Positions 1-64,000 of a stretch of DNA of 64,000 bases are shown here, one piece after another. Within the stretch, counting starts at the first letter, position 1, and every line of letters starts with the position of its first letter. Location of the stretch: NCBI GenBank assembly GCA_963827655.1, contig CAWHCF010000044.1, forward strand, positions 64,001 to 128,000, given 5' to 3'. A model generated the notes under the pieces. That model was given only the letters and a program-made list of their open reading frames with translations, had not been told where the DNA came from and did no database searches. This DNA is from an uncultured Acidobacteriota bacterium. Lineage in GTDB: Bacteria > Acidobacteriota > UBA6911. Made by a program: the position numbers and the translations under genes.

Positions 1-1
1 A

Positions 2-172
2 AGCTCCGGTGACCAGCACAATCTCACTGTGCAAAACCTTCCAATACTGGTAGATAAGGAACGCCCCTCCCACTACGTAAAGGAGGGAGGGAACCTGCTG
101 CAACCAAATCAACCAAACTCTGGCGGGCTTGCCTCTTTCAGAAGAATCCTTTTCTCGAAGGCGAAGCGCCAT
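2..172 (-). CDS. Partial hypothetical membrane protein (runs off the left edge)
   Basis: Manual translation from ATG at 172: MALRLREKDSSERGKPARVWLIWLQQVPSLLYVVGGAFLIYQYWKVLHSEIVLVTGA, open to the edge with a hydrophobic segment; same strand as spmAB. Confidence 0.4.
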   Translation of the reverse strand, partial: MALRLREKDSSERGKPARVWLIWLQQVPSLLYVVGGAFLIYQYWKVLHSEIVLVTGA

Positions 173-347
173 ACGCTTGCTCGAAGGCCCGCAATTCTCG
201 ACAGCTTTCTACAGCGCCAGCAGATCCAGGCTTTTTTGTTGACGAACGCCGACTGACTGCTCCTAACGGCAAGCTTTGAGTCGGAGATTATACTCTCTGG
301 ATTTCGCGAAATGAATACCAAAACCAGGGTGTTTTATCCCGGGTGTT

Positions 348-422
348 TTCGCGTCACTCGTCGGCGCTTCCTCGCTTTTTTAGCACTCTTCTAAGTCCTT
401 CTTCATTAGTGTCTTTGTGGTT
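348..422 (-). repeat. Partial copy of the dispersed AACCAC(A/G)AAGAAC-type repeat family (starts AACCACAAAGACAC)
   Basis: Reverse complement starts AACCACAAAGACACTAA and ends AAGCGCC...ACGCGAA, matching both ends of the copies at 3798 and 20319 with a different interior. Confidence 0.55.
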
Positions 423-436
423 AGCGCAAATCACGT

Positions 437-979
437 CTAGGGTGCGAAAACCAGGCGGCAGACGACGACCGCAGCAATGAAACTCACGAGATCAGCAAAC
501 AGGCCCGCAAGAACCGCGTGTCGTGGCCTCTTGATCCCAACGGCCCCGAAGTAGACCGCCAGAACATAGAAGGTGGTTTCGGTACTGCCGTAGATGGAAG
601 CCGCGAGGCGAGCGATGAAGGAATCAGGACCGTGCGTCTTCACCAGTTCGGTCACAATCCCAAGCGAACCGCTCCCTGAAAGTGCCCGCATGATGCCCAG
701 CGGAAGGATTTCCGCAGGTATCCCAACGCGCGCCAGCATCGGGTCAAGCCAGTTCGCCAGCAGATCGATACCTCCCGCTCCACGAAGCATCCCCACGGCA
801 ACGAGGATTGCCACCAGGTACGGAATGATTCGCACTCCGACTTGAAAGCCTTCCTTTGCCCCCTCGACGAAACTTTCGTAAACCTTCACGCCGCGGGCAG
901 CGCCGTAGAGAGGAATCCCGATCAGGAACACGGGTATCGCCCATATTGAAATCAGGTTAATGACGCTCTGGACCATCAA
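437..979 (-). CDS. spmB: SpmB family membrane protein (nucleoside recognition Gate domain)
   Basis: Motifs VYESFVEGAKEGF, IIPYLVAILVAVGMLR, GSTETTFYVLAVYFGAVGIK. Confidence 0.9.
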   Translation of the reverse strand: MMVQSVINLISIWAIPVFLIGIPLYGAARGVKVYESFVEGAKEGFQVGVRIIPYLVAILVAVGMLRGAGGIDLLANWLDPMLARVGIPAEILPLGIMRALSGSGSLGIVTELVKTHGPDSFIARLAASIYGSTETTFYVLAVYFGAVGIKRPRHAVLAGLFADLVSFIAAVVVCRLVFAP

Positions 980-1110
980 TCAACCCCTCCGCCCAAGTCC
1001 AGCCGGAAAGTCCCCGCGAGATTGATTCCTCTCGGCGAGATCGCCGGCCGGATAGCAGGAACAAGCAGACAAGAACAAGAGGATCGAGGCTCCCTCCTGC
1101 TCCACGCTCC

Positions 1111-1725
1111 TCATCTGTCATGGGTCCGTTGCGCTTCCTCGACGGAAAAGATCGGGAGCTTCTCGAGCATCTTTGCCGCCGACAGACCGAAAACCAGCGA
1201 AATCGCGGTCGCGGCAAATGTGGTGCCGATGATGGCGGTCGGGTCCGTCGAGCCTGCCGACGCCATCAAGCTAACCATCGACGCGGGAATCAGTTGCACG
1301 CCGGCCGTGTTGACCGTGAGAAACATGCACATGGCGTTGGTGGCGACCCCCGGTTTCGGGTTGAGCGATTCCAGGTCTTCCATGGCCTTAAGCCCGAGAG
1401 GGGTAGCCGCATTGTTCAATCCCAGCATGTTCGCGGAGATATTCATCAGCATGCTTCCCATCGCGGGGTGATCACGGGGCACATCGGGGAAGAGCCAGCG
1501 CATAACCGGAGCAATAAGCTTCGCCAGGAGCTTGATCAAGCCGGCATCTTCGGCAATCTTCATGATTCCCAGCCAAAGCGCCATGACTCCAATCAGACCG
1601 ATGGCAATGGTGACCGAATTTCCCGCCGAATCGATGGCCCCCTTGGTCACGGCTTCTATTTTCCCGTTGATTCCCCCCAGTATGACTGCAAGAATAACCA
1701 GGCCAAGCCAGATGTAGTTGAGCAC
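1111..1725 (-). CDS. spmA: SpmA family membrane protein
   Basis: Motifs MLNYIW, LWLGIMKIAE, NISANMLGLNNAATPLGLKAM, VQLIP; directly upstream of spmB. Confidence 0.9.
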   Translation of the reverse strand: MLNYIWLGLVILAVILGGINGKIEAVTKGAIDSAGNSVTIAIGLIGVMALWLGIMKIAEDAGLIKLLAKLIAPVMRWLFPDVPRDHPAMGSMLMNISANMLGLNNAATPLGLKAMEDLESLNPKPGVATNAMCMFLTVNTAGVQLIPASMVSLMASAGSTDPTAIIGTTFAATAISLVFGLSAAKMLEKLPIFSVEEAQRTHDR

Positions 1726-1853
1726 GATTCAGCCTCTGGAAGCAGCGCTTCCGCAAAACCCTTGAGATCCTGAGGGCGTATTGGGCCGCCGGAACGAATG
1801 TGTGCCACTATAAAAGCGCCCCCTTCTCCGCGTCAACGAATTAACTGATTTCT

Positions 1854-2788
1854 ATGGACATCCCACGGGTCCATCCGGGGGCCTTACACCCGGGAGATGC
1901 CATCGGAATCGTAGCACCCGCCGGACCGATAACATCTCGAGACGCGCTCGACCAGAGGTATTGCTACGCTCGAGCGCCTTGGATTCCGCACCCGATTTGA
2001 CGAAAGAATCTTTGACTCGTGGAGGTATCTGGCCGGCGATGACGCATCACGCGCCGGGGAGATCATGAGGTATTTCGACGATCCCGAAATCCGAGCGATC
2101 ATTTCGCTTCGCGGAGGATTTGGCTGTTCAAGGTTGATTCCCTTATTGGATGAGGGGCGGCTGCGCTCTCGGTGCAAGATCTTTATGGGGTTCAGTGATC
2201 TGACCACTCTGCATCTTTACTTTCGGCGGCGATTTGGATGGGTCACGATTCACGGACCGATGGCTACTTCGGCAGTATTGGGTGACCTTGAGGGGACCCA
2301 GGAAGACCACATTATTCGACTCTGGACTGATTCGACTTATCGTCCGGTGTTCTCCTTCCCCCAGCTCGAGACCTGGCACTCCGGAGTAGGCGAAGGAGAA
2401 CTCATTGGTGGCTGCCTCTCCCTGGTAGTAGCGAGTCTAGGGACGCCTTACGAGATACAAGACTGAGGGAAAAATCCTCTTTCTGGAGGATCTGGGCGAG
2501 CCACCCTACCGGATCGACCGCATGCTGACACAGCTCCGGCTGGCGGGAAAGTTTACCAAGCTCCAGGGAATCATTCTCGGGACCTTCAGCGAATGTGAAC
2601 CATTGACGGAGGGCTACACACTCGAGGAGACCCTGAGGGAAGGGCTCGCAGAGCTGGAACTCCCGATTTTAGGCAAGTTTCCCGCCGGACATGGCCGCGA
2701 AAACTGGGCAATTCCATTAGGGGTCACGGTCCGGCTCGACGCCGGAAAGCGAAGGATCGAATTCCTGGAATCCGCCGTCGAGACGTAA
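1854..2788 (+). CDS. ldcA: S66 family LD-carboxypeptidase, split by two frameshifts (~1953, ~2460)
   Basis: Pieces join as MDIPRVHPGALHPGDAIGIVAPAG / YLAGDDASRA..RGGFG..GFSDLT..HGPM..GGCL / EGKILFLEDLGEPPYRIDRMLTQL..PAGHG; catalytic Ser/Glu/His motifs all present. Confidence 0.85.
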
Positions 2789-2985
2789 AGGGCATTCATC
2801 AGAGACGGCTCAACAACAGGAAGAAAACTCCAGGCCGTTCAATCGCACGTGCCGTAAGAATGAACTTTACACCGTCCAAAAGAGTTGCTAGACTACGCCT
2901 TCAGCCTCCTCCGAATTGTGGACACGGTGATTGCAGTCTGCAACGTCTAATTAACCAGTTTGAAACCATTTACGGCGATTGCCCC

Positions 2986-3717
2986 ATGAACCTGCGAGCT
3001 TCATTGGCGAGAGTGCAAAATCTTGGCGGTCGTTTCTACCTCCAGCTTGCAAAGCACTTCGATCAGAATACTCTCATTCGAGACACCTGGGTCGAGATGG
3101 CCGATGATTTCCAGAACCAGGTTTCCAGCCTCAAGGAATTGCGGCCGCTGTTCTGGAGGCAACTACAAACAGAGGAAAAGACGCTCCTTACGGTAACCAA
3201 GGCAACCTCTGATCTGCTGCGGACCGAAATAGCAACTCCACCGTCGGAGTGGTCGCTTCAGGCCTGCTTCGCACGCACCCTGGGGTTTGAGGAGCCGATT
3301 ATCATCAAGCTTTATGCCCCATTGCTGTACCGGCTTCGGAGAGCAGGGACCGATCATGCCCTGGACTTCTACATCATGGTCAACGCGCACGTTACGCGAC
3401 TCACACGGCTGATCCAGCTTTTCTCCGGTGATCCGGCCCTGATTGAACGCTGCTCAGCCTTGTTTCACGGTTTCGAGCGGGCAGCCCAGGGGCCTCCGCC
3501 CGAGCCTGTCATAGCCAGGAAGAAAACCCGACTGAAAAAGGCGGCCGCTCGGCGCCATCGCCTCTCTCCCGTGAAGAGAGCGCCGAAGAGGCTTCTCAGG
3601 ACGCACAAGACAGTCAAGCCAAGACGTCCGCTGGCGAAGCGATCCAAAGTTGTCGCCAAACGATCCAAACCTCTGGTTAAAAACCTGAACCTCCGCCGAC
3701 GGCGGGTGCGCCGCTGA
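2986..3717 (+). CDS. Hypothetical protein: helical, possibly ferritin/rubrerythrin-like N-domain plus very Lys/Arg-rich C-terminal tail
   Basis: ORF 2860-3717 with likely ATG at 2986; tail ARKKTRLKKAAARRHR...NLRRRRVRR. Confidence 0.65.
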   Translation: MNLRASLARVQNLGGRFYLQLAKHFDQNTLIRDTWVEMADDFQNQVSSLKELRPLFWRQLQTEEKTLLTVTKATSDLLRTEIATPPSEWSLQACFARTLGFEEPIIIKLYAPLLYRLRRAGTDHALDFYIMVNAHVTRLTRLIQLFSGDPALIERCSALFHGFERAAQGPPPEPVIARKKTRLKKAAARRHRLSPVKRAPKRLLRTHKTVKPRRPLAKRSKVVAKRSKPLVKNLNLRRRRVRR

Positions 3718-3797
3718 TAGCCTAGAACCCTTCTTATCGACAAAATTCTTAGTGTTTCTTCGCGTCCTCGCGTCTTAGGGGCATTTGTTTCCCATCC

Positions 3798-3914
3798 AAC
3801 CACGAAGACACGAAGACGCTAAGGTTCGTTCGGGGACTTCGCCCCGAACGAAAGGCCCCTTGTGAACGACAACATGTTGGTTTGAACGTTCACTAAGCGC
3901 CTAAGAACGCGAAG
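3798..3914 (+). repeat. Dispersed ~120 bp structured repeat, copy 1
   Basis: Near-identical to 20319-20438; perfect 11-bp stem TTCGTTCGGGG/CCCCGAACGAA around loop ACTTCG; a degenerate inverted arm precedes it at ~3748-3780. Confidence 0.85.
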
Positions 3915-4024
3915 AGGCCATCCCTTAACGCGGGTTGATTTTCGGTCTCGCGTTACTCATACTTACCCGACTGTCCCTCACGCAGGGTGGGAGCAGTCAA
4001 TTGATCTTTTTAGGAGGTTTCATC

Positions 4025-5596
4025 TTGCTCAAAGAGCCTACTCCGGGCTGGCCAAATCCGGACGAACTGCGCAGAGACATGGAGGAGTTTTTCAGCAGGA
4101 AGTATGGAGATAAGGTTCGCCTGGGTGTGCTCAGCACCCAGCCAGACCAGGCGCGGACAGCAGACGAAGGTACCGAGCCTGAAGAAGCTCCCCTCGACCT
4201 GCAATTCGAATATCTCCCCCGCGATATCAAGAACTATCTCGACCGGTTCGTCATCCAGCAGGACAACGCCAAGAAAGTCCTCGCAACGGCGATATGTGAT
4301 CACTACAACCACATCAAGCGCTGTTCTGATCGAGGCGAATGCCGGGAAGAATACTCGAAACAGAACATCATCATGCTCGGGCCTACCGGCGTCGGGAAGA
4401 CTTACCTGGTCCGTAAAGTCGCGGATCTGATCGGAGTGCCTTTCGTAAAAGGGGACGCGACCAAGTTTTCCGAGACTGGATACGTCGGCGGGGACGTCGA
4501 AGATCTAGTGCGGGAGCTCGTCCATAAGGCTGACGGGAACATCCGGCTGGCCGAATACGGGATTATCTACCTGGACGAGGTAGACAAGATCGCCGCACCC
4601 TCAAATTTCATGGGACGCGACGTCAGTGGCGGCGGGGTACAGCGCGGTCTCTTGAAGCTAATGGAGGAAACTGAAGTAAGTCTGCGCACTCCGTTCGATC
4701 TGACCTCCCAGCTGCAGGCTGCCATGGAGTTTCAGAGCAAGGGGAAGGTGAGCCGGTCGGTGATCAATACCCGGCACATTCTGTTTATCGTAAGCGGAGC
4801 CTTCACCGGACTCTCCGAAATCGTTCGCAAGCGCATGGGTATGCGCAGCATCGGATTTCGCGCCGGGTGGGCGGCGGCACCCAAGAATGAAGACTATCTT
4901 CCGTTTGCCAAAAGCTCGGATTTTATTGACTTCGGCTTTGAGTCGGAATTCGTCGGCCGCTTGCCGGTGGTTGTCAGCTGCGCTGAACTGGAGATCGAGG
5001 ACCTGTTCCAGATTCTGAAGCATTCGGAGGGGTCGATCATGCGTCAATATGTCCAGGCTTTCGAGGCGTACGGGATCGAACTTAGCCTCTCCGACGAAGG
5101 CTTGCACCGCCTTGCCGAGAAGGCTTACCTCGAGCGCACCGGGGCTCGGGGACTCGTGGGCGTCTGCGAACGGACGTTCCGCGAGTTCAAATACCGGCTG
5201 CCGCATTCAGGAGTGCGAAAAATTGCGCTTACGGCGGACATGGTCGACTCGCCCAGTCAGGTTCTGGAAAGGCTCGTGGCGGAATCCAGGACGGACCAGC
5301 GGGCGAATCTGGTTCAGGCGGCGCAGGAAATCATGGCCCACTGGTCAAAGCGCTTCAGCATTGAAATAGAACTCTCGCCCGAAGCGGCCGAGTTGCTTGC
5401 GGAGAAGGCGCTCGACAGCGACCGGAAGCTCGAAGATGTGTTCGCCGAGACTTTCAAGAATTATGAGCACGGTCTGAAGCTCATCCGCAAGACTCGCGAA
5501 ATGCACCGCTTCGACATCACTCCCGATGTGATTCGTGATCCGGATGGCACTCTCGACCGCTGGATTCGGGCCTACTACATCAATTCGCCCAGCTAA
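4025..5596 (+). CDS. ClpX-like AAA+ ATPase lacking the N-terminal C4 zinc domain, with a C-terminal extension
   Basis: AGGAGG RBS before TTG 4025; GPTGVGKT, DATKFSETGYVG, YLDEVDKI, RDVSGGGVQRGLLK, SIGF loop, EFVGRLPV, TGARGL. Confidence 0.85.
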   Translation: MLKEPTPGWPNPDELRRDMEEFFSRKYGDKVRLGVLSTQPDQARTADEGTEPEEAPLDLQFEYLPRDIKNYLDRFVIQQDNAKKVLATAICDHYNHIKRCSDRGECREEYSKQNIIMLGPTGVGKTYLVRKVADLIGVPFVKGDATKFSETGYVGGDVEDLVRELVHKADGNIRLAEYGIIYLDEVDKIAAPSNFMGRDVSGGGVQRGLLKLMEETEVSLRTPFDLTSQLQAAMEFQSKGKVSRSVINTRHILFIVSGAFTGLSEIVRKRMGMRSIGFRAGWAAAPKNEDYLPFAKSSDFIDFGFESEFVGRLPVVVSCAELEIEDLFQILKHSEGSIMRQYVQAFEAYGIELSLSDEGLHRLAEKAYLERTGARGLVGVCERTFREFKYRLPHSGVRKIALTADMVDSPSQVLERLVAESRTDQRANLVQAAQEIMAHWSKRFSIEIELSPEAAELLAEKALDSDRKLEDVFAETFKNYEHGLKLIRKTREMHRFDITPDVIRDPDGTLDRWIRAYYINSPS

Positions 5597-5670
5597 GTAC
5601 CTGCTGTTTGCAATTACGGTGGCGTATTTTGGCAGTTGAGGCTTTAAAAGAAGAGCCGACAGAGACTAGG

Positions 5671-5754
5671 CCCGGCCGAAAGGCCGGGATTAGATGTGCA
5701 TTCAGAAGAGCGCCGAAGGCGCGACACAGCCGTAGTACCGGACCTTCGGACCTC
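5671..5754. repeat. REP-like hairpin cluster between convergent genes
   Basis: CCCGGCC-GAAA-GGCCGGG (5671-5688), then the imperfect inverted pair GAGCGCCGAAGGCGCGACAC / GTACCGGACCTTCGGACCTC. Confidence 0.55.
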
Positions 5755-5820
5755 GTGTCAGGGGCGTCTTGAAAACCCCGCCCCCATCGCTTCGCCTGCC
5801 TACTTTCCCCTCAGCACTTT

Positions 5821-6837
5821 TTACTTTTCACTCTCCAGGTACAGCCGACCCTGGTACGTCTCGCGCGCGGCAAGTGTTCTCTCGATGTCGTACTGGATCT
5901 CGGCTTTAGTCTTGCCCCAGTGCGGGGCTAGGAGTTGATCTTCCGGCGCCAACCCGAAGAGCCGCTCGAGGCGCATGGCGGGATTTAACGCCTCGAGGAA
6001 CTCTACCACGAGATCCAGATACTCACGATAGCCCAGCACCGGAAACGGTTGGCTTTGGTATTCCCTCCCCAAGGCTGTGTGCCTGACGATGTGCAAGTGA
6101 TGCAGCTTCAAGAAATCGATGCCCAAGGCGGAAATAACCGGCGCCATAGCCAGAATCTCCTCCCGGCGCTCCCAGGGAAACCCGAGAATGAGGTGGGTAC
6201 AAAGATAGATTCCCCGATTGCGGGTTCGAGTGACCGCATCGAGCCAGCACCTGTAGTCGTGCCCCCGATTGATCCGAGCGAGCGTTCGATCGTAAATCGA
6301 TTCCAGACCGTATTCGAGAGTTACGAAGTATCTCCTCGAGAGCTCTTCAAACCAAGCCAGTTTCGCGTCATCGACACAGTCGGGACGGGTCCCGACGGAC
6401 AGACCGACGACTTCCGGATGATCAAGCGCCGACTCGTACATCGGCACGAGCCGTTCGAGCGGAGCGTAGGTATTTGTAAAGGGCTGAAAGTAAACAATAA
6501 ACTTCCGGGCGCGGTATCGGCGCCGCAAGTAGTCGATTCCATTCTCCACCTGCTCCCGGATAGGCTTCAATCTGTTGACCGCTTCGGGACGAAAGGAGTC
6601 GTTGTTGCAGTAGGTGCAGCCTCCTACGGCCACCGTTCCATCTCTATTGGGACAGGTAAAACCGCCGTCGACGATCACTTTATAAACGCGGCAGCCGAAC
6701 TTCTCTCTCAGGAAGGGGCCGTATGCGTTGTAGCGGGCGCCGCGGGCGAACGGCCCATGGCCGGGGACAATCGCTGGGAGCACCGCCTCGTCAACAATTC
6801 CTGCCATAACTTCAACAGTATAATCGGGTCTTGGCAA
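5821..6837 (-). CDS. TIGR01212 (YhcC/YtqA-like) radical SAM protein
   Basis: GFTCPNRDGT..GGCTYC, YFQPFTNTY, GTRPDC, RINRGH, LKLHHLHIV; alternative start at 6807. Confidence 0.9.
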   Translation of the reverse strand: MPRPDYTVEVMAGIVDEAVLPAIVPGHGPFARGARYNAYGPFLREKFGCRVYKVIVDGGFTCPNRDGTVAVGGCTYCNNDSFRPEAVNRLKPIREQVENGIDYLRRRYRARKFIVYFQPFTNTYAPLERLVPMYESALDHPEVVGLSVGTRPDCVDDAKLAWFEELSRRYFVTLEYGLESIYDRTLARINRGHDYRCWLDAVTRTRNRGIYLCTHLILGFPWERREEILAMAPVISALGIDFLKLHHLHIVRHTALGREYQSQPFPVLGYREYLDLVVEFLEALNPAMRLERLFGLAPEDQLLAPHWGKTKAEIQYDIERTLAARETYQGRLYLESEK

Positions 6838-6908
6838 AGGTTCCTGCTGTTTCTTCGTATCTTCTTGTCCTAGTTACGGGAAACGCCAGAGAAGAGCCGA
6901 GATGATTC

Positions 6909-7958
6909 TCAGCCAGGCACAGGCACTCCCAGCCGGTCGGCCAGCGTCTTGAGCTGTTTCCAGTTCCCGTCGTCGATTGGAATTCCGTTCCTGCTGCGCT
7001 CCGCAAGAGCGCGCCGTTCAGGATCACCCGGCAGCAGTATTTCTTTTACATTTTCGGCGGTCGGGCAGCTGCGAATGTACGAAGCCACTCCCGTGACCTC
7101 GTGCAGAAAGTGTTCTATCCCGCCGAAGTGTGACGGATCCAGCAGAACAAAAACGGCATCATTGCCCAGAGGGGGCTCCGGGTTGGGGCGGGAGCACCAT
7201 CCGCCCGACAGTCCGCCGGCGAGCATGTCGATGACCAGGCCAAGCCCAAAGCCCTTGTACGCTTGATCTCCCCCCATGGGGAGGAGCGAACCCGGAGGAT
7301 CGCCATAGAGCTGATTCGGGTCGATGGTAGGCTTGCCATCCGGGTCGAGCAACCAGCCAGGCGGACAGCTCTTGCCGGCGATGCGATAACCGCGGACTTT
7401 TCCCTCTGCGACGGCGGAGGTGCCAAAATCCAGCACGATAGGCTCGGCCGACGTGGGTACGCCGATGCAAAGCGGATTGGTCCCGAGTACAGGGCGCTTC
7501 CCCCCCGGGGGAGCCACCCGCTGGGCGGCGCCGTGGGTGTTGACCACCGCGATTGTCACCAGACCCGCGGCCGCCCCGATCTCGCCGTACTCTCCCACGC
7601 GGCCAATGTGGCCACTGCGTCTCAGCGTGCCGCAGCCCACACCCGTCTCCTTGGCCTTAGGCACAAGCCGCGTCAGCAACCGCTGTGCCTGAACCTGCCC
7701 GAAGCCCCAGCCTCCGTCGCAAGCCAGTACCGAAGCCGTTTCCCTAAGGACTTCAAGCTCCACTCCCGGATGCATCCGCCCCTCGCGCACGAATTCCACG
7801 TAATAAGGAATTCGCATCACGCCGTGCGAGTCATGACCGCGCAGGTTGGCGCCAATAAGGCTGCGCGCGACAACCGCCGCCTCCGCAGCGGATGCTCCTC
7901 CTGAGATCAGGAGCGCTCCAGCGAATTCTTCGAGCTCCCGAGATCGAATGATAGGCAT
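6909..7958 (-). CDS. Ldh2 family (YbiC-like) malate/L-lactate/hydroxyacid dehydrogenase
   Basis: ANLRGHDSHG, GHIGRVG, GTNPLC, DFGTS, YKGFGL, LPGDPE. Confidence 0.9.
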   Translation of the reverse strand: MPIIRSRELEEFAGALLISGGASAAEAAVVARSLIGANLRGHDSHGVMRIPYYVEFVREGRMHPGVELEVLRETASVLACDGGWGFGQVQAQRLLTRLVPKAKETGVGCGTLRRSGHIGRVGEYGEIGAAAGLVTIAVVNTHGAAQRVAPPGGKRPVLGTNPLCIGVPTSAEPIVLDFGTSAVAEGKVRGYRIAGKSCPPGWLLDPDGKPTIDPNQLYGDPPGSLLPMGGDQAYKGFGLGLVIDMLAGGLSGGWCSRPNPEPPLGNDAVFVLLDPSHFGGIEHFLHEVTGVASYIRSCPTAENVKEILLPGDPERRALAERSRNGIPIDDGNWKQLKTLADRLGVPVPG

Positions 7959-8056
7959 AATGGCTCCACTGTCTACTGCCTACTGGTATTCTAAAGCACC
8001 GGCACCTATAATGAGCCCCGTTTCACCCCTGCGCAGGCCAGCCAACATAGGAGAAA

Positions 8057-9271
8057 ATGATGGAACGACTGTCCGGACTCCTGGGCATTGTGGCAATCCT
8101 GGGGATCGCTTATCTTTTTTCCACCAATCGAAGAGCGATCCGGCCGAAGACTATAGTCTGGGGGCTGAGCCTGCAATTTGTTATTGGGGTTCTGGTGCTG
8201 CGAACCGCTGCAGGACAGAAAACCTTCCACTGGATCGGAGATAAGATTAACCAACTGCTGTCATTTGCCAAGGCCGGATCCTCTCTTGTATTCGGCGAAC
8301 TAGGCACGCCGGGCAACACGGTTGCGATTTTTGCGTTCCAGGTTTTGCCGACGATCATTTTCATCGCGGCTCTCTTTGCCATTCTCTATCACTTTGGCGT
8401 CATGCAGATCGTCGTCCTGGCGTTCGCCAAGGTCATGACGCGTCTGATGGGGGCGAGCGGCGCCGAGTCGCTCAATGTCGCTGCCAGTATCTTCATGGGA
8501 CAGACCGAAGCACCCCTCACGATACGTCCCTTCCTTTCGGCGATGACCCGCTCAGAGCTCATGACCGTCATGACCAGCGGCATGGCCCATATTTCGGGCG
8601 GAATCATGGCCGCTTACATCGCCTTCGGAGTCGAGGCGCGGCATCTCCTGACCGCCGTTATCATGACCGCGCCGGGAACAATCTTGATGGCGAAGATGTT
8701 CGTTCCGGAAACCGAAGAACCCAAGACAGCCGGCGACGTGAGATTAAGAATCGAAAGGACAGATGTCAACGTCATCGATGCGGCTGCCCGCGGGACGGGA
8801 GAGGGGCTGATGCTGGCGTTGAATGTGGGCGCCATGCTGATCGCCTTCCTGGCGCTGATTGCGCTGGTGAACGCACTCCTTGGCGTCATCCCGCTCGGAG
8901 AAGGCCGGAAACTGAGCCTCGAACTGATCTTCGGTTACGCAGCCGCCCCGCTCGCCTGGCTCATGGGCGTCCCCTGGAGAGACTGTTTCCCGGTTGGAAA
9001 TCTGCTCGGAACTCGCCTGGTTCTCAACGAGCTGATCGCGTATTCCCAGCTCGGATCGATGAAGGAGACTCTCGATCCTCGTTCATTTGTGATCGCAACC
9101 TTCGCCCTCTGCGGCTTTGCCAACTTCAGTTCGATCGGGATCCAGCTCGGCGGCATTGGCTCGCTGGCTCCGGACCGGAAGCATGACCTGGCGCGGCTGG
9201 GCTTTCGCGCCGTAGCAGCAGGGACGCTGGCCAATTATTTATCCGCATCCATTGCAGGAATCCTTCTCTGA
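8057..9271 (+). CDS. nupC: CNT family (NupC) nucleoside transporter
   Basis: FAFQVLPTIIF, GAESL..ASIFMGQTEAP, LVLNE, FALCGFANFSSIGIQ. Confidence 0.9.
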   Translation: MMERLSGLLGIVAILGIAYLFSTNRRAIRPKTIVWGLSLQFVIGVLVLRTAAGQKTFHWIGDKINQLLSFAKAGSSLVFGELGTPGNTVAIFAFQVLPTIIFIAALFAILYHFGVMQIVVLAFAKVMTRLMGASGAESLNVAASIFMGQTEAPLTIRPFLSAMTRSELMTVMTSGMAHISGGIMAAYIAFGVEARHLLTAVIMTAPGTILMAKMFVPETEEPKTAGDVRLRIERTDVNVIDAAARGTGEGLMLALNVGAMLIAFLALIALVNALLGVIPLGEGRKLSLELIFGYAAAPLAWLMGVPWRDCFPVGNLLGTRLVLNELIAYSQLGSMKETLDPRSFVIATFALCGFANFSSIGIQLGGIGSLAPDRKHDLARLGFRAVAAGTLANYLSASIAGILL

Positions 9272-9296
9272 TGCTTCTGGCGCCTTGGCGGTGAAG

Positions 9297-10709
9297 CTAG
9301 GTCGTGACCGGCGGATGGTACGGAAGCGTCTGAGCAAGAAGCCAGCAAAGTATCAGGACGATCGGGATATGAAACAAGAGCTGGAGAATTGAATACCCGG
9401 CAAGATCTCTCGCGCGCACATTGAGGATTCCCATGAGCGGCAGCATCCAGAATGGGTTGACCAGGTTTGGCAGCGCTTCGGCGGCATTGTAGATCTGTAC
9501 CACCCATCCCAAATGCACCTGCCAGGCATTGGCTGCCGACATCACGTACGGAGCTTCGATGACCCATTTGGCGCCGCCTGAAGGAATGAACATGCCAAGA
9601 ATCGCGGAGTAGACTGCAACGACGAGCGGCAGGGTACTCTTGGAGGTAACTCGGACGAAGAGATTCGACAGTGCGGTCGCGATCGACGTCTTGGAAATGA
9701 GCCCGAAGATTCCAGCGTAGAACGGGTACTGGATCAAAACTCCAGCGGTGGCGGGGACGGATTTGGCCACCGCCTTCAAGAATGATCTCGGCCGGCCGTG
9801 CAGCAAAAGCCCCAGGGTCAAAAAGGTGAAGTTGAAGTTGTTCAGATCCAGTACGGCGACGGGTCCTTTCTCTCGAAGCTGGATCACGAGAAAGGCAAGC
9901 ATGATGGCGGAAATCAGCAGGGTCATTATCGGGCTGTTATCCAGTCGTTCGCCCGGAGTCTTAGGCGCTTCCTGTTCGATGACGAAAGGCTCGAAATGCG
10001 CCCCCATTTTCCCGGCGGTTCTCGCCTGGTCGGGGTGAGGGCAAGAAAAATAAGCGACGGCGACCGATGCGATAATCAAGATGACCGCCATGAGCAGGCT
10101 TTGCCAAAGGAATATAGTCTGGGATAGCGGGATTACTCCCGTGATCGGCAAAAGAGCCGGCGGGATCGAAGATTCGGTGGCCTGCAACAAGGCGGCGGAT
10201 GACGACAGACCGAGAGCCCACACGCTGCCCACGCCGAGGTAGGCTGCGGCTCCGATGGCCCGGTAATCTGTGCCGGGGATTCGCCTGGTGGTTTCCCTTA
10301 CGAGCAGCCCGGTGAAAATCAGCGACATCCCCCACGACACCATCGAGGTGATCATTGAAAAGAACGCGACAAAGGCCACGGCGCCGCGCGGCGTTTTCGG
10401 CACCGACGCCAGCCTCTCGATGAGCCAGGCACAAGGGGGAGAGCTTGCGACCACGAAGCCGCCGATAATGATGAGCGCCATCTGCATGGTGAACGGGAGA
10501 AGCACCCAGAAACCATTGCCGAATTCGGAAATAAGCTTTACTGGACCTTCGCCGAGCGCCAGCCCTGCGGCAAACACTACAATGACCCCGGCCAGCGCAA
10601 AGACAAACGCGTCGGGGAAGTATCGTTCGCACACATCCGCGATTGCCATCCCCGCGCGCGCTAGCGGAGGGTCTTGCGCGCGGCCCGATCGAACAGGTGA
10701 CTTTGCCAT
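9297..10709 (-). CDS. atoE: Short-chain fatty acid transporter, AtoE family
   Basis: PDAFVFA, FTMQMALI, DYRAIGAAAY, GLSSSA, IPSGG..W..EAP, NPFWMLP; start uncertain (ORF extends to 10760). Confidence 0.85.
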   Translation of the reverse strand: MAKSPVRSGRAQDPPLARAGMAIADVCERYFPDAFVFALAGVIVVFAAGLALGEGPVKLISEFGNGFWVLLPFTMQMALIIIGGFVVASSPPCAWLIERLASVPKTPRGAVAFVAFFSMITSMVSWGMSLIFTGLLVRETTRRIPGTDYRAIGAAAYLGVGSVWALGLSSSAALLQATESSIPPALLPITGVIPLSQTIFLWQSLLMAVILIIASVAVAYFSCPHPDQARTAGKMGAHFEPFVIEQEAPKTPGERLDNSPIMTLLISAIMLAFLVIQLREKGPVAVLDLNNFNFTFLTLGLLLHGRPRSFLKAVAKSVPATAGVLIQYPFYAGIFGLISKTSIATALSNLFVRVTSKSTLPLVVAVYSAILGMFIPSGGAKWVIEAPYVMSAANAWQVHLGWVVQIYNAAEALPNLVNPFWMLPLMGILNVRARDLAGYSILQLLFHIPIVLILCWLLAQTLPYHPPVTT

Positions 10710-10819
10710 GAGTGGGCCAGTATAAGAAGTCGGAAGACCGACGGCAACCGCCAGGATCATTCAGGCTATTTTGCCTGCCGGCGTCTTCGTGCCAACCGTT
10801 AGCTCTCGTGAGGTGAAAA

Positions 10820-12259
10820 GTGTTGAGATACGTCGCATCAGCGCTGATCGTTTTCGCGTTCGCGCAGAAAACTCCCTACGACCTGGTGGTCCAGGGCGGG
10901 CGCGTCATGGATCCGCAAAGCGGTTTGGATGCTGTCCGCAACATCGGAATTACGGGCGGAACCATCGCCATAGTCTCGAGCGAACCGCTGAATGGTGCGA
11001 GGCTGCTCGATGCCTCCGGACTCGTCGTAGCACCGGGATTCGTCGACCTCCATTCCCATGGGCAGGATCAGGAAAACTACCGGCTCAAGGCGCTGGATGG
11101 AGTGACCACGGCTCTCGAGCTCGAGATCGGCGTTCCGGACGTGGGGAAATTCCTGGCCGAGAGACGAGGAAAGGCTCTGATTCATTTCGGGGCGACAGCG
11201 AGCCACCCCTTCGCTCGGGTCAAGGCCTTCGGCGCGGCACTGCCTTCCGGGGCTATTGTTCCGCCTTCGAGTTCAGCCACTGAAACGGCCGCGACGGATG
11301 ACCAGCTGCAACTGATGAAGGACCGTCTGCGGAAAGAGCTGGATGCGGGAGCGCTCGGCATCGGCATGGGAATAGCCTACACCCCAGGGGCGACACGCCT
11401 TGAGGTGATTGAGATATTTCGCCTGGCGGCGCAGAGAGGAGTTCCGGTATTCGCTCACGTGCGAGGCGCGGGTAGAATCGAGCCTGGCTCCAGCATCGAA
11501 GCAATATCCGAAGTTATCGCGGCGGCAGCCATAAGCGGCGCGTCGCTTCATGTCGTTCACATCAATAGCTCCGGGCTGAAGGACGCTCCGGAATGCCTCA
11601 AGCTCATCGAAGGAGCGCGGGCTCGTGGGCTCGACGTAACAACCGAAGCCTATCCTTATATCGCCGGCATGACGGCCATCAACTCGGCAATTTTCAATCC
11701 CGGATGGCGCGAGAAGTTCGGCATCGACTACAAAGACTTGCAACTCGTGGAAACCGGTGAGCGGCTTGCGAAGGAAAGCTTCGACCGCCTTCATGCCGCG
11801 ACCGAACCCAAGCTGGTTCTCATGTTCGTGAACACGGACGAAATGGTCGATTTCGTCATTCCTCATCCGCTGGTCATGATCGCCAGCGACGGCCACATCG
11901 AAAAGGGGAAAGGTCATCCGCGCGGGGCCGGAACATACGCCCGCATACTCGCGCGCTACGTTCGCCAACAGCAGCGGCTCACTCTGATGGACGCACTACG
12001 AAAAATGTCACTGATGCCCGCGCAGCGGTTGGAGGTTTCAGCGCCGGCGGCCCGAAGGAAAGGGCGAATCCAGGTAGGGGCAGACGCCGATATCGTCGTC
12101 TTTGATCCACGCACAATTACCGACCGCGCCACTTACGAATCACCTTCGATGCCCAGCGCGGGTATGCGATACGTTCTGGTATCGGGTACGGTGGTGGTAA
12201 ACGAAGGAAGGCTGGCGGACAATGTCGCGCCCGGGCAGCCGCTAGGTGTCAGGCCCTGA
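10820..12259 (+). CDS. Secreted amidohydrolase, N-acyl-D-amino-acid deacylase-like
   Basis: Signal peptide; APGFVDLHSH, GVTTALELE, MIASDG, HPRGAGTY, KMSLMPA, GADADIVVFD. Confidence 0.85.
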   Translation: MLRYVASALIVFAFAQKTPYDLVVQGGRVMDPQSGLDAVRNIGITGGTIAIVSSEPLNGARLLDASGLVVAPGFVDLHSHGQDQENYRLKALDGVTTALELEIGVPDVGKFLAERRGKALIHFGATASHPFARVKAFGAALPSGAIVPPSSSATETAATDDQLQLMKDRLRKELDAGALGIGMGIAYTPGATRLEVIEIFRLAAQRGVPVFAHVRGAGRIEPGSSIEAISEVIAAAAISGASLHVVHINSSGLKDAPECLKLIEGARARGLDVTTEAYPYIAGMTAINSAIFNPGWREKFGIDYKDLQLVETGERLAKESFDRLHAATEPKLVLMFVNTDEMVDFVIPHPLVMIASDGHIEKGKGHPRGAGTYARILARYVRQQQRLTLMDALRKMSLMPAQRLEVSAPAARRKGRIQVGADADIVVFDPRTITDRATYESPSMPSAGMRYVLVSGTVVVNEGRLADNVAPGQPLGVRP

Positions 12260-12276
12260 AAAGGCCTGACACCTGG
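12242..12276 (+). terminator. Hairpin overlapping the amidohydrolase stop codon (terminator-like, no U-tract)
   Basis: AGGTGTCAGGCC / GGCCTGACACCT inverted repeat. Confidence 0.45.
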
Positions 12277-12728
12277 CGCATTGATCATATCTTGATTCGA
12301 TTGTCGTCTTTGGGACAGACCCAGTACATTCCACCCGGAGTGTCACGGTACTTCATGACTCTGGTCGCGACCATCGACGTCCCGCAATTCGGACAAGGAT
12401 GCTCGTAACGAAAACCTTTGTCGCCCAGGCTCGCGCGCGCGGTCTTGGAAATCTTCTCCGCCATATTCCTTCCCTCCCTTCTCTTAAAATGGCAAAAAAA
12501 TCGGGAATTATACGTGGCTCGGACAACAAATCAAGGAATATTTCACATCTCTTCGCAATCCTCAGCGTTTTCGCAACTTGGCGCCCTGTCCGCGGACCCA
12601 AACCTCAGGTCAATTTTCTCTTGCTCAACGAAAACTCCCGGGATACAAGTACCTTCTCTATCGTTAAAACTGATCACGATTCCCTATTTTGGAGGGGCTT
12701 GCCAGTATCGAAACCCGCGACCATTGCG

Positions 12729-13535
12729 ATGATACGCCAATACTCGACTCTGAACATGGAACCCTGCCCCACCAATGGATTCGTGAACAGGGTGACAAAA
12801 AGGATCTCCTGGAACCTATTGAACCGTTTGGTCAAAGGGAAAAAGCTGAAGGTACGCATGTTTTCAGGTGACTCTTTCTTCGTCCGGGTCGGCGATCAGA
12901 TCAGCCGGGGGATCTTCTGTCAGGGTTGCCACGAGCCGCAGTTGACCTCCCTTCTTCTGCCCTTCCTCGGCCCAGGTATGACAGCCTTCGACATCGGTGC
13001 GAATATCGGTTACTACACACTCCTGATGGCGCGAAGGGTGGGCCCGGCAGGGATGGTTCACTCCTTCGAGATCAACGAGAATGTCCTCGACCTGCTGGAA
13101 GAGAACATCCGGTTGGCAAAGGTTGGAAACGTCAAGATTGCCCGGCGGGCCGTGGCCAGGACCAGCGGACAGATGGAGTTTTTCGTGCCTCGTCCAGGGG
13201 ATGAGGCCGAGGGTAGTCTCAAGAAAAGCCAGCGCTATGAAGCGGCGAAGACCGTAAAAGTATCCAGCGTCTCCCTGGACGAGTATGTCGAGGAGCACAA
13301 AATCAAAAGAGTCCACTTTATCAAGATTGACGTGGAGGGCGCCGAATACGAAGCCTTTGAAGGAGCCAGGAATCTGCTCTCGTCGAATAACAAGCCCGTT
13401 ATCATGTTCGAGGCGCTGGATACAGCGTGTATGAACTTCGGAGTGAATTGGCTCGACGTCGTCGAGAAGGTGAAGAGCTTCGGTTACCGAATCCATCAGG
13501 CTGATGCAGCCAACTACTTTGCGACGCCTGAATGA
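12729..13535 (+). CDS. FkbM family SAM-dependent methyltransferase
   Basis: FDIGANIGYYTL, VHSFE, SLDEY, FIKIDVEGAE; true start uncertain within ORF 12399-13535. Confidence 0.85.
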   Translation: MIRQYSTLNMEPCPTNGFVNRVTKRISWNLLNRLVKGKKLKVRMFSGDSFFVRVGDQISRGIFCQGCHEPQLTSLLLPFLGPGMTAFDIGANIGYYTLLMARRVGPAGMVHSFEINENVLDLLEENIRLAKVGNVKIARRAVARTSGQMEFFVPRPGDEAEGSLKKSQRYEAAKTVKVSSVSLDEYVEEHKIKRVHFIKIDVEGAEYEAFEGARNLLSSNNKPVIMFEALDTACMNFGVNWLDVVEKVKSFGYRIHQADAANYFATPE

Positions 13536-13550
13536 CACGCATCGCGGTTC

Positions 13551-16500
13551 TCAGGGAAGCTCTATCCTGGCGTCGTTGTGTAGTGGTGAGGACGCCGGCA
13601 TCGAATCGGGTCCCAGAGGAATCTCGACCGATTCGCCCGTGCGAGCCAGAAGCAAATATGCCGATTTAACCTTCAGGCCAAGAGCCCGAAGCGCTTTTTC
13701 ATACGCCTGGACCTGGCCGGAGTACCGCTGGCTGAAGGAACCGCGCCTCTCGTTCACTTCGGCCGGAATGATATCGGTTTTATAATCGACGATTACCCAT
13801 TCACCCCCCTCTTCAAACAGGAGATCGACTTTCCCGGACTCAATCGGCGCAAGCTCTCCAGGCGCCCCCAAAGGGCGGACGAATGGAAGTTCCCGAATTA
13901 CCTTGCCGGGCGAATTCTTGACCCGGCGAACGCGCGCCATCAACTCGGAATCGTAGCTGTTTCGAACCATCTCTTCCAGAAGCCGGGCCTCACTCCGCCC
14001 CAGATTGTGGCGTCGCGCGGCTGCGCGACTCGATTCGGCGATACTTGCGACCTGGCAAAAATCCAGCGCGTCCATGGCCTGATGAAAGGCCAGCCCTAAA
14101 CGAATCGCGCGGCCACGGGCGGTTTCAGCCAGGTTCGCCGCATCCGGGTCATCCGCTGCCGCTTGAAAGCCGCTGGGAGCGCGAATATCCCTGGAGCGGG
14201 GCGTCTGGTCTCTTAACCGGATGACCTCCGCGTATTCGCGACGGAGTCGTTCTGTTATATCGTCCGGCGCAGGTGAGCCGGCAGGTCTCGCTACCTCCAC
14301 CGGCACATCGAGAATGCCGGTGTCGAGCACCTGCACCAATCCATCCGTGAGGGAAAGTTCCTTCAATCGTTCCCAAATCGGGCTCAGCCGGGACCTGCGC
14401 CACTCGTGGACCCATTTCTTCTCATGCTCAGCCCATCTCCACCCCGTGTGGGTGGAGACGACCAGGTGGTCGCGCGCGCGTGTTAACGCGACGTACAGGA
14501 GCCTGATCAATTCTGCGTTCTCTCGTTTTCTGTCCCACTCCTGAAGCTGGCGCCAGCCGGCGGACTGCAGTTTCGACTCTCTGGAGCCGGCAGTCACCGC
14601 GTAAGTCTTCTGCTGGTGGGGATCCGCCAGAAAAGATTTCTGTCCGGGGTTTCTGGCGCCCCCGAGACCGGCGGCAATAACGATCGGGAAATCGAGTCCC
14701 TTCGCTTTATGAATGGTAAGGATCCGGACCGAGTCGCTCCGCTCTTCCATGATGCGGCTCTCGCTCTCGGCCAATTCCTCCTTGTCCAGTACCCCGAGCA
14801 GTTCGATGACCTGAGAGAAAGTCGTTTCCGTCTGGAGCCGTCGCAGCTCCCGAACCAGCTTACCGAGGTTGGCCAGCGACTGTAGCCCGCCCCAACGGGC
14901 CGCGAGCACCTCGCGAGCGCCGGTCTCGCGCAAAAGAGTTTCCAGGATCGCCGAAGCCGGCCTCTCGTGTCGCTGTTGATGGAGCTCGCGCAGAATCCGG
15001 AAGGGATGGTGCAGGCGAGAGCCGGCGGGAATTTCGTTGCGGTAGTCGAACGTGATTCCCTGCGTTCGACTCCTGAGCAAATCCTCGTCTGACAGGCCGA
15101 AGAATATCGATCGAAGAGATCCATAGACCGCCACGCGGTCATTGGGATTAGCCACGGCGCGCAGAACGGTTGTGGCCGACGAAACTTCGCTTCGAGCATA
15201 GTAATATTTCCCGCCTTCGAGGACATAAGGTATTTCCGCCTGCCGTAGCGCTTCCTCGAGGACATCCACGCGCGAAAGGACGGGAAGCAGAATGGCAATG
15301 TCTTCGTAGTTCGGAACGCGCCGGGATTCAGGCCGTGAAGATGACCGTTCGGCGACCAGCCATTTCTCGCTCCCCCGAATCTGTCGCACCAGCGCAACCA
15401 GACGCCGTGCTTCCCGGGCGATGAAGTCGCCCGCCGGGAAAGCCTGGTTGCGTTGATCGACTGGATCGGGCAAGAGATGGACCGATGACAAACCGGGTTC
15501 GTGGAGCCTGGCCGCGGATCCGAAGGCCAGGTATTCCGGCTGGTAACGGCCATCCTCCGGCTTTTTCATAACGCCCGCGAAAAGCGCGTCCACGAAGCGA
15601 AGAATCGAGGGTACGGAACGGAAGTTCGTGGTCAGCTGCACTTGCTCCAACCCGCGCGCGGCGATTCTCTCTGTATCAAAAAGGTTGAGGTAGTTCTCGA
15701 TGTCGGCGCCGCGGAAACGATAAATCGACTGTTTGGGATCTCCTACAAGGAAGAGGCGGCCAGGAGCGGGCTGGAGCTTCTCAATGTCGGTCTCTGTCAG
15801 ATCCGGCGAAGAAAGAAGCAGTACGATCTCCGCTTGGATCGGATCCGTATCCTGGAACTCATCCACGAGAATAGTGGCGAACTTCTTCTGAAAATCATGC
15901 CGGACAGCGGGGCTTCTTGCGAGCAAGTCGCGAGCCGCCAGCAACTGGTCGTCAAAATCAAGCAGACCTTCGCTCCGCTTCTGCCCCTTCCATTCCGGAA
16001 GGAAGTCGCCGGCTAGCCAGAGCAACAACTCGTGCAGTAGCCGCTGCGCCGCCATTGAAGAAGCTTCGGTCGAAAAATCCTCGCATCTCTTCAAGAAGGA
16101 TCGCACGCTTTCAAGTGTCTGGCTTCCACCCTTCCAGTTCTCGCGCGATCCGGCTGAGGCAGATCTTCTCGGAAAAACGCTGTATTCGGTCGATCCGTCC
16201 AGCCACGACGCGATCTGGTTGAGGTTGTCCGCTAACCTGTCTCTGCGATCAAGGACCAGCCGGGAATACTTTCGCGCCTCGGATGCCAGATCCAGCCGGC
16301 GCCGTCGTGCTTCTTCGTCTGTCATCGGAGCCTGCAGATCCAGCTTCTCGATAACCGCTGCCTGGAACCTCAGATTCCGGGCCAGCTCGCGGAGAGTATC
16401 CAGTCCCAAACCCGCTCGCAGGGCTCGTTCAAGCGGACCGCGGCGCTCCTTGATCGCACGATCGAGCCAGGCCTCCCAGACTCGCCTGAAAAAGAGCTCC

Positions 16501-16904
16501 GCGTGCGCATCGTCGAGCGCCGTAAACTGCGGATCCAGACCTGCCTCGACAGGTCTTTCCTTCAGCAACGCCACTGCAAACGCGTGGATGGTCGAGATGG
16601 CGGCCGACTCCAAATCGTGAAGGGCGGCCGATGCCCGTGTCCCCTCGACGCCAGAGCGGCAAGACAATTCTTCGAATCGTTGTCGAAGCCTGATTTTCAT
16701 CTCGCCGGCGGCTTTCTCAGTAAAGGTGATGGCGGCGATGTTGCGCAGGCTTATGGGCCGACCCTGCGGTCCCTCCTTCAAGACAAGATTAAGAATCCGC
16801 TCGATAAGGATCGCGGTCTTGCCGGTTCCGGCAGAAGCTTCGACGGCAAAGGATCGACCGGTCTCCGTGGCAGCTCGGGCCCGGTGCTGAGAATCGTCTG
16901 TCAT
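13551..16904 (-). CDS. addA: AddA-like UvrD helicase/nuclease
   Basis: ASAGTGKT, ITFTEKAAGEM, STIHAF, VDEFQDT, GDPKQSIYRFRGAD, NFRS, TIHKAKGLDF, YVALTRAR, C-terminal GKVDLL..DYKT. Confidence 0.9.
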   Translation of the reverse strand: MTDDSQHRARAATETGRSFAVEASAGTGKTAILIERILNLVLKEGPQGRPISLRNIAAITFTEKAAGEMKIRLRQRFEELSCRSGVEGTRASAALHDLESAAISTIHAFAVALLKERPVEAGLDPQFTALDDAHAELFFRRVWEAWLDRAIKERRGPLERALRAGLGLDTLRELARNLRFQAAVIEKLDLQAPMTDEEARRRRLDLASEARKYSRLVLDRRDRLADNLNQIASWLDGSTEYSVFPRRSASAGSRENWKGGSQTLESVRSFLKRCEDFSTEASSMAAQRLLHELLLWLAGDFLPEWKGQKRSEGLLDFDDQLLAARDLLARSPAVRHDFQKKFATILVDEFQDTDPIQAEIVLLLSSPDLTETDIEKLQPAPGRLFLVGDPKQSIYRFRGADIENYLNLFDTERIAARGLEQVQLTTNFRSVPSILRFVDALFAGVMKKPEDGRYQPEYLAFGSAARLHEPGLSSVHLLPDPVDQRNQAFPAGDFIAREARRLVALVRQIRGSEKWLVAERSSSRPESRRVPNYEDIAILLPVLSRVDVLEEALRQAEIPYVLEGGKYYYARSEVSSATTVLRAVANPNDRVAVYGSLRSIFFGLSDEDLLRSRTQGITFDYRNEIPAGSRLHHPFRILRELHQQRHERPASAILETLLRETGAREVLAARWGGLQSLANLGKLVRELRRLQTETTFSQVIELLGVLDKEELAESESRIMEERSDSVRILTIHKAKGLDFPIVIAAGLGGARNPGQKSFLADPHQQKTYAVTAGSRESKLQSAGWRQLQEWDRKRENAELIRLLYVALTRARDHLVVSTHTGWRWAEHEKKWVHEWRRSRLSPIWERLKELSLTDGLVQVLDTGILDVPVEVARPAGSPAPDDITERLRREYAEVIRLRDQTPRSRDIRAPSGFQAAADDPDAANLAETARGRAIRLGLAFHQAMDALDFCQVASIAESSRAAARRHNLGRSEARLLEEMVRNSYDSELMARVRRVKNSPGKVIRELPFVRPLGAPGELAPIESGKVDLLFEEGGEWVIVDYKTDIIPAEVNERRGSFSQRYSGQVQAYEKALRALGLKVKSAYLLLARTGESVEIPLGPDSMPASSPLHNDARIELP

Positions 16905-19900
16905 TCGTCGGGCTCCATGGCCCCGGCGGTTTCCCCGATCCGGCTATGGCGAAGCACTGCGGGGTCCGCCGCTTTCCTTTCCTCCCGCTGGATCCGCTCC
17001 TTGGAACATACGGTGAGGTAATCACAATATTCGCAATGTCCCTGGGGGTGGACGCTTCCCCGCGTCCGCGGAAAGAAAATACCGTTTTCAATCCCGTCTC
17101 CAATGGTCTCGAGAATGCCGGGAAGATGGTCGACACCTTTCACAAGCTCCTGGGGGTCGAAGGAACAAGAAACAGTTCTTCCGTCCCTCGGCTGGAGATG
17201 GAGGAACTCTCCCTGAACACTTGAAACACCGGAAAGTTCCGGAAGTCCGGAGAGTGCGGCGCGATAAACGGCGAGCTGCATTTTCTCGCCAGCCATAAGA
17301 GAGATTCGTTCCTTTCCTTCCATGGTCTTCGGAAGGACGCCGACCTTGTAATCGAGCACACGCGCCCGAGTCCCATCAGCAGACAGGTCGATCCGGTCGA
17401 TCCTGCCGCGAAAATCAAAGGTGTGCCGTCCAGCGACTACGCGGTAAGCAGGTAATTGAGCCTTTGGCAACTGTCCGAATGTTAGCTCGACGTAGGCGGG
17501 CGCAAGCCCTTCGTGTGATCGGTTGATTTCAAATGCCAGCCAGTTGCGAAGCATCGCGAAGAGAAAATCGAGCTCCACTTGCCACAGCAGTTCCGGAATA
17601 CCCGGCGGCCGCGCGCTCTCCAACCGGCTGCGCGCCTCGGAGGCCAGGCGGATTTGAAGCTCTTCCATGGAGTGTTTAACCAGGGATTCTCTTGCAAAGC
17701 GCTCCAGTATTTCGTGAATGACCTCGCCGCGAACCAGCGGGTCGATGCTCTCGCCGGTCTGACCTCCTCCCACGGTTCAAGTTGAATGACCCGGCGAAGA
17801 AAAAACAAGTACGGGCACTTTGCGTATTCTTCCAGGCGGCTGGCCGAGACCTGGCCGGCCGAGGTTCCGACTCGCCCGGCTATCCAGCGCAGGAGTTCAG
17901 GGTGACGAATACGTCCATCGAACCGGGTCAGCCTCTTCTCCCAGCGCGCGCGGCTGTAAGCGATCGGACCGGCCATTCGTAACGGGTCCGCCCGCAGCAG
18001 CCGGTACAGGACTCTTTGGGGTCGTGGCTGGTCGAGCAGCAGGCGAAGCCTTACTTCTGCCTCATCAACGGCTATATCGTCGCCGCCGGGTGCGGGACGG
18101 TCCAGACGTACGGAGCGAAAGCCGGGGATATTCTCCTGCGTGAGATCCCGATAACTGACGGGTCGCCCTCGAGCCGCAGCTACTGCTCGCAGGAAGAAGG
18201 TCGATGGCAGTCGCTCGCGATCCGTATTCTCTTCCAGGCGCGAGGACATGAGCACCAAACGTTTCTCGGCCGACCGCACGGCCATATCGAAGAGCAGCTT
18301 TTCCTCTTCGCTTCGCTCCCACTTGATCGGAAGTCTCGGCGTGAGCCTCGACCGTTCTTCGTCGAAAAGCAGCGGATCCTGCCTCAACTTCGACGGGAAT
18401 CTTCCTTCTTCCAGTCCCGGGATAATGACCAGGGGAAAACGGAGGCCACGCGATGCGGCCAGCGAGAGAATATTGACGCCGCTGCGCTGAAAGCTGCCGT
18501 GCGGAAGGGAAAGCGAGTTGAGCGTATCCTTCAAGACACTCACCAGCCGGGCGCGTCCGACCTTCTGCTCGACTCGTGCGGTTTCGGCCACTTCGCCGAG
18601 GGAGGCCAGGTTATCGAGTGCGTTCGAAAAGACCAACCAGTCGCGTGACAGCCCGAGAAGCGGCTGCAGGCGCCGCTCGAGAAAATCGGCCCAGTCTTGC
18701 CAGGAGAGTAAGTCGGGCCATTGAACAGCAGCTTGTCTGAGGGCCGTCCACCCGGAGCGGAGCGCCTGGGCGTCGTGCAGGCGGGTCCGCGCCTGAGAGA
18801 CCAAAAGGCGAAACTCACTCGCGCGTTCTTCCGGCTGATCGGTCACCAGGGCCTCCGCCCGGAGCAGCGCGCGTCGAGCATCGAGGACCAATTCCTCAGT
18901 ACCGTCATCCCAGGACTGAATTCCCGCAAGGAAGCCGGGATGATTGGTCATCGCTCGCCACGCGGCCGCATTCCAGTTGTCCGGGGCGTCCTCCGGCAAG
19001 CATGCACTCACTAACTCGACTGTCTGGAGGATCGACTGGCGCGAAAAGGATTCTGATGCCAGGGAGGCAATCGCCAAAACGGCGCGTCCCAAAACCCGCT
19101 CGCCGAAAGCACGGCCGCCATGAATGTAATAGGGTATGCCGCGCAGTTGGAAGGCCTCTGTAAGAATGGGCGCGTCCTCATTCAAATGCCTGAGAAGGAT
19201 CGCGCTCTCGTGAAAGCCGGCGATCTCACCTTCACGAACGGCTCGAAGAATCTCGCGCACGACCTCGATCGCAGCGCGCGATTCCCCTGGAACTGAAACG
19301 AAAGCAAAGCTTCCATCGGACGCAGGACCCGGCGTCCGGATCTCCGCCGATGGCGTGCGGCCCGAAAGATCCTCAGATGAACGCCCAGCAGATGCGCTCG
19401 ACATCCAGATCCGGTCGGCCAAGACTCCGAGGCCTCTGCTTGCATTCTTATGGAACACGGGCTCGGGATTGACTCCCAATTCTTTCGAACGTGACTCGAC
19501 GAAGGGGCGCGCAAAGGCGGACGCGGCCTGGTTCAGGTAGGGAATGAAGTAGACAAGCTCCAGGACATCCCTCAGACTGCCGAGTAAGTCCGACTGCCGT
19601 CCGGTCACATCGTAGATTCCATAGATGAGAAGACTCTGGGTCTGAAGAACCTCGCTGGCCCTGACGCTCTCCGCTATGGCCCAGGAGAAATCGTCATCCA
19701 CGTCGCAGAACAGACTCAAACGCTCGTAAAAGCGCTGGAAAAGTTCTGCCAGTGCTTCGAGTTGTTGCTTTCGGTCGCCTGGGAGACTCGGCCACTGACG
19801 CAGCTTCAGGAAGAAATCCTGCGGGGTGACGCCGGCGTCGCGTAGATCACGGAAAGTATCCAGAACCGAGTTCCTAAACCCCGGGTACTTCGAGACTGCG

Positions 19901-20229
19901 GCGAACGGGGCCGGCGCGTGTTGCTCGAGGATCGCGTCCAGAATCAGAGCCGCGCCGAGAAAAGGAAGTCTCGGTTTTCTCGACACTGCCGCGCGAGCCC
20001 GCCCGAGACGCGTCGCGAGGTCAAGAAAATTATAGAACCGGATGTTGGCTGCAGGCCCTCGTTGCTCGGCGAGTCGGTAGTTGAGGTAGGACGAAAGGGC
20101 ATTGGAACCCACCAGTATGCAGACCGGAACCAGTGGACCTTCTCTTTGAAGCCTCGATATTTCGTCGAAGAGTCGCACTTCAAGCGCGGCAAGCGTCCCC
20201 GTATAAATGCGATGAACCATCACTCGCAT
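16901..20229 (-). CDS. addB: AddB-like inactive helicase with PD-(D/E)XK nuclease, one frameshift (~17770)
   Basis: RGLRFPLVIIPGLEEGRFP, SASRLEEYAKCPY, then in the second frame RGEVIHEILE, GRIDRID..DYK, QL.VY and Fe-S cysteines CEYCDYLTVC; overlaps the addA start. Confidence 0.85.
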
Positions 20230-20318
20230 TTAAACACAACGGCAGGAGGAAACAAGGTTACATTCTTAACGTTTGTTCGTGTCTTTGCGTCTTCGGGGTT
20301 GGTTTGTGTTCAGGCATT

Positions 20319-20438
20319 AACCACAAAGACTCGAAGACACTAAGGTTCGTTCGGGGGACTTCGCCCCGAACGAAAGGCTCTTGCGAACGACAACACGTTG
20401 GTTTGAACGTTTTCGCTGAGCGCCCAAGACACGCGAAG
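20319..20438 (+). repeat. Dispersed ~120 bp structured repeat, copy 2
   Basis: Matches 3798-3914; preceded by the inverted arm TTCGTGTCTTTGCGTCTTCGGGGTT at ~20276-20300. Confidence 0.85.
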
Positions 20439-20486
20439 CATCTTGTGGTAATTTTCTATGTCTCATTGAACCTTGAGGGTCCGACT

Positions 20487-22320
20487 ATGATCTCTCCTTG
20501 GCGCCTTTTCCGGATTTTCTGTTGCCTGCTCGTCTTTTTTCTATCGAGCTTCGCAGCCTCACCCAGATTCCAATCCGAACCTTACCTTCAACACGTCAAG
20601 TACCTGGCAAGCGACGAGCTCAAGGGTCGTGGAAACGGAACGCCGGAGTTGGAACGCGCCGCTGAATACATCGCACAGCAATACCTCGCCGCCGGTCTCC
20701 AGCCGGCAGGGGACAACGGCACTTTTTTCCAAAGCTTTCAACTCACGACGGGAAGCCGTCTCGGACCAAACAACCGGCTCACGCTCTTCGCCGGGCACGA
20801 ATCCTTCGAGGCGGCCCTGCAGCGGGATTTCGTGCCCATCGTAATCGGCGAGAGGACCACCGTAAAGGGCGAGGTGGTTTTTGCCGGGTACGGAATCACG
20901 GCGGAAGAGCACAACTACGACGACTACAAGAACCTGGACGTGACCGACAAGATAGTCCTGGCGCTGGCTCACGAACCGCGCGAAAACGAAGCCGGCACTC
21001 CGTTTAATGGTCAGGAGCCCACCCTGCACGGGCACGACAATACCAAGGCGCTCAATGCAAAATTCAGGGGCGCTCTCGCTCTCCTGATTGTGCAAGATCC
21101 AGCCAACCACTCGAGCGAGTCAGTCGATCTTCCGGATCCCAGTGGGTCTCAAGGCAACGACCTGGGAATTTGCGTTCTTCGAATCTCGTCCAGTCTGGCC
21201 CGGCGATTGCTGGAGGCAGATAAGAAGGACCTTTTGGACCTTCAGAAGAGCATTGACAGGAATCTGGCTCCCCAAAGTTTTTCGCTCAGCGGAGCAGCCG
21301 TGAGCCTGGAAGTCGACGTGGTCCGGGTGCGAAGCGAAGTGCGCAACGTAGTCGGGCTCCTGCCGGGACTGGACCCTGCGCTCGCCGACGAAACCGTCGT
21401 GCTTGGAGCTCACTACGACCACCTCGGACTGGGGGGGCGCGACTCGATGGTACCTAAACTCGTCGGCCAGATTCACAACGGGGCTGACGACAACGCCAGC
21501 GGCACCGCCGGAGTATTGGAATTGGCCGCTGCCCTCTCCAGGGACAATTCGGCGCGGAGGCGATCCTATTTGTTCATGGCCTTCGCGGGGGAAGAGCTTG
21601 GACTGCATGGCTCGGCCCATTGGACCAACCATCCGACCAGGACTTTGAAGAAGGTTGTCGCCATGCTCAACATGGACATGATCGGGCGCAGCCGCGGCAA
21701 TCAGATTACGCTGGGCGGGATTGGTACTTCACCGCTGTTTCCCGAACTGGTAAAAGACTCGGCAGCCCAGTCCGGCATTGAAGTTAGGACCTCTCAGAGC
21801 GGATACGGCAGCAGCGATCACACCTCGTTTTACGTAAAGGACGTTCCTGTCCTGTTCTTTTTTTCAGGATTGCACAGCGACTACCATCGCCCCACAGATG
21901 ACTGGGAAAAGATCAATGCGCCCGGCGCTATCAGGATCTTAGAGATGGTTTACCAGATCGCCACGCGTCTCAATATTGCGCAGTCGCGGCCGCAATTCAC
22001 CAAAGTTGATGAGCCGGTGACGACCGGCTCCACGCGGGGGCGGCGGCACGGGCTACGGCGCGTACTTCGGTTCTATCCCGGATATGACTGATGAGGTCAA
22101 AGGAGTTCGATTCGTAGACATCCGACCCAACAGCCCCGCCGCAAAGGCCGGCCTAAAGGCGAACGACACGCTGGTAAGGTTCGCCGGGATGGAGATCAAG
22201 AACCTTCAGGATTTCACGTACATGCTGCGCACACATAAGCCGGGAGAGCTGGTCGAGGTTACGGTTGTGCGCGACGGCAAGCCTTTGACCGTCGAGGTAA
22301 GGTTAGAGGTCAGGCGATAG
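20487..22320 (+). CDS. Secreted M28 peptidase with PA and C-terminal PDZ domains; frameshift near 22040
   Basis: Signal peptide; YLASDELKGRG, FAGYGI, GAHYDHLG, GADDNASG, GEELGL, NMDMIG, SDH, YHRPTD; PDZ piece SPAAKAGLKAND in ORF 22084-22320. Confidence 0.88.
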
Positions 22321-23157
22321 TTGTTGGATGCGTTCAAGACAGTCCAGGCTTCGATCCAACGTCACCCGCTGAGCGGGGTCGAGGCTGAACTCGATGACCT
22401 CTTGCAAGCCCTGGGGTCCCAGGATCGCCGGAGCGCAGAGAAAGAGGGCGCGCGCGCCATACTTGCCTCGCGACCACACGTAGCAGGAATGCACCGCTCC
22501 TCTCTTCCGGAGCAGGTCTCTAAGAACATTCACGGCCGCGGTGGCAAGATTACGGGGTCCAGGAAGGGATCGCGTGGTCACTTCTGCGGCGACCCGCCTC
22601 AGCTGCGGTGGTGACAGGAATCTGTCCAGGGATTGACCCGCCAGACTGGCAAACACCAGGTATAAACCCTCCCGCGGCGGCGCGCCCAAGAGAGATGCCG
22701 AGACATCCTGGTGAGAGCACCGCAACGCCTGAGCAAAATGATGCCGCCAGGTGGACGCCAGCGCTTCAGGAAACGTCGCCACAATTCTCTCGGGAGCGAA
22801 GCCCGCGGCCCGGGCGGCCGCCATCAGGCGCGCCGGGTCATTGATTGCCAGGAGTACTACCGCATTCCCGGCCCTGTCGCCGAGCGATCGAAAGAGCGCG
22901 CCCGCCTCATCGAACGAGCCGTCCATGTTCGCGATCAAGACGTAGCTCGAATCCACGACCTCCGCCACTTTCTGTGAACCGCGGATCCGCGTCTCTGCTT
23001 TCAGAACTGGATTGGCCTGCATAAGATCGAGTGCCTTCCCTTCTGCAGTCCCAGGCTCGGGATCGACCAGTAAGATCTCACCCGGCCAGTCCGTGTCGGC
23101 CAATTTTTGGGCGATCGTGGTTCCGAGCTCGTTGCATCCGACAATCGATAGTTTCAT
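22303..23157 (-). CDS. Divergent lactate/malate dehydrogenase-fold protein, catalytic residues not evident
   Basis: MKLSIVG, EILLVD..AEGKALDL, GKYG..LFLCAPAILGPQGLQEVIEF resemble LDH-like MDH, but the PRKPGM, LDSAR and GxHG motifs are absent. Confidence 0.7.
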   Translation of the reverse strand: MKLSIVGCNELGTTIAQKLADTDWPGEILLVDPEPGTAEGKALDLMQANPVLKAETRIRGSQKVAEVVDSSYVLIANMDGSFDEAGALFRSLGDRAGNAVVLLAINDPARLMAAARAAGFAPERIVATFPEALASTWRHHFAQALRCSHQDVSASLLGAPPREGLYLVFASLAGQSLDRFLSPPQLRRVAAEVTTRSLPGPRNLATAAVNVLRDLLRKRGAVHSCYVWSRGKYGARALFLCAPAILGPQGLQEVIEFSLDPAQRVTLDRSLDCLERIQQLSPDL

Positions 23158-23354
23158 TGGAGACGTCAGCTCTTAGTTTCCAGAGGTTTTTGCCTGGCAG
23201 TTGACGCGCAAAGACCAGAGCGGTCACTAATGCGACGATACCAGGAAACCAGAAACCGTTGTCGACAAGAGTACTTGTTCGCCCAAACCTTTGATGATAA
23301 AATCTGCACTGTCAACCCAAAATCCCGAACACCTTGCCGCCGGATGAGTTTGAG

Positions 23355-23840
23355 ATGGAGCAAAAAGACTATCTTGGTTTAGCTTACGACCTGTTTGAGG
23401 AAGCCTACGAGCACCAGATGGACGGAGACCTCGAGACCGCGATCCAGCTTTATCGCCGGTCGATAGAGACTTACCCCACGGCCGAAGCCCACACTTTCCT
23501 CGGTTGGACCTACAGCTTTCAGGGAAAACTTGACGACGCGATCGCCGAATGCAAGAAAGCGATCGAGATCGATCCAGATTTCGGGAATCCCTATAACGAC
23601 ATCGGAGCCTATCTCATCGAAAAGGCGCAATACCAGGAGGCTATCCCCTGGCTGATGAAAGCCGCTTCGGCCAAGCGTTACGACAACTATCATTTTGCTC
23701 ACTACAATCTGGGTCGCGTCTATGCCGCGATGGACCTTTTCACGAAAGCGCGCCAAGAATTTGAGAGGGCGCTGGAGATCCATTCAGGTTATGTCATGGC
23801 CGAGGAGGCCCTGAAGACGGTCAAGAGAAGCATCCACTAG
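23355..23840 (+). CDS. TPR repeat protein
   Basis: AIQLYRRSIETYPTAEAHTFLG, AIAECKKAIEIDPDFGNPYNDIG, AHYNLGRVY. Confidence 0.85.
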   Translation: MEQKDYLGLAYDLFEEAYEHQMDGDLETAIQLYRRSIETYPTAEAHTFLGWTYSFQGKLDDAIAECKKAIEIDPDFGNPYNDIGAYLIEKAQYQEAIPWLMKAASAKRYDNYHFAHYNLGRVYAAMDLFTKARQEFERALEIHSGYVMAEEALKTVKRSIH

Positions 23841-23854
23841 CGTTAGAAGTCTCT

Positions 23855-23873
23855 GGCGGCCCGGCGGGCCGCC
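23855..23873 (+). terminator. GC-rich intergenic hairpin
   Basis: GGCGGCCC-GGC-GGGCCGCC after the TPR stop codon; no U-tract. Confidence 0.3.
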
Positions 23874-23894
23874 GAGGCGTGTAGCTCCGACCGC

Positions 23895-24302
23895 ATGACT
23901 GAAGTTTCCCACCATCGTATTGCCGTAGCCATCATCGAGCAAGAGGGTAAATTCCTGATTACGCAGCGCAAGAGTGAAGGTCCTTTTGCAGGCTTCTGGG
24001 AACTCCCCGGCGGTAAGTGCCACGCCGGGGAAGATCCTGCCGATTGTGTGGTCCGCGAAGTCCTGGAGGAGACCGGCCTGGTCGTGGCTCCCGGAGCACG
24101 CGCCTGCGTGATCGAACACGCCTATTCCGAATGCACCGTCGAGATTCATGCTTATTTTTGCCGCATCCGGCAAGGAACTCCCAGCTGCTTCGCCTCGCAG
24201 GCCTCCGCCTGGATCGGCTGGGATGAAATTGAGCATTACAATTTTCCTGCGGCCAACCGCCTGCTCTTTGCCCAGGCATCGAATTTGCGCCCAAAGCCTT
24301 GA
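23895..24302 (+). CDS. MutT-like NUDIX hydrolase
   Basis: WELPGGKCHAGEDPADCVVREVLEETG Nudix box; FPAAN. Confidence 0.88.
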   Translation: MTEVSHHRIAVAIIEQEGKFLITQRKSEGPFAGFWELPGGKCHAGEDPADCVVREVLEETGLVVAPGARACVIEHAYSECTVEIHAYFCRIRQGTPSCFASQASAWIGWDEIEHYNFPAANRLLFAQASNLRPKP

Positions 24303-24369
24303 AACTAAAGTTCCTGGAGACCTTTCGCATTGCGGCGTTTGGTCTCCCGACAGTAGTGGCCTGTCTCGC

Positions 24370-25116
24370 TTATGAGCCCAGGGTCAGGCAAAGCTCTTCG
24401 AGGTTTCGCACTCGAAATCCGTCCGTCCAGCCAGGATACCTCTCTTGACGGTCGACCAGGAAGGCTGAGAGCCCGGCTCGCCGGGCGCCCTCAACATCTT
24501 CCTCCAGAGAATCTCCTGCGTGTACCGCGTGTGAACCTGAGACCTGCATGGCTTTGAGCCCCTCGTGAAATATGGCAGCGCTCGGTTTAGCGGCACCTGC
24601 CCGGCTGGAAACCGTGACCCGGTCGAAAAAAGAATTCAGGTCGAGAACCGACAGCACATCGTGAAGACGAGAGTCGAAATTCGAAACTATACCCAGCCGA
24701 TACCCCCGACGTCGCAGTCTCTCCAGGCTCGCTCGAGTGTCGGGAAAAAGGTGCCATGCTTCGCCCTTCCTGAAAAATTCAAAGATCTCTTCGAAATACT
24801 GCTCGAACGCTGATTCGGGCATTCTACTCTTCAGCGTCTTTCGCATGACCTCCTTCCACCAAAGGCGTTCTGCTCCGCAAGCCTCACTTTCATTGAGACC
24901 AGGGAAGGCCAGAGGGGGCGCGGTTTTGAAAGCCTCGACGAAAGCGCTATCGATTTCTCGGGGATCGAGCGAGCAGCCATGACGCAGCCCGAAGCGGCTG
25001 TAGATTTGTCCCACTGAACCGCGGACCTCGAACAACGTCCCACCGGCGTCGAGAAAAACAACTTCGATATCACCCGTCATTCGCTTCGTCAGCCCCGCCG
25101 TCTCTGTACCACACAA
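24370..25116 (-). CDS. HAD-IA hydrolase, REG-2-like
   Basis: FLDAGGTLF, VSNFD, AKP..IF, GDSLEEDVEGA; ATG at 25080 is a probable start. Confidence 0.88.
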   Translation of the reverse strand: MCGTETAGLTKRMTGDIEVVFLDAGGTLFEVRGSVGQIYSRFGLRHGCSLDPREIDSAFVEAFKTAPPLAFPGLNESEACGAERLWWKEVMRKTLKSRMPESAFEQYFEEIFEFFRKGEAWHLFPDTRASLERLRRRGYRLGIVSNFDSRLHDVLSVLDLNSFFDRVTVSSRAGAAKPSAAIFHEGLKAMQVSGSHAVHAGDSLEEDVEGARRAGLSAFLVDRQERYPGWTDGFRVRNLEELCLTLGS

Positions 25117-25499
25117 TTCAGTTCGATGAAATCCCCGCCTGCGATTTCTGGCTCTCTCGCTTAGTATTTCGGGACTTCGTTTCCAACCCTGGGCTCCGCG
25201 TAACTGACTGAAGATAAAATGATGTAACTCGACGGGCTGGTACTTTCCAATTGACTTTCAGATGCCCGCGGGAGCATGATCGAGCCGTATTCTGGGGGGT
25301 CAAGAACCTCGGCAGGAACCGAAGCAAATCATTAGGACGAGACGGTGATATCGAAGTACGCAGGCTGCAACTAAGGCCCACGTAATTTTGCGGCTGAGCA
25401 ATCTCGCGTTGAGCTCGGATTCTTGAGATTCAAATGAGCGCCGAGCAGGCATAGCTGGGGAGCGACTGCCGGAACGGCCTTAGTTTTCAGGTACAGGCA

Positions 25500-26030
25500 A
25501 TGAGCCCGTCAAGCCATGGCTTCCTGGTGATGGACGCCTCGCTCAAGCTGATTTATGCCAATGCTGAAGCCATCCATATCTTGGTCTACCCGGAAAATCC
25601 TCAAAAGGTAAAGTCGCTAGACAGCCTTCTCGCCGAGAAGATCCGAACAGTCCTCCTCAAGCAACCGTCGTCACCGAAGGCCGGCTTCGTCGCCGAGCTC
25701 AGGTCGGGAAGGAGGCGCTACCTGTGTCGCGCATTTTCTCTTAATCCTTACTCGAAGAATCCTGGTGGCCAGGAAAGTCTGGCCATTCAGTTCGAACGAA
25801 CCCGTCAAGTGACCTTGAACGGTTCCCAGATTGCCGAGAGATTCAACTTGACCCCGCGGGAACAACAGACGCTCGAATACCTGATCCAGGGGCTGACCAG
25901 TAAGGAAATTGCAGACCGAATGCATATCAGCGTCAATACAGTGAAAGCCTTTCTCAGGCTGATCATGGTGAAAATGGGGGTCACGACCCGATCGGGAATC
26001 GTTGGCATGCTGTTCGAGGTCAGACCATAG
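25500..26030 (+). CDS. LuxR-type HTH regulator with PAS-like N-terminus
   Basis: LVMDASLKLIYANAEA (PAS-like); LTPREQQTLEYLIQGLTSKEIADRMHISVNTVKAFL..KMGVTTR. Confidence 0.88.
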   Translation: MSPSSHGFLVMDASLKLIYANAEAIHILVYPENPQKVKSLDSLLAEKIRTVLLKQPSSPKAGFVAELRSGRRRYLCRAFSLNPYSKNPGGQESLAIQFERTRQVTLNGSQIAERFNLTPREQQTLEYLIQGLTSKEIADRMHISVNTVKAFLRLIMVKMGVTTRSGIVGMLFEVRP

Positions 26031-26120
26031 GGCGGCCGTCTCGGTTCTCTGGAAGCATGGGTCTGTAGTCAGTTCGAACTAATTCCTTTGGAGAATAGCA
26101 TTCAAGCATAAAGGGGATTA

Positions 26121-26447
26121 TTGTCGCGGCCGATGAAGCCCCAGCAAGATCCGGACAGGCGCCAACACGCCCGGTACCCTCTAACGCGAGACCTGAAGAT
26201 CCAGGTACTTCCTTTGCTCCGCTCCTCGAGTAAAAAGCGAGTGGAGATTCAGGGCCGGGTTCAAAACATTGGCGCCGGGGGCTTATGCCTTACCACCAGC
26301 CAGCCTCTTGAGGTCTACCGTCCCGTTTTGTGCGACATCCCTCTTTCTGCGGTCCCCGTCAAAATCCCGATCCTTATGCAGGTCCGCTGGGCTGTGAAGA
26401 GCTCAACCGGTGATCGTTTCAGAGTCGGCCTCCAGTTCCTTCTTTGA
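26121..26447 (+). CDS. Stand-alone PilZ domain protein
   Basis: RRQHARY (RxxxR), NIGAGG (variant of D/NxSxxG), VRW..VGLQF. Confidence 0.8.
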   Translation: MSRPMKPQQDPDRRQHARYPLTRDLKIQVLPLLRSSSKKRVEIQGRVQNIGAGGLCLTTSQPLEVYRPVLCDIPLSAVPVKIPILMQVRWAVKSSTGDRFRVGLQFLL

Positions 26448-27002
26448 TCACGTTGGCGCTATAGAACAGGTGTCTGTTATGAAAGGGTTGATTCAGCGGG
26501 TGCGCAGCCGGAGAGAGTATCTAACCCGAATGGACTAACCCGCCAGGCTAATTCCTCCGGAGAGTTGAAATGTTCGGGGATGTGTCCGACTATAACGCAA
26601 TACGCTTGATGATTAGTCGAGCACGACCCCGCTCAACAACGCCGTGAGGAAGGGGCATGAGGGTGCGAGACGCTGGAATTATTTAGACGATGGTTTTTGC
26701 ATCAGGGAACTTGATTTATTCACTTGACGACGTAAGGGCAAGGTTGTTGTAATAAAGCACCCTCTCATCGCGCTGCCCTTGGGCAGCCTAATGCCCTGAA
26801 TAAACCTGCTGGAGTTTTTCGCTCCGATCGTGCGGCTTTGAGGCCCGCCGTTTCGCATACCTAAAGGCACCATGTACGAGATCATTTTCTCCAGATCTAC
26901 GCGCGGCTCCTGTTCGTACTGGTCCGGTAGGGGCCAAGAAAACCATCGAGACGAGACCTGGGGGCTACAAGCGCGATCTGAAGCTCGGCCCAAAGAATTG
27001 AC

Positions 27003-27239
27003 CGATGGTGAAACGTCCGGCATGGCACCTGGCACAATGAACACAGAACCAGTAGCCGGCGGTTTGCGGTGGGATAGATCTCGGACTCTGGCGTTTTTTT
27101 TGCTTCCATCGATGGTAGCCCGTGCAAGAAAAAAGAAAATTGCAACTCGCGGAACGTTGGTGAATCAGCTTTACGGACTTTGAAGTTTTTCGTTTCCATC
27201 GTTGGTGATGCGCAGTAAAAGGAACTTGAAACCATTGGT
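27003..27239 (+). promoter_or_regulatory. Array of CG(A/T)TGGT motifs, candidate operator sites
   Basis: CGATGGT at 27003 and 27110, CGTTGGT at 27155 and 27200, CATTGGT at 27233, with A/T tracts between them. Confidence 0.45.
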
Positions 27240-27371
27240 GTGTTATTGAATCAAGTTCCTCGATTCTCACTCGCTTCTGGTGTTTATTGGTTGGGTAAGA
27301 GGAATCCGGCCGCAGGGCGGATTTTCTCAGCCGACCGGGGCGAAAAGAGCTAAGATAGGGGATGGCGCGAT

Positions 27372-27456
27372 GCCACACTTCATGTGGCTACTGGTAAAAG
27401 CGGAGCGCTGTCACCAAGATATCGAGTCTGCCTATGGGACTCAAAGGGCGGTAGTG
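27372..27456 (+). promoter_or_regulatory. JUMPStart/ops-like leader element
   Basis: GGCGGTAG at 27447-27454, preceded by TACTGGTA (27389-27396) and hairpins GCCACA/TGTGGC and GAGTC/GACTC, ~90 bp upstream of the NusG paralog. Confidence 0.6.
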
Positions 27457-27542
27457 CCTACTCCGGAACGGCAGTCGAGTTTGGTCCTTAGGTCGGAAAA
27501 CAAAGAAAGGGCGGGGTTTTGCGTCCTTATGAAGGGGTTGCA

Positions 27543-28145
27543 ATGAACGCGCTCGTAAGCGGTTCCTGGTACGCCTTGCGAATCAAATCGCGTCACGAAA
27601 GGATCGTGGCCGCGGCCCTGAACGGCAAGGGATACGAGGTATTTTTACCGCTTTATCGAGACCGGCGCCGCTGGTCCGACCGCATGAAAGAGGTCGAACT
27701 CCCCCTGTTCCCGGGTTATTTGTTCTGCCGGTTTGATGCGATGAAGCGCCTCCCCATTCTCATGACCCCGGGAATTGTTCAGCTCGTCGGAGTGGGGAAA
27801 AGCCCGCATCCAATTGAAGAGACAGAAATTACTGCCATCCAGTCCATCGTGATTTCGAGGCTCAACGCGCAGCCCTGGCCCTATTTACAGGTCGGGCAAA
27901 AAGTCCGCATTGAGCAGGGACCACTTACCGGCCTGGAGGGAATCCTAATTGCTTTGAAAAAAACGCATCGCCTTGTCGTCTCGGTTACGCTTCTCCAGCG
28001 TTCCGTTGCGGTGGAGGTGGATCATGATTGGGCGAGCCCAGTTTTGCCTGACCAGCCAGGGCGGGGAAAGGTTGCAGCTTCGGCTGCGACACATGTCGCC
28101 ACCAGTAACGCGGTGTGGGCTTCGCCTGAGACAATGATACGGTAG
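27543..28145 (+). CDS. NusG-paralog transcription antiterminator (UpxY/RfaH/LoaP-like)
   Basis: NGN domain WYALRIKSRHE..FLPLY..PLFPGYLF; KOW domain GQKVRIEQGPLTGLEG; first gene of the glycan operon. Confidence 0.9.
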   Translation: MNALVSGSWYALRIKSRHERIVAAALNGKGYEVFLPLYRDRRRWSDRMKEVELPLFPGYLFCRFDAMKRLPILMTPGIVQLVGVGKSPHPIEETEITAIQSIVISRLNAQPWPYLQVGQKVRIEQGPLTGLEGILIALKKTHRLVVSVTLLQRSVAVEVDHDWASPVLPDQPGRGKVAASAATHVATSNAVWASPETMIR

Positions 28146-28189
28146 GCAAGTGCCTGCCACTTTTTACCTGGTACTTTTGAGGAAGAGTT

Positions 28190-29239
28190 ATGAGGATCGC
28201 GAAGTTGAGTAGCCTGCTGGTTTTTGTGCCCCTACTGGGCCTTACCCTGGGCTTAGCCTTTCAGCAAAGGGTTTCCGAGATCAAGCCTGAGCCCCAGCAA
28301 CCGGTACCCCAGCAAGCGGTAACCGAGACCAAGCCTGAGAACGCGCCTGCGGCGATGAAAGTCGAGAATCGCAAGTACATCCTGGGACCCGACGACGACA
28401 TCACTATCCAGGCGTTAGATGCTGATGAGATTTCCAACAAGCCCGTCCGCATCGACACCAGCGGAAATATCAATCTACCGCTGGTAGGGCGACTGCGCGC
28501 GGCCGGTCTCACGGTCGAGCAGCTCGAAGCTGAGATTGCGGCACGTCTCCGCACCTATATCCAGCAGCCGCATGTGGCGATCAGCGTCACCAACTTTCGC
28601 AGCCAGCCCGTGTCGGTGCTCGGAGCGGTGCGCAGCCCTGGAATTCACCAGCTCCAGGGACGAAAGACCTTGTTCGAGATTCTTTCCATGGCCGGGGGTC
28701 TTGCGTCGGAAGCGGGACACAGTGTAAAGATCACCCGCCAGATGGAGTGGGGACCCATTCCCCTCCCCTCCGCCACAACGGATCCTACAGGGAAGTTCAG
28801 CATCGCTGAAGTCAAGCTGAGGGCGATTCTGGAAGCCAGGAATCCTGAAGAGAATATCCTGATCCAGCCTCACGATATTATTTCGGTCCCGCGCGCCGAA
28901 CTGGTCTACGTGGTCGGGCAGGTTCGCAGACCCGGTGGGTTTGTCCTGAACGACCGTCAGAGCATTTCAATCCTCCAAGCTCTGGCGATGGCCGACGGGT
29001 TGACCAATATTTCGTCTGCAAAGAATGCCAGGATCATTCGCTCCACTGTCGGCGAGAATCGCGTCGAGATTCCGGTCAACCTGAAGTCGATTTTCGAGGG
29101 CAAATCGTCGGACGTTGCTCTGAAGGCGGATGATATTCTCTTCATTCCCACCAACGTGGCAAAGGGAGTATTCTTCAGCACCATTCAGACGGCAATTTCG
29201 GCTGCCACGTCCGCAGTCATCTACGGCGGTATGTACTGA
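28190..29239 (+). CDS. wza: Polysaccharide export protein (OPX/Wza family, SLBB domains)
   Basis: YILGPDDDI, GNINLPLVGRLRAAGLT, VLGAVRSPG, VVGQVRRPG. Confidence 0.88.
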   Translation: MRIAKLSSLLVFVPLLGLTLGLAFQQRVSEIKPEPQQPVPQQAVTETKPENAPAAMKVENRKYILGPDDDITIQALDADEISNKPVRIDTSGNINLPLVGRLRAAGLTVEQLEAEIAARLRTYIQQPHVAISVTNFRSQPVSVLGAVRSPGIHQLQGRKTLFEILSMAGGLASEAGHSVKITRQMEWGPIPLPSATTDPTGKFSIAEVKLRAILEARNPEENILIQPHDIISVPRAELVYVVGQVRRPGGFVLNDRQSISILQALAMADGLTNISSAKNARIIRSTVGENRVEIPVNLKSIFEGKSSDVALKADDILFIPTNVAKGVFFSTIQTAISAATSAVIYGGMY

Positions 29240-29368
29240 TATTGATCGCTCAATGCTCCCTGTGACGACGGCTCATCCAACTCTCAAGGAAGGCTTCGCG
29301 ACGGAGCTTTCGATTCCAACTGAGGCAAGGTTCTAAAAACGGTACCCAGTGCAGGCAAGGAATTTTTC

Positions 29369-31693
29369 ATGAAATATCTTAAGCAGCTTCCAGGTAGTCA
29401 GACTCAAGAGATTGCTGTGCGCCATGTTGAGCCACAGCCCGCCCCCTATTATCCCCCGCAGCTCAATCGGGGCGATGCGGGTTTCACCGACGATTTCAGC
29501 CGCTGGCTGGAATACTGGCAGATCGTCCGGCGACACAAGGCCGTTGTGGTGCTACTGGCTCTGTTGGGTGGTGTGGGCGCGTTTCTTTACACGCTCTACC
29601 AGACGCCGGTTTATCGGGCCTATGCCACCCTGGAACTTCAGGGAATCCAGGAGCCCTTCCAGAGTGTTCGATTGTTGAATGAGGGGAATCCCTACGTTCA
29701 GACCCAGATCAAGCACCTGGAAAGCCGTACCCTTCGCCAGCGGGTCACTTCCAAAATGAAACCGCCGGAAGGACCGGTGGTTTCCTTTGCGGATCCCCTC
29801 CGGAGATTGCGCACGTCTCTCGGTCTCCCCGCACCCTCGGGAATACCCGGATGGAAGGAAGCGGTCGGGATGGCCGCGGGAAGCGTGAGAGTACTGGCCG
29901 AACATGATAGCCAGGTCGTCACCCTCCAGTGCGACTCGACCGACGCCAAGGTCGCCGCCGATTACATCAATCTGTTGGCCGAAGAATATATCGAGCAGAC
30001 TTCGGAAGAACGCTGGAAGACCTACCAGAGTACCGGCGATTGGCTTACTCGCGCCCAGGCAGAACTGAAGAAGAAGCTCGAGGATTCAGAGAACGAGCTG
30101 GCCGACTACGCGCGCGCTGAAAATCTGCTGTTTACTTCGGAAACACAGAGCGTAGCCGAAGAGAAGCTAAAGCAACTACAGGGAGAACTCGCCCGAGCCG
30201 CAGCCGATCGTATCGGCCGGCAGTCTCAGTACGAGACTACAGTCTCGAGTCAACCGGAGGCTTTGCCTGCGGTGCTTGATCACGGTCCTATCAGTCATTA
30301 CCAGATGCAACTCGCGGACCTCAATCGGCAAATGGCCGAATTGACCTCAGCTTTGACGCCGGACCACCCCAAGGTTAAGCGGCTGCAGGCTCAGATCGAC
30401 GAGGTGCGGGCAGGTCAAAAAAGGGAGCAGGGTAACATTCTCAGGCGTATTCGAATCGAATACGATACTGCCTTACGCCGTGAGAAGCAGCTCGAGAATG
30501 ACTTCGCGCGTCAGTCCAGAATAATCGAAGAGCAGGGAGAAAAGCTGATCCGTTACAAGATCCTCAAACGCGAGGTCGACAGCAACAGGCAGCTCTACGA
30601 GGCCACGCTGCAAAAGGGGAAGGAAGCCAGTATTGCTTCGGCACTCCAGGCCAGCAACGCCCAGGTGATCGATTCTGCGACTCCGCCAGGACTACCCTAT
30701 AAACCGAGCCTTCCTCTACACTCGGCTTTCGGCCTGGTTTGCGGTTTATTCTCCGGTGTTTTGTTGGCTTTCGTGCTCGAGCGCTCGAATGCCAGCATCC
30801 AGATGCCGGGTTTTCTGCCCTTCTACCTCAATGTGCGAGAGCTGGGAGTTATTCCTTCCGCGAAAGCGGATCCCGAAATGCGCCACTTGAGCAAGAAGTG
30901 GCAGCCGTTCGCCCTCCTCGGATCGAGCAAGCGCGACGCCGGAGCCCCCGGAAATGGCAAAGATCCTCGACGGGACGATGCCGAGTCCGTGGAACTCGTT
31001 ACCTGGACGCGGAAGCCGTCGCTTATGGCGGAATCGTTCAGGGCCACGATGGCGTCGATCCTGTTCTCGGGGCAGAATGGAAACCGGCCTCAGATCATCA
31101 TTCTCACCAGCCCGTCCCCCAAAGACGGGAAGAGCACCATCATCAGCAACCTGGCCATCGCCATGGCCGAGATCAATCGACGCGTGTTGCTCATCGACGC
31201 CGACATGAGAATACCCCGGCTCCACAAGATCTTCGACATCACCAATAGCTGGGGGCTGAGCGATGTGCTCTACGATCGGATTCCGATTGAGGACTACCCC
31301 GAAGAATCAATCGTGCGCAAGACCCAGATTCCCAATCTCAGCCTTTTGCCCAGCGGCCCGCGTCGCGTGAGCATTTCAAGCCTGCTCTATTCTCACCGGA
31401 TGGCAGAGCTGCTGTTCCGATTCAGGAGGGACTTTGAAACCATCCTGATTGACACGGCTCCCATGCTACAGATCTCCGACGCGCGCGTCCTGGCTCGCCT
31501 GTCCGACGGCGTCATCCTGGTATGCCGCGCCGGGCACACCACACGTGACGTGGCGATCGCGGGCATCAACTGTTTTGAAGAGGACGGCACGCCTGTGCTC
31601 GGCACGATTCTGAACAACTGGGATCCCAACGTCACAGGCTACAAGGCCTATTCCGCCTACTCCGAGTATTGTCGCAGCTCGCAAGCCTCTTAG
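29369..31693 (+). CDS. wzc: Polysaccharide co-polymerase / BY-kinase (Wzc)
   Basis: Two TM segments with a coiled-coil; AESFR, SPSPKDGKST, LIDADMR, ILIDTAP, C-terminal Tyr cluster GYKAYSAYSEY. Confidence 0.92.
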   Translation: MKYLKQLPGSQTQEIAVRHVEPQPAPYYPPQLNRGDAGFTDDFSRWLEYWQIVRRHKAVVVLLALLGGVGAFLYTLYQTPVYRAYATLELQGIQEPFQSVRLLNEGNPYVQTQIKHLESRTLRQRVTSKMKPPEGPVVSFADPLRRLRTSLGLPAPSGIPGWKEAVGMAAGSVRVLAEHDSQVVTLQCDSTDAKVAADYINLLAEEYIEQTSEERWKTYQSTGDWLTRAQAELKKKLEDSENELADYARAENLLFTSETQSVAEEKLKQLQGELARAAADRIGRQSQYETTVSSQPEALPAVLDHGPISHYQMQLADLNRQMAELTSALTPDHPKVKRLQAQIDEVRAGQKREQGNILRRIRIEYDTALRREKQLENDFARQSRIIEEQGEKLIRYKILKREVDSNRQLYEATLQKGKEASIASALQASNAQVIDSATPPGLPYKPSLPLHSAFGLVCGLFSGVLLAFVLERSNASIQMPGFLPFYLNVRELGVIPSAKADPEMRHLSKKWQPFALLGSSKRDAGAPGNGKDPRRDDAESVELVTWTRKPSLMAESFRATMASILFSGQNGNRPQIIILTSPSPKDGKSTIISNLAIAMAEINRRVLLIDADMRIPRLHKIFDITNSWGLSDVLYDRIPIEDYPEESIVRKTQIPNLSLLPSGPRRVSISSLLYSHRMAELLFRFRRDFETILIDTAPMLQISDARVLARLSDGVILVCRAGHTTRDVAIAGINCFEEDGTPVLGTILNNWDPNVTGYKAYSAYSEYCRSSQAS

Positions 31694-31705
31694 CGAGCCC
31701 TCCAG

Positions 31706-31790
31706 GTGTCTTCGCGTCTCGGCGGTGGATGTTTTTGTTGCCCCACCCCGAAGACGCGAAGGCGCACATGAAACGCGAAGCGACATTTTA
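31706..31790 (+). repeat. Degenerate member of the (A/C)ACC.CGAAGAC repeat family (inverted pair)
   Basis: GTGTCTTCGCGTCTCGGCGGTG ... CACCCCGAAGACGCGAAGGCGC ... ACGCGAAG. Confidence 0.55.
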
Positions 31791-31803
31791 AGGCGAAGCA
31801 CTC

Positions 31804-33657
31804 GTGACCACCAGCATCCTCGGAATCTCGGGCTACTACCACGACTCCGCCGCCGCCCTGATAAGCGACGGTGAAATCATTGCGGCAGCTCAAGAGGAAC
31901 GTTTTACCCGGCTCAAGGGGGACCCGCGGTTTCCTGGCAACGCAATAGCTTATTGCCTTGCCGAGGCCAACATCGATTCGTCAGAGCTTGACTACGTCGT
32001 CTTTTACGAACAACCGTGGATCAAGTTCGGGCGTCTGATGGAGACCTACCTCGCTTTCGCTCCCCGGGGCTTTCAGTCCTTCCGCCAGGCCGCGCCGGTC
32101 TGGGCCCGCCACAAGCTGCGTCTGTCGCAGGAAATAAAATCGCGACTGGGACCGAAGTTCCGAGGCCGCTTCTGTTTTGCCCGGCATCACGAATCCCATG
32201 CGGCAAGCGCTTTCTTCCCCTCCCCCTTCGAAGAGGCGACTATCCTCACGCTGGACGCCGTTGGCGAATGGGCGACAAGCTCGATCGGCGTCGGTCGCGG
32301 AAACCGACTTACCCTCACCCACGAGCTGCATTTCCCTCACTCGCTGGGAATGCTCTACTCGGCCTTCACTTACTACACGGGCTTCAAGGTCAATTCCGGC
32401 GAATACAAGCTGATGGGCCTGGCGCCTTATGGCAAGCCGCAATACGTCGATGTGATTCTCGAGAAAATCGTCCGGATCGCCGATGATGGCTCCCTCTGGC
32501 TCGACATGGACTACTTCAACTACTGCCAGGGTCTGACGATGACCTCGGACAAATTTCATAATCTCTTCGGGGGGCCGCCGCGCAAACCGGATAGCATGCT
32601 TACTCAGAAGGACATGGACCTGGCCGCGTCCATACAGGTTGTCTGTGAAGAGGTAGTCCTCCGCAACGCCCGGCACGCGCATCAGCTGACGGGGATGCGG
32701 AACCTGGTCATGGCGGGCGGCGTAGCGCTGAATTGTGTCGCTAATGGCCGGATTCTACGCGAGGGTCCCTTCGAGAAAATCTGGGTCCAGCCGGCTGCGG
32801 GAGATGCGGGAGGAGCCCTCGGCGCGGCCCTGCTGACATGGCACCAACTGCTCGGAAAATCGCGACAACCCAAGCCGCAAGACAGTCAGGGGGGGTCCCT
32901 TCTAGGGCCGGCCTTCACCAATGATGAGATCGCCCTTTTTCTTGACTCGGTCGGTGCCCACTACGACTACCTTGGCGACGAAAGCAGCTTGATCGATCGC
33001 GTGGGCCAGCTGTTAGCTCAAGAAAAGATCATCGGCTTCTTCCAGGGACGTATGGAGTTCGGACCTCGCGCCCTGGGATCCCGCAGCATCATAGGCGATG
33101 CTCGCTCCCCCCGGATGCAGCAAGACATGAACTTGAAAATAAAGTTCCGGGAATCGTTCCGGCCGTTTGCTCCGTCGGTGCTGCGTGAATTCGCCGACAC
33201 GCTGTTTACACTCCGTCCGAACGAGGAGAGTCCTTATATGTTGTTCGTCGCACCGGTTCGTGAAGGCGTGAGAAAGCCCCTGAACCCTGAGGACCTCGAG
33301 CGAATGCAGGACCCCGATTTGAGAGTTCGAGTCTCGGTGCCGCGATCGAGCGTCCCGGCGGTAACCCACGTCGACTATTCTGCAAGAATCCAGACCCTCG
33401 ATCCGGAACGTCACGGTCGCTTCTACCGCCTGGTGCGACGGTTTTACGAACTGACCGGGTGTCCTGTAGTCGTCAATACAAGCTTCAACATACGGGGTGA
33501 GCCCATCGTTTGCACGCCCGACCAGGCGTTTCGCTGCTTCATGGCCACAGATATGGACTGCCTGGTTCTGGAGAACTTCGTTCTTATGAAAGACACTCAA
33601 CCCGCAGGCCTGCTGCAGGACGCCGAGGCCTATAAGGCACAGTATTCCCCGGACTAG
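31804..33657 (+). CDS. O-carbamoyltransferase, NodU/CmcH/SxtI family
   Basis: ILGISGYYHDSAAAL, AAQEERFTR, HHESHAASAFF, GEYKLMGLAPYG, AGGVALNCVAN, EFGPRALG, KFRESFRPFAP, NTSFN. Confidence 0.95.
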   Translation: MTTSILGISGYYHDSAAALISDGEIIAAAQEERFTRLKGDPRFPGNAIAYCLAEANIDSSELDYVVFYEQPWIKFGRLMETYLAFAPRGFQSFRQAAPVWARHKLRLSQEIKSRLGPKFRGRFCFARHHESHAASAFFPSPFEEATILTLDAVGEWATSSIGVGRGNRLTLTHELHFPHSLGMLYSAFTYYTGFKVNSGEYKLMGLAPYGKPQYVDVILEKIVRIADDGSLWLDMDYFNYCQGLTMTSDKFHNLFGGPPRKPDSMLTQKDMDLAASIQVVCEEVVLRNARHAHQLTGMRNLVMAGGVALNCVANGRILREGPFEKIWVQPAAGDAGGALGAALLTWHQLLGKSRQPKPQDSQGGSLLGPAFTNDEIALFLDSVGAHYDYLGDESSLIDRVGQLLAQEKIIGFFQGRMEFGPRALGSRSIIGDARSPRMQQDMNLKIKFRESFRPFAPSVLREFADTLFTLRPNEESPYMLFVAPVREGVRKPLNPEDLERMQDPDLRVRVSVPRSSVPAVTHVDYSARIQTLDPERHGRFYRLVRRFYELTGCPVVVNTSFNIRGEPIVCTPDQAFRCFMATDMDCLVLENFVLMKDTQPAGLLQDAEAYKAQYSPD

Positions 33658-33661
33658 AGTT

Positions 33662-34228
33662 ATGTTTTCACTCATCCTTCCTCCCGCGCGACGTTATTCC
33701 ATTCTGATCGGTTTCTGGCTCGCTCTCAGTCTTTTCGCTGGAATAACCCTCGGTGCTATTCTGTCGCTGTGGGTATCCCCGACGCTGATGACTCTCGGTC
33801 TGATTGCGGTTCCGGTCCTGGCTCTACCCGGACTGCTGTGGCCGCAGGTGGCGATTCTACCTTACGTGGTCTGGAATAAACTGGCGAGGGAGTTCGGGCG
33901 CTATTCGCGCGCGTGGTTGATGGCCATCTGCTTCTATGTGATTGTGGTGGCTGTAGGGCGAAGCGGAGCGTCACTCCAGCTTGCCCGTCCTGATTCAGGC
34001 CAATCGCTGTGGGTTCGCCGGCAAGATCCCTCTGGAGCCCGCAACGGCTTCGAACGGGTCGTCGCCGCGGATGAATCTTCCAAGAGCTGGATTCGCAACT
34101 TCCTCAAGTGGAGTGCGCGATCGAGCAATCTTTGGGCCTGCGGCGTGCTGCCGTTCTTAGTCCTGATCTCGGCTCTCGACCCCGAACAGGACAACACCGT
34201 CCCCAAAGATATCTACACGCTATTCTAA
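33662..34228 (+). CDS. SxtJ-like membrane protein with fused SxtK/DUF5989-like C-terminus (..KDIYTLF)
   Basis: TM segments, PYVVWNKLAREFG..LMAICFYVIV (SxtJ-like), ends IYTLF; immediately after the carbamoyltransferase. Confidence 0.65.
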   Translation: MFSLILPPARRYSILIGFWLALSLFAGITLGAILSLWVSPTLMTLGLIAVPVLALPGLLWPQVAILPYVVWNKLAREFGRYSRAWLMAICFYVIVVAVGRSGASLQLARPDSGQSLWVRRQDPSGARNGFERVVAADESSKSWIRNFLKWSARSSNLWACGVLPFLVLISALDPEQDNTVPKDIYTLF

Positions 34229-34236
34229 GGTTTTCA

Positions 34237-35358
34237 GTGACTTCCATTCGCTCAGTTCTGGCCCTGATCGCCTCCCTGGCCGGTTTGCTTCTGGCGGCTC
34301 CAATTGTCGTGCTTGGTCTCCCCTTCTGGGCGGTAGCCTGGCTGACCAAGCGAATCACCGGATTGCTGGAACCGGAGATCGTGCTCTGGGACCAGCTCAT
34401 AAGATTCGACCCGACCTTCGGCTGGAAGCCGAAGGCGAACCTGAATACTCACTGCGTTTCAGAGTTGGGAGGCGAGGTCTTTCACGTAACGACCGATTCT
34501 GAGGGATGGCCGGGAGCGTCCACGATCGACGAGAGCTCAATCACGGTCTTCGGCGACTCCTTCGCTTTCGGTTACGGAGTGAACGCTGAGGCCTTGTTTT
34601 CCGAGGTCAATCCTAAACTCCGCGTCAAAGCCATCGGAGCTCCCGGCTACAACATGGTTCAGGAAGTGATGTGGATGGATCGATTGTCGTCCCATCTCAG
34701 AGGGAAGCTCGTCGTTTGGTTTATTTATGTTGGCAACGATCTGTACGAGAACCTGCAGCCAAACATGCAGGATTACCGAACGCCTTTTGTGCGCCGTGCC
34801 GGTTCGACCGGTGAGTGGCAGATCGTCACCAGCCATCTCAGCTCGTCGAGGTGGTGGCCGTATCACGTGAATGACAAGTTGAGGTCCGCTCAGAGATTCG
34901 CCGCAATCTTCGGGACATCCTTCTTGTCAGAGCGGGTCTATTCGGCCTGCGAGTTTCTGATCAGAAAAGGAAACAATATCTGTGCGCACGCCGGCGCCTC
35001 GCTGGCAGTCACTACAATACCCATCATAGATCAACTGAGCTTGAATGGCTGGAAACAGCGAATATCTGAGCTGGGATATCCGGAATCTCTCGACCTCAAC
35101 CAGCCGGACCGTAAAATCGCCGAAATCTGCTCGACGTTGGGAGTCCGCTTCGTCGCAGGAAAGGACCACCTCAATGCCCGGCATTTCATTCCGGCAGACG
35201 GTCATTGGAATGAAAAGGGGCATCAAAGAATAGCGGATCTGCTGGCCGAGCTTCATCAACAGCGGCACCCGGCGGCCCGGAACGATACTGATCCGGAACT
35301 GCGTCTCTCACACGCGCAAAAACGCCCGACGGGCACGTTTCAGTGGCGCACCGATTGA
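34237..35358 (+). CDS. Membrane-anchored SGNH/GDSL-fold protein
   Basis: N-terminal TM; FGDSFAFGYGV, GAPGY, YVGNDL, DGHWNEKGH. Confidence 0.8.
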   Translation: MTSIRSVLALIASLAGLLLAAPIVVLGLPFWAVAWLTKRITGLLEPEIVLWDQLIRFDPTFGWKPKANLNTHCVSELGGEVFHVTTDSEGWPGASTIDESSITVFGDSFAFGYGVNAEALFSEVNPKLRVKAIGAPGYNMVQEVMWMDRLSSHLRGKLVVWFIYVGNDLYENLQPNMQDYRTPFVRRAGSTGEWQIVTSHLSSSRWWPYHVNDKLRSAQRFAAIFGTSFLSERVYSACEFLIRKGNNICAHAGASLAVTTIPIIDQLSLNGWKQRISELGYPESLDLNQPDRKIAEICSTLGVRFVAGKDHLNARHFIPADGHWNEKGHQRIADLLAELHQQRHPAARNDTDPELRLSHAQKRPTGTFQWRTD

Positions 35359-35454
35359 CTGAGACCAGGGGTTTCCACGTGGCTTCGAGTCTAAGTCACT
35401 GGCTGCATTTAGGCAAGTCGCGGGCATCGGTGTGTCAGGCGTCCTCGAATTTGC

Positions 35455-35608
35455 TGGCGCTTCATGGATCTTACCCCTGAGAACAAAACTCGAGAAAAAC
35501 AAAGTATGGATCTACGGCCAGAACGATTCGACGCACTGGTCCCACCCTGGCACGGCTTTTGCGGCAGAGACGATGGCGGAAGAACTCGTAAAGGTGATGG
35601 CCCAATAG
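35455..35608 (+). pseudogene. 3' remnant of an SGNH/AlgX-like gene (relic 1)
   Basis: Manual translation WRFMDLT / PLRTKLEKNKVWIYGQNDSTHWSHPGTAFAAETMAEELVKVMAQ*; homologous to the relic at 40818-41006. Confidence 0.65.
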
Positions 35609-35697
35609 CACAGGCGCCCCGTTCAGGTTTCACGCAAACGTCCTCCGGGCGCAACGTCTCATTGATTTCGTAATAATAACCATCGCTGGAGCTGATC

Positions 35698-36990
35698 ATG
35701 AACCAGGATAACACAGGGGAATCCGCGTTCGGCCGCTCGATCGGGCGAGGAACCTTCAGGTCTGCAACGCCTGATTCCCTCCAGTCTCTAGTTCTGATTA
35801 ATGTAGGCACATTTTTATTGTGTACATTGCTCGCTTTCCTCGCTGCAGAGCTCATGTTCCGTTGGTTTTCCCCGATGGTCCAAGAAGCCGGAGCTGGGCA
35901 TCGGCCAAGCAGGAACCCCGTCTTATTGCACGAACCCATACCCGGGCATTCAAATACGAATAGCGACGGTTTACCCGATCACGAATACTCGGTTGCGAAG
36001 CCGGCGGGCACAAAGCGAATCCTGGTCCTGGGCGACGACGTGGTCTCTGGATTTGGTGTTTCCCTGCCGGACACTCTTCCGAAAGGCCTTGAAGCCGCTT
36101 ACAAAGCCAATGCCGAGTCTGTCGAGGTGCTTAACTTCGGTGTTTCCGGGTACGATACCCAGCAGGAGATTGAATTCTTCAAAGCCAAGGGAATCAAATA
36201 CCGCCCGGACATCGTCGTCGTGGTCTACGTCATGAACGACAATCGCTATGCCTCTCAGGAGTTGAGAGATTTAAGCGACGTCAAATTTTTGGCCGTTCCC
36301 AGGCCGCCGAGTGCAAATCCCCTCAAACGAGGGGCAGCATCCTTGTTCCATTCTTCACGCTTCCTGCAGTTTCTCGGTGCTCAGTGTCATATTGAGAGAA
36401 AACTCCCATTTCTCCAGGATTACCCTCGGTTGATCGACTACGTGGAGGAAAAGAATCTTCGAGAGCGGGACTCATCCGACAGCAAGTACGCTCAACTGGA
36501 AACCCAGGTTCAAGTCCGCGCCGAAGAGATTGGAACCACGCCGGACGCGCTCGAGTTCTCCATCCACGCGCTGGGGTTCCGGCATAGTGAGACCCTCTAC
36601 CAGTCCCATTGGAATGCCTCCTACCAGGCATTGACCAGACTGAAGGCTTTATCCGACGAGTACTCGTTCCAGGTTGTGGTCGTAGTCTTGCCTATCATGT
36701 ACCAAATGGACCGGTATCCGCTAAAGCCTGCGCATGACTTTTTTCGAAGCAATTTTGAATCACTCGGTTTCCAGACCGTCGACCTGCTCGAAATATGCAA
36801 ACATCTCTACAGCGTCTACGGATACTCGGCGGTCTCGCCGGACGGCATTCATTTAACGCCTTTCGCCGTGAAGAAAGTAGCCGGATACCTGTACAATCGG
36901 ATCCCCCTCGAGCGCCCGTTTCGCCCCGGGCGGGACGAGTCTCTCCTCGTGCACTCCCCCGGGCTCGGCCGCCAGAGCGCATTTCACTGA
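35698..36990 (+). CDS. SGNH/GDSL-fold protein with GDD in place of GDS
   Basis: TM anchor; RILVLGDDVVSGFGV, VLNFGVSGYDT.QE, YVMND, DGIH. Confidence 0.8.
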   Translation: MNQDNTGESAFGRSIGRGTFRSATPDSLQSLVLINVGTFLLCTLLAFLAAELMFRWFSPMVQEAGAGHRPSRNPVLLHEPIPGHSNTNSDGLPDHEYSVAKPAGTKRILVLGDDVVSGFGVSLPDTLPKGLEAAYKANAESVEVLNFGVSGYDTQQEIEFFKAKGIKYRPDIVVVVYVMNDNRYASQELRDLSDVKFLAVPRPPSANPLKRGAASLFHSSRFLQFLGAQCHIERKLPFLQDYPRLIDYVEEKNLRERDSSDSKYAQLETQVQVRAEEIGTTPDALEFSIHALGFRHSETLYQSHWNASYQALTRLKALSDEYSFQVVVVVLPIMYQMDRYPLKPAHDFFRSNFESLGFQTVDLLEICKHLYSVYGYSAVSPDGIHLTPFAVKKVAGYLYNRIPLERPFRPGRDESLLVHSPGLGRQSAFH

Positions 36991-37200
36991 GCGATCTCTA
37001 GCGCCGGCCTTCGCTGACCCCCCTTCCCTCGAACAGCAACCTCTGTGAGCTAAATGCCGCTATCAAGAAATCATCCTCGAGCGTCAGGGTAGAGTTCTTG
37101 TTCGGGCCGGGTCTTGCTGGAGATCGCGCCCTGCGACTGCTCGAGCTGTCGGGCGAAATCCATTTCATGCATCCAATGATATGAGCTTTAATTGTCATCT

Positions 37201-38307
37201 ATGCAGAATCATCCTCCGATTAAATTGATCGCCGTTGGTGATATTTGTCCTGGTGATCACAACTGCATGGGTTTTGGCACGGGAACGCTGATGAGGTCCC
37301 GTGGGCCATCATTCCCATTGCAACACGTGACGCACATGTTGCGCGAGGGCGACATCGTTTTCGGCAACTGCGAAGGGGTGCTCTCGAATGTTGGTGCAGA
37401 CCACAGAAACATCGACACCATGGAATTTCGGGGCATGCCAGAATTCGCAACCGCTCTTCGCAATTCTGGTTTTACCGTTCTGACGGTGGCAAATAACCAC
37501 GCTGGCGAACACGGGAGGGAAGCGCTATTTGACACCATCAACAATTTGCAATCGGCTGGTATCAAGGTCATCGGTCTGCGCGACGAGAACCGCACCGCTG
37601 TACCGCTGATACAAGAGATCAACGGCATTCGGATTGGCTGGCTGGCGTATACGTGGATTGTCTCTAAAAATACTAGCCAGGACCGCGCGCTACTATCGTG
37701 GACAAGGGGCAACGAGGTATCTACCGAAATCGCAACACTTCGTCCCAAGGTCGATTTTCTGATCGTTACTGCCCATTGGGGACGTGAGATCATTAGGGTC
37801 CCACCACAGAATGTGATCGATGCCGCTCACGCCATGGCGGAAGCGGGTGCCGACCTGGTGCTCGGACATCATCCGCATATGCTTCAAGGAATCGAACGTC
37901 ATGGCAGGTGTGTCATCGTCTACAGCCTCGGCGACTTTGTATTCGATGACTGGCTATATTGGTTTCGCGAGAGGGCTCTTTTTCGTTGCACGATCGAGGC
38001 GGGCAAGGCCCATAACCCCGAGTTCATCCCGCTGATGAGTAACCGACAGTTTCAGGTCGCTCCCGCTACAAAGGCCCAGAGAACTCGCATCTTAAGAAAA
38101 ATCGACGCGAGTACTCGCGCCATAACCGACCAGAGACTGGCTCACTTGCGAGATGAAGCTAAAGCCAAGCAGCTTGAGGCAAGGCGAAAGCGCCTCTTTT
38201 GGGGAGCCCGAGTCCTGTTCCTTACTGCCAATATTGGACGAATGGGGCCACGCATCGCCTACCAGAAGCTCTGCCGTCATTTCCCGCTGCCTTACGTAGG
38301 TAACTGA
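37201..38307 (+). CDS. CapA/PgsA family metallophosphoesterase-fold protein
   Basis: AVGD, GNCEG, VANNHAGEHG, HWG.E, GADLVLGHHPH, YSLGDFVF. Confidence 0.88.
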   Translation: MQNHPPIKLIAVGDICPGDHNCMGFGTGTLMRSRGPSFPLQHVTHMLREGDIVFGNCEGVLSNVGADHRNIDTMEFRGMPEFATALRNSGFTVLTVANNHAGEHGREALFDTINNLQSAGIKVIGLRDENRTAVPLIQEINGIRIGWLAYTWIVSKNTSQDRALLSWTRGNEVSTEIATLRPKVDFLIVTAHWGREIIRVPPQNVIDAAHAMAEAGADLVLGHHPHMLQGIERHGRCVIVYSLGDFVFDDWLYWFRERALFRCTIEAGKAHNPEFIPLMSNRQFQVAPATKAQRTRILRKIDASTRAITDQRLAHLRDEAKAKQLEARRKRLFWGARVLFLTANIGRMGPRIAYQKLCRHFPLPYVGN

Positions 38308-38461
38308 CTCGGTTAAACATCAAAGGTCTACAGCCGCCATCATTTTTAACCGCTCGGTCTATGACGGCTCAGATGGAGCAGCACAAGATGACTAAGCTGA
38401 AGCCGTGCTGGCGGCGAGACCGGGCCATCCAAGAAGTAATTTAGATGAAAGGAATCATTTG

Positions 38462-39367
38462 ATGAAAAAGGAACTTATTCCAGAGCCGCCCCGCCTGGTC
38501 GCGACGGGTATCAACGGACGACCAAACCGGACGGGGCAGTTGCGTAATCTGTTCTCCACAAAATTACTCACAGACCTGGTTTACGTCCCCCGAAGGTTCT
38601 TGGAGACCGTGCTAATCCAGGTACTGACTACCGACGAAAAGGCTCGTCTAAGCCGCTTCCTGTTCAATGTGTTTCCCAAGGCTCCAGGCGAAGCAGTTCC
38701 CGTTTGGGGAGAGACGCTCGCTCCGTGGGAGGAAACCTGGTTTCGTCGCCGATTGCCCGCTCCACCAGCTCGCGTTCTCCTTGGCGGATGTGGAGCCGGT
38801 AGAGAAGTGGTGGCGCTGATGAAGGAAGGCTTCCACGTTGATGCCTTCGACCCCGCGCCAAATCTCGTCTCCTCAACTAAATCAGCCGTCGGCGACAAGG
38901 CCCGCATCTTAACCTTTGGATATGAGGAACTTTCCGCAGCTGTGCTTGACAACACCTCCGGACCCGCTTCCTCTCTTGAAAAGTACTATGATGCGGTACT
39001 CCTGGGCTGGGGCAGCCTGACGTGCCTGATGGATCCCACGGAGCGGATGCGCCTCCTTCGTGCGCTCGACCTCATATGCCCAAAAGGCCCAATACTGGCT
39101 AGCTTCTGGTGTACGAATGGATATTCCCCAAGGAAACCCAGACGACACCATACTGAACGCCTTGGCCGCGCCCTAGGCGTTGCGCTGGCCAAGCTCCGAG
39201 GCGTGCGGGCGGAGACCGCCTCCCAAGAGCACTTCATGTCTCACAGTGGCTTTGGCCATGTATTTGCTCCAGAAGAAATCGAACAGCTTGGAACCACGAT
39301 ACGGAGAAGCGTCATTTGGGATTGCGATGATACCGATTACTCACACGTGACGTTCGTTGCGCAATGA
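38462..39367 (+). CDS. Class I SAM-dependent methyltransferase
   Basis: RVLLGGCGAGRE, VDAFDP, YDAVLLGWGS; GAAAGG RBS-like sequence before ATG 38462. Confidence 0.75.
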   Translation: MKKELIPEPPRLVATGINGRPNRTGQLRNLFSTKLLTDLVYVPRRFLETVLIQVLTTDEKARLSRFLFNVFPKAPGEAVPVWGETLAPWEETWFRRRLPAPPARVLLGGCGAGREVVALMKEGFHVDAFDPAPNLVSSTKSAVGDKARILTFGYEELSAAVLDNTSGPASSLEKYYDAVLLGWGSLTCLMDPTERMRLLRALDLICPKGPILASFWCTNGYSPRKPRRHHTERLGRALGVALAKLRGVRAETASQEHFMSHSGFGHVFAPEEIEQLGTTIRRSVIWDCDDTDYSHVTFVAQ

Positions 39368-39520
39368 CGGAACACATGTCTGACTGCAATGGACCTCATT
39401 ACCGCGCTCATTCTCCCAGTCTGCGGCTCCGGTCTAACAGAAACCGGTCCGACGATTTGCCCGACGTTGCATGCTGAACCCCTATCGGTTGATCATCTGC
39501 GACTGAAAGGGAGTCTACCC

Positions 39521-40618
39521 ATGCAGATCACGAATATAACTGCTGACCGACGCGAAGACTGGAATGCATTTGTAGCGCGAGAACCATCTTTTGCTCTCTT
39601 ACAATCTTGGAAATGGGGCGAACTCAAAGAAAAGTTGGGCTGGAAGGTTTTTCGAATTGCAGCAGAGGAGGATGGGCAAATTCTGGCTGGCGCTCAGATG
39701 CTTGTTAGGTCTATGCCGCTAATACCGTTGGCCAGTATAGCCTATATCCCTCGAGGTCCTTTAGGCTGCTGGTTGGATGACACAATCAAACCTCAACTGT
39801 TATCCGAGTTCCATCGCATCGCTAAAAATCATCGAGCCGTCTTTCTAAAAATTGAGCCGTCAATGCCAAATGGTCCGGATGTCAATCAGGCGTTGGAACA
39901 GCACCATTTCCAGCCCAGTTTCTATGGCAATCACTCCCGGGCTACTATCATATTGGATTTGAGGCAAGATCTGGATGATGTGTTGAAGCAAATGCGTAGG
40001 AAGACCCGTCAGTACATCAGGCTAGCAACTCAAAGAGGTGTTGTTGCTCGTGAAGGCACCGCAGAAGACTTGCCGGCTTTTTATGATCTGATGAAAATAA
40101 CTGGTAAACGAGCCTCATTCTCTCCTCGCACCTACGATTCCTATAAACTCGAATGGCAGACATTTAAAGAAAACAACCAAGCCATATTACTCATGGCATA
40201 CAAGGACGATCGGTTGTTGGCTGGGCGCATGATCTTTCGCTTTGGCACTCATGCCGCGGAATTTTACGCCGGTTCGTTAGATGAGTATACCGATTTGCAC
40301 CCAAACTATTTACTCGCTTGGGAAGCCATAAAATGGGCCAAGGCCCAAGGTTGTCATAGTTACGACTTGTGGGGTATTCCTCAGGAAGTTGGTCAGGCAG
40401 TATATGATGGGGGAGACCTCCCTACGTCAAATCGCCGAGATGGTCTATGGGGTGTGTACCAATTCAAACGAGGTCTCGGTAAGCGAGTAGTGTTTTATGC
40501 CAAAACGTGTGATAGCGTATATTCACCACTACTATACTGGATGTTGCATAAAGCATGGCCATTGTTTAAAAGAAATGTCCTCCGAATCCTACTGCGCAAC
40601 CGCTCCAATACGGGGTAG
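39521..40618 (+). CDS. FemABX family aminoacyl-tRNA-dependent transferase (GNAT fold)
   Basis: LLQSWKWGELK, YIPRGP, FLKIEP, KTRQYIRLA..RGV, PNYLLAWEAIKWAK..G...YDLWG, GVYQFKRG. Confidence 0.88.
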   Translation: MQITNITADRREDWNAFVAREPSFALLQSWKWGELKEKLGWKVFRIAAEEDGQILAGAQMLVRSMPLIPLASIAYIPRGPLGCWLDDTIKPQLLSEFHRIAKNHRAVFLKIEPSMPNGPDVNQALEQHHFQPSFYGNHSRATIILDLRQDLDDVLKQMRRKTRQYIRLATQRGVVAREGTAEDLPAFYDLMKITGKRASFSPRTYDSYKLEWQTFKENNQAILLMAYKDDRLLAGRMIFRFGTHAAEFYAGSLDEYTDLHPNYLLAWEAIKWAKAQGCHSYDLWGIPQEVGQAVYDGGDLPTSNRRDGLWGVYQFKRGLGKRVVFYAKTCDSVYSPLLYWMLHKAWPLFKRNVLRILLRNRSNTG

Positions 40619-40817
40619 ATGATAAAGAAGGTTGATTATTGTTAGCGAGGACAAGATTGGAAACCGTTTGCTGCGAATGTCAGACAGGTTAGGCTATGAC
40701 ACTCGGTCAACCTCTTGCGGCCAGCAGGTCACCCAATATCTAACTTCCCGGCGGCGGTTTCGAGCCGGATTTTCAACAGCCGTCACCGCAACATCCGGAC
40801 ATGCCAGACGGCATGCC

Positions 40818-41006
40818 TGGACTTTCCTCGATTTGACGGAACCCCTCCGAAGCAAACTCAAGACGACCAAAGCGTGGATTTACGGCCGCCACGACGGAGC
40901 TCATTGGTCCGGGGCTGGCAGTCTAATTTTCGCAGACGTGCTGGCCACAGAACTCCTTCGGGTTATCGGTCCGACGACACCGCCAAAGCGCCTGAAAAAA
41001 ACCTGA
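40818..41006 (+). pseudogene. 3' remnant of an SGNH/AlgX-like gene (relic 2)
   Basis: WTFLDLTEPLRSKLKTTKAWIYGRHDGAHWSGAGSLIFADVLATELLRVI with a DxxHW motif; no N-terminal GDS block upstream. Confidence 0.65.
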
Positions 41007-41171
41007 TAAACCGGCAGCCGACTCTAAACTCTTCTTGTCTACCGAGAAGCCGTCAGACCGCGCGGCACGTTCAAGTAGTTGCAACTAAGGGCGGGTTATC
41101 GTCTCTTATGGAAGTGCTGAACGTCGTTGATCTGAGCTGCACCGTGACGCGTACGACCCGATGTTGATACT

Positions 41172-42068
41172 ATGTCCGACCGAAAACCATTGATAAGCAT
41201 AGGAATGCCGGTATACAACGGCGAAACCCATTTGTGCCAGGCTCTGGATTCCCTGCTCGCCCAGAGCTATGAAGACTTCGAGATACATATCTCCGACAAT
41301 GCTTCGACCGATCGCACGGGCGAAATCTGTCGTTCCTACCGATCGATCGACAAGCGCGTTCACTACCACTATGATCCCAATCACGTCGGAGTACTCGCTA
41401 ACTACCACCGCGCTTTGAATCTGACGTCGAGCGAATACTTCATGTGGGCGGCGGCCGATGACTGCTGGTCGGCCAACTACGTCGAGACCCTGATGGAATG
41501 CCTGCTGGCGCGACCGGAGGCAGCGCTGGCGGCAGGCCGCACCCTCTATATCGACGGAAAAGGCAACCGGCGCACGTCCGACCCGGACGACGCTCCGGCC
41601 CGTAATCCCGGCAACGGAATCAGCACGGCCAGGCAGCTGCTTGAACAACATGCCGCAGGATGGTTGCACGGCGTATACCGACGTGACCCATTGCTGAAGT
41701 CTCTCCCCACGTTTCTTACGACACATCCATGGGGGAGCGACGTCGTCTTTTTATTGGAGCTGTGTCTTACCAGCGAAGTCACCGGCTCCGACACCGCAGT
41801 CATGTACAAACGCGTCTCGGATCTCAATAACAGCCATGTCACCTTACCCAAGACGCCACGACAGATTGTCGGATGGCAATGCGGGTACGCAGCCGCTCTG
41901 ATGCGGGTCATCCTCAATAGCCCGATCTCTGCGAAGGAAAAACAGGATCTGATCAAGACATACTTCTTTTATCTAAAGAGGCTCTACTTCTGGAGTGGTA
42001 TGACAACGTGGCTCAAGACGTGGATCAGAGCCGGGGGTCACTGGCTGATTCGAATCGATCGAACCTGA
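41172..42068 (+). CDS. GT2 family glycosyltransferase
   Basis: ISIGMPVYNGE, SDNASTD, YFMWAAADD. Confidence 0.9.
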   Translation: MSDRKPLISIGMPVYNGETHLCQALDSLLAQSYEDFEIHISDNASTDRTGEICRSYRSIDKRVHYHYDPNHVGVLANYHRALNLTSSEYFMWAAADDCWSANYVETLMECLLARPEAALAAGRTLYIDGKGNRRTSDPDDAPARNPGNGISTARQLLEQHAAGWLHGVYRRDPLLKSLPTFLTTHPWGSDVVFLLELCLTSEVTGSDTAVMYKRVSDLNNSHVTLPKTPRQIVGWQCGYAAALMRVILNSPISAKEKQDLIKTYFFYLKRLYFWSGMTTWLKTWIRAGGHWLIRIDRT

Positions 42069-42086
42069 CATTTTATAGAGAACAGA

Positions 42087-43082
42087 ATGCCAAGCAATCC
42101 TTCACTAACCGTAGTGTTGCCCGCCCACAACGCAGAAGCGACGATTGCTCCTGCGATCGCGAGTACTCTGAATCAGAGCTACTCGGATTTTGAATTGTGG
42201 GTGCTCGAAAACGGGTCCACTGACGCCACGGCGGAAGTAGCAAAGTCGTTCTCAGACCCGAGGGTGCGGGTTTTTGAGCTCGGTCCCGTAGGATTCCAAG
42301 GGGCGCTGCAATACGCCATCGAGAATTCAGAGTCGGAGTGGCTGGCGCGCATGGACGCCGACGATCTGATGTTTCCCCACCGGCTGAAAGTGCAGATGCA
42401 GGTCATCGCGCAGCATCCGGAGCTCGTCTTCGTCGCCAGCCACTATGCCCTCCTGACGCCTTTTGGCAGCATGTTCGAGCGGCTCTTAACGGTTCCGTCG
42501 AGCGAGGTCGATAGTTCGAGACTGAGCAAAGGCCGCTTTTTCGCCGATCCGTCCACGATCTTTCGGCGCCAGATAGCGCTGGATGCTGGCGGTGTCGACC
42601 CGGAATTTACCTCGGGCGACGTTCCGCTGTTGTTTCGTCTGTTAAGCGTATGGGAAAGGGTTTGAAATCGCTGAACCGCTTTACCTCTATCGCATCCAGC
42701 CGAATTCGATGTGCCGAAGCACAGACTTTCGGCGCCAGGGACTTCGAGCGCGCGCCAAGTATGCCCCTGAAACCGTCGATCCTTCGGCACAAGCCAGGGA
42801 CGAAGTCAGCGCCTGGGCTTTTATTCTAGGGCTGGAGCTCTTGGCCCGGAATGGACCGGGTGTCCGCCAGGCGGCGGACTACCTCGAAGCAAACAGGAAC
42901 AAAGGCGAATTGGGCCAGATGGCTGAGCTACTTCCCGACGGCTGGGCTATCAATACTACAGATTGTGGGACTGCTCCGGGTTCCGGTACCGGCACAGGCC
43001 CGATTGGGAAACTCTTTTCAAGCCTCTTATGGAACCGGAGCCGCGCGAAATCCCCGGACGTACGCTCGTTGAAACTTGTTAG
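42087..43082 (+). CDS. GT2 family glycosyltransferase, frameshifted (~42650 and ~42900-42940)
   Basis: VVLPAHNAE, ENGSTD, ARMDADD; continues as EPLYLYRI.. and finally ..RHRPDWETLF..ETC* at 43082. Confidence 0.75.
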
Positions 43083-43083
43083 T

Positions 43084-44169
43084 ATGAAAAGTGCTTCGGG
43101 CGAAATCTCCTCATTCGTCGGATCAAAAGTGAACACCAATAGCAATCAACCCATAGAGAACCAGGACACTTCGTGCCTGATCGTCGCAGAGGTGGCTCAG
43201 GCACACGACGGCAGCCTCGGCATGGCCCACGCCTATATAGATGCGGCAGCAAACGCCGGAGCCGACGCAATCAAGTTCCAGACCCATATCGCCGCGGCGG
43301 AATCGACTCCAGGAGAGCCGTGGCGCGTAAAGTTCAGCCCGCAGGACGCGACCCGCTACGACTACTGGAAGCGAATGCAGTTTACCGAAGACCAGTGGCG
43401 AGGTCTCAAGCGCCACGCTTCGGAGCGCGGCTTGAAGTTTCTCAGCTCCCCTTTTTCTCTCGAGGCTGTACAGCTCCTCAATCGTGTAGGAGTCACAGCC
43501 TGGAAGGTGGCTTCCGGCGAGGTTAACAACACCTCGATGTTGCAGTGTATGGCTGCCACGGGTCTGCCCATACTTCTGTCGACCGGGATGAGTCCTCTGC
43601 CCGAAATCGATTTCGCTGTAGATCGAGTGAAGCAATATGGCCTGCCCCTTACGCTGCTGCAGTGCACCACGGCCTACCCCTGTCCGCCGGAAAAGGTCGG
43701 GCTGAACCTGATACCGTTTTTCCGGGCGCGTTATGGCTGCCAGGTCGGCCTGTCGGATCACTCGGGAACCATCTACGCCGGTCTTGCGGGCGCCGTTCTT
43801 GGGATCGCTGTTCTGGAAGTGCACGTCACTCTCAGCCGGGAGATGTTCGGACCCGACGTTCCGGCCTCGATTACGACCACCGAGCTGCGCCAACTGGTCG
43901 CCGGCATCCGCTTCATAGAGAAGATGATGGCGAATCCGGTCGACAAGGATGCCATGGCAGTGGAGATGGCGCCTTTGCGGAACCTCTTTACCAAGAGCAT
44001 TGTTCTCTCATCGGACTTGCCTGCGGGCACCGTGCTGCGAAAAGAACACTTGACCATCAAGAAGCCAGGAACCGGCATTCCCGCCGACAGGCTACCCGAA
44101 CTCGTAAGCCGCACGCTAAAACGAGCGGTAACCGCTAACAGCTTGCTTTCGGAAGACGACCTTGCCTAA
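43084..44169 (+). CDS. neuB: Nonulosonic (sialic) acid synthase
   Basis: IVAEVAQAHDG, GADAIKFQTH, SSPFS, KVASGE, STGMS, QCTTAYP, GLSDHS, EVHVT, C-terminal SAF domain KKPGTGI. Confidence 0.92.
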   Translation: MKSASGEISSFVGSKVNTNSNQPIENQDTSCLIVAEVAQAHDGSLGMAHAYIDAAANAGADAIKFQTHIAAAESTPGEPWRVKFSPQDATRYDYWKRMQFTEDQWRGLKRHASERGLKFLSSPFSLEAVQLLNRVGVTAWKVASGEVNNTSMLQCMAATGLPILLSTGMSPLPEIDFAVDRVKQYGLPLTLLQCTTAYPCPPEKVGLNLIPFFRARYGCQVGLSDHSGTIYAGLAGAVLGIAVLEVHVTLSREMFGPDVPASITTTELRQLVAGIRFIEKMMANPVDKDAMAVEMAPLRNLFTKSIVLSSDLPAGTVLRKEHLTIKKPGTGIPADRLPELVSRTLKRAVTANSLLSEDDLA

Positions 44170-45421
44170 TTCGCTACGCCGTAAAATATGTGTTGTTCTG
44201 GTTGACCGGGCTAACTATGGCCGCCTGAAGCCGGTCATGAAGGCTATCGCAGACCGGCCAGAGCTTGAACTCCAGGTTCTTGCCGCCGGAACGATGGTCC
44301 TGGAACGCTTTCAGCAGCCTGTGCACGTTGTGAAACAGGACGGCTTCTCTGTGGACGGCGAGATCTACATTGAACTGGAAGGCTCCACCCCGGCCACCAT
44401 GGCAAAATCCGTCGGTTTCGGCGTCGTGGAGTTCGCAAGCGAGTTCCAGCGGCTCAAACCGGATCTGGTGCTGGTCATCGGCGATCGATACGAGGCGCTG
44501 GCGGCCGCTATCGCTGCTGCGTATATGAACATCTGTATCGCCCACATACAGGGTGGCGAGGTTTCCGGATCGATTGACGAAAGCGCGCGCCATGCGATCA
44601 CACGATTTGCGCATTTCCATTTTCCGAGCACGAGGCGTTCCGCGGAGTATCTGGTTCGCATGGGAGAAAATCCGAAGACGATTCTCGCCCTAGGGTGCCC
44701 CAGCAGCGATATCGCTCGCGACCTCGATCGAACGCTTCCGCCCTCAGCGATCAATGCCCTGGGCAGCGGCGCGGCGATCGATCTCTCCGATGCGTTTCTC
44801 CTGGTGGTCTTTCATCCCACGACCACGGAATACGGAGGAGAGCGCCGGCAGATGGAGGAGGTTCTCGAGGCCCTCGATAACATCCAGCGTCAGACCGTTC
44901 TCCTCTGGCCGAACATTGATGCCGGAGCCGATCACATCAGCAAGGCGATTCGAACCTTTCGCGACCGGGTGAAACCAGCCTGGCTCCATGTCATAACGAA
45001 CCTGAGCCCGGAGGATTATCTGAAGGTGCTGGCCCATGCCTCCTGCGCCGTCGGGAACTCCAGCAGCTTTGTGCGCGATGCCAGCTATTTCGGAACGCCG
45101 GTGGTTTTAGTGGGAAACCGGCAGGATGGACGCGAGACCGACCAGCACGTCATGCCCGTGCCTCCTCTGGCCGCGGAGATCACTGCCGCAATACGCGAGC
45201 AACTTGCGCATGGACCCTATGCTCCCAGCAGCCTTTACGGAGATGGACATGTCTCCGAACGAATTGCCGAGGCGCTCAGCCGCCTCACTCCCTATGTTCA
45301 GAAGCGCCTGAGCTACATGGGGCAAGGTAAAGCCGAGTTTGTCGAGCGCGCTTCCCAAACCACGGATCTCAAATCGAGCGACGATCTTGCCTCAAGCTGG
45401 GCGCTGCATTCTTCGGATTAG
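44162..45421 (+). CDS. neuC: Hydrolysing UDP-N-acetylglucosamine 2-epimerase
   Basis: RANYG, GDRYE, HIQGGEVSGSIDESARHAIT, FHPTT, PNIDAG, GNSSS, GNRQDGRE, YGDG. Confidence 0.92.
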   Translation: MPNSLRRKICVVLVDRANYGRLKPVMKAIADRPELELQVLAAGTMVLERFQQPVHVVKQDGFSVDGEIYIELEGSTPATMAKSVGFGVVEFASEFQRLKPDLVLVIGDRYEALAAAIAAAYMNICIAHIQGGEVSGSIDESARHAITRFAHFHFPSTRRSAEYLVRMGENPKTILALGCPSSDIARDLDRTLPPSAINALGSGAAIDLSDAFLLVVFHPTTTEYGGERRQMEEVLEALDNIQRQTVLLWPNIDAGADHISKAIRTFRDRVKPAWLHVITNLSPEDYLKVLAHASCAVGNSSSFVRDASYFGTPVVLVGNRQDGRETDQHVMPVPPLAAEITAAIREQLAHGPYAPSSLYGDGHVSERIAEALSRLTPYVQKRLSYMGQGKAEFVERASQTTDLKSSDDLASSWALHSSD

Positions 45422-45435
45422 CGGGATCGCGCCTT

Positions 45436-45487
45436 TGGAGTGCGCAAGCTTGCTTGCGCCTTGTGCAACGGCAGCTTGCTGCCGGTT
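45436..45487. repeat. REP-like double hairpin
   Basis: GGAG-T-GCGCAAGC-TT-GCTTGCGC followed by CGGCAGC-TT-GCTGCCG. Confidence 0.6.
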
Positions 45488-45515
45488 GTAAGAAATGAAT
45501 GGGATCAGCGCTCGA

Positions 45516-46223
45516 ATGAAGGTTCTGGCAATTGTACCTGCGCGCGGCGGATCGAAAGGGATTCCGCGCAAGAATATCGCGCCCCTCATGGGAAAGCCGC
45601 TCCTGGCCTATACGGCCGAAGCGGCCCGGGCCGCCGGGCGTTTGACCCGGGCGCTTCTCTCAACTGAGGACGAAGAGATCGCTCGCGTAGGACGACAGTA
45701 TGGTCTGGACGTGCCGTTTCTGCGGCCGCCGGAACTGGCGCGCGACGATACTCCGACGATCCCCGTATTACAGGACGTGGTTCGGAAGCTTGAAGCCGTG
45801 GGGGATCGTTACGATGCAATCTTCGTGCTCCAGCCGACCAACCCGCTCCGGCGAGCGCAAGACATCGACGGCGCCATTGAGCTCCTGGAACGCACAGGCG
45901 CAGATTCAGTGATCTCGTTCGTTGATGTAGGGGAAAAGCATCCGGCCCGAATGAAGATCGTTACTGCCGAGGGCAGGGTCATGAATCCGTCTTTCGCCGA
46001 GCAATTCGAGGGTCAGCCCAGGCAGGCTCTCTCGAAGCTTTATCTGCGCGAGGGCTCGATCTACCTTACCCGCAGGTCCGTACTCATGGATCAAAGCTCG
46101 ATTCAGGGATGCGACTGCCGGGCCTGGCTCATCCCCGAGGAACGAGCGTGCAACATTGATAACCCGTTTGACCTTTTTCTGGCTGAACAGATCATGAGGT
46201 ACCATGCCGTCCAAGCGACCTAG
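45516..46223 (+). CDS. neuA: Acylneuraminate cytidylyltransferase
   Basis: IVPARGGSKGIPRKNI, STED, PFLRP.ELA.D, LQPTNPLR, NIDNPFD. Confidence 0.92.
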   Translation: MKVLAIVPARGGSKGIPRKNIAPLMGKPLLAYTAEAARAAGRLTRALLSTEDEEIARVGRQYGLDVPFLRPPELARDDTPTIPVLQDVVRKLEAVGDRYDAIFVLQPTNPLRRAQDIDGAIELLERTGADSVISFVDVGEKHPARMKIVTAEGRVMNPSFAEQFEGQPRQALSKLYLREGSIYLTRRSVLMDQSSIQGCDCRAWLIPEERACNIDNPFDLFLAEQIMRYHAVQAT

Positions 46224-47199
46224 AATCCTCGTCGCAGAATCGAGCGGATTCTGTCCGAGGGCGGCAGAACTGCTGCGCGAGGCCGGTGACCTGACCCTGG
46301 CCGACCTCGACCGCAACGGTCTCCTGGCGGCTGTCCGCGACATCGATATTCTGTGGGTCCGCCTTCGGCATCGGATCGACCGCCAGCTTCTCGACGCGGC
46401 GCCCGAGCTGAAGATTATTGCGACGCCCACAACCGGCCTCAATCACATAGATCTGAACGAGAGCAGCGACCGCGGCATCCAGGTCCTGTCTCTTTCGGGA
46501 GAGACCGCCTTTTTGAACGACATCCGCGGCACTGCCGAGCACACCCTTGCGTTGATGCTTGGCCTGATCCGTCACCTCCCGGCAGCCGCGACCCACGCCC
46601 GATTCGGCGGCTGGAATCGAGATCGGTTCAAGGGCCGCGAATTGCATGGCAAGACAGTTGGAGTCGTCGGTTATGGCCGGCTCGGGCGTATCGTGAGCCG
46701 ATACTTGAGAGCGTTTGATACGGTCGTCCTGACCGCGGACCCGGATATCACCCCGGCATCGGTCGAGCCGCCGGTCATGCTGGTTCCGCTCGCCCGATTG
46801 CTTGGCGAATCGAACCTGGTGACACTGCACGTGAACCTCTCGGAGAAGACACGCGGGTTCTTCGGGCGCGAGCAATTCTCGGCCATGAAAGAGGGCGCCT
46901 GGTTTATCAATACCTCCCGCGGAGAATTGGTCGATGAGACGGCGCTGCTCGATGCCCTGAAATCGGGGCATCTGGCCGGGGCCGCCCTGGATGTGATTTC
47001 CGGCGAGGGTTCGGAGCGGATGGAGAATCATCCAGTCGTGGCCTATGCCCTTGAACACGAGAACCTCATCCTGACGCCGCATATTGGCGGCTGCACCGAA
47101 GAGTCGATGGCGCAGACCGAAGTGTTCCTGGCAGAAAAAGTCCTGATGTTTTCAAAATCCTTCGCCTTTGCTTGGCGACTTCGACACGACGCCCCATAG
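46204..47199 (+). CDS. D-isomer specific 2-hydroxyacid dehydrogenase
   Basis: TGLNHID, AEHT, GVVGYGRLG, INTSRG, AALDV..E, TPHIGG. Confidence 0.9.
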   Translation: MPSKRPRILVAESSGFCPRAAELLREAGDLTLADLDRNGLLAAVRDIDILWVRLRHRIDRQLLDAAPELKIIATPTTGLNHIDLNESSDRGIQVLSLSGETAFLNDIRGTAEHTLALMLGLIRHLPAAATHARFGGWNRDRFKGRELHGKTVGVVGYGRLGRIVSRYLRAFDTVVLTADPDITPASVEPPVMLVPLARLLGESNLVTLHVNLSEKTRGFFGREQFSAMKEGAWFINTSRGELVDETALLDALKSGHLAGAALDVISGEGSERMENHPVVAYALEHENLILTPHIGGCTEESMAQTEVFLAEKVLMFSKSFAFAWRLRHDAP

Positions 47200-47234
47200 A
47201 AACGTGAAGTGATGAATCCCGGAGCTTCTCCCTT

Positions 47235-48703
47235 ATGAGTTTATCTTTGCAGACTGATTCTGACGCGGCTACTGCTGAAGTCGCGGCTGCCCGCGGCACC
47301 AACCCTAACCCCAGGGTCCTCGTTTCGATTCCCAGCGGTTTCCAACTGCGCCAGTTTGTTCACTCCGGCGTCCTCGATCTGCTGCTAAAGCGCGGTTTCC
47401 AGGCTCTGATCGTGAGCCCGAACGGGATCGGACGAGGGCTTTGCCGAGCAAGTTGATGAGCGCGGCGTCGAAGTCTGCGCGGTAAATCTTAATAATCAGG
47501 GACCGCTGAGCTGGCGCTACTGGCTGGCACGTCACCAGATATTGCTGAATGGCCAACCAACCGAAACCATGCGCCAGGCAATGGTGGATTTCCGGAAGCG
47601 TCATTTCGGGCTCGCCCTTGACGGCCGATATCTGCAACGCCCTGATGCGCCTTTTTCCCGGATTGCGAAAAAAAGCTCTTCAATGGGAATACCTGCTTCT
47701 TCGGCGCGCAGACCTGGAAACCCTCCTGTCGACGAAGCCAGTCGACCTGATCCTTTTAGGAAGTCCGGGGTTCATGGAGCAGGACGCGCTCCTGCTGCAT
47801 GCCGGCGTCCGGCGAGGAATTCCGGTGGCGGCCGCGATCATGAGCTGGGACAATCTTTCCTCAAAAGGCCTGATTAACCCTCACCCGGATCGCCTCCTGG
47901 TCTGGAGCGATTACATGAAGCGCGAGGCGGTGGATCTTCAAGGATTTTCAGCGGAACGCGTGGTCGAGACCGGCGCGCCGCTCTACGATATCTTCGCCAA
48001 CGCCCGCAGGTTTGGTACGCGCCGCGAGAATCTGGAGGGTCTCGGGCTCGATCCAGAACGGCGGTTGATTTTCTACGGCACCAATCACGCCGCGTTCTTT
48101 CCCGATGAGATCGAGGTGGTCAAGCGCGTGGCGCAATGGGTCGAAGAGGATAGCCTGGGAAAGCCTTGCCAGCTCGTAATCCGGCTTCATCCGCAGGCAA
48201 TCACGGGTCCATACAAACTTCAAACCGACCCCTACCTCAGCCTGGCATCGAACCGGGTCAAGGTCGAGTTTCCACCGGTTCGCAATAGCAGCCTTCCCTG
48301 GGAGCTTCCGAAGAGCGATATCGAGCACCTCGTGAGGCTGTTACGGGACGCTGACGTGGTCATTAACACGGCTTCGACCATCTCGATAGATGCAGCGGTC
48401 CTCGACCGTCCGGTGGTCTGCGTCGCTTACGACCCGGCCGGCGATCTGCCCTACGAGAAGTCTGTGCGTCGTTATTACGACTTCACCCACATGGCGAACG
48501 TCGTTCGGGCCGGAGCAGCACAGCTCGCCAAATCGCCCGAAGGGCTGCGCGAAAAGATTGTTAACTATCTCGAAAAACCCGACTTGGATCGCCCTGGAAG
48601 GCAACGCATCGTCAAGCAGCAGTTCGGGCGCGTAGACGGGCTGAGCGCGGCGCGCCTGGTCGAGCAAGCCGCGGCATTGATCTCGAAGGGAAAAACGAAA
48701 TGA
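47235..48703 (+). CDS. Putative GT-B transferase (CDP-glycerol glycerophosphotransferase-like, candidate nonulosonate transferase), frameshifted near the 5' end
   Basis: SWDNLSSKG, LLVWS, TGAPLYD, IRLHP, DVVINTASTISIDAAVLDRP; N-terminus spread over ORFs 47235, 47542 and 47549. Confidence 0.6.
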
Positions 48704-49815
48704 AGGTGCTGGTAACGGGAGGAGCCGGGTTTATAGGTTCGCACCTCGTGGACGGGCTGCTTGAGCGCGGATACGACGTTCGGATTCTCGATGCCCTGGT
48801 TCCGCAAGTACACGGGACAGAAAGAAAGCGGCCGGCCTATCTCGATCCCCGGGCGGAGCTTCTGGTCGGCAGCATCGAGGATGCCGCTTCAGTATCGCAG
48901 GCCCTGCAGGGCGTCGAACGCGTGATACACCTGGCTTCCGCCGTCGGGGTCGGGCAATCGATGTACCAGATCGTCGACTATTGCAGAACCAACGTCATGG
49001 GCACTGCGACGTTGTTGCAGGCCATCGTCGATTCCAAGATACCTCTCAAGAGCCTGGTAGTAGCGTCTTCAATGTCGGTCTACGGGGAGGGGCGGTATCG
49101 CGCCGGCGACGGGGAGCTCGTCAATCCGGAACTTCGCAGTGAGGCACAGCTGGCAGCAAGCGACTGGGAAATGCGCGACCAGGCCGGAAATGCGCTTCAG
49201 CCGGTTCCCACGGATGAAGCAAAACCGCTGGCGCCGGCATCGGTTTACGCGATCAACAAGAGGGATCAGGAAGAGATGTGCCTGAAAGTTGGCACGGCCT
49301 ACGGCATCCCGACTACGGCCTTGCGTTTTTTTAATGTCTATGGTTCCCGCCAGGCGCTCTCGAACCCCTACACTGGAGTGGCGGCAATTTTCTGCGCCCG
49401 GCTCCTGAACGATCGACCTCCGCTGGTATTCGAAGATGGTTTGCAAAGACGGGATTTCGTCCACGTGCAGGACGTCGCGCAAGCGATTATTTCGGCGGCC
49501 GAGAAACCTTTACCAGGCGAGGCCATCAATATCGGCTCGGGAACGGCGGTCTCGGTGATCGAGATCGCTGAGATGCTGTCGTCCGAAATGAAGAAAGATA
49601 TCAGCTCCCGCATCCTTGGGAAGTACCGCAACGGCGATATCCGTCACTGCTTTGCGGATATTTCGAAGGCGCGGCAACTGTTAGGCTGGATCCCTTCCAG
49701 GGCGTTCCGCGACGGGATTCCGGAGCTGGTGGAATGGGTGCAATCGCAGCGGGATGCGCGCGACGGCGCTGAAAGCGCCTGGGGCGAATTGCAACAACGC
49801 GGGTTGTTGTCGTAA
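48700..49815 (+). CDS. NAD-dependent epimerase/dehydratase (extended SDR)
   Basis: VTGGAGFIGSH, SSMSVYGEG, YAINK, RFFNVYG, FEDGLQRRDFVHV. Confidence 0.92.
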   Translation: MKVLVTGGAGFIGSHLVDGLLERGYDVRILDALVPQVHGTERKRPAYLDPRAELLVGSIEDAASVSQALQGVERVIHLASAVGVGQSMYQIVDYCRTNVMGTATLLQAIVDSKIPLKSLVVASSMSVYGEGRYRAGDGELVNPELRSEAQLAASDWEMRDQAGNALQPVPTDEAKPLAPASVYAINKRDQEEMCLKVGTAYGIPTTALRFFNVYGSRQALSNPYTGVAAIFCARLLNDRPPLVFEDGLQRRDFVHVQDVAQAIISAAEKPLPGEAINIGSGTAVSVIEIAEMLSSEMKKDISSRILGKYRNGDIRHCFADISKARQLLGWIPSRAFRDGIPELVEWVQSQRDARDGAESAWGELQQRGLLS

Positions 49816-49845
49816 GCAGTTTTTGGGCAAGAGAAAGGCCTGTTT

Positions 49846-51054
49846 GTGCTCACGGTGGTCTCAAAGAGTTTCGCTCCTCAGGTGTCAGGGACGTCTATTC
49901 TGTTGGCGAACCTTCTGTCGGGCTATCCAGGCACGCTGAGCGCAGTTGCTGGATCTAACCTGTATGGCAAATCCGATCCTTCGTTCCTGCCCCCCTGTCC
50001 AACGAAGTATCTTGCTTTGCCCCGGATTCTAGCCGGCGTGTACGATCGCCTGAGAATAAAATCTCCAGCGACAACCTGCCGCGCCCTTCGACCATCCGTT
50101 CGAAGAGTGTTGAGAAAACTTGGCACAAGCGTCGTTTTCGGCGCGTACCCCTGCGATGACTACTTTGTGGCGACCTTTCTTGCCGCGCGCGATCTGGGCC
50201 TCCCTTTTTACGCCCATATGCACGATCTCTGGATAGAGAACCTGACTCCCGGCTCGCCTCTAGCTCGCTTCGCCGAAAAATGGGAGCCCATCATAATCCG
50301 AGAGGCCCGGCGGGTGCTGTGCATGACCGAAGCCATGCAGAAGTACTACGAAAACAAGTACGGGATACGAACAGATCTGCTGCCTCACACTATTCGAGAA
50401 CAGGACTATTTGAACGTCACTCCGAATGCGCCGCCGGCAATGCCCGCACCGACAGTCCTGTTTGTCGGGGCGGTGAGCCCGCCGATGAACCTCGACGCGC
50501 TCAAGGTGCTGGCCGCCGCATCCGAGCTCCTGCCTTCGGGGTACGAACTGCTGTTTTGCACATCCATGGACCTTCAAGCTCTGAAACAACAAGGTATCCA
50601 ATCGAGTCGTTTGCGGGCCCAGTATGTCTCTCGAGCGGAGGTGCAACGTCTTCAGTCCGGAGCCCATGTTCTGATTGCGCCTCTGTCCCACAAGAATGGT
50701 TCCATCGAGGAAGTTCGCACCGTTTTCTCCACCAAACTGTGCGAGTACCTGGTTTCGGGACGTCCCATTATTGTGTTTGCGCCGGAGGATTCGTACCACG
50801 CCGAATCCGCAAGAAAGAATGGCTGGGCTTACGTCGTCACGGAAGATTCACCTGCCGCGCTTGCGGAAGCCATCGTGAAAGTAGTGACGAAGGAAGACCT
50901 GGCCGCCGGCCTGGTTCGCGGAGCACTGCAAGAGGCTTACTCCAGGAGCGCAAGGCGGCATGCGGAGCGCCTGCATGAATGGGTTCTTGAAGACACTCGC
51001 ACTGCATGGTCACTCGAAGGCCAGCGGTCGGGGAAACAATTGGTTGCTTCCTGA
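49846..51054 (+). CDS. GT4-like glycosyltransferase
   Basis: HMHDLW, LFVGAV, FSTKLCEYLVSGRPII. Confidence 0.78.
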   Translation: MLTVVSKSFAPQVSGTSILLANLLSGYPGTLSAVAGSNLYGKSDPSFLPPCPTKYLALPRILAGVYDRLRIKSPATTCRALRPSVRRVLRKLGTSVVFGAYPCDDYFVATFLAARDLGLPFYAHMHDLWIENLTPGSPLARFAEKWEPIIIREARRVLCMTEAMQKYYENKYGIRTDLLPHTIREQDYLNVTPNAPPAMPAPTVLFVGAVSPPMNLDALKVLAAASELLPSGYELLFCTSMDLQALKQQGIQSSRLRAQYVSRAEVQRLQSGAHVLIAPLSHKNGSIEEVRTVFSTKLCEYLVSGRPIIVFAPEDSYHAESARKNGWAYVVTEDSPAALAEAIVKVVTKEDLAAGLVRGALQEAYSRSARRHAERLHEWVLEDTRTAWSLEGQRSGKQLVAS

Positions 51055-51089
51055 AGTGGCAGGAAGTTTCCGGCACCGAGCAAGGCCAC

Positions 51090-52506
51090 ATGATACGCCC
51101 ACAGAATAGATTCGCCGCCCCCAGGAACATGGCAGGAAGAGCCTGGTGGATTGCACCAACCAGAACGGCTTCAATTATCGGAAGTCCGGTGAGGATCGTT
51201 TCTGAAAAGAGCATTCCCACCAGCGTGCGCTGGCTTTTGCTGCTGTTCGTTTTCTCGATGCCGTTCGAGATGTATCCCTCGAGATTCACATCAGGCTCGC
51301 TCTCCCTGGCGAAAATTGCCGGCGCCTTGTTTATCGCCGTTTACCTTACCCACTACAACCCCTTCTCTCGGACTCGATCCCTCCCCCGTTTTCTCGGGCC
51401 ATGTGGTGGTTCGCCGGATATCTCGCCGTTTTCGCACTGAACGGCTTCTTTCTCGCGCCGGGATTGTTTGACAGTCTTTCTTTCGCGTTTTCTCACAATG
51501 GTGCAGCTGGTGGTCTTCTTCTGGATCGCTTCCGATCTGCTGAGAGACGAAGGCCTGGCAAGAAAAGCCTTTCAAACTTATGCGCTAGCCACATCTGCCG
51601 TGGCGCTCGGAATGCTTGTTGGTCTTACCGGATTATCCGTGACATACAAGACCAACGTCGGAGCAAGAATGTCATCGATGGGGTTCAACCCGAATACCCT
51701 GTCGGTCATAATAGTTCTGGCTGTGCTTGATACTGATGGGTTTGTACCTCATCTCGCCTCCGCTGCGATTACAGGAAGGTCTGGCTCGTGGCCTTGGCCC
51801 TGCCTCTACTTCCGGCTCTTGTAAGCACCGGGCTCCCGCAACGGAATCGTGATTTTCGTCTTAGGATTCCTGGTCTATCTGCTGCCCTCACGCCGCTATA
51901 GAGGCAAGCCGACGGTGCCGATCCTGGCCATGCTGGCGATAGCCGCCATCGTCTACTTCATTTCCCAGAATTCGACGACATTAACCCGCTTCCAGCAGAC
52001 TTACGAAAGAGGGGACTTCTCGGGACGGCTGGGTATTTACACCGAAGCAATCGAAATGATCTCCGAGCAACCCCTTTTCGGTTGGCGGCCCGTGGAGTTC
52101 TGGTATGAGTTTGGAAGACGTGTGTACGGGTTTTGGCGGATAAGGGATGCTCACAACACCTTATCTGCATCTGTTGCTGGAAGTCGGCTTCGCCGGGGCT
52201 ATTCCTTTCATGATTGGACTCTGGTTCTGCGCCCGCGCAGCGTGGAGAGGGCGCAACGGCACTTTTGGCCTTCTTCCTCTCGCGCTGGTGCTGGCGGTGC
52301 TCGCTGGCAGCATGTCAGGCACAGATATCGCGCGCAAGCATCTATGGTTTGTCCTGGCAATTGCGGTGGCTACTGAACCCGTCGTTGCCAGGCGCCGGGC
52401 AACCGAGTGGAGTCCCGCTAAAGCCCCGGCCTTGCGGACATACCCGGCGGGCACACTCCCGCAACACCCTCCCCATGTGCGGGATCGCGGGAAGCGTACA
52501 TTTTGA
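51090..52506 (+). CDS. O-antigen ligase/Wzy polymerase family membrane protein, several frameshifts
   Basis: Hydrophobic pieces in ORFs 51006, 51468, 51849 and 52147; NPN, TGSR, GRL.IY..AIEMI..PLFGW, AHN, YLHLLLEVG. Confidence 0.78.
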
Positions 52507-52655
52507 CCAGGAGTTTGCTCACGATTCAGAGTCGGCCGAACCGGCTTCTTACGAGCGGCAGCAAGCTGCCGCAACACAAGTGACGCAACGCAACGGCTTG
52601 CGACACTCCAAAGCGGGCTCGCTTGCGCAGTGCTGTAGCAGCATCGTAGAGCCAA

Positions 52656-54133
52656 TTGCAACTGCTTCAAGAGATGATTTACGACTGGAAAATGGAGCTC
52701 TACTGGCGCCTGCCGGTTTACCTGCAGGAGGCAGGAATGAGCCTTTATGCAGGCCGCCTCGAGCGGCTCTACTACGGCCCCGGATTCGAAGAGTGGCGCC
52801 GGCAGTGCCAGAAGTGGCAGAACTGGTCCCGCACGGACGCGGAAACCTGGCAGAGCGACCAACTTCGTTCGGTCGTGGCACTCGCTGCGACTCGCGTCCC
52901 CTACTACCGCGAACAATGGAAGAACCTGGATTACAAATCGGTACGGTCGGCAGCCGACCTCCGCATCTTGCCGCGTTTGGACAAACAGTCGATACGTCTG
53001 AACGAGCAGGCATTCCTGGTCGAGGGACTGAATCCAAAATCGCTCTGGATGGAGAAGACCAGCGGCACCACCGGGACTTCTCTGCGAATTTACTGGCCTA
53101 TGTCCATGCTGCCAAAGTTCTGGGCCGTGATGGAAGTGATGGTCCGAAATATCGCCGGCGTAGGACAGGATATTCCACGCGCCGTAATGGGGGGCCGGCC
53201 CATTGTTCGAGGCAGCGCCGGGCAACCCCCTTTCTGGCGCTTCAACCGCCGATGGCGGCAACTGTACCTGTCGAGCTATCACGTGTCTCCGGACACCGCC
53301 CAGGGCTACATCGGGGCCCTTCACCAATACGGTTCCCAATGGATGACCGGGTACGGCTCGGCCATTGCCGCCCTCGACAGAAAGCGCTCTGGGTGCGGCC
53401 ATTCAACCTTTTCGACTTGGTAACGTGATTGTGAGCGGTGACACGCTTCTTCCCGGGATGCGCCTCAGCATCGAACGCTTCTTTCAGTCGAAGTGTTTCG
53501 ACCACTATGGGCAGTGCGAGGGAGTCGCCATGGCTATGGAGTGTCCCAACGGCCAAATGCATGTCATTCCTGCCATCGGCATCCTGGAGATTTTGCGAGA
53601 GGATGGCACGCCCTGTGTTGCCGGCGAGACCGGCGAAATGGTCGCCACCGGTCTTCTGAACGACGCGATGCCTCTGATTCGCTACCGGCTGGGAGATTAT
53701 GCCGCCTGGGCCGAGACTCAGAACTGCGAGTGCGGCAATCCCCAACCCATCATCACGAATCTGGAAGGACGAGTGGATGATTATCTCGTCGCGCGCGATG
53801 GACGGAAAATCGGACGGCTGTCGACGGCGGTGAAACGAAGTCCCACGATCCATTCGGCCCAGATCGTGCAGGACGAACCAGGGCATGCGTTCCTGCTGGT
53901 GCGCCCGGGAGAAGGCTATCGGTCCGCAGATGCCGTTGCCGTTCGTGATGACATTCAGGAAAGGATTGGCGCGTTCTCCATCGAGATCGTGGAAGTTTCT
54001 GAAATTCCCAAGACGCGCCAGGGTAAGACTTCTCTGGTCGTGCGTCTTGCAGATCGGCCGGGAACACGGGAAATCTACGAGCCAAGTGCTCAACCGCGCG
54101 ACGAGCGACGCCGGATGGTCCACGCCGTGCTAA
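52656..54133 (+). CDS. Phenylacetate-CoA ligase-like (CapK-type) adenylate-forming enzyme, frameshifted (~53380, ~54080)
   Basis: VPYYR, LPRLDK, TSGTTGT, YGQCE, TGLLNDAMPLIRYRLGD, EGRVDD. Confidence 0.85.
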
Positions 54134-55299
54134 CGACCAACCCGTCATCCCGTACAGCTGAGGCCCCGTCAAAGCGTCGATACCGTGTTCTGGTCTTTTC
54201 GGTAATTGCGCTGGTCTTCGGTACTTCGGTTTCCCTGCTCCTGGCAGAGTTTGCGGTTCGCCTTTTCAATCCTCAAACACTGACGTCGGACGTTGTCGAG
54301 TGGGATCCCGACGTCGACTACCGCTTGCGGCCGAACGCGCGGGGGCGGATGGTCTCGCCGGAATTCTCGGCAGAAATCCGCGTGAATTCTCTGGGATTTC
54401 GGGGTCCGGAAATCTCTCCGGTGAAGAAACCGGGGGTTCGCAGGGTTCTGTTCCTGGGCGATTCCTTCATGTTCGGGGCCGGACTCAAGGAGCACGAAAC
54501 GCTACCCTATGCGGTCAGCCGCGAGTTGGAGCGGAGACACGCCGGCGATTTTGAGGCCATCAATGGCGGGCGTATACGGCTACCAAACCGCCAATGAGTT
54601 AGAATTCTTCACGAAGTTCGGAGTTCCACTCCACCCCGATATTGTCGTGATTCTGGTCATGACCCACGACATGGTTCAGAACACAGACTGGTATGAGTGG
54701 ACCGGCGACGGGCAGCTGAAGAGAAGACCCTTTACCAGCCAATACACGCAAAGCCGGGCTATAACGCGTTATTTGCCCGGGGCTTCCTGGCTCCGAGAAC
54801 ATAGCCACCTGTTCAAATTCGTCGGCACGAGGGTTCTCCCAACAGTCACTGCGGGCGAAAACCCTAAATCGGAACTCGCCGGTGGTTCCCCGCGAGCCAA
54901 GCCCGCAACCGGTCAAACACGACCAATTCTCGCCTGAGTTCTACCAGGAGGAGAGCGGGGCTTTTCGGGTTACCACCGAGTTGCTGGCCAGGCTTGTCGA
55001 CGTCTGCAAGGAGAACGGCGCCAAGTGCATTCTCTTGACACTTGGGGGGACAGCGGACGAAAACATGGCGGGAGGGCTTTCGCCCAGGGAAATGCTGCCG
55101 CACGAGCAGCTGATTGCAGCCGGATTCAAAGTGGGCTTTTCGGACGCCCTGGCCCTGCCTACGATTCTCGCCGGTTACAGGGGAAATGAAAATCTGTTCT
55201 TCCCGAAGGATCTCCATTGGACGGCGCACAGCGACGAGTTTCGTCGCTCCCGCGGTTGCGGACGCAATCCTCCGGGTCTCCGGTCAGGATCATCCATGA
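54115..55299 (+). CDS. Membrane-anchored SGNH/GDSL protein, frameshifted
   Basis: TM anchor, NSLGFRG, LFLGDSFMFG, GVYGY, FPKDLHWT across ORFs 53365, 54509, 54882 and 55114. Confidence 0.78.
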
Positions 55300-56345
55300 A
55301 CAGCGGTGCCTGTTGTTTCGATTGTTATCCCATGCCGGAACGAGGCGGAGCATATCGGAACCTGTGTACGATCGCTCCTGGCGCAGGACTTCCCTGCCGC
55401 GCAGCTCGAGGTGATCGTCGCCGACGGCATGTCCGAGGATGGAACGCGCGACGTGGTAGGACGGCTCTCGCAGGAAGACGCGCGCGTCACGATGGTCGAA
55501 AACCAGGGCCGCATCGTCTCAACCGGCTTGAATGCCGCTATTGGCGCAGCTCGCGGCCGGATCGTTATCCGCGCGGATGCGCATACCGAGTATGCTGCCT
55601 GACTATGTGAGCCAGTGCGTGGCTGTCCTCCGGGAGACCGGCGCCGACAACGTAGGCGGACCCTGGGTGGCTAAAGGGAAGGGTCTGATGGGTCGGGCGA
55701 TTGCAGCCGCATTTCAGTCGAGCTTTGCCGTGGGCGGAGCTCGCGGGCACGACGCCAATTATGAAGGAAGCCTCGACACGGTCTATCTCGGATGCTGGCC
55801 TCGCGAGGTCTTCGACCGGATCGGTCTCTTTGACGAAGAACTGGTCCGCAACCAGGACGATGAATTCAACCTGCGTCTGGCCAGGGCCGGGGGCAAGATC
55901 TGGCAATCACCCCGCATAAGGAGCTGGTACACCCCGCGCGGGTCGCTGGCAGAGCTGTTCCGCCAGCAGATGCAGTATGGATACTGGAAAGTCCGGGTCA
56001 TCCAGAAGCACCGGATGCCCGCCTCAATCCGGCACCTGATTCCGGCGTTGTTTGTGATGTCGGTGTTCCTGCTTCCAGTCTTATTCCCCTGGTCGGCTCT
56101 TGCGGGTTGGACCTGGCTTGCATTGGCAGGAACTTATTCCGATTTCTAACATTGCAGCTTCAACGATGGCGGCTGCGCGGCATGGGTGGGACCTCCTTCC
56201 TCTCCTTCCTCCCGTGTTCGCCTGCTACCATTTCGGCTATGGCTGGGGCTTCCTGCGGGGAATCTGGGATTTCGCGATTGTTCGGCGCGGACCCGGGTTC
56301 AGCCAGACCAAACTGACGCGTCGACTGCACACGTCCCGCGGGTGA
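55296..56345 (+). CDS. GT2 glycosyltransferase (ExoA-like), frameshifted
   Basis: VSIVIPCRNE, DGMSEDGT, RADAH, FDEELVRNQDDEFNLRL, YGYWK. Confidence 0.82.
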
Positions 56346-56355
56346 TTCGCAAAAG

Positions 56356-57266
56356 ATGGAAACTACACCAATGAAAGTCCAGGAAACCGAGCTGAGAGTG
56401 CCGGGGCTGGAAGCAGCTGCCGCCCGGCACGCAAGCCGGACCCGATATTCCGCCCATCCGCATCGAAGCGCGCCAAGGTTGGGTATCGCTCAAGCTGCGT
56501 GAGGTCTGGGAGTATCGCGAGCTGTTGTTTTTCCTCACCTGGCGAAACATCCAGGTACGATACAAGCAAACGGCGCTGGGCGTGACCTGGGCCATCATCC
56601 AGCCTCTCTTCACGATGGCGGTGTTCAGCCTGTTTTTCGGCCGGCTGGCCAAGGTCCCGTCCGATGGCATTCCTTATCCGATCTTTGCCTTCGCCGCCCT
56701 GGTGCCGTGGACGTTCTTTTCCAACGGATTGAGCCAGTCCTCCAACAGCCTGGTGGGCAACTCCAATCTGATAAAGAAGGTGTACTTTCCTCGCCTCACT
56801 ATCCCGGTATCCACGGTGCTCTCAGGGGTGGTGGATTTCATGCTGGCATTCGTCATGGTGCTGGGGATGATGTTCTACTACCGCATCGTACCCACGGCCA
56901 ATGTGCTCTGGATTCCACTGTTGCTGCTGCTCGCGCTGGTGACCTCCCTCGGTGTCGGGCTATGGCTGTCGGCGCTGAACGTGCAGTACCGCGACGTCCA
57001 GCACGCCGTCCCCTTCCTGACCCAGTTCTGGATGTTCAGCACGCCTATCGCTTACCCCAGCAGCCTGCTGTCCGAACCCTGGCGCACTATATACGCGACT
57101 GAATCCGATGGTCGGCGTGGTGGAAGGCTTCCGGTGGGCGCTCCTGGGAACCCAACCCGCTCCCGGAGCGATCCTTGTCGCCTCGTCCCTGGTGGCGGTG
57201 CTGGTCCTCGTCGGCGGCGCGTTTTATTTCCGCCGCATGGAAAAGACCTTTGCGGACGTTATTTGA
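56356..57266 (+). CDS. wzm: ABC-2 polysaccharide permease, frameshifted (~56430, ~57095)
   Basis: WEYRELL, VRYKQTALG..WAIIQPL, LIKKVYFPR, NVQYRD, NPM..VVEGFRWALLG, FRRMEKTFADVI*. Confidence 0.88.
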
Positions 57267-57302
57267 GTCTTCGCGCTCAACCATTTCAACGGATCAATAA
57301 TC

Positions 57303-58574
57303 ATGAGTGATGCTGTTATTCGCATGGAAGGACTGGGAAAGGTCTTCCGCATCGGCGCCCGGCACGAAGGTTACAAGACGCTGCGCGACACGCTGTCCAA
57401 TGCCTGCACTGCGCCTTTCCGCCGGATCCGCACGACGCTCCAGGGTTCGAGAATCAAGCCCTCCAGTGACGAAAACACGATCTGGGCCTTGAAAGACCTC
57501 TCGTGCGAGGTGAAGCGCGGGGAGGTGGTAGGAATCATCGGGCGCAATGGAGCGGGCAAGAGCACGTTGTTGAAAATCCTTTCTCGCATCACGGAGCCGA
57601 CCGTCGGATTTGCCGAGATTCGCGGCCGAGTGAGGTCGCTGCTCGAGGTCGGCACCGGCTTTCACCAGGAGCTGACCGGCCGGGAAAACGTCTACCTCAA
57701 TGGCGCGATCCTGGGCATGAAAAAGTCGGAGACCGACCGAAAATTCGACGAGATCGTGGCCTTCTCCGAGATAGAAAAGTTCATTGATACGCCCGTGAAG
57801 CATTACTCCAGCGGCATGTACCTGCGACTGGCTTTTGCCGTCGCCGCCCACCTGGAGCCGGAGATTCTGCTGGTGGACGAGGTCCTGGCCGTCGGCGATG
57901 CAGCGTTCCGGAACAAGTGCGTGGGGAAAATGGGAGAGGTGGCGCAGAAAGGGCGAACCGTGATCTTCGTGAGTCACAACATGGGGGTGATTCAGTCTCT
58001 TTGCAACACGGGAATCCTCCTGGAAGACGGTAAGATCACTTTTAAAGGACCGACCCAGCAGGCTGTAACGAAGTATCTCGGATCGGTCGAGCAACTGCGA
58101 ACCAAGCCGATCGAGACGCGGCAAGATCGCATTGGCGGCAATACCTTCAGGTTCAAACGCGTCCAGTTTCTCAATCCTGAAACCATGGCGCCCTGGAGGA
58201 CCCTGGTCTCGGGTCAACGCGTGATTGTCCGGCTCGAATATGAATGCTTATCCAGCCAGACCCTCGAAGATGTTGGGATCGGTATCGCATTTCATACCGC
58301 CAACAACATCCACCTCTTTGCCTGCAGGAACCGAGCCGTTGGAGTAACACTTAAGGTTCACCCGGGAGAGGGTTACACGGATTGCATCATTCCAAAGTGG
58401 CCGCTCAAAGCCGGGCGCTACTCCTACCATCTCTATGCCGACCGAAGGGATACGCCGCTGGATTACGTCACCGACGCGGGTTCTCTGGATATAGAAGCCA
58501 ACGACTACTATGGCACGGGGTATCTTCCGGCTCCGGGCCAACCCGGAGTTCTGATCGACTATGCCTGGGAATAA
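57303..58574 (+). CDS. wzt: ABC polysaccharide export ATPase with C-terminal Wzt_C domain
   Basis: GRNGAGKST, LEVGTGFH.ELTGREN, YSSGM..RLAFA, VDEVLAVGD, VSH; C-terminal extension. Confidence 0.93.
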   Translation: MSDAVIRMEGLGKVFRIGARHEGYKTLRDTLSNACTAPFRRIRTTLQGSRIKPSSDENTIWALKDLSCEVKRGEVVGIIGRNGAGKSTLLKILSRITEPTVGFAEIRGRVRSLLEVGTGFHQELTGRENVYLNGAILGMKKSETDRKFDEIVAFSEIEKFIDTPVKHYSSGMYLRLAFAVAAHLEPEILLVDEVLAVGDAAFRNKCVGKMGEVAQKGRTVIFVSHNMGVIQSLCNTGILLEDGKITFKGPTQQAVTKYLGSVEQLRTKPIETRQDRIGGNTFRFKRVQFLNPETMAPWRTLVSGQRVIVRLEYECLSSQTLEDVGIGIAFHTANNIHLFACRNRAVGVTLKVHPGEGYTDCIIPKWPLKAGRYSYHLYADRRDTPLDYVTDAGSLDIEANDYYGTGYLPAPGQPGVLIDYAWE

Positions 58575-58609
58575 ACACCCCCGGCCCGTTACTCAATGAG
58601 GCAATATCG

Positions 58610-59572
58610 ATGCAAGCAGGTTTGAGGAGAGGCGGTCTGAAAGTAGAAGAGCCGCTTGTCCTCCAAGAAAGAATCCAGGTGCGATCCAGCCAATTCAAGC
58701 AGGCGCGAAGCCTGGCGAAAGAGCTGCGGCCCCAGCAATGGGTCAAGAATCTCTTTGTGCTCGCTCCGCTGCTTTTCTCGCAGAACCTTTTTACGCCAGG
58801 CGCCGTCGGACGTGCTCTAACGGCCTTCGTGCTCTTTTGTCTCGCCAGCAGCTCGGTCTACTTGTTGAACGATATCAGAGACCGCGAACAGGACCGGCTG
58901 CACCCGAGAAAGCGACACCGCCCGCTTGCCAGCGGTGAACTGAGCGTGTCGCTTGCCGCAGGAGTAATGATAGCGCTCTTGCTGTCGGCTCTGGCAGGGG
59001 CGTGGATGATTAGCAAGCCGTTGGCTCTCGTGCTTTTGGGCTACTGGCTGATCAACCTCCTGTACTCCACCTGGCTCAAACACCAGGTTATTCTCGATGT
59101 CTTTGCCATTGCCTCCGGTTTCGTTCTCCGCGTGGCTGGTGGAGGCCTGGCCATTCAGGTGGAAATCAGTCATTGGTTGTTTCTCTGTACCACTCTGCTC
59201 GCCCTTTTCCTTGGCTTCAGCAAGCGGCGTCATGAACTCGGGCTTCTAAAAGCAGGGGCGCAGGCCCATCGAGAGGTGCTGGCGGACTACAATCCTGGCT
59301 TTCTCGATATGATGATCGCCATTGTGACCGCGTCCACGGTGATGAGCTACGCCCTTTACACGGTCAGCGAGGACACGGTGCGCCGCTTTCACACACACGC
59401 GCTCATGCTGACACTGCCCTTCGTGCTCTACGGCATTTTCCGTTACCTTTATCTGATCCATCATAAAAACGAGGGAGGCGATCCCACGCAAAGCTTGTTG
59501 ACGGACATCCCGATGCTCGCCAACCTTTGCCTGTGGGCGCTGACCGCGGGCGTAATTGTATACTGGCGCTGA
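58610..59572 (+). CDS. UbiA family decaprenyl-phosphate phosphoribosyltransferase (NoeC-like)
   Basis: RPQQWVKN, YLLND..D...DRLHPRKRHRPLASG, KRRHE, GIFRY, GGDP. Confidence 0.9.
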   Translation: MQAGLRRGGLKVEEPLVLQERIQVRSSQFKQARSLAKELRPQQWVKNLFVLAPLLFSQNLFTPGAVGRALTAFVLFCLASSSVYLLNDIRDREQDRLHPRKRHRPLASGELSVSLAAGVMIALLLSALAGAWMISKPLALVLLGYWLINLLYSTWLKHQVILDVFAIASGFVLRVAGGGLAIQVEISHWLFLCTTLLALFLGFSKRRHELGLLKAGAQAHREVLADYNPGFLDMMIAIVTASTVMSYALYTVSEDTVRRFHTHALMLTLPFVLYGIFRYLYLIHHKNEGGDPTQSLLTDIPMLANLCLWALTAGVIVYWR

Positions 59573-59611
59573 GCGTTACTCCCTTTATCGATCGCATTAC
59601 CAACATCTACT

Positions 59612-61531
59612 ATGAAGCTCGAACAAAAAAGAGTCCTGATTACCGCACTCCTGGCGCTCTCCATCGCCATCATTGGATACCTGGCTTACCGGGATATGCT
59701 GGGTTATTTCTTCACTGCCCAGGACAGCACCACGTTGATCGACACCGGCCGGGTCCGATCCTTTCGAGATGTGCTGCGTATATTCAATGAACCCTTGATG
59801 AACGGCACAACTCTCACGAAACTGTCGCTCTTTTATCGCCCCATCGCGACGCTCTCGTACAGTCTTGACTACTCCATCTGGGGATTAAACCCATTTGGCT
59901 ATCACTTGACCGATCTGATACTGCACATTCTGGTTTCTCTCTCTGTTTTCCTGGTCCTGCTCCGCTTGACCGAGGGCAAGCCGGCTGTCGCCTGGCTCGG
60001 CGCCGTCATCTTTACCGTTCACCCAATCCTGGTTGAAAGCGTCCCCGCAATTCCGCGCCGGCACGATACTATTGCAGTGCTATTCCTGCTCGTCTCTCTG
60101 TTACTTTTTATCAAGCACCTCTCCGGCCAAAAGCGCCGGCGAGTTTACCTGTTCGGCTCTCTCGTCTGTTATCTTCTGGCATTGGGCGCCAAGGAGATTG
60201 CGGTGATATTTCCCGCGCTGATTCTCGGCTATCTGGTTATCTTTTCGCCCAACCGAAAGTCAATCTTCGCCCGGATAGGTGGCGCGTTGAAATCGTCACT
60301 TCCCTTTCTGGTCGTCACACCGCTATTTCTCGGCTTTAGAGCTTATATCGTACGCGGAGTTGGAGGATATGATCCCACCCTGGTCCCATCGTCCGACAAG
60401 TTAAACTTCTTCACCGGTACGCTCACCGACTATGCGGCGGATCTGGTTTATCCGGTATCGTTCGCGGTAACCTTCTTTCAACCCTTTCCGACCTTACTGC
60501 AGAGAGTGGGCTCGCAAGTCGCGCTCCTTCTCTTCTTTGTTCTCCTTTGCCTTTACCGACGGGCGCTTTTCAAAATAATCGGTTACCCCAGACGGCAGGC
60601 GCTACGGACGGCAATGATAGGACTGGCAGGCGTTGCGGTTTTTTGCCTGATCGCAATCCTCGCCTACCCATCCCTCGCCCCTTTTGTCAACGGCGCGATC
60701 AAACGAGCTTACCAGGACCAAGGACCTGCCTTTCTGAGCGCTGCCATGACGAATCGTCATGAGGTTCCGGTCGAAGCTTACTTTTACCGGGCGGGAGAAT
60801 TACTCAGTTCCGGGTTTTCGAAGTTATTCTTTCTAGCCGCAATTTCCTTCGGCATCCTGATTGGCTTTGACAAGCGGGAAAAGATAAAGCGGTTTCTATC
60901 CGAATCTCATACCGGGATGACTTTGAGCTTCCTGGTGATCTGGCTGCTTGTTCCTCTCGGTGTCTACTTGCTAACGTTCACCTTCACTCATCGTTACATG
61001 TATCTTTCAGTGATCCCTTTCAGCGGTATTGTGGCAATCCTGATTTCCCAGTCCGTTGACTCGACCCGATCATTGATCAGAAGGGGCAACTCCAACGGTT
61101 TCTCGCTGTCGTTCGCGCTTACGGAGCCCCCCGCCTTCGCTTTCCTGATGCTCTCGACGGTGACCTTCTCGCTCCTGGCCTATTCGCCTCTGGTACGCAC
61201 GTACGGCGAGTGGAAGGACAGCGCAGCGATATCATCGACGATTCTGCACCGGTTGACTCAGGTTGTGGATGAACTTCCCAATGATGCCGTGGTTGAGGTG
61301 TTCAATCTTCCTGAGCGTATTGCTTCGTACGAGACCACGATTCCGCACGTCAAGACACCTTCATACCTGGCGGACTACAGCATCAAGTCCTGGTTAGACT
61401 TGCATCGTCCGGCTAACAGAATCACCGTTCTGGTCAGCAGTCGATCGAAGCCCGAGTCCTTTCCCCGGGGGCTAGACCTCGAAGTGAAAAAAGGGGGAAA
61501 CAAGAAGCGTAGAAGTCACTATCTCATTTGA
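59612..61531 (+). CDS. Polytopic GT-C-like (PMT/TMTC-type) glycosyltransferase
   Basis: FYRP, GYHLTDLILH, FTVHPILVESV, LGAKE, RYMYL; many TM segments. Confidence 0.7.
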   Translation: MKLEQKRVLITALLALSIAIIGYLAYRDMLGYFFTAQDSTTLIDTGRVRSFRDVLRIFNEPLMNGTTLTKLSLFYRPIATLSYSLDYSIWGLNPFGYHLTDLILHILVSLSVFLVLLRLTEGKPAVAWLGAVIFTVHPILVESVPAIPRRHDTIAVLFLLVSLLLFIKHLSGQKRRRVYLFGSLVCYLLALGAKEIAVIFPALILGYLVIFSPNRKSIFARIGGALKSSLPFLVVTPLFLGFRAYIVRGVGGYDPTLVPSSDKLNFFTGTLTDYAADLVYPVSFAVTFFQPFPTLLQRVGSQVALLLFFVLLCLYRRALFKIIGYPRRQALRTAMIGLAGVAVFCLIAILAYPSLAPFVNGAIKRAYQDQGPAFLSAAMTNRHEVPVEAYFYRAGELLSSGFSKLFFLAAISFGILIGFDKREKIKRFLSESHTGMTLSFLVIWLLVPLGVYLLTFTFTHRYMYLSVIPFSGIVAILISQSVDSTRSLIRRGNSNGFSLSFALTEPPAFAFLMLSTVTFSLLAYSPLVRTYGEWKDSAAISSTILHRLTQVVDELPNDAVVEVFNLPERIASYETTIPHVKTPSYLADYSIKSWLDLHRPANRITVLVSSRSKPESFPRGLDLEVKKGGNKKRRSHYLI

Positions 61532-61738
61532 GGGCAATACCTCAAAAAACGTCGAAAAGGGCTTCATTTCAAAGAATTAGATGCGATTGCTTAAAAGCTG
61601 AGTGGCGGTCACCGATTTTTACTCAGCGTGCCGCAACAAAACCGGCCTTTGCGCATCTTCGCAGCAGTTGGAGCGTTAGGACCAAAGACTGCCGCCGAGA
61701 CTCTAAGCAACACGAAGAAAAAAGGAGAGTTTGAACCG

Positions 61739-62356
61739 ATGAAGGAAAACGTCGTGTGCGAAGCTAAACAACTTGCGGCTGACTATCTTCAAGCCTTCGA
61801 GAAGCTCCTGCATCGAGTGGATCTGGATGCCGTCGAAAGGATTGTCGATCTTTTGCGCGCGGCCCGTGACAGAGCGGGAACGATATATGTCGCCGGGAAT
61901 GGCGGCAGCGCCGCCACCGCTTCTCACTGGGTCAACGATCTGGGAAAAGCGACCAAATGCGAGGGCCGGAGGCCGATGCGAGTCATGAGCCTCAGCGACA
62001 ACATCTCATGGTTGACCGCGCTGGCGAACGACGAGGGGTACGAACGGGTCTTTTCAGGGCAGATGGAAAACTTTGCTCAACCTGGCGATGTTCTGATTGT
62101 GATTTCGGCAAGCGGGAATTCGCCCAATCTGCTCAGGGCCGTCGAGCTAGCCCGCGCGCGCGGCGTCGTGACCATAGGGATGCTGGGTTTCGATGGCGGT
62201 GCGTTAAAGGATCAGGTGGATGACTGCCTGTGGCTGCCGACCGAGCGGGGAGCCTATGGCCTGGTGGAGAGCGGTCATTCACTGCTTTGCCACGTCCTGA
62301 CGACCTGTCTGGTACAAGACCGGACGGAAACGAGCACACTCGAGCTAACCACGTGA
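61739..62356 (+). CDS. gmhA: Phosphoheptose isomerase (SIS domain)
   Basis: GNGGSAATASH, TALAND, ISASGNSPN, GFDGG, VESGH. Confidence 0.88.
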   Translation: MKENVVCEAKQLAADYLQAFEKLLHRVDLDAVERIVDLLRAARDRAGTIYVAGNGGSAATASHWVNDLGKATKCEGRRPMRVMSLSDNISWLTALANDEGYERVFSGQMENFAQPGDVLIVISASGNSPNLLRAVELARARGVVTIGMLGFDGGALKDQVDDCLWLPTERGAYGLVESGHSLLCHVLTTCLVQDRTETSTLELTT

Positions 62357-63555
62357 GATCCGCGTTACAACGTCCCACTCAAGCAGTGATCCTGGCTGGC
62401 GGCCGGGGGACGCGTCTGGGCAACCTGACTGCGGCCCGACCAAAGCCTATGGTGGAAATCCACGGTAAGCCCTTCCTGTCTTACCAGATCGAACAGCTCA
62501 GGGATCAAGGCTTCAAACGTATTCTGTTATTGCTGGGGTATCTGCCCGAGGTCGTTCAAGACTACTGCGGTGACGGCAGCCGGTGGGGCGTGAAGGTCGA
62601 GTATTCTGTTTCTGCTGTCGAGGATGATACCGGACGCCGGCTCAAGCTGGCCGCACCTCATCTCGACTCACACTTCCTCTTGCTCTATTGCGACAACTAT
62701 TGGCCGATGCAAATGGAACGCATGTGGCAGAGGTTCACCGCGGCTGACGTCCCGGCCATGATAACGGTGTACAGCAACAAGGATGGTTACACCCGCAACA
62801 GCGTTCGGGTAGATGACGAAGGATATGTGGTTGCATACGATAAGACCTGCGCAAGCGCCGGCCTGGCGGGCGTAGAGATCAGCTACGCGATACTCAACCG
62901 GTCCGTTGTCGACCTGCTCCCCGAGACGAATGTGTCGCTCGAGGAGACTTTATATCCCCTGCTGGTCCAGCGCCGCGAGTTACTGGGCTATGTGACCGAC
63001 CATCGTTACTACAGCATAGGCGCGCAGCACCGGCTGCCGCTCACCGAGAGCTTCCTGGCGCGGCGGCCCGCCGTGATTCTCGATCGCGACGGCGTCTTGA
63101 ACAAGCGGCCGCCGAAGGCACAGTATGTCCGGGCATGGGGGGAATTCGAATGGCTCCCGGGTGCCAGGGAAGCGCTGCGCCTTTTTAACCAGGCTCGATA
63201 CCAGGTGATCGTGGTTTCCAATCAGGCCGGCGTCGGCCGTGGAGCCATGACCGAGTCCGACTTGCGGCAGATCCATGAGAGGATGGCGGTTGAGGTAGAG
63301 GACGCCGGGGGAAGGATTGATGCCCTCTATTACTGCCCGCACGACTGGAATTTCGGTTGTGAGTGCCGCAAGCCAAAACCGGGGCTCCTTTTTCAAGCCC
63401 AGCGCGAACTCAGTCTCGATCTGACCCGGACGCTTTTCATCGGTGACGACGAGCGCGACGCGCAAGCCGCCGCAGCCGCGGGCTGTCCTTCGGCGCTGGT
63501 ATCACCCGAGGAATCTTTAATCGACATTACACGCAAGGTGATAAGCAATGCATGA
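62353..63555 (+). CDS. Fusion of nucleotidyltransferase (HddC-like) and heptose-bisphosphate phosphatase (GmhB-like)
   Basis: ILAGGRGTRLG..PKPM; DRDGVLN, VSNQ, CPH..CECRKPKPG, IGDDERD. Confidence 0.88.
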   Translation: MRSALQRPTQAVILAGGRGTRLGNLTAARPKPMVEIHGKPFLSYQIEQLRDQGFKRILLLLGYLPEVVQDYCGDGSRWGVKVEYSVSAVEDDTGRRLKLAAPHLDSHFLLLYCDNYWPMQMERMWQRFTAADVPAMITVYSNKDGYTRNSVRVDDEGYVVAYDKTCASAGLAGVEISYAILNRSVVDLLPETNVSLEETLYPLLVQRRELLGYVTDHRYYSIGAQHRLPLTESFLARRPAVILDRDGVLNKRPPKAQYVRAWGEFEWLPGAREALRLFNQARYQVIVVSNQAGVGRGAMTESDLRQIHERMAVEVEDAGGRIDALYYCPHDWNFGCECRKPKPGLLFQAQRELSLDLTRTLFIGDDERDAQAAAAAGCPSALVSPEESLIDITRKVISNA

Positions 63556-64000
63556 CAACATGAAAACTGAAACTCCGATCAAGCGTCTTCTGGTGACAGG
63601 GCACAACGGATACGTCGGCTCAGTCATGGCGCCGCACTTGCTGCAGTCGGGATACGAGGTAGTCGGCCTGGATACGGGCTATTTCGGGCAGTGCACGTTC
63701 GTGCCCGACGTAGCGAACATCCCGGTGGTGCGTAAAGACATTCGAGAACTGGAGTCCTCAGACCTGGAAGGATTCGACGCCGTGGTTCATCTGGCGGCTC
63801 TGAGCAACGACCCGATCGGCAATCTCGACGCCGGCTGGACGGATGACATTAATTTTCGAGCTTCCGTGCGCCTGGCTCAACTCGCCAGGGCGGCGGGGGT
63901 GCGACGCTTCCTGTTTTCTTCCTCGTGCATCATGTACGGTATGGCGGATGCGTCGACCGTGACCGAGGATTCTCCGCTTGCGCCGCAGACCGAGTACGCA
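63548..64000 (+). CDS. NAD-dependent epimerase/dehydratase (partial, runs off the right edge)
   Basis: Manual translation LVTGHNGYVGS..GLDTGYF..HLAALSNDP..FSSSCIMYG. Confidence 0.85.
   Translation, partial: MHDNMKTETPIKRLLVTGHNGYVGSVMAPHLLQSGYEVVGLDTGYFGQCTFVPDVANIPVVRKDIRELESSDLEGFDAVVHLAALSNDPIGNLDAGWTDDINFRASVRLAQLARAAGVRRFLFSSSCIMYGMADASTVTEDSPLAPQTEYA

Follow-up and report, generated by a model that had tools for sequence, protein, structure and literature searches.

A conserved gene cassette for a carbamoyltransferase, an SxtJ–SxtK/DUF5989 fusion and an SGNH protein, and its plausible role in a carbamoyl relay

Sequence comparison indicates that three genes of an uncultured Acidobacteriota bacterium, encoding an O-carbamoyltransferase (CT), a small membrane protein (JK) and an SGNH enzyme (SGNH1), constitute a conserved and widespread cassette, the setting of which is here an exopolysaccharide locus. 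The window, i.e., the whole stretch of DNA that was analyzed, comprises 64,000 nucleotides. A preliminary description of this DNA had proposed that an activated carbamoyl group is relayed via the terminal Tyr of the membrane protein and an SGNH Ser to an exported glycan. On computational evidence we find this relay plausible and partly supported, but still somewhat short of probable: the predicted binding of JK to CT speaks for it, and the lack of an adjacent SGNH gene at most loci where JK is split into two genes speaks against it.

Results

Organization and conservation of the cassette

The coordinates (Table 1) confirmed the gene order described earlier, i.e., wzc, a NodU-type CT, a gap of 4 bp, a small polytopic protein ending in KDIYTLF, and SGNH genes. 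The cassette starts 110 bp after the end of wzc, and the neighbourhood comparison showed the wzc-to-CT order also in loci L043, L044, L048, L073, L074, L120, and L123. The stop codon of CT (TAG, 33655–33657) is followed by a 4-base spacer and the ATG of JK at 33662. SGNH1 most likely starts at the GTG at 34237, 8 bases past the JK stop, and the database product P0174 has the same 373 aa. A Wzm/Wzt ABC exporter is also encoded within the window.

Table 1. Positions of the cassette and of neighbouring features in the window
Feature	Position	Strand	Basis or remark
Wzc-type chain-length regulator/tyrosine kinase	29369..31693	+	Pfam GNVR, Wzz, AAA_31; context gene
CT, class III (NodU/TobZ/GdmN-type) O-carbamoyltransferase, 617 aa	31804..33657	+	Carbam_trans_N, Carbam_trans_C
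JK, 188-aa membrane protein, SxtJ + SxtK/DUF5989 fusion	33662..34228	+	hhalign, colinearity with split pairs
C-terminal IYTLF codons of JK (residues 184–188)	34211..34225	+	Tyr185 is the proposed carbamoyl carrier
SGNH1, 373-aa SGNH enzyme with N-terminal hydrophobic helix	34237..35358	+	conserved third cassette gene
Ser108 codon of SGNH1	34558–34560		
SGNH2, 430-aa membrane-anchored SGNH protein	35698..36990	+	second of two; weak GDSL matches

When SGNH1 orthologues, which came from at least 10 phyla, were taken as the starting point, JK was found directly upstream in 50 of 52 genome loci and CT in 49 of 52. The metagenome loci gave a similar picture, with SGNH1 directly downstream of JK in 8/9 and CT directly upstream of JK in 9/10. 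One metagenome locus, in which a GMC-oxidoreductase-like gene replaces CT upstream of a JK that ends in TYPLF, counts against the relay. In loci of the window's phylum where JK is split, CT, SxtJ, and DUF5989 were adjacent in all 20 cases; JK would be an obligate partner of CT. The same 20 trios contained an SGNH1-like gene in one case and an SGNH2-like gene in two to three, and a split trio was present at 5 of 28 distant SGNH loci. Since most split trios lack an adjacent SGNH gene, the SGNH step is not general, and the earlier view of SGNH as the partner holds for the fused form, where SGNH1 is a fixed neighbour. According to PMC10157211, sxtJ, K, and L are clustered in the suomilide gene cluster.

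JK joins an SxtJ-like and an SxtK/DUF5989-like part

Profile alignments identified JK as SxtJ (residues ~8–125) fused to SxtK/DUF5989 (residues ~144–188), in keeping with the parallel to SxtK that the preliminary description had drawn. The hhalign comparison with SxtJ was clear (98.3%, E 2.4e-14), whereas the homology of the C-terminal part to DUF5989 was moderate (55%, E 1.2e-4), and the JK profile ran colinearly along the split gene pairs, across their stop codons. The HMM searches that the preliminary description had suggested gave no match with family models: a Pfam scan of the window JK matched neither SxtJ nor DUF5989, Pfam DUF5989 was found in 0 of 139 JK family members, and a DltX-family HMM did not match DUF5989. 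The JK family comprises 585 representative clusters at E<=0.001. The AlphaFold2 model (pLDDT 86.5) has helices at residues 12–37, 40–59, 61–100, 140–153, 158–172, and 182–187, and in a Foldseek search its fold matched neither channels nor acyltransferases (best E 0.92).

The extreme C-terminus of the window JK is VPKDIYTLF. In the alignments this motif is conserved far beyond chance, and the terminal Tyr was indeed retained in the homologues: YTL[F/Y] ends 165 of 171 (down to ~30% identity) and YSLY one. The remaining five comprise four shorter sequences, apparently truncated, and a protein of 188 aa with the end IYTVS. Y185 and L187 were invariant, and T186 nearly so, in 139 JK sequences, and Y[T/S/A]L[F/Y] ended 49 of 50 genome copies. 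The FIYTLF-like end ascribed to SxtK was borne out within the scope of the DUF5989 family, whose C-termini read PFIY[T/A][L/V/I]F in 17 of 18 sequences (PMIYTIF in the other) and F[I/V]YT[L/V]F in 120/120 of a larger set. The canonical end thus has the FXYXXF form of the DltX/PatA motif, in which the Tyr carries the acyl group and, in DltX, is extracellular, as stated in PMC12148441. The match to FXYXXF is exact for canonical DUF5989. The window JK has D in place of the first F, which counts against the relay.

CT has intact catalytic residues

CT matched Carbam_trans_N (1.5e-98) and Carbam_trans_C (4.5e-68) and has a Kae1-like and a YrdC-like domain, and GdmN and TobZ were its best solved relatives in the structure comparison. 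Residues H13, H128, H132, D151, and D334 were invariant in 19 J/K-linked CTs and align, by our own count on the structural alignment, with H27, H133, H137, D156, and D333 of GdmN, for which we use the residue roles given in PMC9633730. The J/K-linked CTs are unusually alike (identity 56–78%, mean column identity 64%), which fits one constant acceptor. The CTs of the fused form make up a separate clade (36/36 vs 0/24, support 1.0).

SGNH1 and SGNH2

Both SGNH proteins carry a hydrophobic N-terminal helix, and both matched Pfam GDSL models solely below the curated cut-off. SGNH1 nevertheless retains all four blocks (Ser, Gly, Asn, His), and GDS, G, GND, and (D/E)xHW..GH are invariant; G106-D107-S108, N167-D168, and H323-W324..G328-H329 did not vary in 41 sequences. 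Structure searches with the model (pLDDT 89.9) showed an SGNH fold, and the closest solved structure was CgnD (PDB 8a2n; Foldseek E 2e-10), with Z 19.8, rmsd 4.0, and 234 residues aligned, the next row being at Z 13.8. The two proteins had no sequence-level match (identity 16–17%). DltD ranked 48th to 50th (Z 12.1, rmsd 4.2, 212 residues aligned). Four Cys columns are conserved in SGNH1, the charges of which (K+R 1.1 and D+E 0.05 in the N-tail, K+R 1.8 and D+E 3.2 in the post-helix flank) suggest that the N-terminus is inside and the domain outside.

SGNH2 shares 28% identity with SGNH1 over blocks I–III (E 5e-6). Its phmmer relatives occurred in 1 of 52 cassette loci as opposed to 22 of 28 other SGNH loci, and SGNH2-like neighbours of split trios were seen in L130, L141, L148, L149, and L150. 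Thus, SGNH2 is outside the conserved fused cassette and belongs to a broader SGNH group that is sometimes found beside split CT-SxtJ-DUF5989 trios.

JK is predicted to bind CT

The preliminary description had suggested docking of the tail into CT, and a complex of the two proteins was indeed predicted, with the tail in the interface. The ipSAE values were 0.81, 0.79, and 0.77 (median 0.79), and the best of three controls reached 0.23. The prediction passes the mark; so did 58 of 80 solved complexes, as against 2 of 110 mismatched pairs, and these counts apply just roughly here because our own alignments were used. The runs had at least 82% of contacts in common, with a partner pLDDT of at least 71. 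To our knowledge, no complex of this kind has been solved.

The JK side of the modelled interface includes residues 113–120 (with the invariant W117) and 175–188, and the CT side residues 11–13, 78–92, 130, 152–153, 183, 190, and 195–197. By our own mapping, the latter align with the general base H27 and the oxyanion-hole residues 157–158 of GdmN, and also with helix 1, helix 2, and loop 3 of its acceptor pocket. JK, tail included, is therefore predicted to sit on the CT elements equivalent to that pocket; the output gives interface residues and no pairing of Tyr185 with a particular CT residue.

The charge counts and the complex model gave opposite pictures of the membrane side of the tail. 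Loops 63–85 and 100–157 of JK are net positive, which places them inside, and the tail is net −2.4; canonical DUF5989 has 4.9 K+R ahead of the helix and 0.4 behind. These counts favour a tail outside, from where it could not reach CT. The complex model, on the other hand, lays one face of helix 158–172, presumably a membrane helix, and the tail on the soluble cytoplasmic CT, which may be an artefact of membrane-free folding. The extracytoplasmic hand-over proposed earlier thus agrees with the charge counts and disagrees with the model.

Discussion

The proposed module would consist of a cytoplasmic ATP-/carbamoyl-phosphate-dependent CT, JK, and the membrane-anchored SGNH1. CT would make carbamoyl-AMP, and JK, sitting on its acceptor pocket, would offer the hydroxyl of the invariant Tyr185 (IYTLF-COOH), a step modelled on the C-terminal Cys that HypE offers to HypF. 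The putative product would be a covalent Tyr-carbamate, and Ser108 of SGNH1 would attack this O-carbamoyl-Tyr, an activated aryl carbamate. SGNH1, acting as a transferase and not as a hydrolase, would finally pass the group to a hydroxyl of a presumed acceptor, the glycan made by the locus, as modelled on the Tyr-to-SGNH acyl hand-over from DltX/PatA to DltD/PatB.

Several observations argue for this relay: the gene content, the fusion, the invariant motif, the synteny across phyla, the intact catalytic residues, and the CT-JK model. SGNH genes recur beside CT-J/K systems, including sxtL after sxtK. The absence of an MBOAT gene, noted earlier for the window, extends to the whole 8.18-Mb genome (90% complete), where neither MBOAT (PF03062) nor AT3 (PF01757) gave a match at E<=0.001. 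Against the relay, CgnD acts as a hydrolase/protease and not as a transferase in the account of PMC10070186.

The parallel to sxtI-J-K-L drawn in the preliminary description is close. The order of carbamoyltransferase, small membrane protein(s), and GDSL/SGNH gene is the same, and PMC2679770 gives 405 nt for sxtJ, 165 nt for sxtK, and 1281 nt for the GDSL gene sxtL, so that SxtJ and SxtK (134 + 54 aa) add up to the 188 aa of JK. The N-part of JK is homologous to SxtJ (PF19588), and the C-part is colinear with DUF5989 (PF19451) and has the same end. Unlike the sxt proteins, JK is fused, too diverged for either Pfam model, and devoid of the first F of FIYTLF; its SGNH partner comes from a distinct family with tight linkage to it, its CT belongs to a clade of its own, and its setting is a polysaccharide locus instead of a toxin cluster. 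With DltB-DltX-DltD and PatA-PatB the cassette shares a Tyr four residues from a free aromatic C-terminus, a small membrane protein, and a membrane-anchored SGNH neighbour, but it has no MBOAT and no acyl-CoA or carrier-protein donor, activation falls to a soluble transferase that forms carbamoyl-AMP, and DltD is just a mid-rank structural match. HypF, of the same Kae1-like/YrdC-like superfamily as CT, carbamoylates the C-terminal Cys of HypE (PMC12130793; PMC9633730), where the acceptor lies in the tail of a dedicated partner; the tail of JK lies in the modelled CT interface. The proposed acceptor differs (Tyr-OH of a membrane protein vs Cys-SH), as would the fate of the group (transfer vs dehydration to cyanide).

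It is also possible, though rather doubtful in our judgement, that SxtJ and SxtK, fused here, are adaptors that just tether CT to the inner membrane face and complete its acceptor pocket. CT would then carbamoylate its acceptor directly, be it a lipid-linked sugar or some other molecule embedded in the membrane, the Tyr motif would be a binding or catalytic element of the pocket and not a covalent carrier, and SGNH1 would act separately, e.g., as an esterase/decarbamoylase trimming the modification, a role proposed for SxtL. The modelled position of JK agrees with this, and a pocket-completing subunit is plausible since a loop of the partner monomer completes the pocket of GdmN, as described in PMC9633730. 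In addition, an adjacent SGNH gene is absent in at least 17 of the 20 split trios, SGNH1 resembles a hydrolase most closely among solved structures, and the Wzm/Wzt exporter could allow completion of the glycan before it leaves the cytoplasm. An adaptor, however, leaves unexplained why the last four residues are near-invariant over at least 10 phyla, why DUF5989 has FXYXXF, and what ties SGNH1 to the fused form (50/52 loci).

The charge counts, with the JK tail and the SGNH1 domain both extracytoplasmic, are better matched by the strict version of the earlier proposal, in which the JK helices, bound at the CT pocket, act as a conduit and the tail dips in, is loaded, and swings out to SGNH1. 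This would accommodate the four Cys columns, the extracellular Tyr that PMC12148441 reports for DltX, and the genome without MBOAT or AT3 matches, and the neutral, small-residue-rich tail of canonical DUF5989 (14 residues) would, when extended, span a bilayer. We nevertheless consider it unlikely, as Foldseek matched the fold of JK to no channel or acyltransferase, the CT-JK model shows no such arrangement, and the fused-family tail has ~3 acidic residues. We know of no precedent for a tail shuttling across a membrane through a conduit.

The wide margin by which CgnD is the nearest structure to SGNH1 raises another reading, namely that the tail of JK (or SxtK) is a RiPP-like substrate in which CT carbamoylates the Tyr and a CgnD-like SGNH1 releases the carbamoylated peptide. 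As PMC10070186 describes it, CgnD frees a core peptide derived from a C-terminal Ile-Tyr-Trp, and the carbamoyltransferase CgnI belongs to the same pathway; the authors point out that the carbamoyl group might be added before the cut. The position of the JK tail in the modelled CT interface would agree with this. CgnD is, however, soluble and cleaves the peptide bond slowly, whereas SGNH1 has its N-terminal helix and no sequence-level match to CgnD, and in other crocagin-like clusters a glycosyltransferase replaces the carbamoyltransferase. Furthermore, an invariant 'core' with a conserved membrane-protein 'leader' inverts what is usual for RiPPs, it would be expensive to consume a membrane protein of 188 aa for every molecule of product, and DUF5989, very common with at least 7997 clusters, is frequent in housekeeping or glycan contexts and not in natural-product clusters. 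Thus, it is very unlikely that JK is a peptide precursor.

Were the tail to shuttle through the membrane, the cassette would represent an MBOAT-free transfer of an acyl-type group across it. The cassette also offers a testable idea for the role of SxtJ and SxtK, the long-unexplained proteins of the saxitoxin cluster.

Gene order and surroundings of the cassette

The preliminary description had placed a carbamoyltransferase (CT), a small protein ending in IYTLF (JK) and genes for SGNH proteins (SGNH1 and SGNH2) after wzc, and the gene order in the window agreed with this exactly (see table). On the plus strand, the 3' side of SGNH2 continues with PGA_cap, a methyltransferase, a FemAB-like gene and glycosyltransferases, and farther downstream in the window there are NeuB, UDP-GlcNAc 2-epimerase, a cytidylyltransferase, further transferases and a Wzm/Wzt-type ABC exporter. 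The surroundings of CT, JK and SGNH1 are a surface-glycan locus. A promoter and terminator scan of 31500-37400 gave no more sites than were found in shuffled sequence.

Genes of the carbamoyltransferase region in the window
Feature	Position	Strand	Remark
NusG-like gene	27519-28145	+	
wza	28190-29239	+	
wzc	29369-31693	+	
CT (carbamoyltransferase)	31804-33657	+	
JK, 188-aa ORF	33662-34228	+	C-terminus VPKDIYTLF; 4 bases past CT stop
SGNH1	34237-35358	+	8 bases past JK stop
Gap between SGNH1 and SGNH2			339 bp
Short intergenic ORF	35432-35608	+	
SGNH2	35698-36990	+	
Short intergenic ORF	40632-41006	+	

NeuB, the 2-epimerase and the cytidylyltransferase form a nonulosonic-acid set within the same glycan locus. 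Wza/Wzc and the Wzm/Wzt-type ABC exporter also occur together in the locus, and two export routes appear to lie within a single glycan region; the stretches concerned downstream of the cassette are 42709-47196 and 56525-58571. At their C-termini the two short ORFs share 43 aa (47% identity, E 5e-15) of the form ..WIYGxxDxxHWSxxG.., similar to block V of an SGNH or AlgJ-like protein; gene remnants and small conserved ORFs are both conceivable.

CT and SGNH1 as enzymes

CT matched PF02543 (Kae1-like N-terminal domain, 1.5e-98) and PF16861 (YrdC-like C-terminal domain, 4.5e-68), and its scores against solved relatives were 3.3e-88 for GdmN and 7e-71 for TobZ. Among 19 CTs linked to SxtJ/SxtK-type genes (56-78% identical), H13, H128, H132, D151 and D334 were invariant. 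In a HMMER alignment with hand-counted mapping, H13 corresponds to GdmN H27, and the other four to H133, H137, D156 and D333; in GdmN, H27 is described as the general base and the latter four as iron ligands (PMC9633730). By its domains, metal ligands and general-base histidine, CT is classed from its sequence as a Class III O-carbamoyltransferase (NodU/CmcH/TobZ/GdmN).

The relatives of SGNH1 (at least 739) keep G106-D107-S108, N167-D168 and H323-W324..G328-H329, usually with an acidic residue two positions ahead of the histidine, and there is little or no variation in blocks I, II, III and V (GDS, G, GND and (D/E)xHW..GH). The Pfam score of 20.5 bits lay below the cut-off of 32.9, and the SGNH1 profile found no match among PDB sequences. 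The structural model (pLDDT 89.9) gave 108 PDB matches at E ≤ 0.001, SGNH-type throughout among the matches listed. The blocks and the predicted fold together assign SGNH1 to the SGNH/GDSL hydrolase superfamily, and by their sequences both CT and SGNH1 look active.

The closest solved structure to the SGNH1 model was CgnD (Foldseek E 2e-10; VIA-align Z 19.8, rmsd 4.0, 234 aligned residues), with TesA next in VIA-align (Z 13.8, rmsd 2.5, 167 aligned) and DltD lower in the ranking (Z 12.1, rmsd 4.2, 212 aligned). CgnD is described as an esterase-fold hydrolase with slow release of the crocagin core derived from a C-terminal Ile-Tyr-Trp, in a pathway that also holds a carbamoyltransferase (PMC10070186). 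This structural match suggests a peptide-release role for SGNH1, a reading that we regard as very improbable.

The MBOAT and Acyl_transf_3 (AT3) proteins are the two usual membrane acyltransferase families. Neither MBOAT (PF03062) nor AT3 (PF01757) was matched at E ≤ 0.001 anywhere in the 8.18-Mb genome, which is 90% complete, so that the lack of an MBOAT gene noted earlier for the window extends to the whole genome at this threshold. The DltX system works with an MBOAT protein, whereas none was found here; a membrane-anchored SGNH partner is common to both.

JK as a probable fusion of SxtJ and SxtK/DUF5989

Neither Pfam nor NCBIfam yielded a meaningful match for JK, whether scanned whole or as separate halves. 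The Pfam model of SxtJ (PF19588) did not match JK of the window even at E ≤ 10, and was matched by 12 of 139 JK family members at E ≤ 0.01 (best 1.1e-5); that of DUF5989 (PF19451) matched neither JK nor any of the 139. At E ≤ 0.001 the JK family comprises 585 representative clusters, with lengths that almost all fall at 185-190 aa, and in the protein-atlas clusters nearest to JK, PF19451 occurs in 10-11% and PF19588 in 17% of the members. When the alignment of the 139 members (A2) was compared by hhalign with eight canonical SxtJ sequences, residues 8-125 matched with 98.3% probability (E 2.4e-14); against 18 canonical DUF5989 sequences, JK residues 144-188 were placed on 5-50 (55%, E 1.2e-4).

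Searched against 401 genomes of the window's phylum, the A2 profile had a match in 73. A single open frame was seen only for the copy in the window (E 3.6e-70; next best 1.6e-18), and the matches in the other 72 genomes were split pairs or SxtJ alone. Eleven matches began in the SxtJ part and, with one or two stop codons in between, reached the final position of the profile; we read these as SxtJ and DUF5989 genes lying end to end. The published sxt clusters have an sxtJ of 405 nt and an sxtK of 165 nt, giving 134 + 54 = 188 aa (PMC2679770). From these comparisons JK is read as SxtJ fused to a probable SxtK/DUF5989 part. In the comparison with SxtJ, DUF5989 and DltX that the preliminary description had proposed, a relationship was found at profile level for SxtJ and, more tentatively, for DUF5989, where the colinear split pairs agree, but not with the Pfam models for JK itself. 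A Pfam scan at E ≤ 10 gave no DltX-family match for the 18 DUF5989 proteins. Foldseek found no PDB fold match for the JK model (best E 0.92), channels and acyltransferases included.

The same genome (G000), in which the window spans C44:64001-128000, has a second, canonical split locus 48 kb downstream (G000:C44:143587-146018), with CT, SxtJ and a DUF5989 protein ending in APFIYTLF. It is followed by methyltransferases, a gene of the metallo-beta-lactamase fold, a sugar transferase and a PGA_cap gene. In its own numbering (L012, 5576-8022) the CT is broken over two frames, its N-domain covering 5576-6730 and its C-domain 6513-7427, through either a frameshift or an assembly error.

The C-terminal tyrosine motif

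The preliminary description had staked its proposal on the terminal tyrosine, and this residue proved to be conserved: W117, Y185 and L187 were the invariant positions of A2, with T186 near-invariant, and 165 of 171 JK relatives ended in YTL[F/Y]. The remaining six were one YSLY, four shorter sequences that stop inside the alignment, and one full-length sequence ending in IYTVS. The C-terminus of canonical DUF5989 was PFIY[T/A][L/V/I]F in 17 of 18 sequences and PMIYTIF in one, and all 120 close relatives ended in F[I/V]YT[L/V]F; the family has at least 7997 clusters.

The hexapeptide FXYXXF is reported in DltX and at the C-terminus of PatA and other bacterial MBOATs, where its tyrosine delivers the acyl group to the partner SGNH protein; for PatA the peptide studied was FIYANF (PMC12148441). 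The FIYTLF end of canonical DUF5989 fits FXYXXF. In JK of the window, DIYTLF keeps the tyrosine and the terminal F but has D in place of the first F; compared with PFIYTLF of DUF5989, KDIYTLF retains I-Y-T-L-F while P and F are replaced. Since the first F is lost throughout the fused JK family and no DltX-family HMM was matched, the likeness of JK/DUF5989 to DltX is at the motif level only.

We also considered the terminal aromatic residue of JK as an outer-membrane beta-signal and dropped this reading; the tyrosine spacing of that signal seems unlike that of the JK C-terminus.

Conservation of the fused cassette

With a smaller JK alignment (A3) as the query, 10 metagenome loci were recovered at 36-97% identity, and a search of genome contigs with A3 found no relative. 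CT lies directly upstream of JK in nine of the 10. In the exception (L050), a GMC-oxidoreductase-like ORF precedes JK, whose C-terminus DTYPLF has Pro where Thr is near-invariant. An SGNH1 homologue directly follows JK in eight of the nine loci that extend that far, the ninth having only a 63-aa remnant.

An independent survey based on SGNH1 gave 52 orthologous loci (L073-L124), matched over most of the protein; 28 other SGNH loci, at 22-38% identity over parts of the protein, were not counted as orthologues. JK stands immediately upstream of SGNH1 in 50 of the 52 and CT upstream in 49 (3.6 kb away in L085). One contig of the set begins inside JK, and L084 and L114 are without both JK and CT. 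Among the 50 JK copies, 49 end in Y[T/S/A]L[F/Y] and the other locus is frame-broken. The hosts are labelled Acidobacteriota, Gemmatimonadota, Nitrospirota, Verrucomicrobiae, Binatia, Desulfobacteraceae, Gammaproteobacteria, Brocadia, Methylomirabilales and Actinomycetota, the last including a cultured carrier, Ornithinicoccus halotolerans (L119). The co-occurrence of carbamoyltransferase, tyrosine-terminated protein and SGNH gene expected from the preliminary description was thus found in the fused form.

A relative of the window's GT2 glycosyltransferase occurs within 6 kb in 26 of the 52 loci, often right after SGNH1. A wzc occurs in five loci, and four of these (L073, L074, L120 and L123) repeat the window's arrangement in having it just 5' of CT. 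SGNH2 has a relative in one locus of the 52 and therefore falls outside the conserved set. In a tree of 60 CTs covering the model in one frame (frame-broken or contig-end-cut copies were left out), the 36 linked to fused JK separated from the 24 linked to split J/K with a support of 1.0.

The split form and its neighbours

In the 20 split loci examined from the window's phylum, CT, SxtJ and DUF5989 genes were adjacent without exception, in two gene orders. The settings of this trio vary: it is found between rplI and dnaB, among DegT, GT2, GT4 and wzc genes, and elsewhere. Since Pfam at E ≤ 1e-4 would miss the SGNH1 clade, SGNH neighbours were sought by rescanning with our own SGNH1 profile and SGNH2. 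An SGNH1-like gene adjoined the trio in one of the 20 loci and an SGNH2-like gene in two or three (L058, L069 and, weakly, L061). Among the 28 distant SGNH loci, the trio stood beside an SGNH gene in five (L130, L141, L148, L149 and L150). In L076 (Candidatus Brocadia) and L099 (Gammaproteobacteria), a split trio is found no more than 3-4 kb from a fused cassette and in the same orientation; in L076 a second SGNH gene lies between the two.

The unbroken adjacency in the split loci, set against the few SGNH neighbours, marks CT plus J/K as the part that stays constant. An SGNH gene is a fixed member in the fused lineage but only an occasional one outside it, so that the proposed SGNH partnership stands for the fused form but does not carry over to most split trios. 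An SGNH-type case outside the fused lineage is sxtL in the sxt cluster (PMC2679770), and the suomilide gene cluster is described with an sxtJ-K-L group (PMC10157211).

L064 (genome G082) and L067 (G069) share the order rplI, CT, SxtJ, DUF5989, dnaB, alr, with mlaE next in L064; in L053 (G039) the scanned span ran from CT to mlaE, without rplI, and its DnaB matched an intein-splicing domain. In these three loci the split trio has conserved surroundings of a housekeeping kind. L071 (G385:C6) has an IS-type transposase pair (rve, HTH_Tnp_1) between a CT broken into two frames and the SxtJ-DUF5989 pair.

Predicted complex of CT and JK

Structure prediction of CT with whole JK gave ipSAE values of 0.81, 0.79 and 0.77 (median 0.79), and the controls gave 0.00, 0.23 and 0.00. 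These runs passed the ipSAE mark, which 58 of 80 solved complexes attain as against 2 of 110 mismatched pairs, a calibration that is rough here, where our own alignments were used. The runs had at least 82% of contacts in common, with a partner pLDDT of at least 71. No solved complex of this type is known to us. The modelling supports binding between CT and JK, with the C-terminus of JK within the predicted interface.

In the models, the tightest pairs were predicted between JK 116-118, around W117, and CT 173-176 and 228-232. The JK side would further include residues 83-110, helices 140-153 and 158-172 (each with one face), and the entire tail 175-188, whereas the CT side would comprise 11-13, 66-110, 130, 152-153, 183, 190, 195-197 and 224-246. 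Mapped by hand on GdmN, the CT residues fall on the general base, the oxyanion-hole residues and, in the acceptor pocket, helices 1 and 2 and loops 1-3. The predicted interface contains all three invariant JK positions.

Membrane side of the JK tail

The loops 63-85 and 100-157 of JK are net positive (+3.4, +2.3 and +1.0) and its tail net negative (-2.4); its hydrophobic stretches 86-99 and 158-172 have just 14 and 15 residues. Canonical DUF5989 has 4.9 K+R ahead of its helix and 0.4 past it. Taken together, these features argue for a tail outside, as in DltX. For SGNH1, the N-tail (K+R 1.1, D+E 0.05), the flank after the helix (K+R 1.8, D+E 3.2) and four conserved Cys columns lean towards an N-in, domain-out topology.

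In the complex model, helix 158-172 of JK rests on the cytoplasmic CT, as does the tail. An extracytoplasmic tail is favoured by the charge counts but opposed by the model, which implies either that only the helices within 12-59 span the membrane or that membrane-free folding misleads. If CT loaded the tyrosine and SGNH1 unloaded it, the same tail would have to be reached by both, with everything at the inner face or a tail that travels. The membrane side of the tail is the weak point of the relay idea.

Discussion

The best-supported reading is that JK is an obligate pocket-side partner of a distinct carbamoyltransferase clade. As to what JK does there, HypF is described as loading a carbamoyl group on the C-terminal Cys of HypE (PMC12130793, PMC9633730), and by analogy JK Tyr185 would take the carbamoyl group from CT, pass it to Ser108 of SGNH1, and SGNH1 would hand it to the glycan. 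We tentatively favour this relay as the most likely mechanism. The main rival is that J/K are a pure adaptor and SGNH1 a separate hydrolase, which we hold to be a serious, if somewhat lesser, possibility; the constant CT-J/K unit of the split loci has to be set beside the SGNH gene fixed in the fused lineage. A strict through-membrane shuttle, which is a special case within the relay and not an addition to it, seems improbable; the charge counts speak for it and the position of the tail in the complex model against it.

The relay can be put more generally as a third, MBOAT- and AT3-independent route for the decoration of envelope glycans, in which a cytoplasmic enzyme forming carbamoyl-AMP would load the C-terminal tyrosine of a small membrane protein devoted to this task (SxtK/DUF5989, joined here to SxtJ), and the resulting aryl carbamate would be the donor for an SGNH transferase. 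We consider this general form rather doubtful.

The functions of SxtJ and SxtK are listed as 'Unknown' in the 2009 saxitoxin-cluster table (PMC2679770). In a literature search over openly accessible article texts, we found neither a function assigned to SxtJ or SxtK nor a paper naming DUF5989; judged by titles, the papers on SxtJ and SxtK dealt with cyanobacterial and dinoflagellate toxins, genomes and natural products, and none of those pairing a carbamoyltransferase with SGNH concerned such a cassette. The word carbamoyl does not occur in the accessible text of the 2025 MBOAT-SGNH paper (PMC12148441). The association of CT with SxtJ and SxtK and both Pfam families are already known. What appears to be new is the fused JK with its fixed SGNH partner, together with the link between the motifs and the interface predicted with CT.

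The question is now testable, with a defined three-gene cassette, one residue to mutate, a predicted acceptor-pocket interface and at least one cultured carrier. If the tyrosine carbamate is not real, J/K would still be obligate pocket-side subunits of one carbamoyltransferase clade. If the third route is true, SxtJ and SxtK of the saxitoxin cluster would gain a function, as would a DUF family of at least 7997 clusters. A real tyrosine carbamate would widen the acyl-tyrosine shuttle principle from acetyl and D-alanyl to carbamoyl groups, and from MBOAT/AT3 proteins to a soluble adenylating enzyme, and would point to O-carbamoylated polysaccharides in many uncultured phyla.
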